Shown in pieces: positions 1-64,000 of a DNA stretch of 64,000 bases. How positions within the stretch are numbered: the stretch's first letter is position 1; each line of letters begins with the position of its first letter. Source of the DNA: Macrostomum lignano (lineage: Eukaryota); NCBI GenBank assembly GCA_002269645.1, contig NIVC01001206.1:171850-235849 (forward strand), read 5' to 3'. The position numbers and the translations under genes are program-made. The notes beneath the pieces are model-generated. The model was not told the DNA's origin. It made no database searches and worked only from the letters and a program-made list of their open reading frames with translations.

Positions 1-579
1 TATCCGTCTAAGATACCTTTACGATCCGCGGTAAACTCTTGCGCCACAGACTCGCAGATACTCCAGTCCAGATATCGAGCTCCTAGACGTCCATGCCCTC
101 CTAGCCTTGTCTTGCCAGTTAAAAGGATAGGATAAGCAATGGAATAGTGTCTAGAAGTCTGCCCCTTCGGGGGGGGGGGGCGGACCCACTCGGCGAAAGT
201 CAACACTCTGCCCCGGCTCTAGGGGGGGGGGGGGTGAATTTGACAGGCTTTGATTGACACCTGCCAATCTAGCTTGTAGTCGCACTGGCGGACGTAAGCT
301 CTGACCCCGCGGGCCATTCTCAGCTCAATTCATGGAGCAGCAAAGGAGGGTCAGTGGCAGACAGGCTGATTGCATAATTCTGTTGAGCTGAGTCAGGTTT
401 TTAAAATAACTGAACCGAGACAAGTCAAGCAAGGCCCAGAGCTGGCAAATTTTGAATTCGTGTCTAAAATTGATAATTCACGAACCAGGTGGGGACGCAG
501 GCACAGAAAAGTTCGTACAAGTTTTGTTTTTAAGTTGAACAACGTTGACGCATTTCACCAGACTTTAATCAGACTTCAC

Positions 580-682
580 CTAACCCCAACCCTAACCCTA
601 GCCCTAACCCTAACCCTAGCCCTAACCCTAACCCTAGCCCTAACCCTAACCCTAGCCCTAACCCTAACCCTAGCCCTAACCA
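580..682. repeat. Interstitial telomere-like repeat (CCCTAA)n with regular CCCTAG variants
   Basis: About 16 hexamers, mostly in the pattern CCCTAA-CCCTAA-CCCTAG; TTAGGG is the common metazoan telomere unit. Confidence 0.85.
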
Positions 683-1224
683 TAAGATACGATTTCACTA
701 AATAGACTAAATCCATTTGTAAAATTTCTAAACTTCCTAATTCTGATATAAGACGAATGCAAAAAAGACAAAATCCCCATTTAAACTACTGCAAGTAGGT
801 TTAGCGAATATAGCTGGAGAATCTCAAAAACTGTGCCGGATATGCCGGCTGACTATAATTGGCATTGACAGCTAGTCACTGGCCGAACATGGAAATCCCT
901 TCATTTTATTTCTCCCTTCCCAGCATGATTTGTTCCCCATCGCGTCTAAGCTGAAACCTCGCCATTCTCGTGGGGATTCCAGAAGTTTCCATAGCTGGTC
1001 AAGAACTAGGGAAGCCACGCAGCGGGGATGCGATGGGCGCTGTCAATCAACTTCACTTTCCTCCTTCGTGTCTGATGCATCCACAGAATCTGCTGTTTAT
1101 CTGAAATTCTCCATTGTTGGAATTTTCCCGATATTATTGCCAGATCAAACATCAAGTTAAAACCTTATCATAACTCATTCCAATTACAAAAGTTTGTTGT
1201 TAGTCTGAAACAAATCAATAATTT

Positions 1225-1863
1225 CAGGGACTTCTACGATATAGATTTACCATAGAATAGAAAAGAGGATCCTACCCCTAGGTCCTAAAATCCTCCGTTT
1301 TCTATTCTCCGCCCCTTCAACCCTCTGTTTTCCACTCTCCGCCCCTCCAATCCTCCGTTTTCTATTCTCCGCCCCTCCAATCCTCCGTTTTCTATTCTCC
1401 GCCCCTCCAATCCTCCGTTTTCTATTCTCCGCCCCTCCAATCCTCCGTTTTCTATTCTCCGCCCCTTCAATCCTCCGTTTTCTATTTTCCGCCCCTTCAA
1501 TCCTCCGTTTTCTACTCTCCGCCCCTTCAATCCTCTGTTTTCTACTCTCCGCCCCTTCAACCCTCCACCCTTTCAATCCTCTGCCCCTTCAACCCTCCAC
1601 CCTTTCAATCCTCTGCCCCTTCAACCCTCCGCCCCTTCAATCCTCTGCCCCTTCAACCCTCCACCCTTTCAATCCTCTGCCCCTTCAACCCTCCACCCTT
1701 TCAATCCTCTGCCCCTTCAACCCTCCACCCTTTCAATCCTCTGCCCCTTCAACCCTCCGACCCTTCAATCCTCTGCCCCTTCAACCCTCCGCCCCTTCAA
1801 TCCTCCGCTGCCCTTCTGCGGTCTTTTCTATTCTCTGGTAAGTTTATATCACAGAAGTCCCTG
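1225..1863. mobile_element. Non-autonomous TIR element (MITE; CAGGG termini) carrying internal 30-bp and 16-bp minisatellites
   Basis: 42-bp imperfect TIRs: CAGGGACTTCTACGATATAGATTTACCATAGAATAGAAAAGA at 1225 versus its reverse complement ending at 1863, 5 mismatches. ATAATTT flanks both sides (1218-1224, 1864-1870). Interior is TCAATCCTCCGTTTTCTATTCTCCGCCCC-type repeats. Confidence 0.75.
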
Positions 1864-2030
1864 ATAATTTTTAACAAGACCATCAACAAGAAGCTCAGAG
1901 ATCGCATTGTCTATGGCATTTCCATTTTCAGCCTTGCTCGAACGCACCGAGTTCAATGCAGTTTTCGCCAGGAAAGCGAATTGGGGTAAAACAGACGTCA
2001 AAAGGCAACAATCGCATTGTCAGAATAATC

Positions 2031-5000
2031 ATGAGCTCAACCGAAGTCAACGAACTATTCGTCCTGATCAGCCCGCCATCGCCTGACGCCAACACGAACG
2101 CGAACGACGGCGTGCTGCAAGAGAGTCTCAGCAGCAGCGCCAGCGGCGGCAGCAACGGTCAGCGCCTCGAGTGCGGCTGCCCGCGCTACCGGCCTCGCGT
2201 ACCGGAAGTGCAGAGCGTTGTGACGAGCGTCAGCCTGTCGCACTCGGTAGTGCAGGACCCCAACCGGGTGCTGGCGCAGCTGCCGAAGCAGCGCAAGAGG
2301 CCGGAGGAGCGGCTGTTCCTGCTGGACGCCTGGCTCCGCCGGCCGGCCCTGTATTACACTAGCGAGCTCATCCACGCCTTCATCGATGCGTTCAGCCCGC
2401 TACGCCTGCCAGCTGGCAAGAGGCTCATTCGCGAACGGGACCCCATCAAGCAGTGCTACCTGGTCTACAAAGGCCAGCTCAGGGCGTTGCGCAGTCACCC
2501 GGCGCCCTGCGGCCTGCAGTACCAGACCGGACTGCTTGAGTGCGGAGCCGAGCTGTTCTTTGACCCGCTGTGCATCGGCCAGGCCTCCCAGTTCAGCTGC
2601 GTGGCCGCCGAGGACTCGCTGCTGTTCTCCCTCGGCTTGAAGGACCTCGGCGGTTTGACGGCCGCGGCCAATGAGATCCGCCGGGGCGCCTTTCTCGAGT
2701 GCCTTCGCAGCATCAAGTACCTGCGGCCGCTGCCCGCTAGAGAGCTGCACGCCCTGGCTGAGAGCTGGGACGAGCCGTTAAAGGTGCGAATAGGAATTGT
2801 TAGTCTCAGTATCAATATATTGTTAATAGTGTGTTCAAAATTTTCCATGAAAGTTTTTAAAGTTGTCATTTACAGGCCGCAAAAGCATCCAAAGTAAATT
2901 TTCACGATTCAAGAAGTGCATGGTAAATTAATCTATAAGAGTTTAAAAAGTTCAACATTTTTCTTGATAGTAGTAAACTACTACTAGTAGGATGATGCAA
3001 AAATTAAAAACTGCAGACCTACGACTACGAAGCCGGCTACGTGCTGCAAGAGGAAGGCTCGGTGCCCGACCGGCTCTTCTGCATCCTGCAGGGCGGAGTC
3101 AGCCTGACCGACTCTCGCGGCTTCTCAGCGCGCCGCGGCGCCGGCCGGACAGCGCTGCTCCGCCTGCCGTCGCCCTACACCGCTACAGTCGAGGAGCTTT
3201 CAACTCTAGTCAGCCTTGAAGTCGGCCTGTGCCCCCGATCGATCTTCAACCAGCTGATTGAGGATTCCGAAGCGCTGGAGCGCGCCTCCGAAGAGCTCCG
3301 CTCTGAATTGACCCGCGACGAAGAGGAGGCTGCAGCAGCCGCGGCCGCCGCGGCCGATGCCGAGCAGATTGCCGAGGCCGCCGCTGCCGCCGAGGCCGAG
3401 CAAGCCCGGAGCAGGCTGAACCTGCCAGCCATTCACCGACGCTCCGTGCTGCGCCTGTGCCGAGTTCCGCAGCTCAGCGGCCTCCTGCGGCCAACTGAAC
3501 TGGACGGCCTCTTCGGCGACCGGGTGCAGATGGCGACGCATATTTTGACGTTACAGAAAAATGACTGCCTTTACGCAGAGGGCATCGACTACGCGAAGTA
3601 TGTGTACGTTGTACTGGAAGGCGAGCTGCGCGAGACGGCGCCGGTGGGGCCGGACGGGTCGCACGCCCTGCTGGGAATCGTCAGGCGCGGCGGCTGCGCC
3701 TGCCTGGAGTCGCTGCTGCTTCAGAGCGCCTGCCACTGCCAGCGTTCCGCCTACGCCAACACGGCCTGCACGGTGGTTGCGCTGGACGTCGATGCCATGG
3801 AGGAGGGCCTCTGCCGCAGTTTCATCTCGGTGATGAAGCGAAGAACGGAGACGTTCCGTCGGTGTGTTGGCGCTGCCCAGCTGACAGCGGTAGACGAGGA
3901 TCGAGCCTTCCGGGACGAGGTGTTTCCGCCGACTAGGGACGAGCTCCTGAGCAGCGAGCAAAGCGGCGGTCTGCCAGCCGGCCGGGACGAGCTCACCTTC
4001 AAGGCCTTGGCGGTGATGCGCTTGGTGGCTGCCCAGATTCAACAGATGCTGGAGCCCCTTGGCGATGATGTTCTGACTGCGAGCGAACTGAGGTCACTGC
4101 GGCTTTGCCATCGGGCGGTTATTCTGGGCGGCCGTGGCGGCGGCCGATTCTCCGACGGAGACCTGATGGTCACAGAGGAGGCCTCGCGCAGGCGGATCAT
4201 CTACTTCTTGCAGAGCGGCGAGGCGGAGGTGACTCACACAGCGCGCTGCGGCGGTGGAAGCGGCTGCATCTCGCAGGTTTGAAATATCATTGAAGCCCAA
4301 TTGAAACTCGCAGGAACTCTCGGGAAATCTCTCTATATTTTTCAGGAACGGACAGAGACTCGCCCGGCTGGCAGTCTGCTGTGCCCCGAGCAGCTCTACC
4401 TGCCGGCCGTGTGCTGCTTCGAAGCTCGCGCGAAGCAGGACGGCACGGAGCTCGCCTTAGTCAATCAGCACGTCCTTGAGACGGCAATTGGCTGCGAATT
4501 TCGCGACATTTTCCTGCGCCGGCCGGACGCTTTTCGAGCCTACCTGGCGGCCAGGTACCCCAGCGCAGCGGAGGCCGACCTGCAGCTGCTAACCGCCGCA
4601 GCATCGGCCGAGTCGTTGCCAGCGGCTGCTGGCAGAGTCTACGCCTTCGGCCTTGAAGCCCTGATGTGCCATCAGCAAGTGGGACGGCTGTTCACCGACC
4701 GCGAGCTGCAGAGGCTGAGGGCCAGCCAAGCCAGCATAATGTCGTGCATCGATGAGAAGCAGCCGAACCAGAGCATCTTCTTGGAGGTGGGCGAACGGTT
4801 AAACAGACATTCTTTTGTGCATTCTTTCGTCGTATCCTTATCAGACACGCACGAGCTATGAACTCCAACAGCTTCCTTTTCTCTCTTTTCAATCAGATAA
4901 AATGAGTCACTGTGTCTTGATGCGACTGAACAAGGAACCTGCATTAGTGACCACAGTACCCAATATTCTTGCCCCCTTTAGCTCATATTCTGAGCTCTTC

Positions 5001-5564
5001 CTTCTCTTTTTCCTCTCCTGCCAGGGCTCGGACCAGATCACCAGCCTCTTCATCGTCTACTCCGGTCGCGTCACCAGCTCGGCCACCCCGGGGCCCAACC
5101 GGCCAAGTCAGCTGCTGGACACGCACGAGCCCGGCGAGTTGGTTGGCACCGAGGCGATGCTCCGACAGGGTCTGCGATCGACCTCCGCGTACGCAGCCTC
5201 AGCTACGGAGCTCATCGTTGTGCCCGTTGACAAGCTGGAAGCGGTAGTCGGCGCCACGGTGTCCGAGCTCCTGGCTCGAGACCAGGACGTCGCGCTCGCC
5301 CTTTTCCGTCGGATCTTCCAGCCGGGCGTGCCGCTGCCGCGCGACGGCTGGCGGCCTGGCGTGGAGCCGCAGCGGCTTCAGCAGCTGCAGTCGGCAGCGG
5401 CGGTCACGGCGGCGGCGGCGGCGGAAAGCTGCGGCAGGCGGCTGCGCGGTCGGCACCTGCGCGTTGAAGCCGAGATTCTTCGCGAATCGGAAGGCGGAGG
5501 AGGCCGGATGAGCTGCGAGTACTCGGCTGGCGCCCCGTGGACTGACGATAAGCAAATTTCTTAG
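2031..5564 (+). CDS. Multi cyclic-nucleotide-binding (CNB/CAP-ED) domain protein, ~997 aa, five tandem CNB-homology domains; join(2031-2783,3017-4276,4346-4786,5025-5564)
   Basis: Three phase-0 GT-AG introns join the ORF blocks in frame. Repeated CNB beta-roll signature: LPAGKRLIRERDPIKQCYLVYKGQL; YEAGYVLQEEGSVPDRLFCILQGGV; LQKNDCLYAEG..YVYVVLEGEL; FSDGDLMVTEE..IYFLQSGEAEV; QPNQSIFLEGS..LFIVYSGRV..GELVGTEAML..RSTSAYA. Start could alternatively be ATG 1956. Confidence 0.85.
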
Positions 5565-6322
5565 CCATCTGGCGTGGACTACTATAAGTAGCATGGATTG
5601 CAGTCCATGCTAGTAGAAGTAGAAAACCAGCAACTTTGCCGGTTTGGCAGTGATATGAAAAGTTTCCATTGCCATATAGCTCATATTCATAAAATGTGCT
5701 TGTTTATTTTATTTTTCTTCTCCATTCGGTAACTTTGTCTATTGCATTGTTTTGTTTTTTGGTTTGCAGTGCCTTACAAGGAGTATTTATTCAGTAAATA
5801 TTTCAAACTAAATGTTTCCTTACTGTTAATAGAGAATTTATTCTGCACTTTGAAGCTATAAACTTGCTTAAGGATTTTAGAATAACTATAAGCAACAACT
5901 GACATGCTGAAATATACATTACTATTCCACCCGTCTGCTGTAAGTAGTGTGGCGTACAATCTAATCTATTTAACCCAAAAAAACGCCTATCAAAGCGACG
6001 AAAAACGTGTGCAGCGATTGATTGTACGGACGCGCGCGTGTATTTAACAGTGCGAGGCCTGCCTCCACCTCGCTGTGCTTTTGCACAAAAATTAAAAAAA
6101 ACAACACAACGAACAACAATGTACATCCGAGAGTAATTATGTGTCTGGGCACACTCGGTGCCCGTGTCTAACGGGGGACTGTAAGCAAGCACAACAACAA
6201 TAAAATAAATCGAAATTGTGTGTGACATGGAGATCCAGGAAGTGACTGGACAGGGCGCTGAATCGAACCAATGTGCTGCTGCGCGATCGACAAGGAACCG
6301 GTGTATTAGTTTCAGTTTAGGG

Positions 6323-6660
6323 CAGGCGTCAGAAAACTCCGGCCGCGAAGCCTGTCTATCCGGCCCACGGGTCCTTTGAAACTTCACACAATAGCAATCC
6401 TGCCGTTTTTGTGTCTTCTCTCAGCTCGCTTCTCTCTAATCTCCTCTCTCTTTTTACATCTCCTCCCCTCTCCTCCCCTCTCCTCTCCTCTCCTCTCCTC
6501 TCCTCTCCTCTCCTCTCCTCTCCTCTCCTCTCCTCTCCTCTCCTCTCCTCTCCTCTCCTCTCCTCTCCTCTCCTCTCCTCTCCTCTCCTCTCCTCTCCTC
6601 TCCTCTCCTCTCCCCCCTCTCTTCTCCTCTCTCTCAACCTCTTCTCTCCTCCTCTAGCCC
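6323..6660 (+). mobile_element. hAT/Charlie-like terminus fused to a (CTCTC)n tract; dispersed family copy A
   Basis: CAGGCGTCAGAAAACTCCGGCC..GCCTGTCTATCCGGCCC followed by a CT microsatellite (~6460-6650). Related to copies at 8010-8272 and 18345-18810. Confidence 0.5.
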
Positions 6661-7174
6661 GCAGCCATATACGCTGGGTTCTCAATCTGGCTCTTGAGGT
6701 TAAAATTAGCCGACCCCAGTTTTAGGGGATAATAAACAGACATAAGTAGTTCATGGATGGATTGGCGTCAGCTGCAATGTGCAGTTAGGGGTGCACATGA
6801 AAATTTCAAACGAGAAGAGAGGGAAGCGTTGCAATCCTATATGCGCTATCACTGCACTAGTGAAGCAGTTTAACTATAGACACTGCAGGCGGAAATAGCG
6901 AGGCAATGTGCCACAGTCTGTTTGCAGCTGTGCTCAACTGGGCATGGCCTTAAATATGATAATATATTGCGACAATTTTAATATATGAGACTCTGCGCGG
7001 GTATCTGCTAGGGGAAGCAGACTGGTTCATCTAACTGACACTTGTTTGCTCCGATCAAAGGATATCCAGACTCCCTTTCGACATCATAGTTCTAGTTACG
7101 CAATAGAGCAGCTGCAACAAAAATCGAAATCAGCAGGTATTGTGCAGAGAAATCGGCGCGAAGCCAGCAGCTCT

Positions 7175-10100
7175 TCAAGTGGTGCTCGTCCGGCCGGCTC
7201 GCCTGGTTGAAACGACCGTCACATCCGGGTTGGCGGCGCTGGAAAGTGAAGCGGCTCTGGCCGATGGCAGAGTTCCCATGGGGATGCTGTCTCTCGGCGG
7301 GACGCTCGAGTACACGGTGGGCCGGTTGTCAATGGACGGCCGGCTGAGACGGTTGTTGCCAAAACCGCGACGGTCCATGGACTTGCGTATGAGTGTCGTC
7401 ACCTGGATTGGAAGCCAGTTTTTTGACGAACTATTCGATTAGAGTTATCGATGAAAGTTAGAGGCCTCAGAAATCAGAAGCGATTGAATAGATGGCTAAT
7501 GAATGCTATACTTAGAAACTTTCACTTTAATCAAGAAAAATTCCCCAGAGATGTACGACATGCCGAGAGGGAAATGTCTGAAAAATTTGCAGAAAAAAAA
7601 TCTGCAGGAAATTTCAAATTAGCTGGGATTGCAGTTCGGAGAGCGTACGTGGATACGTATGTACTTTTATAAGAACTATAACTTGCTCCAATTTATTTGA
7701 GCCTTAATGAAGCTTTAGATGACGACAGAGACCCGTAAGAATTTGACGGGAGGAAGAAGTCGCCCGCTTCAAATAGTAGAGATTGGTTGATACGCTGATC
7801 TAATACTTCAACAAAGATGTCGAACGGGCTGCACAAAGACACTATGGCAGGGACACATCAAGAACACATCATGAATGCCGCCAAAAACGCCTATCTAAAT
7901 CGACATATAAGAGACCGCTATGATAGCTTATTATATATCTATATATATATACCCTGGTATATACACCCTGGTATATTTAATATATATATATATATATTAA
8001 ATATATTACCGCGAGGGCCAGGTAGACAAACCAGCAAATGACTGGAATAAAGGAAAAGAGAGGAGACGAGAGGAGAGGTTGAAATACGAGCTAGGAGAGA
8101 GGAGGGAGAGGAAAGGAGAGAAGAGGAGAAAGGAGAAGAGAGAGAGAAGAGAGGGGAGAAGAGAGGGGAAGGGAGAGCAGAGATCTGAGAAGAGACACAA
8201 ACCTTAAGCGGGCCGGATAGACAGGCTTTGTGGGCTGCACGTGACCCGCGGGCCGGAGTCTGCCGAACCCTGCTATATATGGCGTCTATCGTTCACATCT
8301 TAAATAGAAGTACGCTACGTTCGATTTTTATTTTCCTAGAAATAAGCTGGAAGCCGGCAAGAAACGTGTATTTGTCGTATCGGGTCTATGATAATTGCCG
8401 CAGACGAATTGCCCGCCATAACCCGAAATATCAGAAACCCGAAACATCACAAACCCGAAATATCAGAAACCCGAAATATCACAAACCCGAAATATCACAA
8501 ACCCGAAATATCATAACTCCGAAAGTTCTAGCAATGTCCAACGCTATTTTGATTTTCTGAGTTATTATCTTTCAGGTTTGTGATATTTCGGGTTTGTGAT
8601 ATTTCGGGTTTGTGATATTTCGGGTTTGTGATGTTTCGGGTTTGTGATTTCTCGGGTTTGTGATCTTCCCGTACCAGCATGGGAAACTCATTGAAGCCTT
8701 TAAGCTTACCTCGTTGTTAGCGAAGCAGAACACGGTGGCCACAATGGCTCCATGGGAGCCTCGAAGTGTTGCCTGGGCAATGCGGTAGGCAATGATGGCT
8801 GCGTTCACCTTGCGATCCTGTCTGTACATCATCAGGAGCCACTGCAGGCCGAACAGTGGAACAAGGATGCAGGTAGCTTTGAATGCTCGCCTAAAACATG
8901 TTTAGAATTGAATAACATTGTTGCTTGATCGCTATGCATAGCAGATCATTTCTTCAAGGCCTGTGCCATTGGTGAGCGCATGCTTCTTGGACTTGGCCAT
9001 CCAGGGTCAGAAAATCTGTGCTTGGATTTTTTTTATCTTTCGTTGCGTGTGGTTTGCTTTTTGATAAAAATACGCTAAAATTCTAGCTGATCTTGTAGGA
9101 GCGTAAGTAGCTCGTATATTTTGGGGCCTTTGCGCTCACCTGTGAAAAATCATTCATACTAAAACAGGTAGGTAAGGTAGCGAAGAAATAGGTATAAAAT
9201 TCCAATGAAGTCCTTTAAGTTCCCTTTTCTATACAAGTTTCTAAGCTTCCAAGCTTCTAAGATTCTAAGCTAATAAACTTCTAAGATTCTAAGATTCTAA
9301 GGTTCTAAGATTCTAAGATTCTAAGATTCTAAGATTCCAAGCTTCTAAGATTCTAAGATTCTAAGATTCTAAGCTTCTAAGATTCCAAGCTTCTAAGCTT
9401 CCAAGCTTCTAAGATTCTAAGCTTCTAAGCTTCTAAGAACTAAGATTCTAAGATTCTAAGCTTCCAAGATTCTAAGCTTCTAAGCTTCTAAGATTCTAAC
9501 ATTCTAAGATTCTAAGATCTAAGATTCTAAGCTTTTAATATTCTAACATTCTAAGAACTAAGATTCTAAGATTCTAAGCTTCTAAGATTCTAAGCTTCTA
9601 AGCTTCTAAGAACTAAGATTCTAAGATTCTAAGCTTCCAAGATTCTAAGCTTCTAAGCTTCTAAGATTCTAACATTCTAAGATTCTAAGATCTAAGATTC
9701 TAAGATTCTAAGATTCCAAGCTTCTAAGATTCTAAGATTCTAAGATTCTAAGCTTCTAAGATTCCAAGCTTCTAAGCTTCCAAGCTTCTAAGATTCTAAG
9801 CTTCTAAGCTTCTAAGAACTAAGATTCTAAGATTCTAAGCTTCCAAGATTCTAAGCTTCTAAGCTTCTAAGATTCTAACATTCTAAGATTCTAAGATCTA
9901 AGATTCTAAGCTTTTAAGATTCTAACATTCTAAGAACTAAGATTCTAAGACTCTAAGCTTCTAAGATTCTAAGCTTCTAAGCTTCTAAGAACTAAGATTC
10001 TAAGATTCTAAGCTTCCAAGATTCTAAGCTTCTAAGCTTCTAAGATTCTAACATTCTAAGATTCTAAGATCTAAGATTCTAAGATTCTAAGATTCCAAGC

Positions 10101-13100
10101 TTCTAAGATTCTAAGATTCTAAGATTCTAAGCTTCTAAGATTCCAAGCTTCTAAGCTTCCAAGCTTCTAAGATTCTAAGCTTCTAAGCTTCTAAGAACTA
10201 AGATTCTAAGATTCTAAGCTTCCAAGATTCTAAGCTTCTAAGCTTCTAAGATTCTAACATTCTAAGATTCTAAGATCTAAGATTCTAAGCTTTTAAGATT
10301 CTAACATTCTAAGAACTAAGATTCTAAGACTCTAAGCTTCTAAGATTCTAAGCTTCTAAGCTTCTAAGAACTAAGATTCTAAGATTCTAAGCTTCCAAGA
10401 TTCTAAGCTTCTAAGCTTCTAAGATTCTAACATTCTAAGATTCTAAGATCTAAGATTCTAAGCTTTTAAGATTCTAAGATTCTAAGCTTCTAAGCTTCTA
10501 AGATTCTAAGATTCTAAGCTCGTCAGAAAATAGACCTAAACAAGCAAGGATGTTGCTGTTGTAACTCCCCCCCTCCTCCGTCAGGAGCAATGACACGCCC
10601 CAGTTAATTACTTTCATTGGACGATAAAGGGTTGTTAATACAGGTAGCCTAACGCCTAATTATCAGTACGCTAGTACCCTGATTTGCTGGGCGCGTGAGC
10701 CCCAGCTGAGCTCAGTGCAGCAGATATAATTATTGCCTAAGTTAGCTCACACCTTGCAACAGTTGCCAAATAAGCAGAAACAGTCTTCACTTACTTGTAG
10801 TTGTTCGTGTCGTTCGGATTCGAATTCAGTTTCTTGAGTAAAATGCGCAGAATGTTGATAAAGAAAATCACATTTAGCTGAAATTTTACAATTGTGATCG
10901 GAGGGTGATTTTGGCACTGCGGGATGGTGAATTTTGGTTTGGCAAACGCACCAGAATGCAGAGCAGGTTGGCCCCGTCCTTCAGCCATTCAAGTGGTTGC
11001 GCGTCCGAGATCCAGCATCTGAGAGTGGATTTGCAAGGGCGGAGAAGTTCTCAAATCAAGTGGAGAGGCGCCGAAAAGATTGCTTTTTTGTTCTTGTTTA
11101 AGGGAAGAGAATTCCATCAACTAAATTAAATAATGTCAACTTTATCGACTTTCTGCACATTGAGATTAGACGAAGTCAGTCTACGAACTTCAGTCTGATG
11201 TCATTTTGCTTCTCATGTAAAACCAAACAAACAAACAAACAGAACTCTTTCCAACCCTGTCAACAATATCAGAGCGAGAAAAAGCCGTACCTGTTATTCA
11301 ACTGGCTGAACTGAGGCAGGACCGCGCGCAGTATGCAGTACACAGAATTAATTAACACTGCCGTACCTGGAAATAGACAGTGCAAGATAGGGTGACGTAC
11401 AGTGAATCCCACTGCCACCAGATAGCTAACACAGGTATGACTCATTAGTTAAAATTCTCAAGAACTATGCAGTACCATATTTTTTAGTATGCCACTTTAA
11501 AACTCATGTGCTGTAATATGGTTTATCATTATGTCATATGGAGCCGAACTCGGGTTCCTTAGCGCGACAGTCTGACAGAGCTATCAAGACAGGCAATTAC
11601 TAGTACATTCAATATTGAATGCTGTAAAGCTGCTGTTCACATTCAGCTTAGAAATGGCATTGTTTTTTGTATCGATTTCCTGACCCAAAGCCAAGCATCA
11701 TTATTTTGCTGGACTGCTGCTCCCAGGCTCTCTTCACTGACCCTCACAGTTTCCTTTACTCACCCCATCCAAGCACGTAGTATGTCCATAGGGACTTCTC
11801 CCGGTCGAATGCCCGGATGAGCAGGCGATGCAGGTAGAAGCCCTCAACGAAGATCCACATAAACATTGCTGATTGCATTGTCCTGTGCAGCACTGACAGC
11901 AGAATGCAGCCGATCTGCCAGAAGTTCCGGTTTGAGAAGTCAATCAAGGAGCCAAAATATTCCACAAATCCTCTTGAGCTACTGGAAGTAAACTTCAGCC
12001 CCATTATGACTTAAACTCGTGGATCTTCCGTGTGAATTCGCTACCGGGCTAAGCACTCTATTGTGGTATTTCTGCAATCGCTCTACTTGATAGCTTTGGG
12101 CCCCAATTGAGCCGTGCTCATCAGTGCTCACCCCGCCGCTGTGCAACACAGAATCAGCCTCGGAGTCGGCGGCCTGCGATGCTGACTCCAGACTCCGCAG
12201 TGATCGTTCATTGACGTCAATATGATAGAGCTTAGTAGTTGCTATGCTCAACGCGGCGTCCAGAGTCAGTGCTAGGAACAGATTCACGTGGATCACAACT
12301 CGCTGCTGCTTTCGGAGACTTCTAGAAACATTATGTTAGAAAATTCGAAATGCTCCAATCACAGAGGCAAGTTTAAATTAAATGCACACTGCGCAGGACT
12401 CACTCGTAGCCCAGGAAGATGCCGATTGCGGGCAATAGGAAGCAAATCGAGACACAATAAAAGGACAACGAAATCTTCTTGAATATGATGTCCCACTGAA
12501 ATGAAGCAGAGTTTGCTGGTTAAAATCTGGCGCTGAATGTACTTTCTAGTGGCTTTTTGTCCACGCGGTTTGTGAGAATGCAGAAATGAATGCTAGTATT
12601 TATGTCGCATTGAAAGACTGAGAGACCATTGGCCTCGACTGCGTCTATAGTTAGAAAGGATTTAGCTGTTCAGTATCTCTGAATGATTGAATTGGGTTTG
12701 TATATCCAAGCTGGACTTGGCTTTCTATCCCATTCTGCCAACCGGCTCCATTACTGCAGGCCAGAAAACGGAGAGGGAGTCAGAGCGACTGACAGAGAGC
12801 GTCTTCGTAAACTGATATGCACTTGCAGCTCTGATCCTCTGAGGCTTAGCGCTCTCCTGCTTGTTCCCTGACTTCCTGGACTCTGCATCTGTTTCTTTTG
12901 CATAATAGTAGAGCTCATATCATTGTCTTGCTTTCTCAGTGTCCTAGTGTCTAATAAGTGTCTCTTAGTGGCTTTGTGTAATGGTCTTGGCGTCGTAGCG
13001 TCTTCATGTCTTGGTCTTAGTGGCTTGGTGCCTGTGCGTCTTAGTGGCTTGGTGTCTGTGCGCCTTAGTGGCTTGGTGTCTGTGCGTCTTAGTGGCTTGG

Positions 13101-13618
13101 TGTCTGTGCGTCTTAGTGGCTTGGTGTCTGTGCGTCTTAGTAGCTTGGTGTCTGTGCGTCTTAGTGGCTTGGTGTCTGTGCGTCTTAGTGGCTTGGTGTC
13201 TGTGCGTCTTAGTGGCTTGGTGTCTGTGCGTCTTATTGGCTTGGTGTCTGTGCGTCTTAGTGGCTTGGTGTCTGTGCGTCTTATTGGCTTGGTGTCTGTG
13301 CGTCTTAGTGGCTTGGTGTCTGTGCGTCTTAGTGGCTTGGTGTCTGTGCGTCTTAGTGGCTTGGTGTCTGTGCGTCTTAGTGGCTTGGTGTCTGTGCGTC
13401 TTATTGGCTTAGTTTCTGTGCGTCTTAGTGGCTTGGTGTCTGTGCGTCTTAGTGGCTTGGTGTCTGTGCGTCTTAGTGGCTTGGTGTCTGTGCGTCTTAG
13501 TGGCTTGGTGTCTCTTGTGTGTCTTAGTGTCTCTGGTTTAGTGTATCTGCATCTTAGTGCCTTAATGTCTCTGTGTGTCTTAGTCTTAGTGTCCTAGTGT
13601 ATTGTCGTTTGAGTGTCC

Positions 13619-13655
<37 letters not shown>

Positions 13656-15395
13656 ATCCAAAGCGCAGCCTCTCCGACTTACCTCAAGCAAGGAGTTGCT
13701 AAAGCAGCTCATGTAATTAGTGGACTCCCACACGACCCCGCGACTAGTCTTGGTCTCCCAGGTGCCGTCCTCCGTGCATTGGATTGAAAAAGTGTCTGCC
13801 GGGTGCAAAAAAGGGGATATTAGGCGTCTGAAATGCACTGTATACGAGTACAAAATAATATTGTACATCCTACTGAACAGGTTTTGATTAGCTTTCAATT
13901 TGATAGACCAGATATTGCGTGCAGCAACTACTCTGGCATTAGAGGCAAAAAGTTGAATCATTCAGCTGGCAATGAGGCGACTTTCTCCCGGCAGGATGTG
14001 AACAAAGCAGATGGTCACGAACTTTCGAGCGGCACTATTTGATTTGAGATTTGTTAAAAGTGCAACTTGGCTTGTTGCACTGCCATCGGACGGGGCAGAG
14101 TGTTTCTTGCTCGAACTGGCATACAAACCCTTAACTGTGGTTTTGGAACATTCGTCCCAATTAGTCACCCATCCTGGCCACCCTCAAGTTCCATCAAAGT
14201 ACACCCACAAACAAGTTTGTCTCAGTAATGTGTAGTTTTTAATGTCGTCTTATAAGCTCATCCACTCATCCTCATCCTAATCAGCTAACAAGCACACTCG
14301 CCAGGAAGCACACTCCCCAGGAAGCACACTCTCCAGGAAGCACACTCCCCAGAAAGCACACTCTCCAGCAAGCACACTCTCAAGGAAGCACACTCTCCAG
14401 GAAGTACACTCCCCAGGAAGCACACTCTCCAGGAAGCACACTCCCAGGAAGCACACTCCCAGGAAGCATACTATCCAGGAAGCACACTCTCCAGGAAGCA
14501 CACTCTCCAGGAAGCACTCTCTCCAGGAAGCACACTTTCCAGGAAGCACACTCTCCAGGAAGCACACTCTCCAGGAAGAACACTCTCCAGGAAGTACACT
14601 CTCCAGGAAGCACACTCTCCAGGAAGCACACTCTCCAGGAAGCACACTCTCCAGGAAGCACACTCTCCAGGAAGTACACTCCCCAAGAAGCACACTCTCC
14701 AGGAAGCACACTCCCAGGAAGCACACTCCCAGGAAGCACACTCTCCAGCAAGCACACTCTCCAGGAAGCATACTCTCCAGGAAGCACACTCTCTAGGAAG
14801 CACACTCGCCCCAGTTTTCACTCGGCAGTCACTCACTGTTCGGATTGGCGCTGGGCAGGTAGGTCGGGCAGCCGTACTTAGTCGAGGATCCGCTAGCCGT
14901 TGCGTTGATGCAGTGCAGGCCGTCCCAGGTGGCCGGGCACATCGCTCCGGCAGCGGCCTCGGCGGAGGCCTCCGCCCCAGTCGCCAGCTGAGCCCGGCAG
15001 CAGGCCACAGCAGCCAGGCAGCAGCGGCGCAGCATGGTTGAGCAGTCCTCAACCTGGGGCGCGTGCTTCGGCTCGAGCCGAACAAATGCCGAGCAGACGT
15101 CCGCAGAGAACTGAGTCTCGTTGAAGAATCTGAGCTGCTTGGAAGTTTGCAGCGCGTACAGCACCCTGTCCGCTCTGGTGTACATGAACTGAAAGCAGTG
15201 CACGCAGCTGTATTTTCTGAATATTCTCGGCAGCAGTCGGGTGCCATTGTGGGCTCGGCACGTCGGCTGCGGCGGCTGCGGCGGCTGCGACGGCGAGGTT
15301 AGATCTGTCGATCGACGGTCGACGGTCGACGAAGGAGCCGCGGCCGAAGCCAGTAGACAGCAGGCGAGAAGCGCGGCCAGGCACTGGCGTGGCAT
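7175..15395 (-). CDS. Class B1 (secretin/calcitonin/PDF/PTH-receptor family) GPCR, ~579 aa; complement join(15395-14837,13795-13683,12495-12404,12321-12132,11914-11764,11366-11291,11018-10952,10877-10795,8890-8710,7402-7175)
   Basis: Signal peptide; hormone-receptor domain CPATWDGLHC..CPTY..QCTEDGTW..TNYMSC; TM2 RVVIHVNLF; TM3 MFMWIFVEGFYLH..YYVLGWG; ECL2 RCW; TM5 LNVIFFINILRILLKKL; TM6 KATCILVPLFGLQW; TM7 SHGAIVATVFCFANNEV. All nine introns are GT-AG and phase-consistent (1740 nt). Subfamily cannot be assigned by eye. Confidence 0.93.
8010..8272 (-). mobile_element. hAT/Charlie-like terminus plus CT-rich tract; dispersed family copy B
   Basis: Minus strand reads CAGGGTTCGGCAGACTCCGGCCCGCGGGTCACGTGCAGCCCACAAAGCCTGTCTATCCGGCCCGC, then a CT-rich run. 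Confidence 0.55.
8417..8666. mobile_element. Foldback-like palindrome: two inverted arrays of a 16-bp unit
   Basis: (TATCACAAACCCGAAA)n at ~8417-8525 faces (TTTCGGGTTTGTGATA)n at ~8572-8666 across a ~45-bp spacer. Confidence 0.75.
9240..10520. repeat. 8-bp satellite (TTCTAAGA/TTCTAAGC) with ~379-bp higher-order period
   Basis: Diagnostic AAGAAC variant in the same context ends at 9440, 9819 and 10198. Confidence 0.9.
12950..13655. repeat. 24-bp minisatellite (TTAGTGGCTTGGTGTCTGTGCGTC) followed by (GTCT)n
   Basis: Direct inspection; lies in intron 2 of the class B GPCR. Confidence 0.9.
14290..14810. repeat. 16-bp minisatellite (CAGGAAGCACACTCTC)
   Basis: Direct inspection; intron 1 of the class B GPCR, ending ~25 bp from the donor. 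Confidence 0.9.
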
Positions 15396-16377
15396 GCGGA
15401 GGCTGGCAATGAGGATGAGGAATCTGTTGGATAAAACAAGTCGCTATCACGCACCTTGTCGTTTCTCTCTGAAGCTGGCGACAGGCCAGTGTGAGAAATG
15501 AGACGCCACTCGGGCCCTGTTATTTTCTTCCCCGGGGAGCAATGAATCTTACCGTTGCCTGAGGGTGAAGAAGCTGTCACTGCCCGCTGGAAATCTCTGG
15601 CTTTAGCGGCCACTTGCCCGGTCTTTTATTACAAGAGAAGAGGGGCCTGTCTGACGGTGTTTTTACACTAATTTTAGCCGCTCCTGTCGCTGTTTCAAGT
15701 CGGTATCTGGGAGGGAATCGGGGAAATCAATGCCCAGATGTCGTTTGGGGAGAGCGAGAAGGGAGAGAGCTTGCAATATTTATGGGTTCGTTTCTGTCTC
15801 CAGCTGCCCAATGGGAGGGTTGCTGGGAGTTCTACCCCCCCCCCCAGCGGCCAGGAGGCTGCTGCTTCAATCCTAATCATTTCTCGTGGCGAGGTGTCAG
15901 AAAGCGTCTTTCTGATTCGATTTGCCTCGCTGCTTTCGTTGTTGTCGAGCTTTCGAATGGATGCGCCGAAACTTACCGAATTCCCAAAGGGAATGGTGGA
16001 GGAATTCCAAAGCCTGTTGAGTCCGACTAGGAGCACGAAAACTGGCCTTCTTAGCGTCTTTTTTTAAGGCAAACATAATTAAAATCCTCCAGATTCTCCT
16101 ATCGGCCAGGATTAGTGCCCCTGATTTTCCGGACTCCCAATGGTTTTTTTTCCTGATTTTTTTTCACAAAAAATGCTTGACCAGACAAAAAATTACGGCT
16201 TTGTTCGTGCTAAACTGGTTCTAGTGACTCAATGGTTTTGCTGAAGATTCAGGTTTCATTTTAAAATATTGATATCAGGTTGGAGATGCACCATCTACCA
16301 AGCTATCAACCGAATCAGTTTCATGCTGTTTCAAAAGCTTGCAAAACCTAGCCATCCTCAACATGATCAATGTGGTC

Positions 16378-16830
16378 GATGTGCACGGGGCAGAGAGACG
16401 GAGAGGGAGGTGGATGTGCACGGGGCAGAGAGACGGAGAGGGAGGTGGGTGTGCACGGGGCAGAGAGACGGAGAGGGAGGTGAGTGTGCACGGGGCAGAG
16501 AGACGGAGAGGGAGGTGGGTGTGCACGGGGCAGAGAGACGGAGAGGGAGGTGGGTGTGCACGGGGCAGAGAGACGGAGAGGGAGGTGGGTGTGCACGGGG
16601 CAGAGAGATGGAGAGGGAGGTGGGTGTGCACGGGGCAGAGAGACGGAGAGGGAGGTGGGTGTGCACGGGGCAGAGAGACGGAGAGGGAGGTGGGTGTGCA
16701 CGGGGCAGAGAGACGGAGAGGGAGGTGGGTGTGCACGGGGCAGAGAGACGGAGAGGGAGGTGGGTGTGCACGGGGCAGAGAGACGGAGAGGGAGGTGGGT
16801 GTGCACGGGGCAGAGAGACGGAGAGGGAGG
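16378..16830. repeat. 35-bp minisatellite (GTGCACGGGGCAGAGAGACGGAGAGGGAGGTGGGT), ~13 copies
   Basis: Direct inspection. Confidence 0.9.
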
Positions 16831-17644
16831 GGCGCGATGGAGGGAGAGAAAGTACACTAGGAGCACAAAGTGGACAAAGCAAGGGAGCGAGCGCAAACGG
16901 GGCGGTGCCCGACCGGTCATTAACCATCGTAAACGTCACCCCGAAAGGGGAACGCTTACGGATAAGAAACAGCGTTGGCATCAGGTCACTTCAACGAAGC
17001 GCGGAGGCTGACCACCCGGACAGGATCGTAAGCTGCGCGCGTTCGCCCGGGATTGCAGCCCGATGAAGATCGCAGACGCCACTCTCGCGAGCTCCTCTGC
17101 TGCTGGCGAGGGGTGGGCGCAGCCCCAAGACTAATTCCTGTCCTGATTTAAGCTTAAAACAATGATCTTACCTGACTTTTCAAAGTATCCAAAGATGTTC
17201 TGAGCTGCCGAGAAGCAGCCTCCACTGAACCCTTTTAAATCAGCGGAAGCCAAATTGTTACAGGCGGCGTAATTGGAGCGCTCTTGAACTGGAGATTCGC
17301 GCGGTAGACAATTCGCCTGAGCCGTACAGCGGAAAGAACTCGAGATTTCGGGTTTATCAGCCCTAAGAATTTTCATGCCATATTGCAGTTATAACCGGCT
17401 ATGCCTAACCAATCCGCTTTGCGAGCTCCCAGGCCACCCTCACCCGAGCACAAGATAGTGACTGTGCTAGTGCACCTACTCTCTCTGCTCTACTCTCTCC
17501 CATTTTTTTCACTGCAGATATTTTCATGTAGGTCAACATGCGGTATGTACATTCTCGATATTTAAGAAAGAAGCTTAGGGAAACTTGATGACGCATGATT
17601 TAGCTATTTCAATCGCAGATTTGCTGTGCGTATATTTGCTCGCG

Positions 17645-17820
17645 AAGAGGGAGTGGGCGAGGAGGGAGAGGGCGAGGAGGGAGAGGGCGAGGAGTGAGAG
17701 GGCGAGGAGGGAGAGGGCGAGGAGGAGAGGGCGAGGAGGGAGAGGGCGAGGAGGGAGAGGGCGAGGAGGGAGAGGGCGAGGAGGGAGAGAGCGAGGAGGG
17801 AGAGGGCGAGGGGTAGAGGG
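17645..17820. repeat. 15-bp purine repeat (GAGAGGGCGAGGAGG)
   Basis: Direct inspection. Confidence 0.85.
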
Positions 17821-18344
17821 CTCTTAAACAGCCAGAAACTCAGTCACAGAGTTTTCAATCGACCCTATGAAGCCCCAGCACAGTGGGGCATGCGCTGAGC
17901 AACAGTGAGAGGAAAAGGGGAGAGAGGCAAAAAGCGACCGGGACATGACGGATGGCTTCCCCGGTCAGGCGTCTCCCCAAAGCCCTTATTTTTCTATTTG
18001 CTTTTTTCCAAGAAACTTTGCTGCCCGTTGCATCGAAAAAAGCGTAAAGAATAATTAAAGAGGCCATATAGCGGTGGCTTTGCAGTTTGTGCTTCATTAA
18101 GCTTGAACCCGGCAATATTACTCGAATTGGGGCAATAGCTCAGATTCCTCGCTAAGCTGGCAATGAGACCGGAAAATATCAGGAGCAGATTTCGGATCGG
18201 GTTGGTCCCGGAAGGAAGCAGAAAAAAACCTCGCGAATCCCCGATATTCCCCCCTCCTCTTCCAGGGAGTTCCGGAAGCAGAGTCTGGATTGGGAGCCCC
18301 CCTCGCCCCGTTGTCAGACAACTGTTCAGTTCTTCAGTTTAACG

Positions 18345-18810
18345 CAGGGGTCAGCAAACTCTGGCCCGCTTAATGTTTATCTCTTCTCAGCTCCCTTCTG
18401 TCTGATCTTCACTCTCTTCTCTTTTCTCTCCTCTCCTTTTCTCTCCTTTCTCTCCTCTCTCCTCTCTCCTATCCTCTCCTTTCTCTCCTGTCTCTCCTGT
18501 CTCCTCTCCTCTCCTTTCTCTCCTCTCCTCTTCTCTCCTTTCTCTCCTTTCTCCTCTCCTCTCCTTTTTCTCCTGTCTCCTTTTCTCTCCTTTCTCTCCT
18601 GTCTCTCCTGTCTCCTATCCTCTCCTTTCTCTCCTCTCCTCTCCTTTCTCTCCCCTCTCCTCTCCTCTCCTTTCTCTCCTCTCTCCTCTCCTCTTCTTTC
18701 TCTCCTCTCTCCCTCCTATCCTTTTTTATTTCTTCTCTCTTCTCTTTTATTCCGTCGTCTCTCCTTTTCATATATCTCGCCTGTCTTCTCTATTCTCTCT
18801 CCTCTCTCCT
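18345..18810 (+). mobile_element. hAT/Charlie-like terminus plus CT-rich tract; dispersed family copy C
   Basis: CAGGGGTCAGCAAACTCTGGCCCGCTTAATGTTTATCTCTTCTCAG then (CTCTC)-like repeats; shares GGCCCGCTTAA..TCTCTTCTCAG with copy B. Confidence 0.55.
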
Positions 18811-19599
18811 AACGTTTTACTAAATTTATCATAATTTCTCTTTGGTTAAATAGATTATTTTAAAGTAAAGTTAATCTCAGTTTAAAGCTGGATAATAAAT
18901 TCGTCTTCATATTTGTTTAGACAAACATCAAAGAAACATTTTGAAGTCTAGTTTTAAATTCCGAAAAACAAATGTTTTCAGACAATTAAGGCTTGTGGAA
19001 GAGTTTCCACTCCAAGTTCTGGCTCAGGATCTCCTTGCCTCTTCCCAGCAAGCCCAAGACGCCAGATGGCGGCCATATCCCCCACCAGCTCCCCATCAGC
19101 TCGACCCTAATCTTAATCATTCCGCCTAGGCCTATTGTGAGCAATCGCGGGTAACGCTAAAGCCGAGTTGAAACAAAATATAAATCCGCGAACTAATCGC
19201 AAAATCTCGCGATGAAAATTTGTTAAAGCAGGGGGAGGGGGTGCGCCGGCAGAGTAAAGAGGCCAGGCAGGCGTCTGTTTGCTCAGCACTGCGCCACCCG
19301 GCTGCAGTGTGCAGGAATTTCTAGAGTAAAGTCACTCGCGTCTGTGTACCTGCCCCTTACCTACAGCTGCGATGGCTCAGCCTCTTAGCCGCCATCTCTC
19401 AATGTGTGTGCACTTCATACTTAAATGATCGAATTCTAGCTTGTTTCTTTCCTATTGCTGCTTTTAGTGTTGTTTTATCTACATTAGACAAAAATCTTTC
19501 ATACTCGAAATTCGTCTGTATCCTTGTGCCGTACTTGTACGCACTTTTGAATTTAGTTTTACTGAAGATCTTACTCCCTCTGTACTTTAAAAACCCATT

Positions 19600-19955
19600 C
19601 TAGCATCCACCTGACTCCCAATGTACATTGAAACCCAATTTCAGCATCCACCTCACTCCAAGTGTACACTTAAACCCCATTCTAGCATCTACCTGACTCC
19701 CAATGTACACTGAAACCCAATTCAAGCATCCACCTCACTCCCAGTGTACACTGAAACCCCATTCTAACATCCACCTCACTACCAATGTACATTGAAACCT
19801 CAGAATAGCACCCATCTCACTCCAAATGTACATTAAAACCACCATCTAGCACCCACCTGACTCCCAATGTACATCGAAACCCATTCTGACACCCACCTCA
19901 CTTTCAATGTACATTGAAAGCCCATTCTGACCCCCACCTCACTTTCACTGTACAG
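19600..19955. repeat. Diverged 41-bp minisatellite, ~9 copies
   Basis: AGCATC unit starts recur at 41-bp spacing (19602, 19643, 19684). Confidence 0.8.
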
Positions 19956-20454
19956 AAATTTAAACTTCTTTCTTAAGCAAATTAGACTTTTACTGCGAGC
20001 GCATATAAAAACCTAATGATATAAGCATGATGCAGCAGTACATGGTAGTTATGTTCTACATTAAGTGTACACAATCAGAGAACCCTAAAAGCATAAGAAT
20101 ATTTATTTTGCACCTCAAGCGTGAGAATTTCAAATGCCAAGCGAAACATGGCCCTTCTTGTCCTTCAATACGTGCCTATGCATATTTTATTTATCTTGCA
20201 CCCTGTACGTGACAGAAGCTCATTCAGTGGTAGTAAGTAGCATAGGCGATAAGATAGGCGGGTATTGTCTGCATTGTTTAGCTGCCGTTGCGCTCGCCTC
20301 TCACAGCTGAAGCTTGCGTGATGAAATAAAATGTACTGGGGGGGGGTACAGGTTGAGGGAATGGAGTGAATTTCTGAATTTCTGAATTTTCATTTTTCCT
20401 CTACTGAACTCGATTTGATGCAAAACAGAAATGTAGTTAAACTGGAACTGTCAG

Positions 20455-21290
20455 ATTGATCATGACTGTGTCAGATTGATCATAACTGTGTCAGATTGAT
20501 CATGACTGTGTCAGATTAATTATAACTGTGTCAGATTGATCATAACTGTGTTAGATTGATCATGACTGTGTCAGATTGATCATGACTGTGTCAGATTGAT
20601 CATAACTGTGTCAGATTTGATCATAACTGTGTCAGATTGATCATAACTGTGTCAGATTGATCATGACTGTGTCAGATTGATCATAACTGTGTCAGATTTG
20701 ATCATAACTGTGTCAGATTGATCATGACTGTGTCAGATTGATCATAACTGTGTCAGATTTGATCATAACTGTGTCAGATTGATCATAACTGTGTCAGATT
20801 GATCATGACTGTGTCAGATTGATCATAACTGTGTCAGATTGATCATGACTGTGTCAGATTAATCATAACTGTGTCAGATTGATCATGACTGTGTCAGATT
20901 TGATCATAACTGTGTTAGATTGATCATGACTGTGTCAGATTAATCATAACTGTGTCAGATTGATCATGACTGTGTCAGATTTGATCATAACTGTGTTAGA
21001 TTGATCATGACTGTGTCAGATTGATCATAACTGTGTCAGATTGATCATGACTGTGTTAGATTGATCATGGCTGTGTCAGATTGATCATGGCTGTGTCAGA
21101 TTGATCATGACTGTGTCAGATTTGATCATAACTGTGTTAGATTGATCATGACTGTGTCAGATTGATCATAACTGTGTCAGATTGATCATGACTGTGTTAG
21201 ATTGATCATGGCTGTGTCAGATTGATCATGGCTGTGTCAGATTGATCATGACTGTGTCAGATTGATCATGACTGTGATCAATTGTGTCAG
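20455..21290. repeat. 20-bp satellite (ACTGTGTCAGATTGATCATG/ATA)
   Basis: Direct inspection. Confidence 0.9.
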
Positions 21291-21984
21291 AATTGTCTGA
21301 ATTGTGTCAGATTCACCAGGAATTGTATCAGCTTAACCATAGCTATTACTGTCAGATAGACCAGCAGTTTGTCGGGATGCACAATGAATGTCAGGGTGAA
21401 CAGGTCAGGGAAGGGGTCAGAAATGGTGTGAGAATTTAGGCGCTGACAATGACTGTAGTCCGACATAAACTCACCCCTGCTGCAGTACTGGAGTGTCTGC
21501 CATTAACACTGTTGTGTCTGCCATTAACACTGTTGTGTCTGCCATTAACACTGTTGTGTCTGCAGGCGGGACAGACAGGCAGAGAAGTCAGGCCAAACAG
21601 AGAAAGTTAGAGATGGAAACAAATCTTGGACTTACTCCGCTGCATAATTAGCACTTCAGACCGCCAATAACCTTCATTGGTATGACCGATGCCTGTGAAT
21701 AGTATCTTAGCTCGCGCTGTCCCGCTGTCACTCAGAATCCTGGCACTCAGTGTACAGTATTGACAGTGCACTCCAGTCGGAATCCTTGTTAACCAGAATG
21801 GGGAAGGCATGCGATGCCTGATTCTACAAATAAGATATATAGTTGCTATAAATTACCAAAACAAAGTTACGGAGCGACAATAGTGTTGAAGTGTCAAAAC
21901 ATAACTGAAAGTCACCTTAATAAGGTTACCTGCCGAGCCCCTGCTGGTTTCAATTTAGAGCTGCTTAAACTTTTCACTTTGCAA

Positions 21985-22365
21985 TTCTCATCTGCAGTGT
22001 CTGCTCATCTGCAGTGCCTGCTTATCTGCAGTGTCTGCTCATCTGTAGTGTCTGCTCATCTGCAGTGCCTGCTTATCTGCAGTGTCTGCTCATCTGCAGT
22101 GTCTGCTCATCTGCAGTGTCTGCTCATCTGCAGTGTCTGCTCATCTGCAGTGCCTGCTCATCTGCAGTGTCTGCTCATCTGCAGTGTCTGCTCATCTGCA
22201 GTGTCTGCTCATCTGCAGTGTCTGCTCATCTGCGGTGTCTGCTCATCTGCAGTGTCTGCTCATCTGCAGTGTCTGCTCATCTGTAGTGTCTGCTCATCTG
22301 TAGTGTCTGCTCATGTGCAGTGTCTACTCATCTGCAGTGTCTGCTCATCTGTAGTGTCTGCTCAT
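21985..22365. repeat. 17-bp minisatellite (CATCTGCAGTGTCTGCT); a 21-bp x3 repeat lies at ~21495-21565
   Basis: Direct inspection. Confidence 0.9.
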
Positions 22366-23178
22366 ACGACCCAGCTATCACTTCTCACTGCCCCTAGTTT
22401 GACTTCTATGTATTCCTTTTGTGTGACAGTCGAGCCTTGTCTAACGGGTTACTTGTCGGCAACATGTTCTAATTTTTTATCTAGCCATCTAACAAGGATC
22501 AATGGATAAAAATCAAGCCAAAAAGCTTTACCTGCTTTTAGCCAAGCACAATTTGAAAGCAACAATGCGAATTTCGATCGGAATGCATTTTTGTTTGAGC
22601 CGTTCATCAGCTACGAGCGCACCTGCCGGATCGAACCGATCTCCCACCCATTAAGAAACCTTTTAGCTGGTCCGCCGTGACAATCCTAAATTGTAAAAAT
22701 GTCAATCAAAACATTTTAGACAAAAGAATACAGTTACAGTTGTGTTTAAATGTTGTATATGATAATCAATAATCATATCACACTTTGCTTTCGAGGTTCC
22801 ATAGAAGCAAAAGTTGGGCATAAGAAGCAAAATCTGCTGCTAAAAGAAGATCAGGCACCAATTTCTTCTTTCTCATCTAAAACTTGATTAAACAGAAAAT
22901 AAGAGAGAGCTGCACTGGCTTTGGCGCAGACGGAATGACCTCATGAGATGCTGCCTGGGGGGCACATGAAGCTGACAGACCGTCACTTTCAATCGCAATG
23001 TTTGCTTCGGAGAAACTTCTCTCTGTCTGTCTCTGTGTTTCTGTGTGTTTCCTCACTTCTCCGTCTCTTTATTTCTTGGCTCCGAATCTCTGCAAGTTTT
23101 CTTTCTTCTTCTTCTGCTGCTGTTGCTGCTTTTGCGCTGAAAGAAATACCCCCCATCCCTAGATTCTATTCCCGCTAG

Positions 23179-23971
23179 CAGTGTTGGGCACTTCCGTTAC
23201 TGAGTAACTTGCAAATGGTAACGCAAGTTACTTTTTCGTAAAGCGTTCCTTACGCAAGTTACTTTTTTATTTTAGTAACGGAGTAGCGGTAAGTTACTCA
23301 AATTTCAGAAGTCCGTTACAGTTACTTTGCAACAATTGCAATATTTAAATTTAAAACTGAAATGCTTAGCTATTACACCGGTTATCACATGTTTTTGCAT
23401 TTTTCATTCCTAAATTCAAATTAAGTGAATAGTATCATGGTATTGCGCTTAATTAATGAAGAAATACTTGAAACATGTTTTACTTTGTTAATTTCGGTAA
23501 AATATTTTCGCCTTTCATTGTCGTTACTAAAAATTTCAAGTTTGATTCAAACAAACAAACAAAGAAAGAAATTCATCTGTAGCCTCCACAAGTCCCTCCA
23601 CTGGCACTGCAGTACACTACACCATTTTATACAGTTCTATTTATTTTACTCTATTGAATTATTGATATTTGTTTATTTTATCATTTATAATTTTAATTAT
23701 TGATTGCCATTGCCCATTTGTCCTTCTACTTGCCTCACATCGTGTCGCCAATTCCTGTCTCTGTCTGTTAATCGGTTAATCCCAATGCCCAATGGCAAAT
23801 TTCGGTAACAACAATGTAAAAAAATGTGCAATGTGAAAAAAGCTGAAAATTTTGTTAATAACATGGGTAACGGAAGTGAGTAACGGACAGTAACTTAAAA
23901 GTTACCAGGTTTTTGTCTAAAGTTACTAGGCTAACGTAAGTTACTTTTTTTGAGTAACTTGCCCAACACTG
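23179..23971. mobile_element. Non-autonomous hAT-superfamily transposon (793 bp)
   Basis: Perfect 12-bp TIR CAGTGTTGGGCA/TGCCCAACACTG; perfect 8-bp TSD CCCGCTAG (23171-23178, 23972-23979); many subterminal AGTTACT/AGTAACT motifs; no transposase ORF. Confidence 0.9.
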
Positions 23972-24371
23972 CCCGCTAGATTCTATCAGACAAAATCAAT
24001 TGACAGGTCGATTTTAGAATTTCTATAATAGACAATAAATGCAAGTTACTCTACTTACTCAGTAGTGCAGTTGGCTTTACAGAAGGCAAATTAATGCCAG
24101 CCCTGAAAGCAGATGTCGATCTACTATTCCTATGCTCTATTTTTAGAGGCATTGCACTGGAAACAGCGAAACCTAATTAGCACCCTGCTTTGCCTTCGCG
24201 TGTCGCCTTGATATCATCTGCTATCCAAGAAGATAATCCCTGCTGCCAAAGCCTCTGATGGATTATAGAAACATCTGGATTGTTTTTGCTTGTATGTATG
24301 ATAAAAATCGATTTTATTTATACTAAAGCCGAGAGCTAATTAAATTTGACCATCTAAATTCAAAACCGGCT

Positions 24372-27300
24372 CAGTGACAGTTTATTGTCAGTTCAGTGGC
24401 AGTTTATTGTCAGTTCAGTGACAGTTTATTGTCAGTTCAGTGACAGTTTATTGTCAGTTCAGTGACAGTTTATTGTCAGTTCAGTGACAGTTTATTGTCA
24501 GTTCAGTGACAGTTTATTGTCAGTTCAGTGACAGTTTATTGTCAGTTCAGTGGCAGTTTATTGTCAGTTCAGTGACAGTTTATTGTCAGTTCAGTGACAG
24601 TTTATTGTCAGTTCAGTGACAGTTTATTGTCAGTTCAGTGACAGTTTATTGTCAGTTCAGTGGCAGTTTATTGTCAGTTCAGTGACAGTTTTTTGTCAGT
24701 TCAGTGGCAGTTTATTGTCAGTTCAGTGACAGTTTATTGTCAGTTCAGTGACAGTATGTTGTCAGTTCAGTGACAGTTTATTGTCAGTTCAGTGACAGTT
24801 TATTGTCAGTTCAGTGGCAGTTTATTGTCAGTTCAGTGACAGTTTATTGTCAGTTCAGTGACAGTTTATTGTCAGTTCAGTGACAGTTTATTGTCAGTTC
24901 AGTGGCAGTTTATTGTCAGTTCAGTGACAGTTTATTGTCAGTTCAGTGACAGTTTATTGTCAGTTCAGTGACAGTTTATTGTCAGTTCAGTGACAGTTTA
25001 TTGTCAGTTCAGTGGCAGTTTATTGTCAGTTCAGTGACAGTTTATTGTCAGTTCAGTGACAGTTTATTGTCAGTTCAGTGGCAGTTTATTGTCAGTTCAG
25101 TGACAGTTTATTGTCAGTTCAGTGACAGTTTATTGTCAGTTCAGTGACAGTTTATTGTCAGTTCAGTGACAGTTTATTGTCAGTTCAGTGACAGCTTATT
25201 GTCAGTTCAGTGACAGTTTATTGTCAGTTCAGTGACAGCTTATTGTCAGTTCAGTGACAGTTTATTGTCAGTTCAGTGACAGTTTATTGTCAGTTCAGTG
25301 ACAGTTTATTGTCAGTTCAGTGACAGTATATTGTCAATTCAGTGACAGTCTCTAGTCAGTTCAGTGACAGTTTATTGTCAGTTCAGTGACAGTATGTTGT
25401 CAGTTCAGTGACAGTTTATTGTCAGTTTAGTGACAGTTTTTTGTCAGTTCAGTGACAGTTTATTGTCAGTTCAGTGACAGTTTATTGTCAGTTCAGTGGC
25501 AGTTTATTGTCAGTTCAGTGACAGTTTTTTGTCAGTTCAGTGGCAGTTTATTTTCAGTTCAGTGACAGTTTATTGTCAGTTCAGTGACAGTATGTTGTCA
25601 GTTCAGTGACAGTTTATTGTCAGTTCAGTGACAGTTTATTGTCAGTTCAGTGGCAGTTTATTGTCAGTTCAGTGACAGTTTTTTGTCAGTTCAGTGGCAG
25701 TTTATTGTCAGTTCAGTGACAGTTTATTGTCAGTTCAGTGACAGTTTATTGTCAGTTCAGTGACAGTTTATTGTCAGTTCAGTGACAGTTTATTGTCAGT
25801 TCAGTGACAGTTTATTGTCAGTTCAGTGACAGTTTATTGTCAGTTCAGTGACAGTTTATTGTCAGTTCAGTGGCAGTTTATTGTCAGTTCAGTGACAGTT
25901 TATTGTCAGTTCAGTGACAGTTTATTGTCAGTTCAGTGACAGTTTATTGTCAGTTCAGTGACAGCTTATTGTCAGTTCAGTGACAGCTTATTGTCAGTTC
26001 AGTGACAGTTTATTGTCAGTTCAGTGACAGTTTATTGTCAGTTCAGTGACAGTTTATTGTCAGTTCAGTGACAGTATATTGTCAATTCAGTGACAGTCTC
26101 TAGTCAGTTCAGTGACAGTTTATTGTCAGTTCAGTGACAGTATGTTGTCAGTTCAGTGACAGTTTATTGTCAGTTCAGTGACAGTTTTTTGTCAGTTCAG
26201 TGACAGTTTATTGTCAGTTCAGTGACAGTTTATTGTCAGTTCAGTGGCAGTTTATTGTCAGTTCAGTGACAGTTTTTTGTCAGTTCAGTGGCAGTTTATT
26301 GTCAGTTCAGTGACAGTTTATTGTCAGTTCAGTGACAGTATGTTGTCAGTTCAGTGACAGTTTATTGTCAGTTCAGTGACAGTTTATTGTCAGTTCAGTG
26401 GCAGTTTATTGTCAGTTCAGTGACAGTTTTTTGTCAGTTCAGTGGCAGATTATTGTCAGTTCAGTGACAGTTTATTGTCAGTTCAGTGACAGTTTATTGT
26501 CAGTTCAGTGACAGTTTATTGTCAGTTAAGTGACAGTATATTGTCAATTCAGTGACAGTCTCTAGTCAGTTCAGTGACAGTTTATTGTCAGTTCAGTGAC
26601 AGTATGTTGTCAGTTCAGTGACAGTTTATTGTCAGTTCAGTGACAGTTTTTTGTCAGTTCAGTGACAGTTTATTGTCAGTTCAGTGACAGTTTATTGTCA
26701 GTTCAGTGGCAGTTTATTGTCAGTTCAGTGACAGTTTTTTGTCAGTTCAGTGGCAGTTTATTGTCAGTTCAGTGACAGTTTATTGTCAGTTCAGTGACAG
26801 TTTATTGTCAGTTCAGTGACAGTTTATTGTCAGTTCAGTGGCAGTTTATTGTCAGTTCAGTGACAGTTTATTGTCAGTTCAGTGACAGTTTATTGTCAGT
26901 TCAGTGACAGTTTATTGTCAGTTCAGTGACAGTTTATTGTCAGTTCAGTGACAGTATGTTGTCAGTTCAGTGACAGTTTATTGTCAGTTCAGTGACAGTT
27001 TATTGTCAGTTCAGTGACAGCTTATTGTCAGTTCAGTGACAGCTTATTGTCAGTTCAGTGACAGTTTATTGTCAGTTCAGTGACAGTTTATTGTCAGTTC
27101 AGTGACAGTTTATTGTCAGTTCAGTGGCAGTTTATTGTCAGTTCAGTGACAGTTTTTTGTCAGTTCAGTGGCAGTTTATTGTCAGTTCAGTGACAGTTTA
27201 TTGTCAGTTCAGTGACAGTATGTTGTCAGTTCAGTGACAGTTTATTGTCAGTTCAGTGACAGTTTATTGTCAGTTCAGTGGCAGTTTATTGTCAGTTCAG

Positions 27301-29925
27301 TGACAGTTTTTTGTCAGTTCAGTGGCAGTTTATTGTCAGTTCAGTGACAGTTTATTGTCAGTTCAGTGACAGTTTATTGTCAGTTCAGTGACAGTTTATT
27401 GTCAGTTCAGTGACAGTTTATTGTCAGTTCAGTGGCAGTTTATTGTCAGTTCAGTGACAGTTTATTGTCAGTTCAGTGACAGTTTATTGTCAGTTCAGTG
27501 GCAGTTTATTGTCAGTTCAGTGACAGTTTATTGTCAGTTCAGTGACAGTTTATTGTCAGTTCAGTGACAGTTTATTGTCAGTTCAGTGACAGTTTATTGT
27601 CAGTTCAGTGACAGCTTATTGTCAGTTCAGTGACAGTTTATTGTCAGTTCAGTGACAGCTTATTGTCAGTTCAGTGACAGTTTATTGTCAGTTCAGTGAC
27701 AGTTTATTGTCAGTTCAGTGACAGTTTATTGTCAGTTCAGTGACAGTATATTGTCAATTCAGTGACAGTCTCTAGTCAGTTCAGTGACAGTTTATTGTCA
27801 GTTCAGTGACAGTATGTTGTCAGTTCAGTGACAGTTTATTGTCAGTTTAGTGACAGTTTTTTGTCAGTTCAGTGACAGTTTATTGTCAGTTCAGTGACAG
27901 TTTATTGTCAGTTCAGTGGCAGTTTATTGTCAGTTCAGTGACAGTTTTTTGTCAGTTCAGTGGCAGTTTATTTTCAGTTCAGTGACAGTTTATTGTCAGT
28001 TCAGTGACAGTATGTTGTCAGTTCAGTGACAGTTTATTGTCAGTTCAGTGACAGTTTATTGTCAGTTCAGTGGCAGTTTATTGTCAGTTCAGTGACAGTT
28101 TTTTGTCAGTTCAGTGGCAGTTTATTGTCAGTTCAGTGACAGTTTATTGTCAGTTCAGTGACAGTTTATTGTCAGTTCAGTGACAGTTTATTGTCAGTTC
28201 AGTGACAGTTTATTGTCAGTTCAGTGACAGTTTATTGTCAGTTCAGTGACAGTTTATTGTCAGTTCAGTGACAGTTTATTGTCAGTTCAGTGGCAGTTTA
28301 TTGTCAGTTCAGTGACAGTTTATTGTCAGTTCAGTGACAGTTTATTGTCAGTTCAGTGACAGTTTATTGTCAGTTCAGTGACAGCTTATTGTCAGTTCAG
28401 TGACAGCTTATTGTCAGTTCAGTGACAGTTTATTGTCAGTTCAGTGACAGTTTATTGTCAGTTCAGTGACAGTTTATTGTCAGTTCAGTGACAGTATATT
28501 GTCAATTCAGTGACAGTCTCTAGTCAGTTCAGTGACAGTTTATTGTCAGTTCAGTGACAGTATGTTGTCAGTTCAGTGACAGTTTATTGTCAGTTCAGTG
28601 ACAGTTTTTTGTCAGTTCAGTGACAGTTTATTGTCAGTTCAGTGACAGTTTATTGTCAGTTCAGTGGCAGTTTATTGTCAGTTCAGTGACAGTTTTTGTC
28701 AGTTCAGTGGCAGTTTATTGTCAGTTCAGTGACAGTTTATTGTCAGTTCAGTGACAGTATGTTGTCAGTTCAGTGACAGTTTATTGTCAGTTCAGTGACA
28801 GTTTATTGTCAGTTCAGTGGCAGTTTATTGTCAGTTCAGTGACAGTTTTTTGTCAGTTCAGTGGCAGTTTATTGTCAGTTCAGTGACAGTTTATTGTCAG
28901 TTCAGTGACAGTTTATTGTCAGTTCAGTGACAGTTTATTGTCAGTTAAGTGACAGTATATTGTCAATTCAGTGACAGTCTCTAGTCAGTTCAGTGACAGT
29001 TTATTGTCAGTTCAGTGACAGTATGTTGTCAGTTCAGTGACAGTTTATTGTCAGTTCAGTGACAGTTTTTTGTCAGTTCAGTGACAGTTTATTGTCAGTT
29101 CAGTGACAGTTTATTGTCAGTTCAGTGGCAGTTTATTGTCAGTTCAGTGACAGTTTTTTGTCAGTTCAGTGGCAGTTTATTGTCAGTTCAGTGACAGTTT
29201 ATTGTCAGTTCAGTGACAGTTTATTGTCAGTTCAGTGACAGTTTATTGTCAGTTCAGTGGCAGTTTATTGTCAGTTCAGTGACAGTTTATTGTCAGTTCA
29301 GTGACAGTTTATTGTCAGTTCAGTGACAGTTTATTGTCAGTTCAGTGACAGTTTATTGTCAGTTCAGTGACAGTATGTTGTCAGTTCAGTGACAGTTTAT
29401 TGTCAGTTCAGTGACAGTTTATTGTCAGTTCAGTGACAGCTTATTGTCAGTTCAGTGACAGCTTATTGTCAGTTCAGTGACAGTTTATTGTCAGTTCAGT
29501 GACAGTTTATTGTCAGTTCAGTGACAGTTTATTGTCAGTTCAGTGACAGTATATTGTCAATTCAGTGACAGTCTCTAGTCAGTTCAGTGACAGTTTATTG
29601 TCAGTTCAGTGACAGTATGTTGTCAGTTCAGTGACAGTATGTTGTCAGTTCAGTGACAGTTTATTGTCAGTTCAGTGACAGTTTATTGTCAGTTCAGTGA
29701 CAGTTTATTGTCAGTTCAGTGACAGTTTATTGTCAGTTCAGTGACAGTATGTTGTCAGTTCAGTGACAGTATGTTGTCAGTTCAGTGACAGTTTATTGTC
29801 AGTTCAGTGACAGTTTATTGTCAGTTCAGTGACAGTTTATTGTCAGTTCAGTGACAGTTTATTGTCAGTTCAGTGACAGTTTATTGTCAGTTCAGTGACA
29901 GTTTATTGTCAGTTCAGTGACAGTA
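24372..29925. repeat. 22-bp satellite (CAGTTTATTGTCAGTTCAGTGA), ~250 copies, with 2420-bp higher-order duplication
   Basis: Direct inspection; rare variants recur at +2420 bp. Confidence 0.95.
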
Positions 29926-30654
29926 TTAACTTGGAAAAATATCCTTAGTCACGTGTGTAATTCTGAGTACCCCTGAGTCTGAGCCAACTCTTGATCCTGT
30001 TGCCTGAGGACTCAGCAAACCCGCGGACACGAGAACGAACTTCTGCCGCATCGTAAATAACTGTCAGACTTATCAGTGACATGTTTTTGTTGCCCCGACC
30101 GCCCCCACCAGTGCAGCCAAAAAACAGTGCCAACTTAGATAAAGTGCACGGGTCAACTCTGCGTGTTTAATCATGGCAGCTTCTGAGGCCCGAAGGAAGG
30201 TGTCAGAAATTTTTTAGGGTTGTCTTTCATTAAAAAATCGAGGAGCGAAAAGAAAGTCTATTTCATATTTTTTCCATTTCTCTCCAATCACAAAAAGTCG
30301 ATTTGCTAATAAATAGAAATTTCATAAAATAATTGCGAAGTTCCCACAAAAACAGCAAATGTTATAATTAAGAGAATTCTCATCATCAGAAGGACTATTT
30401 GGGACAACTTGGAGATCCCTTCGAGGTTCTCTTAAATCCAGGTCAACACAACAGTAGAATTACGTAGAACGCCGTTAAGACAAGTCAATAATTGCTTCTG
30501 AAAGGTTTGAATTATTCACTGAAAAACTCTAGGTATTTCAGTTCCTAAGAAGATGGACTTTTTCTTCGTGTACTCAATAACCTTGGAGTAAACTAGCTCA
30601 ATTCTCTTCTCATCTCTGCCATCTCTTCTCTCTCTTCTCTTCTCTATTCTCTTC

Positions 30655-31762
30655 TCTAGTGTCATTGTCAGTTCAGCTCCAATGTCAGTTCAGCTCCAAT
30701 GTCAGTTCAGTGTCATTGTCAGTTCAGCTCCAATGTCAGTTCAGTGTCATTGTCAGTTCAGCTCCAATTTCAGTTCAGCTCCAATGTCAGTTCAGCTCCA
30801 ATGTCAGTTCAGCTCCAATGTCAGTTCAGCTCCAATGTCAGTTCAGCTCCAATGTCAGTTCAGCTCCAATGTCAGTTCAGTGTCATTGTCAGTTCAGCTC
30901 CAATTTCAGTTCAGCTCCAATGTCAGTTCAGCTCCAATGTCAGTTCAGTGTCATTGTCAGTTCAGCTCCAATTTCAGTTCAGCTCCAATGTCAGTTCAGC
31001 TCCAATGTCAGTTCAGCTCCAATGTCAGTTCAGCTCCAATGTCAGTTCAGCTCCAATGTCAGTTCAGCTCCAATTTCAGTTCAGCTCCAATGTCAGTTCA
31101 GTGTCATTGTCAGTTCAGCTCCAATGTCACTTCAGCTCCAATGTCACTTCAGCTCCAATGTCACTTCAGCTCCAATGTCAGTTCAGTGTCATTGTCAGTT
31201 CAGCTCCAATTTCAGTTCAGCTCCAATGTCAGTTCAGCTCCAATTTCAGTTCAGCTCCAATGTCAGTTCAGCTCCAATGTCAGTTCAGCTCCAATGTCAG
31301 TTCAGCTCCAATGTCAGTTCAGCTCCAATGTCAGTTCAGCTCCAATGTCAGTTCAGCTCCAATGTCACCTCAGCTCCAATGTCACTTCAGCTCCAATGTC
31401 AGTTCAGTGTCATTGTCAGTTCAGCTCCAATGTCAGTTCAGCTCCAATGTCAGTTCAGCTCCAATGTCACTTCAGCTCCAATGTCACTTCAGCTCCAATG
31501 TCACATCAGCTCCAATGTCAGTTCAGCTCCAATGTCAGTTCAGTGTCATTGTCAGTTCAGCTCCAATGTCAGTTCAGCTCCAATGTCAGTTCAGCTCCAA
31601 TGTCAGTTCACCTCCAATTTCAGTTCAGCTCCAATGTCAGTTCACCTCCAATGTCAGTTCAGCTCCAATGTCAGTTCAGCTCCAATGTCAGTTCACCTCC
31701 AATGTCAGTTCAGCTCCAATGTCAGTTCAGCTCCAATGTCAGTTCAGCTCCAATGTCAGTCT
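30655..31762. repeat. 17-bp satellite (CAGTTCAGCTCCAATGT / CAGTTCAGTGTCATTGT)
   Basis: Direct inspection. Confidence 0.92.
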
Positions 31763-32254
31763 AGCTCCACATTACTCTCCTTCTCACTTCATATCAGTCT
31801 CGTTCTCACTCTCTCTGACTCTCTTGCTGTCACTCGCTTCTCTTTCTTCGCATGCAGTGGCCTTGAACTTTGCTTTACTTACAGGTGCAACTTAGATTGC
31901 ACCTGTCTTCAAGCGCTGGACAGCATACCCGATGCTTTACCGCCGATGATTAAACGGCTCTCCAACATGTGGCTCGTAGAAAAGTCTGTTGTCTTGAAAC
32001 TGTCCGAACTCTCCTGAACTGCTCCAAAACAATGCAGAACCTGTTGATTGCAAAGCAGCGAAATAATTATTATGACAGGGAGATGCATAATTAGTATGCC
32101 CCTTTATATCATTCCTACTAGACTTTGAAACTGCGTGCAATGGTCGCTTCGAAGGGCAAGAGACAGCAGGATAGTGAAGGGCCTATGGAGGCTTCTCTCT
32201 GTCATTGCAGTGTCATTGAAAGTTTAGCGACACCGTCAGCTGAGCGTCAGTGTC

Positions 32255-32870
32255 GGTTCAGTGTCATTGTCAGTTTAGTGTCATTGTCAGTTTAGTGGCA
32301 TTGTCAGTTTAGTGTCATTGTCAGTTTAGTGTCATTGTCAGTTTAGTGTCATTGTCAGTTTAGTGGCATTGTCAGTTTAGTGTCATTGTCAGTTTAGTGT
32401 CATTGTCAGTTTAGTGTCATTGTCAGTTTAGTGTCATTGTCAGTTTAGTGTCATTGTCAGTTTAGTGTCATTGTCAGTTTAGTGTCATTGTCAGTTTAGT
32501 GTCATTGTCAGTTTAGTGTCATTGTCAGTTTAGTGTCATTGTCAGTTTAGTGTCATTGTCAGTTTAGTGTCATTGTCAGTTTAGTGTCATTGTCAGTTTA
32601 GTGGCATTGTCAGTTTAGTGTCATTGTCAGTTTAGTGTCATTGTCAGTTTAGTGTCATTGTCAGTTTAGTGTCATTGTCAGTTTAGTGTCACTGTCAGTT
32701 TAGTGTCATTGTCAGTTTAGTGTCATTGTCAGTCCAGCTTCATTGTCAGTCCAGCTCCAATGTCAGTCCAGCTCCAATGTCAGTCCAGCTCCAATGTCAG
32801 TCCAGCTCCAATGTCAGTTCAGCTCCAATGTCAGTTCAGCTCCAATGTCAGCTCAGTGTCATTGTCAGTT
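32255..32870. repeat. 17-bp satellite (CAGTTTAGTGTCATTGT grading into CAGTCCAGCTCCAATGT)
   Basis: Direct inspection; same family as 30655-31762. Confidence 0.9.
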
Positions 32871-33289
32871 CAAACAAAGCACAGGATCTGTTGTGCCAAT
32901 TTTTTCCGTTTGCGTCAGCAAAACAGAGGCGCAATGTACTTTACGCAAAGCCCGGCCTGCACTGGCGTAATTATGTCCGTAATTTTATCAGATTTAATTA
33001 AATAAGTCAGTAAAACTGGACCCGAAGACTGCAGTCCCCACCCTTTGATCTCGGCGCTTTTGCACTGGGCAAGCCGCGTAAACATCTTTCTTTAAAAAGT
33101 CACACTTGCACCAGAAAGAACTGGGGAAGGAAAAGCCGGAGGGGGGCTGCACTTTGAAAACCGCACTGAAAATCTAATAAAAAGCCTTTCTAAAACGAGT
33201 TTGATAATTTGACCAACATCCTTGTTTGTAGAGTTCTCAACAACAACAAAGTACGCATCCCCGTATGTTAGGTTACATTTTGAGCAGGG

Positions 33290-33800
33290 CGCGTCAGATG
33301 GCTGAACGGGCCCTGAAAGGTGAGCAGCAGGACGTCCTGAACAGGTTGGGGGCAGTAGCCCTCGGCCCGGATCACGTGGTCTGCCAGTCGAAGTCGCCAC
33401 CGATGCAGGATGGTGGGCGGGCGCTGCAGCTTGGCCCGATCGTACAGGGCCTCGGTCCCGACGCTCTCGTCAGCTCGAAAGGCCGCACGGAGCAGCTCTG
33501 AGTGCGCCGAGTCCAACTGCCGCTCCAGTGTAACCGTCAGCGTCCACGTCTCGGCGTTGTATAGCAGGACCACCGCCTGCCACAGCCGAGCCCTCTGGCG
33601 GTCGGGCAGCGCTTTGGACTGGAGGACGGCTCGGATCGAACGGAAGGCCGCCCAGGCAAGTCCTTTGCAAGACCTCAACCAGCCTGTCAATCTGGACGAG
33701 GACAGGAGGGCGGAGTCGTCGGCGTAGCCAAGCACGCTCAGACGCTTTTCGCTGTGGCGGCGCAGCAGGAAGCCGTCGTCAGCCGAGGGGAGTGCGGTCC
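33290..33800 (-). mobile_element. RTE-clade-like non-LTR retrotransposon RT fragment with internal deletion
   Basis: ORF 33268-33825: LGYADDSALL catalytic motif fused almost directly to the post-RT block LLYNAETWTL...RLRLADHVIR typical of RTE/CR1-group elements. Confidence 0.75.
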
Positions 33801-33864
33801 GTGAAATATGGAAATTGTGGTGCATATTCGCTCCCGAGCTCTGTCTGCCCCTCAGCTACGTCTT

Positions 33865-34200
33865 GCTACATCTCACTCTCCCTCTCACTCTCCCTCTCAC
33901 TCTCCCTCTCACTCTCCCTCTCACTCTCCCTCTCACTCTCCCTCTCACTCTCCCTCTCACTCTCCCTCTCACTCTCCCTCTCACTCTCCCTCTCACTCTC
34001 CCTCTCACTCTCCCTCTCACTCTCCCTCTCACTCTCCCTCTCACTCTCCCTCTCACTCTCCCTCTCACTCTCCCTCTCACTCTCCCTCTCACTCTCCCTC
34101 TCCCTCTCCCTCTCACTCTCCCTCTTACTCTCCCTCGCACTCTCTCTCTCACTCTCCCTCTCACTCTCCCTCTCACTCCCCTCCAGCTCTTACTCTCACT
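33865..34200. repeat. 12-bp pyrimidine repeat (CTCTCACTCTCC)
   Basis: Direct inspection. Confidence 0.9.
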
Positions 34201-34409
34201 CTTCTTTCACTTACACTCTCACTCTACCTCTCACTCTCCAGCTTTCACTGTCCGCCTCTTATTTAAAAATCCTCTAGCACTAAGAATCTAATAATTCACC
34301 TAATTCTTTTCGCTCTCACCTTTCAAGCTCCTCTGTCTAGACTGTCTCAATGTACCCCCTCAGCAGAGCAGCTTTCACTGCACTTCTTAGCCAGCAGCCG
34401 AGCTACAAT

Positions 34410-34475
34410 CTGATTGGCTGAGCCACAGATTAACGCGCCGGTCCTTCCAACCCCCCGATCCGCCTTATATTGCCC
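34410..34475 (+). promoter_or_regulatory. Possible core promoter of the class A GPCR (reverse CCAAT box plus TATA-like element)
   Basis: CTGATTGGCT (ATTGG 34413-34417) and TTATATT 34465-34471, ~120-170 bp upstream of the putative ATG 34588. Confidence 0.3.
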
Positions 34476-34587
34476 GACGGGACAGGAAAATCCCCCCTAA
34501 GCCCACAAGAATTCTCCCAAACGGAAACCCCAGCTTAATCTGTCTACTCTCTAAGATATTCACCATAAAATTATTCACCGACAACTC

Positions 34588-46607
<12,020 letters not shown>

Positions 46608-46657
46608 AGGATGATGGAGGAGATGAATCAGCTTGATGCTGACCCAACCGACCTTTT

Positions 46658-47548
46658 GATGATAACCCATCTGACCCTTAGATGATAACCCATCTGACCC
46701 TTAGATGATAACCCATCTGACCCTTAGATGATAACCCATCTGACCCTTAGATGATAACCCATCTGACCCTTAGATGATAACCCATCTGACCCTTAGATGA
46801 TAACCCATCTGACCTTTAGATGATGACTCATCTGACCCTTAGATGATAACCCATCTGACCCTTAGATGATAACCCATCTGACCCTTAGATGATAACCCAT
46901 CTGACCCTTAGATGATAACCCATCTGACCCTTAGATGATAACCCATCTGACCATTAGATGATGACCCATCTGACCCTTAGATGATAACCCATCTGACCCT
47001 TAGATGATGACCCATCTGACCCTTAGATGATAACCCATCTGACCCTTAGATGATGACCCATCTGACCCTTAGATGATAACCCATCTGACCTTTAGATGAT
47101 AACCCATCTGACCTTTAGATGATAACCCATCTGACCCTTAGATGATAACCCATCTGACCTTTAGATGATGACCCATCTGACCCTTAGATGATAACCCATC
47201 TGACCTTTAGATGATGACCCATCTGACCCTTAGATGATAACCCATCTGACCCTTAGATGATAACCCATCTGACCCTTAGATGATAACCCATCTGACCATT
47301 AGATGATGACCCATCTGACCCTTAGATGATAACCCATCTGACCCTTAGATGATAACCCATCTGACCATTAGATGATAACCCATCTGACCCTTAGATGATA
47401 ACCCATCTGACCCTTAGGTGATGACTCGTCTGAATCTTAGGTGATTACTCATCTGACCCTTAGGTGATGACTCATCTGACCCTTAGGTGATGACTCATCT
47501 GACCCTTAGGTGATGACTCGTCTGAATCTTAGGTGATGACTCATCTGA
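46658..47548. repeat. 23-bp minisatellite (GATAACCCATCTGACCCTTAGAT), ~38 copies, just 3' of the GPCR stop
   Basis: Direct inspection. Confidence 0.93.
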
Positions 47549-47929
47549 CTGTTAGGCGGTCAAGGTGTTGATTATTTTTTCGTTGTTCTGTCGTTTGGTC
47601 TGCATCCAGCGTGTAACAGAAGCAAAGTTCTTTTTTAAAAAATCATCTTGCCCAAAACGTTTCTGTGCAATTGTTCTCACAGGAGCATTAATCCTGAAAA
47701 ATTAGTATTGCTTCTTCGCAAATTATTATTTGCGAAATATTATTCGCAAATCAGCATTGTTAAACCATTTTTCTAACTCGCGCTTGCTTTAAAATAATTG
47801 ATTTTTTTAGCATTAGTAGCTGTTTAAATGTGCTGTGAGAGGGCTGTGAGTCTTGATGGAAAATTCGGAATAGTTTGAAATTTGAACTCTTCTGAATCAT
47901 AGACCCGCTTTAGACACAGAACCGGAGCC

Positions 47930-48340
47930 AAATTCCGAAACACCTATTAAATTCCGAAACAGAAACCGAAACTATTCCGAATCCGAAACCGAAACTATTC
48001 CGAATCCGAAACCGAAACTATTCCGAATCCGAAACCGAAACTATTCCGAATCCGAAACCGAAACTATTCCGAATCCGAAACCGAAACTATTCCGAATCCG
48101 AATCCGTTCAACTATTCCGAATCCGAAACTCCTCTTCAATTCCGAATCCGAATCCGAAACCCTTCTCGAATTACGAATCCGAAACCGAAACTATTTCGAA
48201 TCCGAATCCGAAACTATTCCAAATCCGAAACCCTCTCGAATTCCGAATCCGAAACCGAAACTATTTCGAATCCGAATCCGAAACTATTCCAAATCCGAAA
48301 CCCTCTCGAATTCCGAATCCGAAACTATCCCGAACCTAAT
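47930..48340. repeat. CCGAAT/CCGAAA-based 23-bp repeat (CCGAAACCGAAACTATTCCGAAT) and derivatives
   Basis: Direct inspection. Confidence 0.85.
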
Positions 48341-49014
48341 CACTCATCGGAACTGAATGACTCACCGTGAGCTCTAACCAGTTATTAATCTGCGGTATTG
48401 TTGTTGTGTTTCACAATTTTTTTAATTAACTTTGTCCAACCCAAACAACCTGCAATTCTTGCAAGTCGTGCTTCAAGCCAGCGGTGATTGACCCCCCTGA
48501 ACACTGTGGCAATGAGGATTGCCTGCCCCAAGGCAAAAATTGTTGTCTGCTCGCTCGGATAATAAACAGGAGGCTGTCCTTGGCATGTCCGCTTCGCTTA
48601 ATTGAAGAGACTGTAGCAAATGATATTTACGAAAAATGCTAATCTCGTCTTATATATTGTATTGCTTGTGTCAGAAGCAGTCTGTGTTGATACGCTCGAA
48701 GATATTTATTCTGCTAAATATATACCCCTATTGGACCTTCGCTAGCGAGGCACTCGTGACGTTTTATGTAGTGACAAATCTTATATTAGCTGAATGCTTC
48801 ATCTTAACTGCTTTTTCATCTATAATATATAATGGGCTACGCGCTGCGTCCCCCATAGTTGCCATCTCTGAGCTAACGGGATGAAATATCAGTAACCCGC
48901 ATCAGTCCTCTGCTCAGGCTGACTCCACACTTCTACTCTCATGGTGCTCGGGCGGTGGCAACTGCAGGAGACAGTTTTTGAGGTCTTTCGGACTAGAAGC
49001 ATTCAATATCTTTC

Positions 49015-49235
<221 letters not shown>

Positions 49236-50211
49236 TAGTGCCCGTTCATCTATTGTCTATTTTGTAGCTAGATGTTGTCTACAAGAGTTGCCTACGGGCA
49301 TGATAAGCAACTACTGACGTACCAGAAGGGTATTTTTGGCAGCATCAACTCAACTGAGTTGTTGTTTATCTGTAAAATCCTTCAGTTATACTGTTACTGT
49401 ATACTGTTTATACTGTTTTATGTCGCAATGCCCCTGTCTCCTTCAAAAGCCACCCCTGCAGAGCCCACAATCCCCAGTCGCAGTCAAAGACTTCCGCTGT
49501 AGGTGTCCAAACTAATGAGACGCAGTCTCTGAGTTGCTTTCAGCATCGCCCGCCAAACAATTGCAGTTGTTTTTCCCCGGGCCATTGCTAAGCGAAAGTT
49601 CGCCGCCGCGAGCTCAGAGACGGCTGAGAGGGAATTAAACGGCGGCTGGATTACAGGAGAGAGAGGAGGACAATGCATAGGCAGAGCTGACAGCCAGCAG
49701 GACAGGGACTGCATAATAATAAGGCATTAAAGCAGGAAGTCAGTACAATGCCCGACTGCGGTAGCTGCTCACACGCGCAAGAGTGCATGGGACACACAGC
49801 TCGGCTTGTGTGCCTGCAGAGCGAATCCTCAGATTGAAGGCTTATCTTAGCCTGCTATCAAAGCCGCAGCTGTAGCCCCCCCCCCCTCCCAACGCTTTAG
49901 CTGCTGCTTTCGGCGCGGTCCCTTCTTGTCAAACCCAGAAATGTCAGCTAGGCACGCAAGCGCCTGGCGGACTTATCCGCTAGGCCTCTGCATTCGCTTA
50001 CTGCTAAAAACCGTTTCTGCTTACTGATTCGTTTTCTGCTCGATTCTTCTCCAATTCTGCCTGTCAGTGATTGTTCTCCTACCGGCTTTTTGGCCTATTC
50101 CACTGGGTGATTGGTCTCACAAGAGACCGCTGATTTTGCACTGTGTCCTGGGGTGCAATGGGATATGAGGAAACTCAAAATTTCAATATAAGTCTCGAAA
50201 TGTTTTCAGCA

Positions 50212-51750
<1,539 letters not shown>

Positions 51751-52479
51751 GTCAGCAGTCAGTCAGGACGCGTCGCGTGTCGGGCCGCCCGAGCAGTGTA
51801 CCGATCCGGACGCGTGTCTGTGACGCGAGAAGGACGCGCTCAATGAAGCTGTCTTTCAGTTTCGTCGAGTCTTCATTTTCCGCCTTGTCTAAAACCCCTC
51901 CTGCTGCGGTGCCCCCGGCCTTGACCCGGCAGTCTTTGCTGCTCCAAAGCTCACGCGAGCTTTCGATAAAAAAGCGGGAGAAGCAGGAAAAATATCCCTT
52001 AGCCCTTAGCATAAGCTCGGCGCAGATCCCCTTTGCCAAGTTCTCCCCACATGAGGCTCGGAGGCGGCACTCGTTGAGCTTCTCATCTCGTAGGAAACCC
52101 TCGAGCAGAAAATTCTGAGCACTGAGACGCTGGCCGCCGGGCGCTAGTCTGTGAAAGTTTCGAATTTTCGATCGAAAACAGAAGACATTTTTATTTACCT
52201 TTCATTCAGCTGCATTGAAGCAAATAAGGAAATCGAGTTCAAGCAACAACTGCATACACTTGTTGATAAAAAGCAGGCAAATGTCAGCTTGCAGGGGTAC
52301 AAAATCTTTCAGTGGACAGAATTAAATAAATCAGTGGAATAGATGAGATGCGTTGAGCAGTAAGAATCTAATCTGTTATCAAATCGTTGATTTGATCCAT
52401 AATATTGTCCATAAGCTTAGTCATGCTTAATCCTATTCACAATAATCCGATCCATTATCGTGTCAATGATCCAATTCAT

Positions 52480-52755
52480 GAGTTAATCGATAATTCAATC
52501 AATCGATACTTCAATCAATCGACAATTCAATCAATCGATAATCCAATCAATCGATAATCCAATCAATCAACAATTCAATCATTAAATAATTCAATCAATC
52601 AATAATTCAATCAATCAATAATTCAATCAATCGATACTTCGATCAATCGATACTTCGATCAATCGATACTTCAATCAATCGATAATTCAATCAATCGATA
52701 GCTCAATCAATCGATAATTCAATAAATCGATAATTCAATCAATCAATAATTCAAT
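52480..52755. repeat. 16-bp AT-rich repeat (AATCAATCGATAATTC)
   Basis: Direct inspection. Confidence 0.85.
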
Positions 52756-52813
52756 TAAAGCTAGACAAAAAAGCTAACGGATAATCCTATGGATAATCCA
52801 GCCGATAAGCCGT

Positions 52814-55800
52814 TCAGTCGATCCGATTAGCCCTGATCCGGCCAGCCGGCCAGCCAGTCAGCAGGCAGACGCCGGCGCCGGCCCGCCGCAGCGCCAATCC
52901 GGGCGCCGCCTCCCAGGCGCCGGCCGCCGGGTCCAGCCGCTCGGCGCTGCCCAAGTAAGCGACGCCGTCGTGGCCTCCCACCGCGTACAGGCGGCCCCAG
53001 AGGGCCACCGCGCCGAGGCCGCCGCGGGCGACGCTCATGGGCGGCAAGTCGAGCCAGCGGTTGCAGCGCGGGTCGAACCGCTCGACGCTCGCCACTGCGC
53101 CGCGATCGTCGAAGCCGCCAAGGACGCAGACGCCGCGGCCGGCCTCGTCAGCAGCCGCCGCCGCTCCGGCCCTCGGCCGCCGCATGGAGGCCGCCGGCAG
53201 CCACATGTTCTTCACCGGGTCGTACAGTTCGCAGGTGGACAGAGCGGCCGAGGAGTCGTTGCCGCCGCAGACCAGCAGGCGGCTGCCGGAGTCCACGGGG
53301 GCGCCAGCGGAGCCGCCGCGAGGAGTTTGAGTTGGCGCCACCGGCGCCCAGCTGGGAAATATGGAGAGAGAAATTCTCGCATTGTTACTCAGGTGAGTAG
53401 TATATGCTGATGCATAGAAATCAATAACCAAATTTGTTGACACGTCAAGAGGTAAAGATGAGCATAAATATGAAACCATAGAATAGACGATAGATCACCC
53501 AGCAGACCCGATAGATCACCCAGCAGACCCGATAGATCACCCAGCAGACCCGATAGATCACCCAGCAGACCGGATAGATCCCCCATACGACTGTCCCGAT
53601 GCCCCCCGCAGCGGAGTCACCATCGCGTCGGACAGCCTCAGCGCGATCACCGCCCTGAGCAGCGGCCCCCTGACGCAGACCGACCCGGCTGCAGCCGAAT
53701 GCTGGAAACTCCTCCTGCAGCTCGGTCGGTTGGACCGCAAGGTAAAGTTCTGCTGGATACCGGCGCACTGCGGCCTCTCCGGCAATGAGGCGGCAGACAG
53801 GGCGGCGGCCAGGGCGGCGGACCTCGACCAGCGACAAGTCCCGCTCCCGCTCAGTGCCGCCAGGACGGCGACACGCCACTCCAGACGCGCTCTTGATGAA
53901 CTGGCGGTCCCGACCCACTGGAAGCCACCGAGCCACCTCCCACGCCGCCTACAAGTTATTGTCAACCAGCTTAGAGCCGGCGCCAGCACCATCAACCGCA
54001 GCACTAGGTTCAGACTCGGCATCGACACCTCGCCCGACTGCCTCGACTGCGGTGCGCTGGATACGGTTCAGCACGTCCTATTCGAGTGCCCCAGAGGCGA
54101 CCGCCTACGGGCAGCTCAAGGGCTCGCACCCGAGGACCTGATGGGGTCCCCGGATGCCATTATCGGGCTCACTCGCAGCATGGGGCGTCTGCCCCCCTCC
54201 AGATCGGCCGGTCCGCACACGGAGGCGCCTTGAAGAAGAAGAAGAAGAAGAAGATCCCCCATAGACCCGAAAGATCACCCAGCAGACCCGATAGATCCCC
54301 CATAGACCCGATAGATCACCCACCAGACCGGATAGATCACCCCACAGACCCGATAGATCACCCACAGACCCGATAGACCCCCCAGCAGACCCGATAGACC
54401 CCCCCATAGACCCTAAAGATCACCCAGCAGACCCTAAAGATCACCCAGCAGACCCGATAGATCACCCAGCAGACCCAATAGATCACCCAGCAGACCCGAT
54501 AGATCTCCCAGCAGACCCGATAGATCACCCAGCAGACGCACCGGTCAGCAGCCGGGTCGTAGCGCTCCACAGTTTCAAAGCAGGCTGCATCGTCGAGACC
54601 TCCAACGGCGAACAGGCAGCCGCTGAGGGACACCAGGGCGAGGCCTCGACGAGCTGTGGACATCCGCGCCACCCGGCGCCAGCTGTTCTCCTCCGGCAGG
54701 TAGGCCTCCGCCGTGGCCAGGTGCGAATCGCCGTCGTGACCGCCCACTGCGTAGACAAGGCCTGCGGGCCGGCGGAGGGAGGCGGTGGGAAAACGCCATG
54801 CATTTCCAATATTGAATCTAAGTGCCTCCGCCCTCGGAATCCTCCGCCCTCGGAATCCTCCGCCCTCGGAATCCTCCACCCTCGGAATCCTCCACCCTCG
54901 GAATCCTCCGCCCTCGGAATCCTCCGCCCTCGGAATCCTCCGCCCTCGGAATCCTCCGCCCTCGGAATCCTCCACCCTCGGAATCCTCCGCCCTCGGAAT
55001 CCTCCGCCCTCGGAATCCTCCGCCCTCAGAATCCTCCGCCCTCAGAATCCTCCGCCCTCGGAATCCTCCGCCCTCGGAATCCTCCGCCCTCGGAATCCTC
55101 CGCCCTCGGAATCCTCCGCCCTCGGAATCCTCCGCCCTCGGAATCCTCCGCCCTCGGAATCCTCCGCCCTCGGAATCCTCCGCCCTCGGAATCCTCCGCC
55201 CTCGGAATCCTCCGCCCTCGGAATCCTCCGCCCTCGGAATCCTCCGCCCTCGGAATCCTCCGCCCTCGGAATCCTCCGCCCTCGAATCCTCCGCCCTCGG
55301 AATCCTCCGCCCTCGGAATCCTCCGCCCTCGGAATCCTCCGCCCTCGGAATCCTCCGCCCTCGGAATCCTCCGCCCTCGGAATCCTCCGCCCTCGGAATC
55401 CTCCGCCCTCGGAATCCTCCGCCCTCGGAATCCTCCGCCCTCGGAAACCTCCGCCCTCGGAATCCTCCGCCCTCGGAATCCTCCACCCTCGGAATCCTCC
55501 GCCCCCAAAATCCTCCGCCCCCAAAATCCTCCGCCCCTAAATCCGCCATCCGCTTTTTATAGCTCGTATATCTCCCTCTCCTCCAACTCCATCCTCTTTC
55601 ATCTCCCTTCTCCGCCCCTTTTTCGCCCTCCTCTCCGCCCCTTCCGCAAATCACCGTCAGTCACAGCCAGGCCGCAATGCCGTCGTCTCGTTCGCATTGG
55701 TTGAACCTAAAAACGAATTTAACGATGCTTTAATACCAGTAAATTACTATTAGTAGTGCGCAGAGAACGCGTAGTGAATAAAATATCGCGCTCTCGAACC

Positions 55801-58800
55801 CCTCTCGCCTTCTCACCGGGAACCAGGCGTCCTCTAGCAGGTCGAAAACCTCCGCGCTTCGGTGGGGCTCAGCCGTCAGTCCGCGGCCGCCGACACAAAA
55901 GATGCTGCCGGCGTAAGACATCCGCGGCCTTTGCTACTCTGCCGACAGGCTGCTCGACACTGGCGCGTGCTGCTGCTGCTGCTGCTGCTGCTGCTTTCGC
56001 TGAATAGGCGAGCCAATGCGAGCGCCATCGAGCTGGAAGGCGCAGGCCTGCAGCACCAGCTCAGTGCAGTTGCGCCGGCCCTGAATCAGCGGGTCCCGGC
56101 TGACTGTGTCGGTCAGGTACTCCGCCGGCAGCTGGGTCAGCCGGATGTGCGCCAGCAGCCTGCAGGGGTCGGGCACAGCTTCCTTCTAGCTGGACTTTCT
56201 CTCCCCGATTTGCTTTCGTCTGGCCTTCCAATCCGCGGCGTCAATCCTCCGTTTTCCAGTCTCTGCCCCTTCAATCCTCCGTTTTCCAGTCTCTGCCCCT
56301 TCAATCCTCCGTTTTCTACTCTCCGCCCCTTCAATCCTCCGTTTTCCAGTCTCTGCCCCTTCAATCCTCCGTTTTCTACTCTCCGCCCCTTCAATCCTCC
56401 GTTTTCCAGTCTCTGCCCCTTCAATCCTCCGTTTTCTACTCTCCGCCCCTTCAATCCTCCGTTTTCCAGTCTCTGCCCCTTCAATCCTCCGTTTTCTACT
56501 CTCCGCCCCTTCAATCCTCCGCTTTCCAGTCTCTGCCCCTTCAATCCTCCGTTTTCTATTCTCCGCCCCTTCAATCCTCCGTTTTCCAGTCTCTGCCCCT
56601 TCAATCCTCCGTTTTCTACTCTCCGCCCCTTCAATCCTCCGCTTTCCAGTCTCTGCCCCTTTAATCCTTCCTTTTTCTACTCTCCGCCCCTTCAATCCTC
56701 CGTTTTCTATTCTCCGCCCCTCCAATCCTCCGTTTTCTACTCTCCGCCCCTTCAATCCTCCGTTTTCTACTCTCCGCCCCTTCAATCCTCCGTTTTCCCG
56801 TCTCTGCCCCTTTAATCCTCCGTTTTCTACTCTCCGCCCCTTCAATCCTCCGCTTTCCAGTCTCTGCCCCTTCAATCCTCCGTTTTCTATTCTCCGCCCC
56901 TCCAATCCTCCGTTTTCTACTCTCCGCCCCTCCAATCCTCTGTTTTCTACTCTCCGCCCCTCCAATCCTGTTTTCTACTCTCTGCCCCTTTAATCCTCCG
57001 TTTTCTACTCTCCGCCCCTCTAATCCTGTTTTCTACTCTCTGCCCCTCCAATCCTGTTTTCTACTCTCTGCCCCATCAATCCTCCGTTTTCTACTCTCCG
57101 CCCCTCCAATCCTGTTTTCTACTCTCCGCCCCTCCAATCTTCCGCCCTCTCGATCGTCCGCCCCCTTCCGCCCCTTTTAACCCTCTGCCCCTTAAACCCT
57201 CCGCCCCTTCCTCCCCTTCAATCCTCCACCCCTTCGATCCTCCGCCCCCTTCCAATCCCTCAATCATCCGCCCCTTCAACCCTCCGCCCCTGTCAATCCT
57301 CTGCCCCTTCCGCCCCTTCAATCCTCTGCCCCTTCAATCCTCTGCCCCTTCCGCCCCTTCAATCCTCCACCCCTTCAATCCTCCCCCTCTTCAATCCTCC
57401 GCCCCTTCAATCCTCCACCCCTTCAATCCTCCACCCCTTCGATCCTCCGCCCCCTTCCAATCCCTCAATCATCCGCCCCTTCAACCCTCCGCCCCTGTCA
57501 ATCCTCTGCCCCTTCCGCCCCTTCAATCCTCTGCCCCTTCCGCCCCTTCAATCCTCTGCCCCTTCCGCCCCTTCAATCCTCCACCCCTTCAATCCTCCGC
57601 CCCTTCAATCCTCCGCCCCTTCAATCCTCCGCCCCTTCAATCCTCCGCCCCTTCAATCCCCGCCCCTTCAATCCTCCGCCCCTTCAATCCTCCGCCCCTT
57701 CAATCCTCCGCCCCTTCAATCCTCCGCCCCTTCAATCCTCCGCCCCTTCAATCCTCCGCCCCTTCAATCCTCCGCCCCTTCAATCCTCCGCCTTTTACTT
57801 TTTCTGCCTCTTCTCCGCTCATTCCATTCTCCAACCCATCAAATCCCTTCCGCCCCCAGAACACCTTCACCCCTGAGGCTCAAGCCCGCCATCGGCACCC
57901 CAGCGCTAACCAGTTTATCACCGCCTTCCGCTCCGATGCGCTCGCCATCATCCGGCAGCTTCCGGCGCAAAGCCAGTCGACCCGACCTGATCCCCTTTTG
58001 CCAATCAGGTTGGCTCGGCCCCTGACCCAGGCCTCAGCTGCTGGGATGCGGATGGCAAAGCTGAAGGCAGGACGGATTTTCCAGACAGACAGCCAGCAGC
58101 TCCCAGGAGTTGAGGGGAAGGGAAGGGCTGGCAAAGTCTGCCAACGGTAGGGAGAGGGGATCACCGCCCTAATTGCTCCCGGATTAGAGCCTAGGATGCT
58201 TGGAAGAGCAAAACCTAGCTAGGGCTTGAAGGGATACAGCCTCAGCCTTCAGTTCCAAAAAGGGGATATCGGAGAACCGAAAGATCCCCACCCAGTGAGA
58301 TTGCAGCTCTCATTTCTCTCCCGAAGCCCCCTGGCTCAGCCGGGCTTCAGTTCCCCCCACCTCAGAGTGTCCCCCCATCTGTCGATCTGGCGGGCGGGCA
58401 GGGGAAGCCGATGGCGACCCCCGCACCTTTGCACCCCGAGGGCATCGATTAAGGGCGCTAGTGACGGCGGGCCGGGAAGGCGAGGCGCAAAAAAATAAGC
58501 AAAAAATCAAAGATCAGGCCGGCTTAAAGTTCACTGCCCTAGGCACCTGGGATTCTAATGAGCCAGAGTTTACTTTGTTGGAGAAAACTATCGATTTCAA
58601 AGTTGCTTTTGATGCATTCGGCGTTCTTTAAAGTTGCAAATGCTTCCTCCAAACCAATCTATAAATCTTTGTAATTTTGCGAGACTTTTCTAACGCCGAG
58701 TCATACTTTTCCTATGCTGCAGAATGAGAAGAAGTAGAGTAAGAGAGGCTGCTTTTAAACGCTTCATCCTCCCTTCCCCATGTCAGGGGGGTTTCTGCTC

Positions 58801-59075
58801 GACTGAGTATTGACTCAACGAGTGCCGGCTTAAAAGCAAGCGAGAGATTCTTACGCTGGGCGAGGCTTTGTGGAAAACAGCTCTTCGGATTGATTGCCCG
58901 AGGAGAACCCCCGGATCGTGAAGCGGCGAGGCCCGCTACCGTGATTTCCGCGTTTGATGATTGAGGACTGGTGAAAGAACATCTTCTGCTTTGACACAGA
59001 TATAGGTCTGTCAATAGATAGATTAGATAGATAGATTAGATAGATAGATTAGATAGATAGATTAGATAGATAGAT

Positions 59076-59121
<46 letters not shown>

Positions 59122-59148
59122 CATAGATACATAGATAGATAGATAGAT

Positions 59149-59188
<40 letters not shown>

Positions 59189-59189
59189 G

Positions 59190-59281
<92 letters not shown>

Positions 59282-59282
59282 C

Positions 59283-59329
<47 letters not shown>

Positions 59330-59350
59330 CATAGATGGATAGATAGATAC

Positions 59351-59417
<67 letters not shown>

Positions 59418-62400
59418 CGAGTTAATCAGAAACCTGCAGTTCCCATACATCTTACTGGCTTAGAACTAGGATTCTCTGCCCTGTCTGTGCTCAAGAGCTT
59501 CGGGCAAATCCTGCATCTAAAGCAGCAATTCTCTCCAGTTTTATGGGCTCATCTTTCTCTTTTGAATTCGCCCCCGAGGGGAAATCAGTGAAGCCAAGAG
59601 ACACGCTCAGGGAAGGAGCGAGGAAATTGCAAAATTGGTTTGCCAGCCAGCAACTTCCCAGCCATTTCTCTTCCGTTCCGCAATTCTCCCCATCTCGCAT
59701 TTATCTTCTTAAGTCCGCGCCTGCTCTTTCTTGTTTTAATCTTCCGCCCTCAAGATTGAGCTACTGCTCGGCGCGAATTGCCCCTGCTTGATAAGTAAGG
59801 AAAGCCAGTTGGCAGTTTACTTCACTCTTCGTTTGCCTCGATTTTTTTCACGCACTGGATAATCCATGTAGCAGTGAATGGAGAGCTGTGAAGGGAGAGC
59901 AGGAAATGGTGAGCAGAGAAGGGAGAGCAGAGAAGGGAGAGCAGAGAATGGTGAGCAGAGAATGGTGAGCAGAGAAGGGAGAGCAGAGAATGGAGAGCAG
60001 AGAATGGAGAGCAGAGAAGGGAGAGCAGAGAAGGGAGAGCAGAGAATGGTGAGCAGAGAATGGTGAACAGAGAAGGGAGAGCAGAGAAGGGAGAGCAGAG
60101 AATGGTGAGCAGAGAATGGAGAGCAGAGAAGGGAGAGCAGTGAAAGGAGAGCAGAGAATGGAGAGCAGAGAATGGAGAGCAAAGAATGGAGAGCAGAGAA
60201 GGGAGAGCAGAGAAGGGAGAGCAGAGAATGGAGAGCAGAGAATGGAGAGAAGAGAAGGGAGAGCAGTGAAGGGAGAGCAGAGAAAGGAGAGCAGAGAATG
60301 GAGAGCAGAGAAGGGAGAGCAGTGAAGGGAGAGCAGAGAAAGGAGAGCAGAGAAGGGAGAGCAGAGAATGGAGAGCAGAGAATGGAGAGCAGAGAATGGA
60401 GAGCAGAGAAGGGAGAGCAGAGAATGGAGAGCAGAGAATGGTGAGCAGAGAAGGGAGAGCAGAGAATGGAGAGCGGAGAGATAGGAGAGCAGAGAAGGGA
60501 GAGCAGAGAATGGAGAGCAGAGAATGGTGAGCAGAGAATGGTGAGCAGAGAATGGTGAGCAGAGAGATAGGAGAGCAGGCAAGGGAGAGTAAAGGAAGGG
60601 GGCAGATAGGAGACACTGGAGGAGAGAGTTATATGAGTAATTGAGAAGTTAGTTAGAGCAGGAGAGTCAAGAGGCGAGTATCAGCGAACAATCCTGCTGG
60701 ACAATGGTTACCTGTAATGCTGTGAATTTCAGCATCCATTCCCTCGAGTGGCCATCATCCATGGCTCAGCTAAATGAAGGCTTTTGTTCTCATGGTCAGG
60801 TAAAAAACTGACTCTCTCCTGCGGGAAGGCTGCAGCCGCCCGCACACATCCTACGCGGCCATCTAATTAGCAGAGCCAGGCAATTTTCCTCAGGCCTAAT
60901 TTCAGCTATAGCGGGAAATTGCCCGCCCTCACCCGGCTGTGTTTTTCCTCCGTTTTGCTCACGCCAAATTCCTTGCTCTGGTTGCCCGCCGAGAGGATGG
61001 AGGAGACGAGAGGCTGAGGCGGACCAGGCGGTGACTTAGGGATTTGGGAGGCTTCGGCATATAGCTTAATGCATTTCATTTCATACCGGAATACCGGCTG
61101 CCGGATTTCTCCGCCTGGCAGTCGGTTCACTGCATGAATATTTCACAATACCTCCTCCAAGGCCCGCCTTCTTTCTGCTTTTGCCCCCCACCCACCCCCT
61201 GTGCCTCTTCTATCACGGTAGTTCTAGTTAGTTATTTTCCTAATAGCAAAGGCAGGGCCTGACCAGCGCAAGGCATTGTGTGTGTGGGGCTTCAATGACA
61301 GTCGGTCAGGCAGATCTTGTTACTAATCAATGCCAGCTCTCTTTGAAGGATGCAATTTCATTAACCAAGCAGCCATTCTATACAATTTTACCGATTCCCC
61401 ATTCGTTGCATCCTGCATCCGTTTCGGTTAAATTGAAGTGCTTCTGCTTTTAGTTCAGTCAGAGTTGCGTCTGCTTCTGCCCACCTTCTCTCCGTTTTTC
61501 CTGTTCGATTTCCCCTTCAACAGCTCTCTCCATTCACCTAATGCTCCAACTTCCCTCTCTCTCTACTGTCTCCCCTCTCAGTCTCCCTCTCTCTCTACTG
61601 TCTCCCCTCCCAGTCTCCCTCTCTCTCTACTGTCTCCCCTCCCAGTCTCCCTCTCTCTCTACTGTCTCCCTTCTCAGTCTCCCTCTCTCTCTACTGTCTC
61701 CCCTCTCAGTCTCCCTCTCGCTCTACTGTCTCCCCTCCCAGTCCCCCTCTCTCTCTCTACTCTTCCCAGTCTCCCTCTCTCTCTACTGTCTCTCCTCCCC
61801 CTCCCCCCTCTCTCTCTACCGTCTCACCTCCCTCTCCCCCATTCTAATTTCGGGAAGAGTGCCATACACCAAAACGGTATCTCTTCACGTTCCTTTAAAT
61901 TCTCTTCTCAACCATTTTAACAGGCCTTCTCCCTCGTAATGGGCTCTCCCTCACTTATGAAAGCCTCTCAATGCAAGCAAGCCAGCCCATAATAGTGCAG
62001 GAGTCAATTTCACCTGCCTAATGTAGCAGGCTAGCAAAAATGGAACTCTGCGAAGACAGCGTGGCATTGCGCTGGCTGTCCGGGATTACCTGGGATCAGG
62101 GGAGAGAGCCTCAGTGCAACCAGAGCACACAAATTGCTGCTAGGAGCAATACAGCTCATAAAAATATTGCACTATAATTCAAGGGAAATATTGCGGGTGA
62201 GACCTGCATAGAGAGACATAATGTGACTTACAACAGCTGAATTTGTCTGGCAATTAGGGAGCTGTAGTATCCCAGAAATTAGCAGTGCAGCTAATTTATC
62301 TCTACTCCACTCTACTCCACTCTACTCCATAACATATTGGCTAGACTAGCAATCCAGCAAGTTGGCTAGATTAGCAATCCAGCAAGTTGGCTAGACTAGC

Positions 62401-63697
62401 AATCCAGCGAGTTGGCTAGACTAGCAATCCAGCGAGTTGGCTAGACTAGCAATCCAGCGAGTTGGCTAGACTAGCAATCCAGCAAGTTGGCTAGACTAGC
62501 AATCCAGCAAGTTGGCTAGACTAGCAATCCAGCACCCTCCGGTCGCACCCACCTGCCAGCCAGCTCATCCCTCTCGCCCGGCCGCGCCCGCAGCCACCGC
62601 ATGAGGCCGGAAAACGCCTGCACCTCGTCGGCGACGTCCAGCCGCTCGGATCGCAGCGCTGCCTCCATCGCCTCGGCCGACAGTTCGGCGAACTCCGGCG
62701 CCGCTGACAGCTCGTTGAAGCCGCCGATCAACCGGGCATCGGCGCTGGCCAGCAGGTCGCGCCGGCCCCACCGCTCGGCGGCTGCCCGCGCGGCGACAAT
62801 ATCTGCCGGCCTCGCCAGCAGGTGGTTGGCGATGAAGAGGTCGCAGCAGCGGGCCGCCGGCTCGAGCTGCAGAGCGCAGGCGGCGGCGAGCAGCGGCAGG
62901 GCGGTGTCGCCCGTCACCCGCAGGCAGCCGGTGTAGCAGAAGTCAACCAAGCTGGTCAGGACAGCCACGGAGGCTTCAGCTTCCGGCGGAAGCGTCATCA
63001 CATTGGATGCCGGCGCAGCTGCCGAAGCTGTCGAGCGGAATAGCGGGCTCCAGCAGGCCAGCACGAGGCGATGGCACGGCACGTCGCCGGCATCCGCCGC
63101 TGCTCCCGCCTCCGATTCGTCCGCTGGCTGCCGCATTGAAGACGACCGCAGCGTCAGGTCGCAGAGGCGGCCGGCCCGTCGCATCGCCCAGAGACTGCGG
63201 AAGCCGAGGTCGCTGTGGCCGGCCAGGCTGCACACTGCGGAGCCGAGCTTCGGGTCGAAGCGGACCAGCAGGCCGGCTGCGGCGGCGGCTGTGGAGGCGC
63301 CAGCCGAAGGGGAAGGCGGCTGCAGTGCCGGCGCTTGTCCTGCTGCTGCTGGCACTGGGCCTTCCAGGTGGACGGACACCTGCGACGCACCGATCGAAGG
63401 AGTGAAGAGCTGCCTGTTTATTTGAGAACCTACTCGTGATTTGTGATGAATTCATTTTGTTATCTCATTTTATATTTTTTCCCACATGCGGTTGAGTAGC
63501 GATACCTGCATGCAGACACTCACACGGGGTGTACAGCGGGCAACCTTGTTGGTTCGATGCTCGATTCTGCACGTCGTCTAATCCAATAACCACACAATAA
63601 GCAAAACTATCATAATTAAGCAGATTTACCTGTCAGGGAGATGCTGCTGATGCTGACTGATGCTCTGATGTTGGCATGGATGAGCCGCCTCCGACAT
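52814..63697 (-). CDS. KLHL8: Kelch-like protein 8 orthologue (BTB-BACK-6xKelch, Cul3 adaptor) with an internal in-frame TAG at 55936-55934; complement join(63697-63630?,63566-63524?,63379-62553,56159-55817,55706-55655,54761-54542,53351-52814)
   Basis: BTB: RRAGRLCDLTL..CHRLVLACWSPLF..LVDFCYTG. BACK: VADEVQAFSGLMRW..LLAHIRL. The Kelch blades follow the KLHL8 pattern in order as I recall it (FCVGGRG, RRRHCG, YAVGGHDG..HL, RRGLAL..GGLDD..CF, TPRGG, GGND, GGFDD, GGHDG.AYL, RAGAGV). The last five exons are phase-consistent; the two 5' micro-exons are tentative. Confidence 0.85.
53490..54540. repeat. 21-bp minisatellite (CACCCAGCAGACCCGATAGAT), interrupted by a LINE insertion
   Basis: Arrays at ~53490-53587 and 54252-54540. 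Confidence 0.9.
53588..54251 (+). mobile_element. 5'-truncated I-group-like non-LTR retrotransposon 3' end (RNase H + CCHC), 664 bp
   Basis: Open frame 53589-54233: TIASDSLSAITAL..VKFCWIPAHCGLSGNEAAD (RNase H) and CLDC-x7-H-x4-C; (GAA)7 tail; TSD AGATCCCCCATA at 53576-53587 and 54252-54263. Confidence 0.92.
54826..55545. repeat. 16-bp minisatellite (GGAATCCTCCGCCCTC)
   Basis: Direct inspection; shares the AATCCTCCGCCC core with 1287-1812 and 56240-57790. Confidence 0.93.
56240..57790. repeat. 30-bp minisatellite (TCAATCCTCCGTTTTCTACTCTCCGCCCCT) grading into a 16-bp unit (TCAATCCTCCGCCCCT)
   Basis: Direct inspection; same family as the interior of the MITE at 1225-1863. Confidence 0.92.
59013..59420. 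repeat. (GATA)n microsatellite
   Basis: Direct inspection. Confidence 0.95.
59875..60590. repeat. 14-bp purine-rich repeat (GGAGAGCAGAGAAT/AAG)
   Basis: Direct inspection. Confidence 0.9.
61550..61830. repeat. ~32-bp CT-rich minisatellite
   Basis: CTCTCTCTACTGTCTCCCCTC(C/T)CAGTCTCC units. Confidence 0.8.
62340..62535. repeat. 25-bp minisatellite (GGCTAGACTAGCAATCCAGCAAGTT), ~8 copies
   Basis: Direct inspection; starts ~17 bp into the intron after the BTB exon. Confidence 0.9.
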
Positions 63698-64000
63698 GGC
63701 TCTCTTGATTTATTTCCTTTGTCTCTCAACTCTGTCTCCCTCCCTGTAAAATAGTTCTGTTTTAATCACCGCAGCAGCTGAGGCGGACTGGGATTGGATA
63801 GGACAATTTTTTGCCGGTTTTAAGGGGACGGCAGTGAGGGAGAGAGGGGTGGGGGGCACAGGGAGCAGCAGTACGCGGACGGCTGCAGGCAATGGCTGGA
63901 GCGCTGATGAGGCCAATTACACTAGGGGGAAGAGTGCAGGGGCTGGGATCGGACAGCTCAGCAGAGGTGCGCTGTTGGGGACTGTGGGGATTTTTACAAC

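What the first reader, a model, noticed from the sequence alone, without database searches (positions are those of the whole stretch)
2031..5564. ~1000-aa protein made only of five tandem cyclic-nucleotide-binding-homology domains
Seen: five CNB beta-roll signatures, with N3A-like helical segments (e.g. FLECLRSIKYLRPLPARELHAL) in front of domains 2-5, and no kinase, GEF, patatin, D/D or transmembrane segment. Only domain 5 keeps a near-canonical phosphate-binding cassette (G-T-E-A-M-L..R-S-T-S-A). Domains 1-4 lack the key Arg. Established: PKA-R and CNBD2/CRIS have 2 CNBs, metazoan PKG 2 plus kinase, NTE/PNPLA6 3 plus patatin, apicomplexan PKG 4 plus kinase. Inference: possibly an undescribed cNMP sensor or scaffold with one live site and four pseudo-sites; the Ser after Arg hints at cGMP preference.
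Basis: partly seen in the sequence, partly recalled or inferred. Interest (0 to 1): 0.75.

Follow-up and report, generated by a model that had tools for sequence, protein, structure and literature searches.

The report
Flatworm protein of five cyclic-nucleotide-binding folds
This is a real, already-annotated but unstudied gene of the flatworm Macrostomum lignano whose 997-residue product consists only of five cyclic-nucleotide-binding-type modules, of which at most two look able to bind a ligand; it has no detectable orthologue elsewhere.

Summary
A four-exon + strand gene (2031-2783, 3017-4276, 4346-4786, 5025-5564; GT-AG, phase-0 introns) encodes 997 aa. It is identical to the Macrostomum lignano models Mlig021679 (PAA70796.1, UniRef A0A1I8H799), which are named only "cyclic nucleotide-binding domain-containing protein".

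Pfam finds cNMP_binding and nothing else. d1, d3 and d5 pass the curated cut-off and d2 is sub-threshold. The proposed fourth domain is invisible to Pfam and to PDB sequence search. It is still homologous to d3 and d5: 15.2 bits against their profile, reached by 0 of 3000 shuffles. AlphaFold2 gives it a beta-roll as confident as theirs.

So five CNB-fold modules is supported, with one of them cryptic.

No kinase, GEF, patatin, docking or membrane segment is present. An exhaustive search of 1.84 billion representatives found no orthologue, only generic CNB hits.

It is most likely an effector-less cNMP receptor or scaffold with one or two live sites. The nearest functional analogue is trypanosome CARP1. 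I rate it a new variant of a known kind, of moderate interest.

The parts
2031..2783 (+). Exon 1 (aa 1-251): N-terminal tail, d1, and the alphaN/alphaA helices of d2. An alternative in-frame ATG at 1956 would add 25 aa.
   Evidence: Splice model; identical to PAA70796.1 and A0A1I8H799.
2784..3016 (+). Intron 1: 233 nt, GT..AG, 30% GC, phase 0.
3017..4276 (+). Exon 2 (aa 252-671): d2 beta-roll, acidic Ala/Glu linker, d3, first half of d4.
4277..4345 (+). Intron 2: 69 nt, GT..AG, phase 0. It lies inside the d4 beta-roll.
4346..4786 (+). Exon 3 (aa 672-818): second half of d4, the helices of d5, and beta1-2 of d5.
4787..5024 (+). Intron 3: 238 nt, GT..AG, phase 0. It lies inside the d5 beta-roll.
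5025..5564 (+). Exon 4 (aa 819-997 plus stop): rest of d5 and an 82-aa C-terminal tail with no detectable domain.
2403..2654 (+). d1 CNB beta-roll (aa 125-208). Dead binding cassette: the Gly/Glu/Arg equivalents are F176/F177/S186.
   Evidence: Pfam 27.6 bits; hhalign 96.8%; hmmalign.
3026..3220 (+). d2 CNB beta-roll (aa 255-319). Cassette G294-R295 ... P-Y305-T-A-T-V, so Glu is replaced by Arg and Arg by Tyr. The other genomic copy carries a 12-nt in-frame insertion (VCCQ) after position 3151.
   Evidence: Pfam 21.0 bits, E 3.2e-4, below cut-off; hhalign 91.4%; indel.
3254..3415 (+). Acidic Ala/Glu-rich helical linker (aa 331-384, pI 4.1) between the d1-d2 pair and the d3-d5 triplet.
   Evidence: This was the only segment with pLDDT above 50 in the single-sequence model.
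3548..3805 (+). d3 CNB beta-roll (aa 429-514). Cassette at 3686-3766: C480-L481-E482 ... R494-S-A-Y-A. Arg is retained, Gly is lost, and there is a 4-residue insertion.
   Evidence: Pfam 35.6 bits; AF2; hmmalign.
4136..4465 (+). d4 cryptic CNB-like beta-roll (aa 625-711, spanning intron 2). Cassette equivalents C684/P685(E686)/C694, so no Arg.
   Evidence: No Pfam or PDB hit; 15.2 bits vs HMM(d3+d5), 0 of 3000 shuffles; AF2 pLDDT blocks 54-85.
4760..5246 (+). d5 CNB beta-roll (aa 810-892, spanning intron 3). Best-preserved cassette at 5130-5201: G859-T860-E861-A-M-L ... R869-S-T-S-A.
   Evidence: Pfam 45.8 bits; PDB alignments to Crp and PKG II; hmmalign.

Best explanation
A transcript-supported Macrostomum lignano gene encodes a soluble protein of about 109 kDa built only from five CNB-fold modules. 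They are arranged as a d1-d2 pair, an acidic helical linker, then a d3-d4-d5 triplet that arose by internal duplication.

d5 keeps the phosphate-clamping Arg. d3 also keeps it, less convincingly as a working site. d1, d2 and d4 are pseudo-sites.

The protein most likely acts as an effector-less cyclic-nucleotide receptor or scaffold. In this model, ligand binding at d5 (possibly also d3) repositions the helical subdomains, and the degenerate modules relay this to bind or release partner proteins, much as PKA-R, CRIS or trypanosome CARP1 work.

Shown: the gene model, the CNB-only architecture, which residues are preserved in each cassette, and the absence of orthologues. Inferred: ligand binding, allosteric coupling and the existence of partners.
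For: - Gene model and identity to RNA-based annotations. The annotation method is described in PMC5730564.
- PF00027 is the only family hit.
- d3 and d5 are related to each other (phmmer E 4e-10), and d4 is related to both.
- d3, d4 and d5 share a displaced Glu, [G/C]-x-E.
- AF2 predicts three beta-rolls of equal confidence. Foldseek then aligns about 500 columns to the four-CNB Plasmodium PKG at E 2.7e-13.
- Arg is retained at R494 and R869.
- There is no membrane segment.
- CARP1 is a precedent: three CNBs, only one canonical, and it binds cAMP at about 30 nM (PMC10354285).
Against: - No domain has the canonical Gly-Glu that contacts the ribose 2'-OH, so even d5 may bind weakly or not at all.
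- The AF2 alignment contained tandem-CNB proteins aligned onto d4, so the d4 fold prediction is not independent of the hypothesis.
- There are no orthologues, and the genomic copies differ by only two synonymous substitutions plus one in-frame indel. Purifying selection therefore cannot be demonstrated.
- No expression, localisation or binding data were found.
Confidence: 0.55

Rival explanations
1. Complete pseudo-receptor. All five modules have lost cyclic-nucleotide binding, as in KCNH channel CNBHDs or the nucleoside-binding trypanosome PKA-R. The protein would then be a structural or protein-interaction scaffold, or would bind a different small ligand.
For: No domain keeps Gly-Glu. d3, d4 and d5 share a shifted Glu. 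d3 has a 4-residue insertion in its cassette. All Pfam scores are low, 21-46 bits. An in-frame 4-aa indel is tolerated inside the d2 cassette. PDB entries for cAMP-independent trypanosome PKA-R appear among the fold matches.
Against: R869-S-T-S-A and R494-S-A keep the phosphate-binding Arg in its canonical context. As background knowledge, not tested here, Epac binds cAMP without the Glu.
Confidence: 0.3
2. Only four CNB domains. On this reading aa 540-760 is a non-CNB spacer, and its resemblance to d3 and d5 comes from composition and from the alignment supplied to AF2.
For: No Pfam hit at E<=10. No PDB sequence hit. hhalign against a generic CNB profile gives 1.8% probability and matches only beta2-beta4. 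The beta-roll alone scores just 5.3 bits against HMM(d3+d5).
Against: The whole segment scores 15.2 bits, reached by 0 of 3000 shuffles, while four non-overlapping control segments score about -1. The match is collinear from beta2 to beta8. MAFFT independently placed the first CNB of five tandem-CNB proteins on d4. AF2 pLDDT for d4 equals that of d3 and d5.
Confidence: 0.1
3. Fragment of a larger gene or polycistron. Unseen upstream or downstream exons would add an effector domain such as a kinase, GEF or channel.
For: The GenBank CDS is flagged partial at its 5' end, and the reading frame stays open upstream of the ATG at 2031 back to about 1926. The d1 N-flank weakly resembles the C-linker end of a plant CNG channel (9j34, E 0.013, not significant). 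[quoted passage not shown]
Against: The RNA-based models end at the same stop codon. The next annotated gene upstream lies more than 4 kb away, has no Pfam domain and is a separate gene; none is annotated within 10 kb downstream. Flanking ORFs are tandem-repeat artefacts with no Pfam hits.
Confidence: 0.05

Closest known systems
Trypanosoma brucei CARP1 (cAMP response protein 1)
   Same: Effector-less protein made of several CNB domains (three), of which only one has a canonical cassette and the others are degenerate, e.g. Arg replaced by Lys or Tyr. It is lineage-restricted and binds cAMP (PMC10354285).
   Different: It has three modules, not five, and its live site is fully canonical (F-G-E ... 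R). It is kinetoplastid-specific. No sequence relationship was detected: it is absent from the hits of the exhaustive search. This is an analogy, not a family membership.
CRIS / CNBD2
   Same: A metazoan cNMP receptor whose only recognisable motif is a CNBD, with no catalytic effector domain (PMC3854790).
   Different: It is described with a single functional CNBD. It is reported as lacking in a diverse selection of protostomes. No CRIS-like hit at E<=1e-3 appeared in 1.84e9 representatives.
Apicomplexan PKG regulatory region (four tandem CNBs)
   Same: It is the best structural match: Foldseek E 2.7e-13 with about 500 aligned columns spanning d3-d5. It has tandem CNBs, one of which is degenerate.
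   Different: PKG carries a C-terminal kinase domain, and none is present here. Sequence identity is 10-11%. TM-scores of 0.12-0.19 show that only the individual modules match, not their arrangement.
PKA regulatory subunit / metazoan PKG tandem CNB-A/B
   Same: The d1-d2 pair aligns across both domains of generic tandem-CNB proteins (P0007-P0009). PKG I and PKA-R are among the fold hits.
   Different: There is no docking/dimerisation domain, no inhibitor site and no significant sequence hit (PDB E>=0.02). The d1 and d2 cassettes are dead.
P0006, a bacterial-looking protein with five tandem CNBs (840 aa, metagenomic)
   Same: It is the only other protein scoring above 70 bits (72.8 bits, 27% identity), and it also has five tandem CNBs.
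   Different: Its five repeats are near-identical to each other and all resemble d5. It has no introns or eukaryotic context and carries a different C-terminal domain. The shared architecture is therefore convergent, not orthologous.

Membership tests
CNB domain (Pfam PF00027 cNMP_binding) | A significant profile match for each proposed domain. | tested here: inconclusive
   d1 27.6, d3 35.6 and d5 45.8 bits reach the 27.5 cut-off. d2 scores 21.0 bits (E 3e-4), below it. d4 has no hit at E<=10. Whole protein E 2.6e-35.
CNB domain (Pfam PF00027 cNMP_binding) | An eight-stranded beta-roll with a short cassette helix, flanked by alphaN/alphaA and alphaB/alphaC helices. | tested here: met
   The AF2 model of aa 385-915 shows this for d3, d4 and d5 with pLDDT blocks of about 54-86. 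Foldseek matches CNB structures. d1 and d2 were not modelled with an alignment. The alignment used for the model was CNB-derived.
Ligand-competent CNB site | Cassette Arg that clamps the cyclic phosphate (R211 in the bovine RI-alpha numbering of PMC10354285; the R209 of the mature-protein numbering). | tested here: inconclusive
   Present in d3 (R494) and d5 (R869). Replaced in d1 (S186), d2 (Y305) and d4 (C694).
Ligand-competent CNB site | Cassette Gly-Glu, with the Glu contacting the ribose 2'-OH. | tested here: not met
   d1 F-F; d2 G-R; d3 C-L(E); d4 C-P(E); d5 G-T(E). In d3, d4 and d5 a Glu sits one residue later.
PKA regulatory subunit | An N-terminal docking/dimerisation domain, an inhibitor site, and exactly two CNBs. 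| tested here: not met
   No RIIa or other Pfam hit in aa 1-85. There are five modules. No R-subunit hit at E<=1e-3.
PKG | A Ser/Thr kinase domain C-terminal to the CNBs. | tested here: not met
   No Pkinase hit. The C-terminal tail is 82 aa with no domain.
Epac / RapGEF | DEP, REM and CDC25-homology GEF domains. | tested here: not met
   PF00027 is the only Pfam family.
NTE / PNPLA6-7 | A patatin domain and an N-terminal membrane segment. | tested here: not met
   No patatin hit. The highest 19-residue hydropathy mean is 1.35.
CNG / HCN / KCNH channels | Six-transmembrane pore module plus a C-linker. | tested here: not met
   No membrane segment. There is only a weak, non-significant resemblance of the d1 N-flank to the CNGC1 C-linker end (E 0.013).
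CRIS / CNBD2 | Sequence orthology to metazoan CNBD2. | tested here: not met
   The exhaustive phmmer search of 1.84e9 representatives gave only 6 non-self hits, all generic tandem-CNB proteins. No direct pairwise comparison with a CNBD2 sequence was possible.
CARP1 (kinetoplastid) | Sequence orthology to Tb CARP1. | not tested
The resemblance is architectural only.

The most novel reading that the evidence does not exclude
A flatworm-restricted, effector-less receptor in which one or two live CNB sites are allosterically read out through three or four pseudo-CNB modules. The shared shifted-Glu cassette ([G/C]-x-E ... R-S-x-S/A-A) would define a new ligand preference, such as low-affinity cNMP or a non-canonical nucleotide or nucleoside. 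That would make it a class of metazoan cNMP effector not described so far.
Probability: 0.12. Interest if true: 0.6.

Novelty: new variant of a known kind. Interest (0 to 1): 0.35.

Why it matters
Few kinds of metazoan cyclic-nucleotide effector are known (PKA, PKG, Epac, CNG/HCN channels, CRIS, and Popeye proteins from background knowledge). A five-module, effector-less CNB protein with no orthologue would be an independent invention of a cNMP receptor or scaffold, parallel to trypanosome CARP1.

It would also be a natural system for studying how pseudo-CNB modules relay allostery. M. lignano is tractable by RNAi and transgenesis, so this can be tested.

If none of the sites binds a ligand, the protein is simply a fast-evolving lineage-specific scaffold of limited general interest.

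Tried and rejected
- **Apicomplexan origin.** I suspected this at first from the composition and repeats. It was rejected when the protein matched M. lignano records exactly.
- **Word-indexed homologue searches.** I ran three: the full protein, a d3/d4/d5 alignment, and a low-complexity-stripped concatenate. They returned only the protein's own cluster or nothing.
- **Single-sequence AF2.** The full-length model was unusable (pLDDT 35.7).
- **d4 alone.** It gave nothing against PDB sequences, and nothing convincing against Pfam or a generic CNB profile.
- **dN/dS between genomic copies.** There is no power: two synonymous substitutions plus one in-frame indel in 2994 nt.
- **Horizontal transfer or contamination.** I considered this because the best hits look bacterial and the CDS is 55-61% GC. 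I rejected it because the gene has three AT-rich GT-AG introns, lies among M. lignano repeats on at least three contigs, and other GC-rich exons occur in the window.
- **Assigning individual domains to a CNB subfamily through PDB hits.** All hits were non-significant, E>=0.013.
- **Literature and supplement search for Mlig021679 or expression data.** Nothing was found.
Full report
**Gene and organism**

The interval 2031-5564 contains four + strand open segments. They join through three GT..AG introns (233, 69 and 238 nt; 30-44% GC; all phase 0) into a 2994-nt CDS of 997 aa.

The product is identical to database proteins of the free-living flatworm Macrostomum lignano. These are Mlig021679 g1-g3 (PAA70796.1, PAA56768.1, PAA56761.1) and UniRef A0A1I8H799, named only 'cyclic nucleotide-binding domain-containing protein' or 'hypothetical protein'.

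The GenBank annotation of that assembly was derived from RNA-seq and transcriptome assemblies with trans-splice and poly(A) boundary evidence (PMC5730564). The exon structure is therefore transcript-supported, by inference from that method.

The first 13.6 kb of the window is 97-99% identical to NIVC01001206.1. In that record the next upstream gene lies more than 4 kb away and has no Pfam domain. No gene is annotated within 10 kb downstream.

An in-frame ATG at 1956 could add 25 residues. This does not affect the domain content.

**How many CNB domains**

On the whole protein Pfam reports only PF00027 (E 2.6e-35, four stretches). Scanned piecewise:

| Module | Residues | Pfam score | Against the 27.5-bit cut-off |
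|---|---|---|---|
| d1 | 125-208 | 27.6 bits | passes, marginally |
| d2 | 255-319 | 21.0 bits (E 3e-4) | below |
| d3 | 429-514 | 35.6 bits | passes |
| d4 | 540-745 | none at E<=10 | no hit |
| d5 | 810-892 | 45.8 bits | passes |

The two tails also give nothing.

d4 alone has no PDB sequence match. Against a profile of 12 unrelated CNB domains, hhalign gives only 1.8% probability, although the short match (beta2-beta4) is in the correct register.

The case for d4 rests on four points:
- phmmer aligns it collinearly with d3 across the whole roll and the alphaB/C helices.
- It scores 15.2 bits against an HMM built from d3+d5. This was reached by 0 of 2000 and 0 of 1000 composition-preserving shuffles (maxima 10.5 and 7.8), while four non-overlapping control segments score about -1.
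- An unsupervised MAFFT alignment placed the first CNB of five tandem-CNB proteins exactly on d4 and the second on d5.
- AF2 on aa 385-915 with that 8-row alignment predicts three beta-rolls of equal confidence: d3 at aa 424-508, d4 at aa 625-711 and d5 at aa 805-885, with pLDDT blocks of about 54-86. Each is flanked by helices, and the linkers have low confidence.

Foldseek then aligns about 500 columns of this model to the four-CNB Plasmodium PKG (E 2.7e-13), and about 320 columns to tandem-CNB PKG and PKA-R structures.

The AF2 and Foldseek result is not independent of the CNB hypothesis, because the alignment was made of CNB proteins. The shuffle test is independent.

I conclude that there are five CNB-fold modules, with d4 highly degenerate (about 0.85 confidence). 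d3, d4 and d5 form an internal-duplication group (d3 vs d5 E 4e-10). The introns lie at non-equivalent positions inside d2, d4 and d5, so the duplication left no exon-shuffling signature.

**Binding cassettes**

I aligned all five modules to the CNB profile. The published consensus is F-G-E-[LIV]-A-L-...-R-x-A, with Glu contacting the ribose 2'-OH and Arg the phosphate (PMC10354285).

| Module | Gly position | Glu position | Arg position |
|---|---|---|---|
| d1 | F176 | F177 | S186 |
| d2 | G294 | R295 | Y305 |
| d3 | C480 | L481 (then E482) | R494 |
| d4 | C684 | P685 (then E686) | C694 |
| d5 | G859 | T860 (then E861) | R869 |

- d3 and d5 retain the Arg in an R-S-x-(S/A)-A context.
- No domain has Gly-Glu.
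- d3, d4 and d5 share a Glu displaced by one residue. This shared derived character further ties d4 to them.
- d3 also has a 4-residue insertion in its cassette.
- The second genomic copy has an in-frame VCCQ insertion inside the d2 cassette, which is consistent with that site being unconstrained.
- 'Ser after Arg' is not diagnostic of cGMP. The d5 alignments show R-S-A both in a Crp-family cAMP regulator (4ev0) and in PKG II (5bv6).

**What is absent**

- There is no kinase, GEF, patatin, DEP or docking domain.
- There is no membrane segment: the hydropathy maximum is 1.35.
- aa 331-384 form an acidic Ala/Glu helix (pI 4.1) separating d1-d2 from d3-d5.

**Relatives**

An exhaustive phmmer scan of 1.84 billion cluster representatives gave seven hits at E<=1e-3:
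- the protein's own cluster;
- a metagenomic protein with five near-identical CNB repeats (72.8 bits);
- five generic tandem-CNB proteins at 34-42 bits.

No metazoan PKA-R, PKG, Epac, PNPLA6/7 or CNBD2 sequence reached threshold. A true five-module orthologue would accumulate score across its modules and should have been detected.

Within what these libraries hold, the gene therefore has no detectable orthologue outside M. lignano. Other Macrostomum genomes and transcriptomes were probably not represented, so I could not determine how far within the genus the gene extends. PDB sequence hits for single domains are all non-significant, so no CNB subfamily can be assigned.

**Mechanism**

The best-supported reading is an effector-less cNMP receptor or scaffold with one probable site (d5) and one doubtful site (d3). 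The three pseudo-modules would transmit or buffer the conformational change to partner proteins.

Precedents:
- CARP1: three CNBs, one canonical, about 30 nM cAMP, no effector domain.
- CRIS: a single CNBD and nothing else recognisable.
- PKA-R: sequestration of the catalytic subunit (established knowledge).

Ligand binding, allostery and partners are inferences; nothing here tests them. The main rival is that all sites are dead and the protein is a pure scaffold or binds another ligand.

**Verdict**

The domain count is right, with one cryptic member.
- The site-by-site reading needs correction, and the cGMP hint is unfounded.
- The protein is already catalogued but uncharacterised.
- It is a new variant of a known kind (effector-less, multi-CNB proteins) and is of moderate interest.

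Noticed in passing
window 579-685: An interstitial telomere-like array (CCTAAC)n of about 18 copies lies 1.3 kb upstream of the CNB gene.
   Followed up: no
window 1289-1805 and 56241-57792: The same 30/32-bp C-rich tandem repeat (AATCCTCCGTTTTCTATTCTCCGCCCCTTC) occurs just upstream of the gene and again about 55 kb away.
   Followed up: no
window 6000-64000: Much of the rest of the window is satellite or tandem repeats, for example a 22-mer x252 at 24371-29924, a 17-mer x106 at 43820-45641, and GTTA x382 at 50213-51752. Most long ORFs there are repeat artefacts.
   Followed up: partly
window 52814-53479 (-) and 62516-63379 (-): Exons of a Kelch-like (KLHL-type) gene on the minus strand. One exon carries BTB (E 2.4e-11) and BACK (8e-11); another carries Kelch repeats (Kelch_1 1.5e-25). 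They are separated by about 9 kb of repeats.
   Followed up: partly
window 14829-15395 (-): An ORF whose C-terminal end gives a sub-threshold match to the hormone-receptor domain of class-B GPCRs (HRM, E 3.2e-4, 21.5 bits against a cut-off of 26.2).
   Followed up: no
window 53730-54233 (+) and 33268-33825 (-): Probable retroelement remnants. The first ORF has weak, below-cut-off RNase H (E 1.3e-4) and zf-RVT (E 8.8e-3) matches. The second looked RT-like by eye but has no Pfam hit.
   Followed up: no
window 3151 / L001 (NIVC01001206.1): The other genomic copy carries a 12-nt in-frame insertion (VCCQ) inside the d2 binding cassette. The only other CDS differences are two synonymous substitutions, at 3551 and 5108.
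   Followed up: yes
window 1907-2086 (+) and 1925-1931: A 59-codon upstream ORF overlaps the start region. A polypyrimidine-AG (ttttcag) lies at about 1925-1931, where the annotated transcript begins, and could be a spliced-leader acceptor.
   Followed up: no
protein aa 76-105 (window 2256-2345): The N-flank of d1 (VLAQLPKQRKRPEERLFLLDAWLRRPALY) weakly resembles the end of the C-linker of plant CNGC1 (9j34, E 0.013, not significant).
   Followed up: partly

What the first reader, a model, noticed from the sequence alone, without database searches (positions are those of the whole stretch)
55817..56159. KLHL8 split by a single TAG at the BACK/Kelch boundary: readthrough, stop-restart, or null allele
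Seen: ...poly-Q-HAPVSSSLSAE-TAG-CAA AGG CCG CGG-ATG-SYAGSIFCVGGRG, all in one frame. The downstream exons, splice sites and all six blades are intact. Only an implausible 27-nt GT-AG intron would remove the stop. The stop is 117 nt upstream of the next junction (an NMD configuration). ORF1 would be a BTB-BACK protein (~387 aa with the tentative 5' exons). The ATG 12 nt downstream opens a 304-aa ORF holding the whole propeller. Established: a C after the stop (UAG-CAR) favours readthrough, Drosophila kelch is a classic readthrough gene, and KLHL8/KEL-8 is a Cul3 adaptor for rapsyn. Inference: a switch between substrate-less Cul3 decoy, free propeller and full adaptor, or simply a recent nonsense mutation or consensus error.
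Basis: partly seen in the sequence, partly recalled or inferred. Interest (0 to 1): 0.75.

Follow-up and report, generated by a model that had tools for sequence, protein, structure and literature searches.

The report
Premature stop in one KLHL8-like copy
A flatworm-type KLHL8-like gene is cut by a single TAG between its two halves, but a nearly identical copy elsewhere has glutamine there, so this is most likely an ordinary recent nonsense change or base-call error.

Summary
On the minus strand, a six-exon BTB-BACK-Kelch (KLHL8-like) gene reads in one frame with canonical GT-AG introns. Its only defect is an in-frame TAG at 55936-55934, in the BACK/Kelch linker, 12 nt before an ATG that opens a 304-aa ORF covering the propeller.

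The decisive new evidence is P0030 (UniParc UPI0007A2054C), a database protein model from the same locus in another assembly, haplotype or duplicate. It is about 99% identical in the true exons and reads ...SSLSAE-Q-QRPRMSYAG.... That is Gln where the window has TAG, so the change is a single CAG-to-TAG (C-to-T) step. The stop is therefore private to this copy and is not a conserved recoding signal.

- **Age of the lesion:** the Kelch part is as well conserved as that of the Macrostomum lignano relative, and codon bias is the same on both sides of the stop. The lesion is recent.
- **Readthrough features:** UAG-CAA matches only the first half of the CAR-YYA readthrough motif. The downstream hairpin is marginal.
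- **Restart features:** the ATG context is weak and there is no TURBS motif.
- **Splicing:** no plausible intron removes the stop.

Most likely this is a real nonsense allele or young pseudogene copy. A consensus error comes second. Programmed readthrough or a functional split is unsupported. Interest is low.

The parts
63630..63697 (-). Probable first coding exon: ATG (63697-63695) ...GACAG, then donor GTAAAT. It encodes MSEAAHPCQHQSISQHQQHLPD plus 2 nt.
   Evidence: Read directly from the sequence. Phase 2 joins in frame to the acceptor aaacag|G at 63413. This is inferred, with no homology support, because the N-terminus is not conserved.
62553..63413 (-). Exon 1: BTB domain and most of the BACK domain. 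Ends at donor CAG|GTGGGT.
   Evidence: Pfam BTB E=3.7e-11 and BACK E=1.7e-17. Splice sites. 253 of 255 residues are identical to P0030.
55817..56159 (-). Exon 2: end of BACK, the linker with a (CAG)8 poly-Q run, the in-frame TAG, and the first strands of Kelch blade 1.
   Evidence: It is homologous to part of one uninterrupted exon of the M. lignano relative.
55934..55936 (-). The in-frame TAG, codon 351 of the model that starts at 63379. Context is GAG TAG CAA AGG CCG CGG ATG.
   Evidence: The near-identical protein P0030 has Gln here (SAE-Q-QRPRM).
55919..55921 (-). In-frame ATG 12 nt after the stop. It opens the 304-aa Kelch-only ORF. The context CGG ATG T is weak.
55869..55926 (-). Predicted hairpin starting 7 nt 3' of the TAG (-29.9 kcal/mol for the 69-nt stretch that was folded).
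   Evidence: z = -1.77, and 10 of 200 shuffles fold as well. The M. lignano equivalent, which has no stop, forms a similar weaker hairpin (z +0.45). The 144-nt and 605-nt contexts are not unusually structured.
55655..55706 (-). 52-nt microexon encoding VQPMRTRRRHCGLAVTD plus the first base of Gly. This is the first strand of blade 2.
   Evidence: Acceptor tttttag|GTTCAA and donor ACG|GTGATT. It matches W-F-x-V-x-x-M-x-T-R-R-R-H-V-G-V in the homologues and is present in P0030. The phase-1 intron after ...G is shared with M. lignano.
54542..54761 (-). Exon 3: Kelch blades 2-3.
   Evidence: 74 of 74 residues are identical to P0030.
52814..53351 (-). Exon 4: Kelch blades 4-6 and the closing strand. 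The stop codon is TGA.
   Evidence: Pfam Kelch_1 matches 6 stretches, E=5.5e-55.

Best explanation
The TAG is a recent single-base nonsense change, CAG (Gln) to TAG (C to T). It lies in the poorly conserved, poly-Q-containing linker of one copy of a KLHL8-like Cul3-adaptor gene in a flatworm-type genome. That copy could be an allele, a haplotype or a recent duplicate.

It is a loss-of-function or hypomorphic lesion, not a programmed signal. Translation would end after a 384-aa BTB-BACK product. The mRNA, with three exon junctions downstream of the stop, is a likely NMD target. At most a small basal leak through UAG-C would give full-length protein.

- **Shown:** the stop; the otherwise intact gene; Gln at this codon in a ~99%-identical sequence from the same locus.
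- **Inferred:** that the base is real rather than a consensus error; NMD; loss of function.
For: 1. Exhaustive HMMER search found P0030 (UniParc UPI0007A2054C). It is an over-extended gene model collinear with the window from beyond 64000 down to about 45600. In the true exons it is ~99% identical and reads SSLSAE-Q-QRPRMSYAGSVF.
2. The other differences between the two copies are ordinary variation: 7 versus 8 Gln in the CAG run, W/R, R/W, I/V, S/A.
3. There is no other lesion. The model is one frame of 1980 nt with all introns GT-AG. GC3 is 0.82 upstream and 0.81 downstream of the stop, against 0.48 for the window. The Kelch part is 44-55% identical to outgroups, like that of the M. lignano relative at 49-50%. 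The stop is therefore young.
4. The TAG lies in a linker segment that is lineage-specific relative to M. lignano.
5. The Macrostomum literature reports extensive duplicated blocks at 95% identity or more, and separately assembled haplotypes. In that setting redundant copies with private lesions are expected (PMC5730564, PMC10468722).
Against: - No reads could be examined, so a consensus error cannot be separated from a real variant.
- The species of the window and of P0030 is not established by any tool result. A macrostomid flatworm is only inferred, from a best named hit at 45-48% identity (45% by BLASTP; 47.6% in the alignment) and one shared intron position.
- P0030 has its own ~100-aa insert and a frame jump in exon 4. 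An intact sister copy is therefore not demonstrated.
- The complete absence of secondary damage is also what a functional, translated downstream ORF would show.
- UAG followed by CAA is a relatively leaky context.
Confidence: 0.6

Rival explanations
1. Assembly or consensus base error. The organism has CAG at this codon and the TAG exists only in this assembly.
For: An independent sequence of the same locus has Gln. Everything else in the gene is intact. Published Macrostomum long-read assemblies have QV of about 36-43, so occasional wrong bases are expected.
Against: The site is not in a homopolymer or inside the CAG run; it lies 33 nt downstream of it. Long-read consensus errors are mostly indels, by general knowledge. 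The two copies also differ at several other positions, so they are truly different sequences, and a real C-to-T variant is just as easy. For a 2-kb CDS at QV 40, the expected number of error-made stops is about 0.001-0.003 by my own arithmetic, using the 2.6% stop-creating fraction.
Confidence: 0.2
2. Programmed or exploited recoding. A leaky UAG-CAA, or termination followed by restart at the ATG 12 nt downstream, yields a mix of BTB-BACK decoy, Kelch-only propeller and full-length adaptor.
For: - C at +4 and CAA after UAG match the first half of the UAG-CAR-YYA readthrough motif (PMC2754532).
- A -29.9 kcal/mol hairpin starts 7 nt 3' of the stop, at a spacing like SL1 of Drosophila kelch.
- The in-frame ATG is close by.
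- The downstream ORF is undamaged.
Against: - The stop is not conserved. The ~99%-identical copy has Gln, and M. lignano and all other homologues are continuous here.
- The second triplet AGG matches none of YYA.
- The hairpin is marginal (z -1.77; 10 of 200 shuffles) and arises from GC-rich codons of a conserved peptide. The stop-less M. lignano sequence folds similarly. Larger contexts are not structured.
- The ATG context CGG-ATG-T is weak. ORF1 is at least 350 codons. No UGGGA/TURBS motif lies within 120 nt upstream.
- Drosophila kelch readthrough is a UGA after the complete BTB-Kelch protein, so it is not a precedent for a split between the domains.
Confidence: 0.06
3. The stop is removed from the mRNA, either by a tiny in-frame intron (27 nt, CCA|GTGTCG...GAGTAG|CAA) or by A-to-I editing of UAG to UIG (Trp).
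For: A GT...AG pair of 27 nt, a multiple of three, spans the stop. UAG is the preferred ADAR triplet, by general knowledge.
Against: - The candidates (18, 27, 30 and 33 nt) have poor donors and no pyrimidine tract.
- The real introns in the window that I delimited are 70 nt or longer. Mean Macrostomum introns are 0.5-1.4 kb.
- P0030 translates the 27 nt (VSSSLSAEQ) as coding sequence, and the M. lignano relative has no intron anywhere in its linker.
- No extended duplex surrounds the TAG in the 144-nt or 605-nt folds.
Confidence: 0.02

Closest known systems
KLHL8 / C. elegans KEL-8 type BTB-BACK-Kelch Cul3 substrate adaptors (nearest named relative: Macrostomum lignano BOX15_Mlig026592g1)
   Same: BTB, BACK and six Kelch repeats in the canonical order. 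The best named hits are KLHL8 of Branchiostoma and Gopherus, plus a JGI 'kelch-like protein 8'. The phase-1 intron after ...SANG is shared with M. lignano.
   Different: - Identity is only 45-48% to the M. lignano protein and about 39% to chordate KLHL8.
- There are low-complexity inserts: an Ala/Glu-rich loop in the BTB, poly-Q in the linker, and an Ala run in blade 5.
- There are two extra introns, including one that creates a 52-nt microexon.
- The ORF is interrupted by TAG.
Ordinary premature-termination (nonsense) alleles and young unitary or duplicate pseudogenes
   Same: A single stop in an otherwise intact, conserved CDS, with a sense codon (Gln) in a near-identical copy. It is a C-to-T change of CAG, and the stop lies more than 50 nt upstream of exon junctions.
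   Different: Nothing distinguishes it. Only the reality of the base and its zygosity are untested.
Drosophila kelch stop-codon readthrough (ORF1-UGA-ORF2)
   Same: A kelch-family Cul3 adaptor gene. A stop is followed by an open frame, and a predicted stem-loop starts 7-8 nt 3' of the stop.
   Different: In Drosophila the stop is UGA. It follows the complete BTB-Kelch protein, is conserved across species and adds a novel extension. Here a UAG splits the ancestral protein between BACK and Kelch and is absent from the closest relative.
TMV-type UAG-CAR-YYA leaky termination
   Same: UAG followed by CAA.
   Different: The second triplet is AGG, not YYA (PMC2754532). The context is cellular and there is no conservation.

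Membership tests
BTB-BACK-Kelch (KLHL) protein, KLHL8-like | N-terminal BTB/POZ domain | tested here: met
   Pfam PF00651, E=3.7e-11, residues 97-185 of the ORF1 query.
BTB-BACK-Kelch (KLHL) protein, KLHL8-like | BACK domain following the BTB | tested here: met
   Pfam PF07707, E=1.7e-17, covering 99 of 103 profile positions and spanning the exon 1/exon 2 junction.
BTB-BACK-Kelch (KLHL) protein, KLHL8-like | Six Kelch repeats forming a propeller | tested here: met
   Pfam Kelch_1 matches 6 stretches, E=5.5e-55. All GG / W / R repeat landmarks are kept in the alignment. Matches to KLHL20, KLHL17, KLHL2 and KEAP1 Kelch domains in the PDB reach E of about 1e-57 to 1e-62.
BTB-BACK-Kelch (KLHL) protein, KLHL8-like | One uninterrupted ORF joining the BTB-BACK and Kelch parts | tested here: not met
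   In-frame TAG at 55936-55934.
BTB-BACK-Kelch (KLHL) protein, KLHL8-like | Orthology to KLHL8 rather than to another KLHL | tested here: inconclusive
   The best named hits are KLHL8, but no phylogeny was made. Identity is 39% to chordate KLHL8 and 45-48% to an unnamed M. lignano protein.
Programmed stop-codon readthrough gene | The stop codon is conserved in relatives | tested here: not met
   P0030, ~99% identical in the exons, has Gln. All other homologues are continuous.
Programmed stop-codon readthrough gene | Leaky 3' context (UAG-CAR-YYA or an equivalent) | tested here: inconclusive
   The context is UAG CAA AGG. CAR is met and YYA is not (PMC2754532).
Programmed stop-codon readthrough gene | A stimulatory 3' RNA structure supported beyond chance or by covariation | tested here: inconclusive
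   The hairpin is -29.9 kcal/mol, z = -1.77, and 10 of 200 shuffles fold as well. The stop-less M. lignano sequence folds similarly. The 144-nt context has z +1.49.
Programmed stop-codon readthrough gene | Ribosomes or peptides crossing the stop | not testable with these tools
   No reads, Ribo-seq or MS data were available.
Termination-reinitiation (stop-restart) | A short upstream ORF or a TURBS-like 18S-complementary motif (UGGGA) upstream, with stop and start overlapping or adjacent | tested here: not met
   ORF1 is 384 codons. There is no TGGGA in the 120 nt upstream. The ATG is 12 nt downstream in the weak context CGG-ATG-T.
Nonsense allele / young pseudogene copy | A premature stop in a conserved CDS where a close copy has a sense codon one mutation away | tested here: met
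   TAG against Gln (CAG is the only Gln codon one step from TAG).
Nonsense allele / young pseudogene copy | The base is real in the DNA of the organism (reads), with known zygosity or copy | not testable with these tools
   Window ORFs are not on record in the contig collection. The DNA encoding P0030 is not on record either.
Nonsense allele / young pseudogene copy | Further decay: frameshifts, lost splice sites, relaxed codon bias | tested here: not met
   None was found. The lesion is recent, or it is not a pseudogene.

The most novel reading that the evidence does not exclude
The TAG is real and fixed in this gene copy, and it is tolerated because UAG-CAA plus the 3' hairpin lets a useful fraction of ribosomes read through. 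Alternatively the Kelch-only ORF is expressed from the nearby ATG, for example after spliced-leader trans-splicing. One locus would then deliver a substrate-less Cul3-binding BTB-BACK protein together with small amounts of full adaptor or free propeller. That would be a nascent domain-splitting recoding event caught soon after its origin.
Probability: 0.05. Interest if true: 0.6.

Novelty: already known. Interest (0 to 1): 0.12.

Why it matters
As found, it matters little. It is one premature stop in one copy of a Cul3-adaptor gene, and it mainly warns annotators. The only database model of this locus is a 2208-aa fusion of three genes with translated introns, and the gene with the stop appears unannotated.

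It would matter only if the stop proved real, fixed and translated through. Animal readthrough cases that split an ancestral two-domain protein, rather than extend it, are essentially undescribed.

Tried and rejected
- **Exact-ORF look-ups.** I looked up the two window ORFs flanking or downstream of the stop to find independent contigs or reads. Neither is on record. The DNA encoding P0030 is not on record either.
- **Word-index protein searches.** Searches missed the 87%-identical P0030. Only the exhaustive HMMER scan found it. The word-index tool should not be taken as proof that close relatives are absent.
- **Species identification via a neighbouring gene.** The cNMP-binding gene gave no hit at all.
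- **Species identification via shared repeats.** Comparison with a M. lignano locus found only (GTTA)n and (GTCT)n microsatellites in common. No M. lignano spliced-leader sequence is in the window.
- **Rfam scan of the window.** Nothing was found.
- **My first gene model.** It lacked a strand of blade 2 and had a phase conflict at exon 3. I first considered a deletion or pseudogene, then rejected that on finding the 52-nt microexon.
- **Tiny-intron removal of the stop.** Rejected.
- **ADAR-type duplex around the TAG.** Not seen.
- **Coding versus non-coding divergence between the window and P0030.** The counts are too small to use: 7 differences in 591 aa against 3 in 150 aa.
Full report
**1. 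Observation**

The gene lies on the minus strand. Exon 2 (56159-55817) translates as LLAHIRLTQLPAEYL...CAFQLDGARIGSPIQRK-Q8-HAPVSSSLSAE-*-QRPR-M-SYAGSIFCVGGRGLTAEPHRSAEVFDLLEDAWFP.

- The stop is TAG at 55936-55934, and the next in-frame ATG is at 55921-55919.
- The stop ends 117 nt before the donor CCG|GTGAGA.
- All details in the finding are therefore correct.

**2. Gene model**

Pfam finds BTB and BACK domains upstream of the stop and six Kelch repeats downstream of it.

- My first model lacked nine residues of blade 2 and had a phase conflict at exon 3.
- Comparison with the genomic locus of the best named homologue resolved this. That homologue is Macrostomum lignano BOX15_Mlig026592g1 (P0001, locus L001).
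- In M. lignano one exon runs from LLHCVRL... to ...HVGLVSANG|.
- In the window the same stretch is split by an extra 110-nt intron. This leaves a 52-nt microexon at 55706-55655, encoding VQPMRTRRRHCGLAVTD plus one base.
- With the microexon, five exons give 1980 nt in a single frame with one internal stop. The four introns (6393, 110, 893 and 1190 nt) are all GT-AG and are packed with tandem repeats.
- Exon 1 has no ATG. A probable 68-nt first coding exon runs from the ATG at 63697 to donor CAG|GTAAAT after 63630. It joins in frame to an acceptor at 63413.
- That gives a 384-aa ORF1, or 693 aa if the stop were read through. This exon is inferred only.

**3. What the stop interrupts**

In the alignment with homologues the TAG lies in the BACK-Kelch linker, one residue before the conserved RPR-x-S/T-Y-A-G motif that leads into blade 1.

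- Relative to M. lignano, the window's linker carries an extra poly-Q run, (CAG)8, plus HAPVSSSLSAE*Q.
- In M. lignano the linker lies inside one uninterrupted exon, and P0030 translates the nine codons of the 27-nt candidate as VSSSLSAEQ. They are coding sequence, not an intron.
- The only in-frame GT-AG candidates over the stop are 18, 27, 30 and 33 nt, with poor donors and no pyrimidine tract.
- Real introns in the window that I delimited are 70 nt or longer. Published mean intron lengths in Macrostomum are 0.5-1.4 kb.

**4. The decisive comparison**

The word-index protein searches found nothing closer than 45-48% identity. The exhaustive HMMER scan of 1.84 billion representatives found P0030 at 87% identity overall.

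P0030 is an over-extended gene model, collinear with the window from beyond 64000 down to about 45600. It strings together:
- an ALG1-like N-terminus from outside the window;
- this gene;
- translated intron repeats;
- intergenic sequence at 52147-51803;
- the antisense strand of the GPCR exon at 46034-45657.

So it is the same locus in another assembly, haplotype or recent duplicate. In the true exons it is about 99% identical to the window's protein:

| Segment | Identity to P0030 |
|---|---|
| Exon 1 | 253 of 255 |
| Exon 2 + microexon | 129 of 131, plus one Gln fewer in the CAG run |
| Exon 3 | 74 of 74 |

At the stop P0030 reads ...SSLSAE-Q-QRPRMSYAGSVFCVGG.

- A gene model cannot translate a stop, so that genome has a Gln codon there.
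- CAG is the only Gln codon one step from TAG, so the window's stop is a C-to-T change of CAG.
- The TAG is therefore private to the window's copy.
- That clause is not shown. P0030 has a ~100-aa insert with no counterpart in the window, and a frame jump in exon 4. These may be real, or may be artefacts of an error-rich assembly and a permissive predictor.

**5. Age of the lesion**

- Nothing else in the gene is broken.
- GC3 is 0.82 before and 0.81 after the stop, against a window GC of 0.48.
- The region after the stop is 44-55% identical to the homologues, the same range as the M. lignano protein shows to the same outgroups (49-50%).
- The Kelch domain was under selection until very recently. 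The stop is young, or it is not real.

**6. Tests of the recoding ideas**

*Context.* The sequence is UAG CAA AGG. The first triplet fits the UAG-CAR-YYA motif defined for TMV-type readthrough, and the second triplet fits none of it (PMC2754532).

*Structure.*
- A hairpin starts 7 nt after the stop, at -29.9 kcal/mol. Its z-score is only -1.77, and 10 of 200 shuffles fold as well.
- The stop-less M. lignano sequence, which codes the same peptide, forms a similar hairpin.
- The 144-nt and 605-nt contexts are no more structured than shuffles (z +1.49 and -0.26). No long duplex that could guide A-to-I editing surrounds the TAG.

*Restart.*
- The ATG context CGG-ATG-T is weak.
- ORF1 is long.
- There is no UGGGA motif in the 120 nt upstream.

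*Precedent.* In Drosophila kelch, ORF1 is the complete Cul3 adaptor. The stop is UGA, and readthrough adds a separate ORF2 (bioRxiv 10.1101/2020.06.22.165522). That is a different architecture from a stop between BACK and Kelch.

**7. Most likely mechanism**

| Explanation | Confidence |
|---|---|
| Recent nonsense substitution in one allele, haplotype or duplicate copy | ~0.6 |
| Consensus base error in this assembly | ~0.2 |
| Programmed or exploited readthrough or restart | ~0.06 |
| Removal of the stop by a micro-intron or by editing | ~0.02 |

- If the base is real, translation ends after a 384-aa BTB-BACK protein.
- The mRNA has three exon junctions downstream of the stop and is a plausible NMD substrate. 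This is an inference, and NMD rules in flatworms were not examined.
- Basal leak at UAG-C could give traces of full-length protein.
- The genome background makes a redundant, damaged copy unsurprising. M. lignano has 180 Mb of duplicated blocks at 95% identity or more, and other Macrostomum assemblies contained separately assembled haplotypes (PMC5730564, PMC10468722).
- The window's species is inferred, not shown. The grounds are the best named hit (45% by BLASTP, 47.6% in the alignment), one shared intron position, and a genome rich in tandem repeats.

**8. Comparison and novelty**

The gene is a KLHL8-like BTB-BACK-Kelch protein. The domain tests are met, while KLHL8 orthology rests only on best named hits. 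The interruption is an ordinary premature stop. Nothing here is new in kind.

**9. Verdict**

Interest is low (0.12). Reads at one base would settle real variant against error.

Noticed in passing
window 45600-64000, compared with protein P0030: The only near-identical database protein (UniParc UPI0007A2054C, 2208 aa) is a chimeric gene model. It fuses an ALG1-like glycosyltransferase C-terminus, this KLHL8-like gene, translated intronic tandem repeats, intergenic sequence and the antisense strand of a GPCR exon. It also has a ~100-aa insert and a frame jump in the last Kelch exon that are absent from the window.
   Followed up: partly
window 55655-55706 (-): A 52-nt microexon was created by a lineage-specific 110-nt intron inside what is a single exon in the M. 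lignano relative. The following phase-1 intron position is shared between the two.
   Followed up: yes
window 63360-63700 (-): Exon 1 has no ATG in its open frame. A 68-nt upstream exon (ATG at 63697, donor GTAAAT) fits in frame. Separately, the AG at 63381-63380 sits exactly on a codon boundary. In a flatworm whose spliced leader ends in AUG, as the M. lignano SL does (PMC8629364), trans-splicing there would also supply an in-frame start.
   Followed up: partly
window 52500-62534: Every intron of the gene, and its 3' flank, is filled with long tandem arrays: periods 16, 21, 25, 30 and 48, (ATAG)n about 100 copies, and a 14-mer of about 51 copies. Several translate as long open frames on both strands, which misleads ORF-based gene callers.
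   Followed up: partly
window 53730-54233 (+) and 33268-33825 (-): These are retrotransposon remnants. One ORF inside intron 4 of the KLHL8-like gene has an RNase H end and a zf-RVT motif (Pfam E=1.3e-4 and 8.8e-3). A second RT-like ORF (YADD motif) has no Pfam hit.
   Followed up: partly
window 1956-5564 (+): This multi-exon gene has at least three cyclic-nucleotide-binding domains (Pfam PF00027, E down to 2.6e-14) and short introns of about 70-230 nt. Its 388-aa core found no homologue at all in the word-index search of 5.8 billion proteins.
   Followed up: partly
window 37068-37478 (+) and 45693-46607 (+); 14829-15395 (-): A rhodopsin-family GPCR is split over two exons about 8 kb apart (7tm_1 E=7e-11 and 2e-16), with a poly-Q/Gly/Ser-rich third loop. 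A separate ORF has a signal-peptide-like start and a weak class-B hormone-receptor (HRM) domain (E=3e-4).
   Followed up: no
window 55960-55983 (-): The (CAG)8 run encoding poly-Q in the linker is 8 units here and 7 in P0030. It is a length-polymorphic coding microsatellite 33 nt upstream of the stop.
   Followed up: yes
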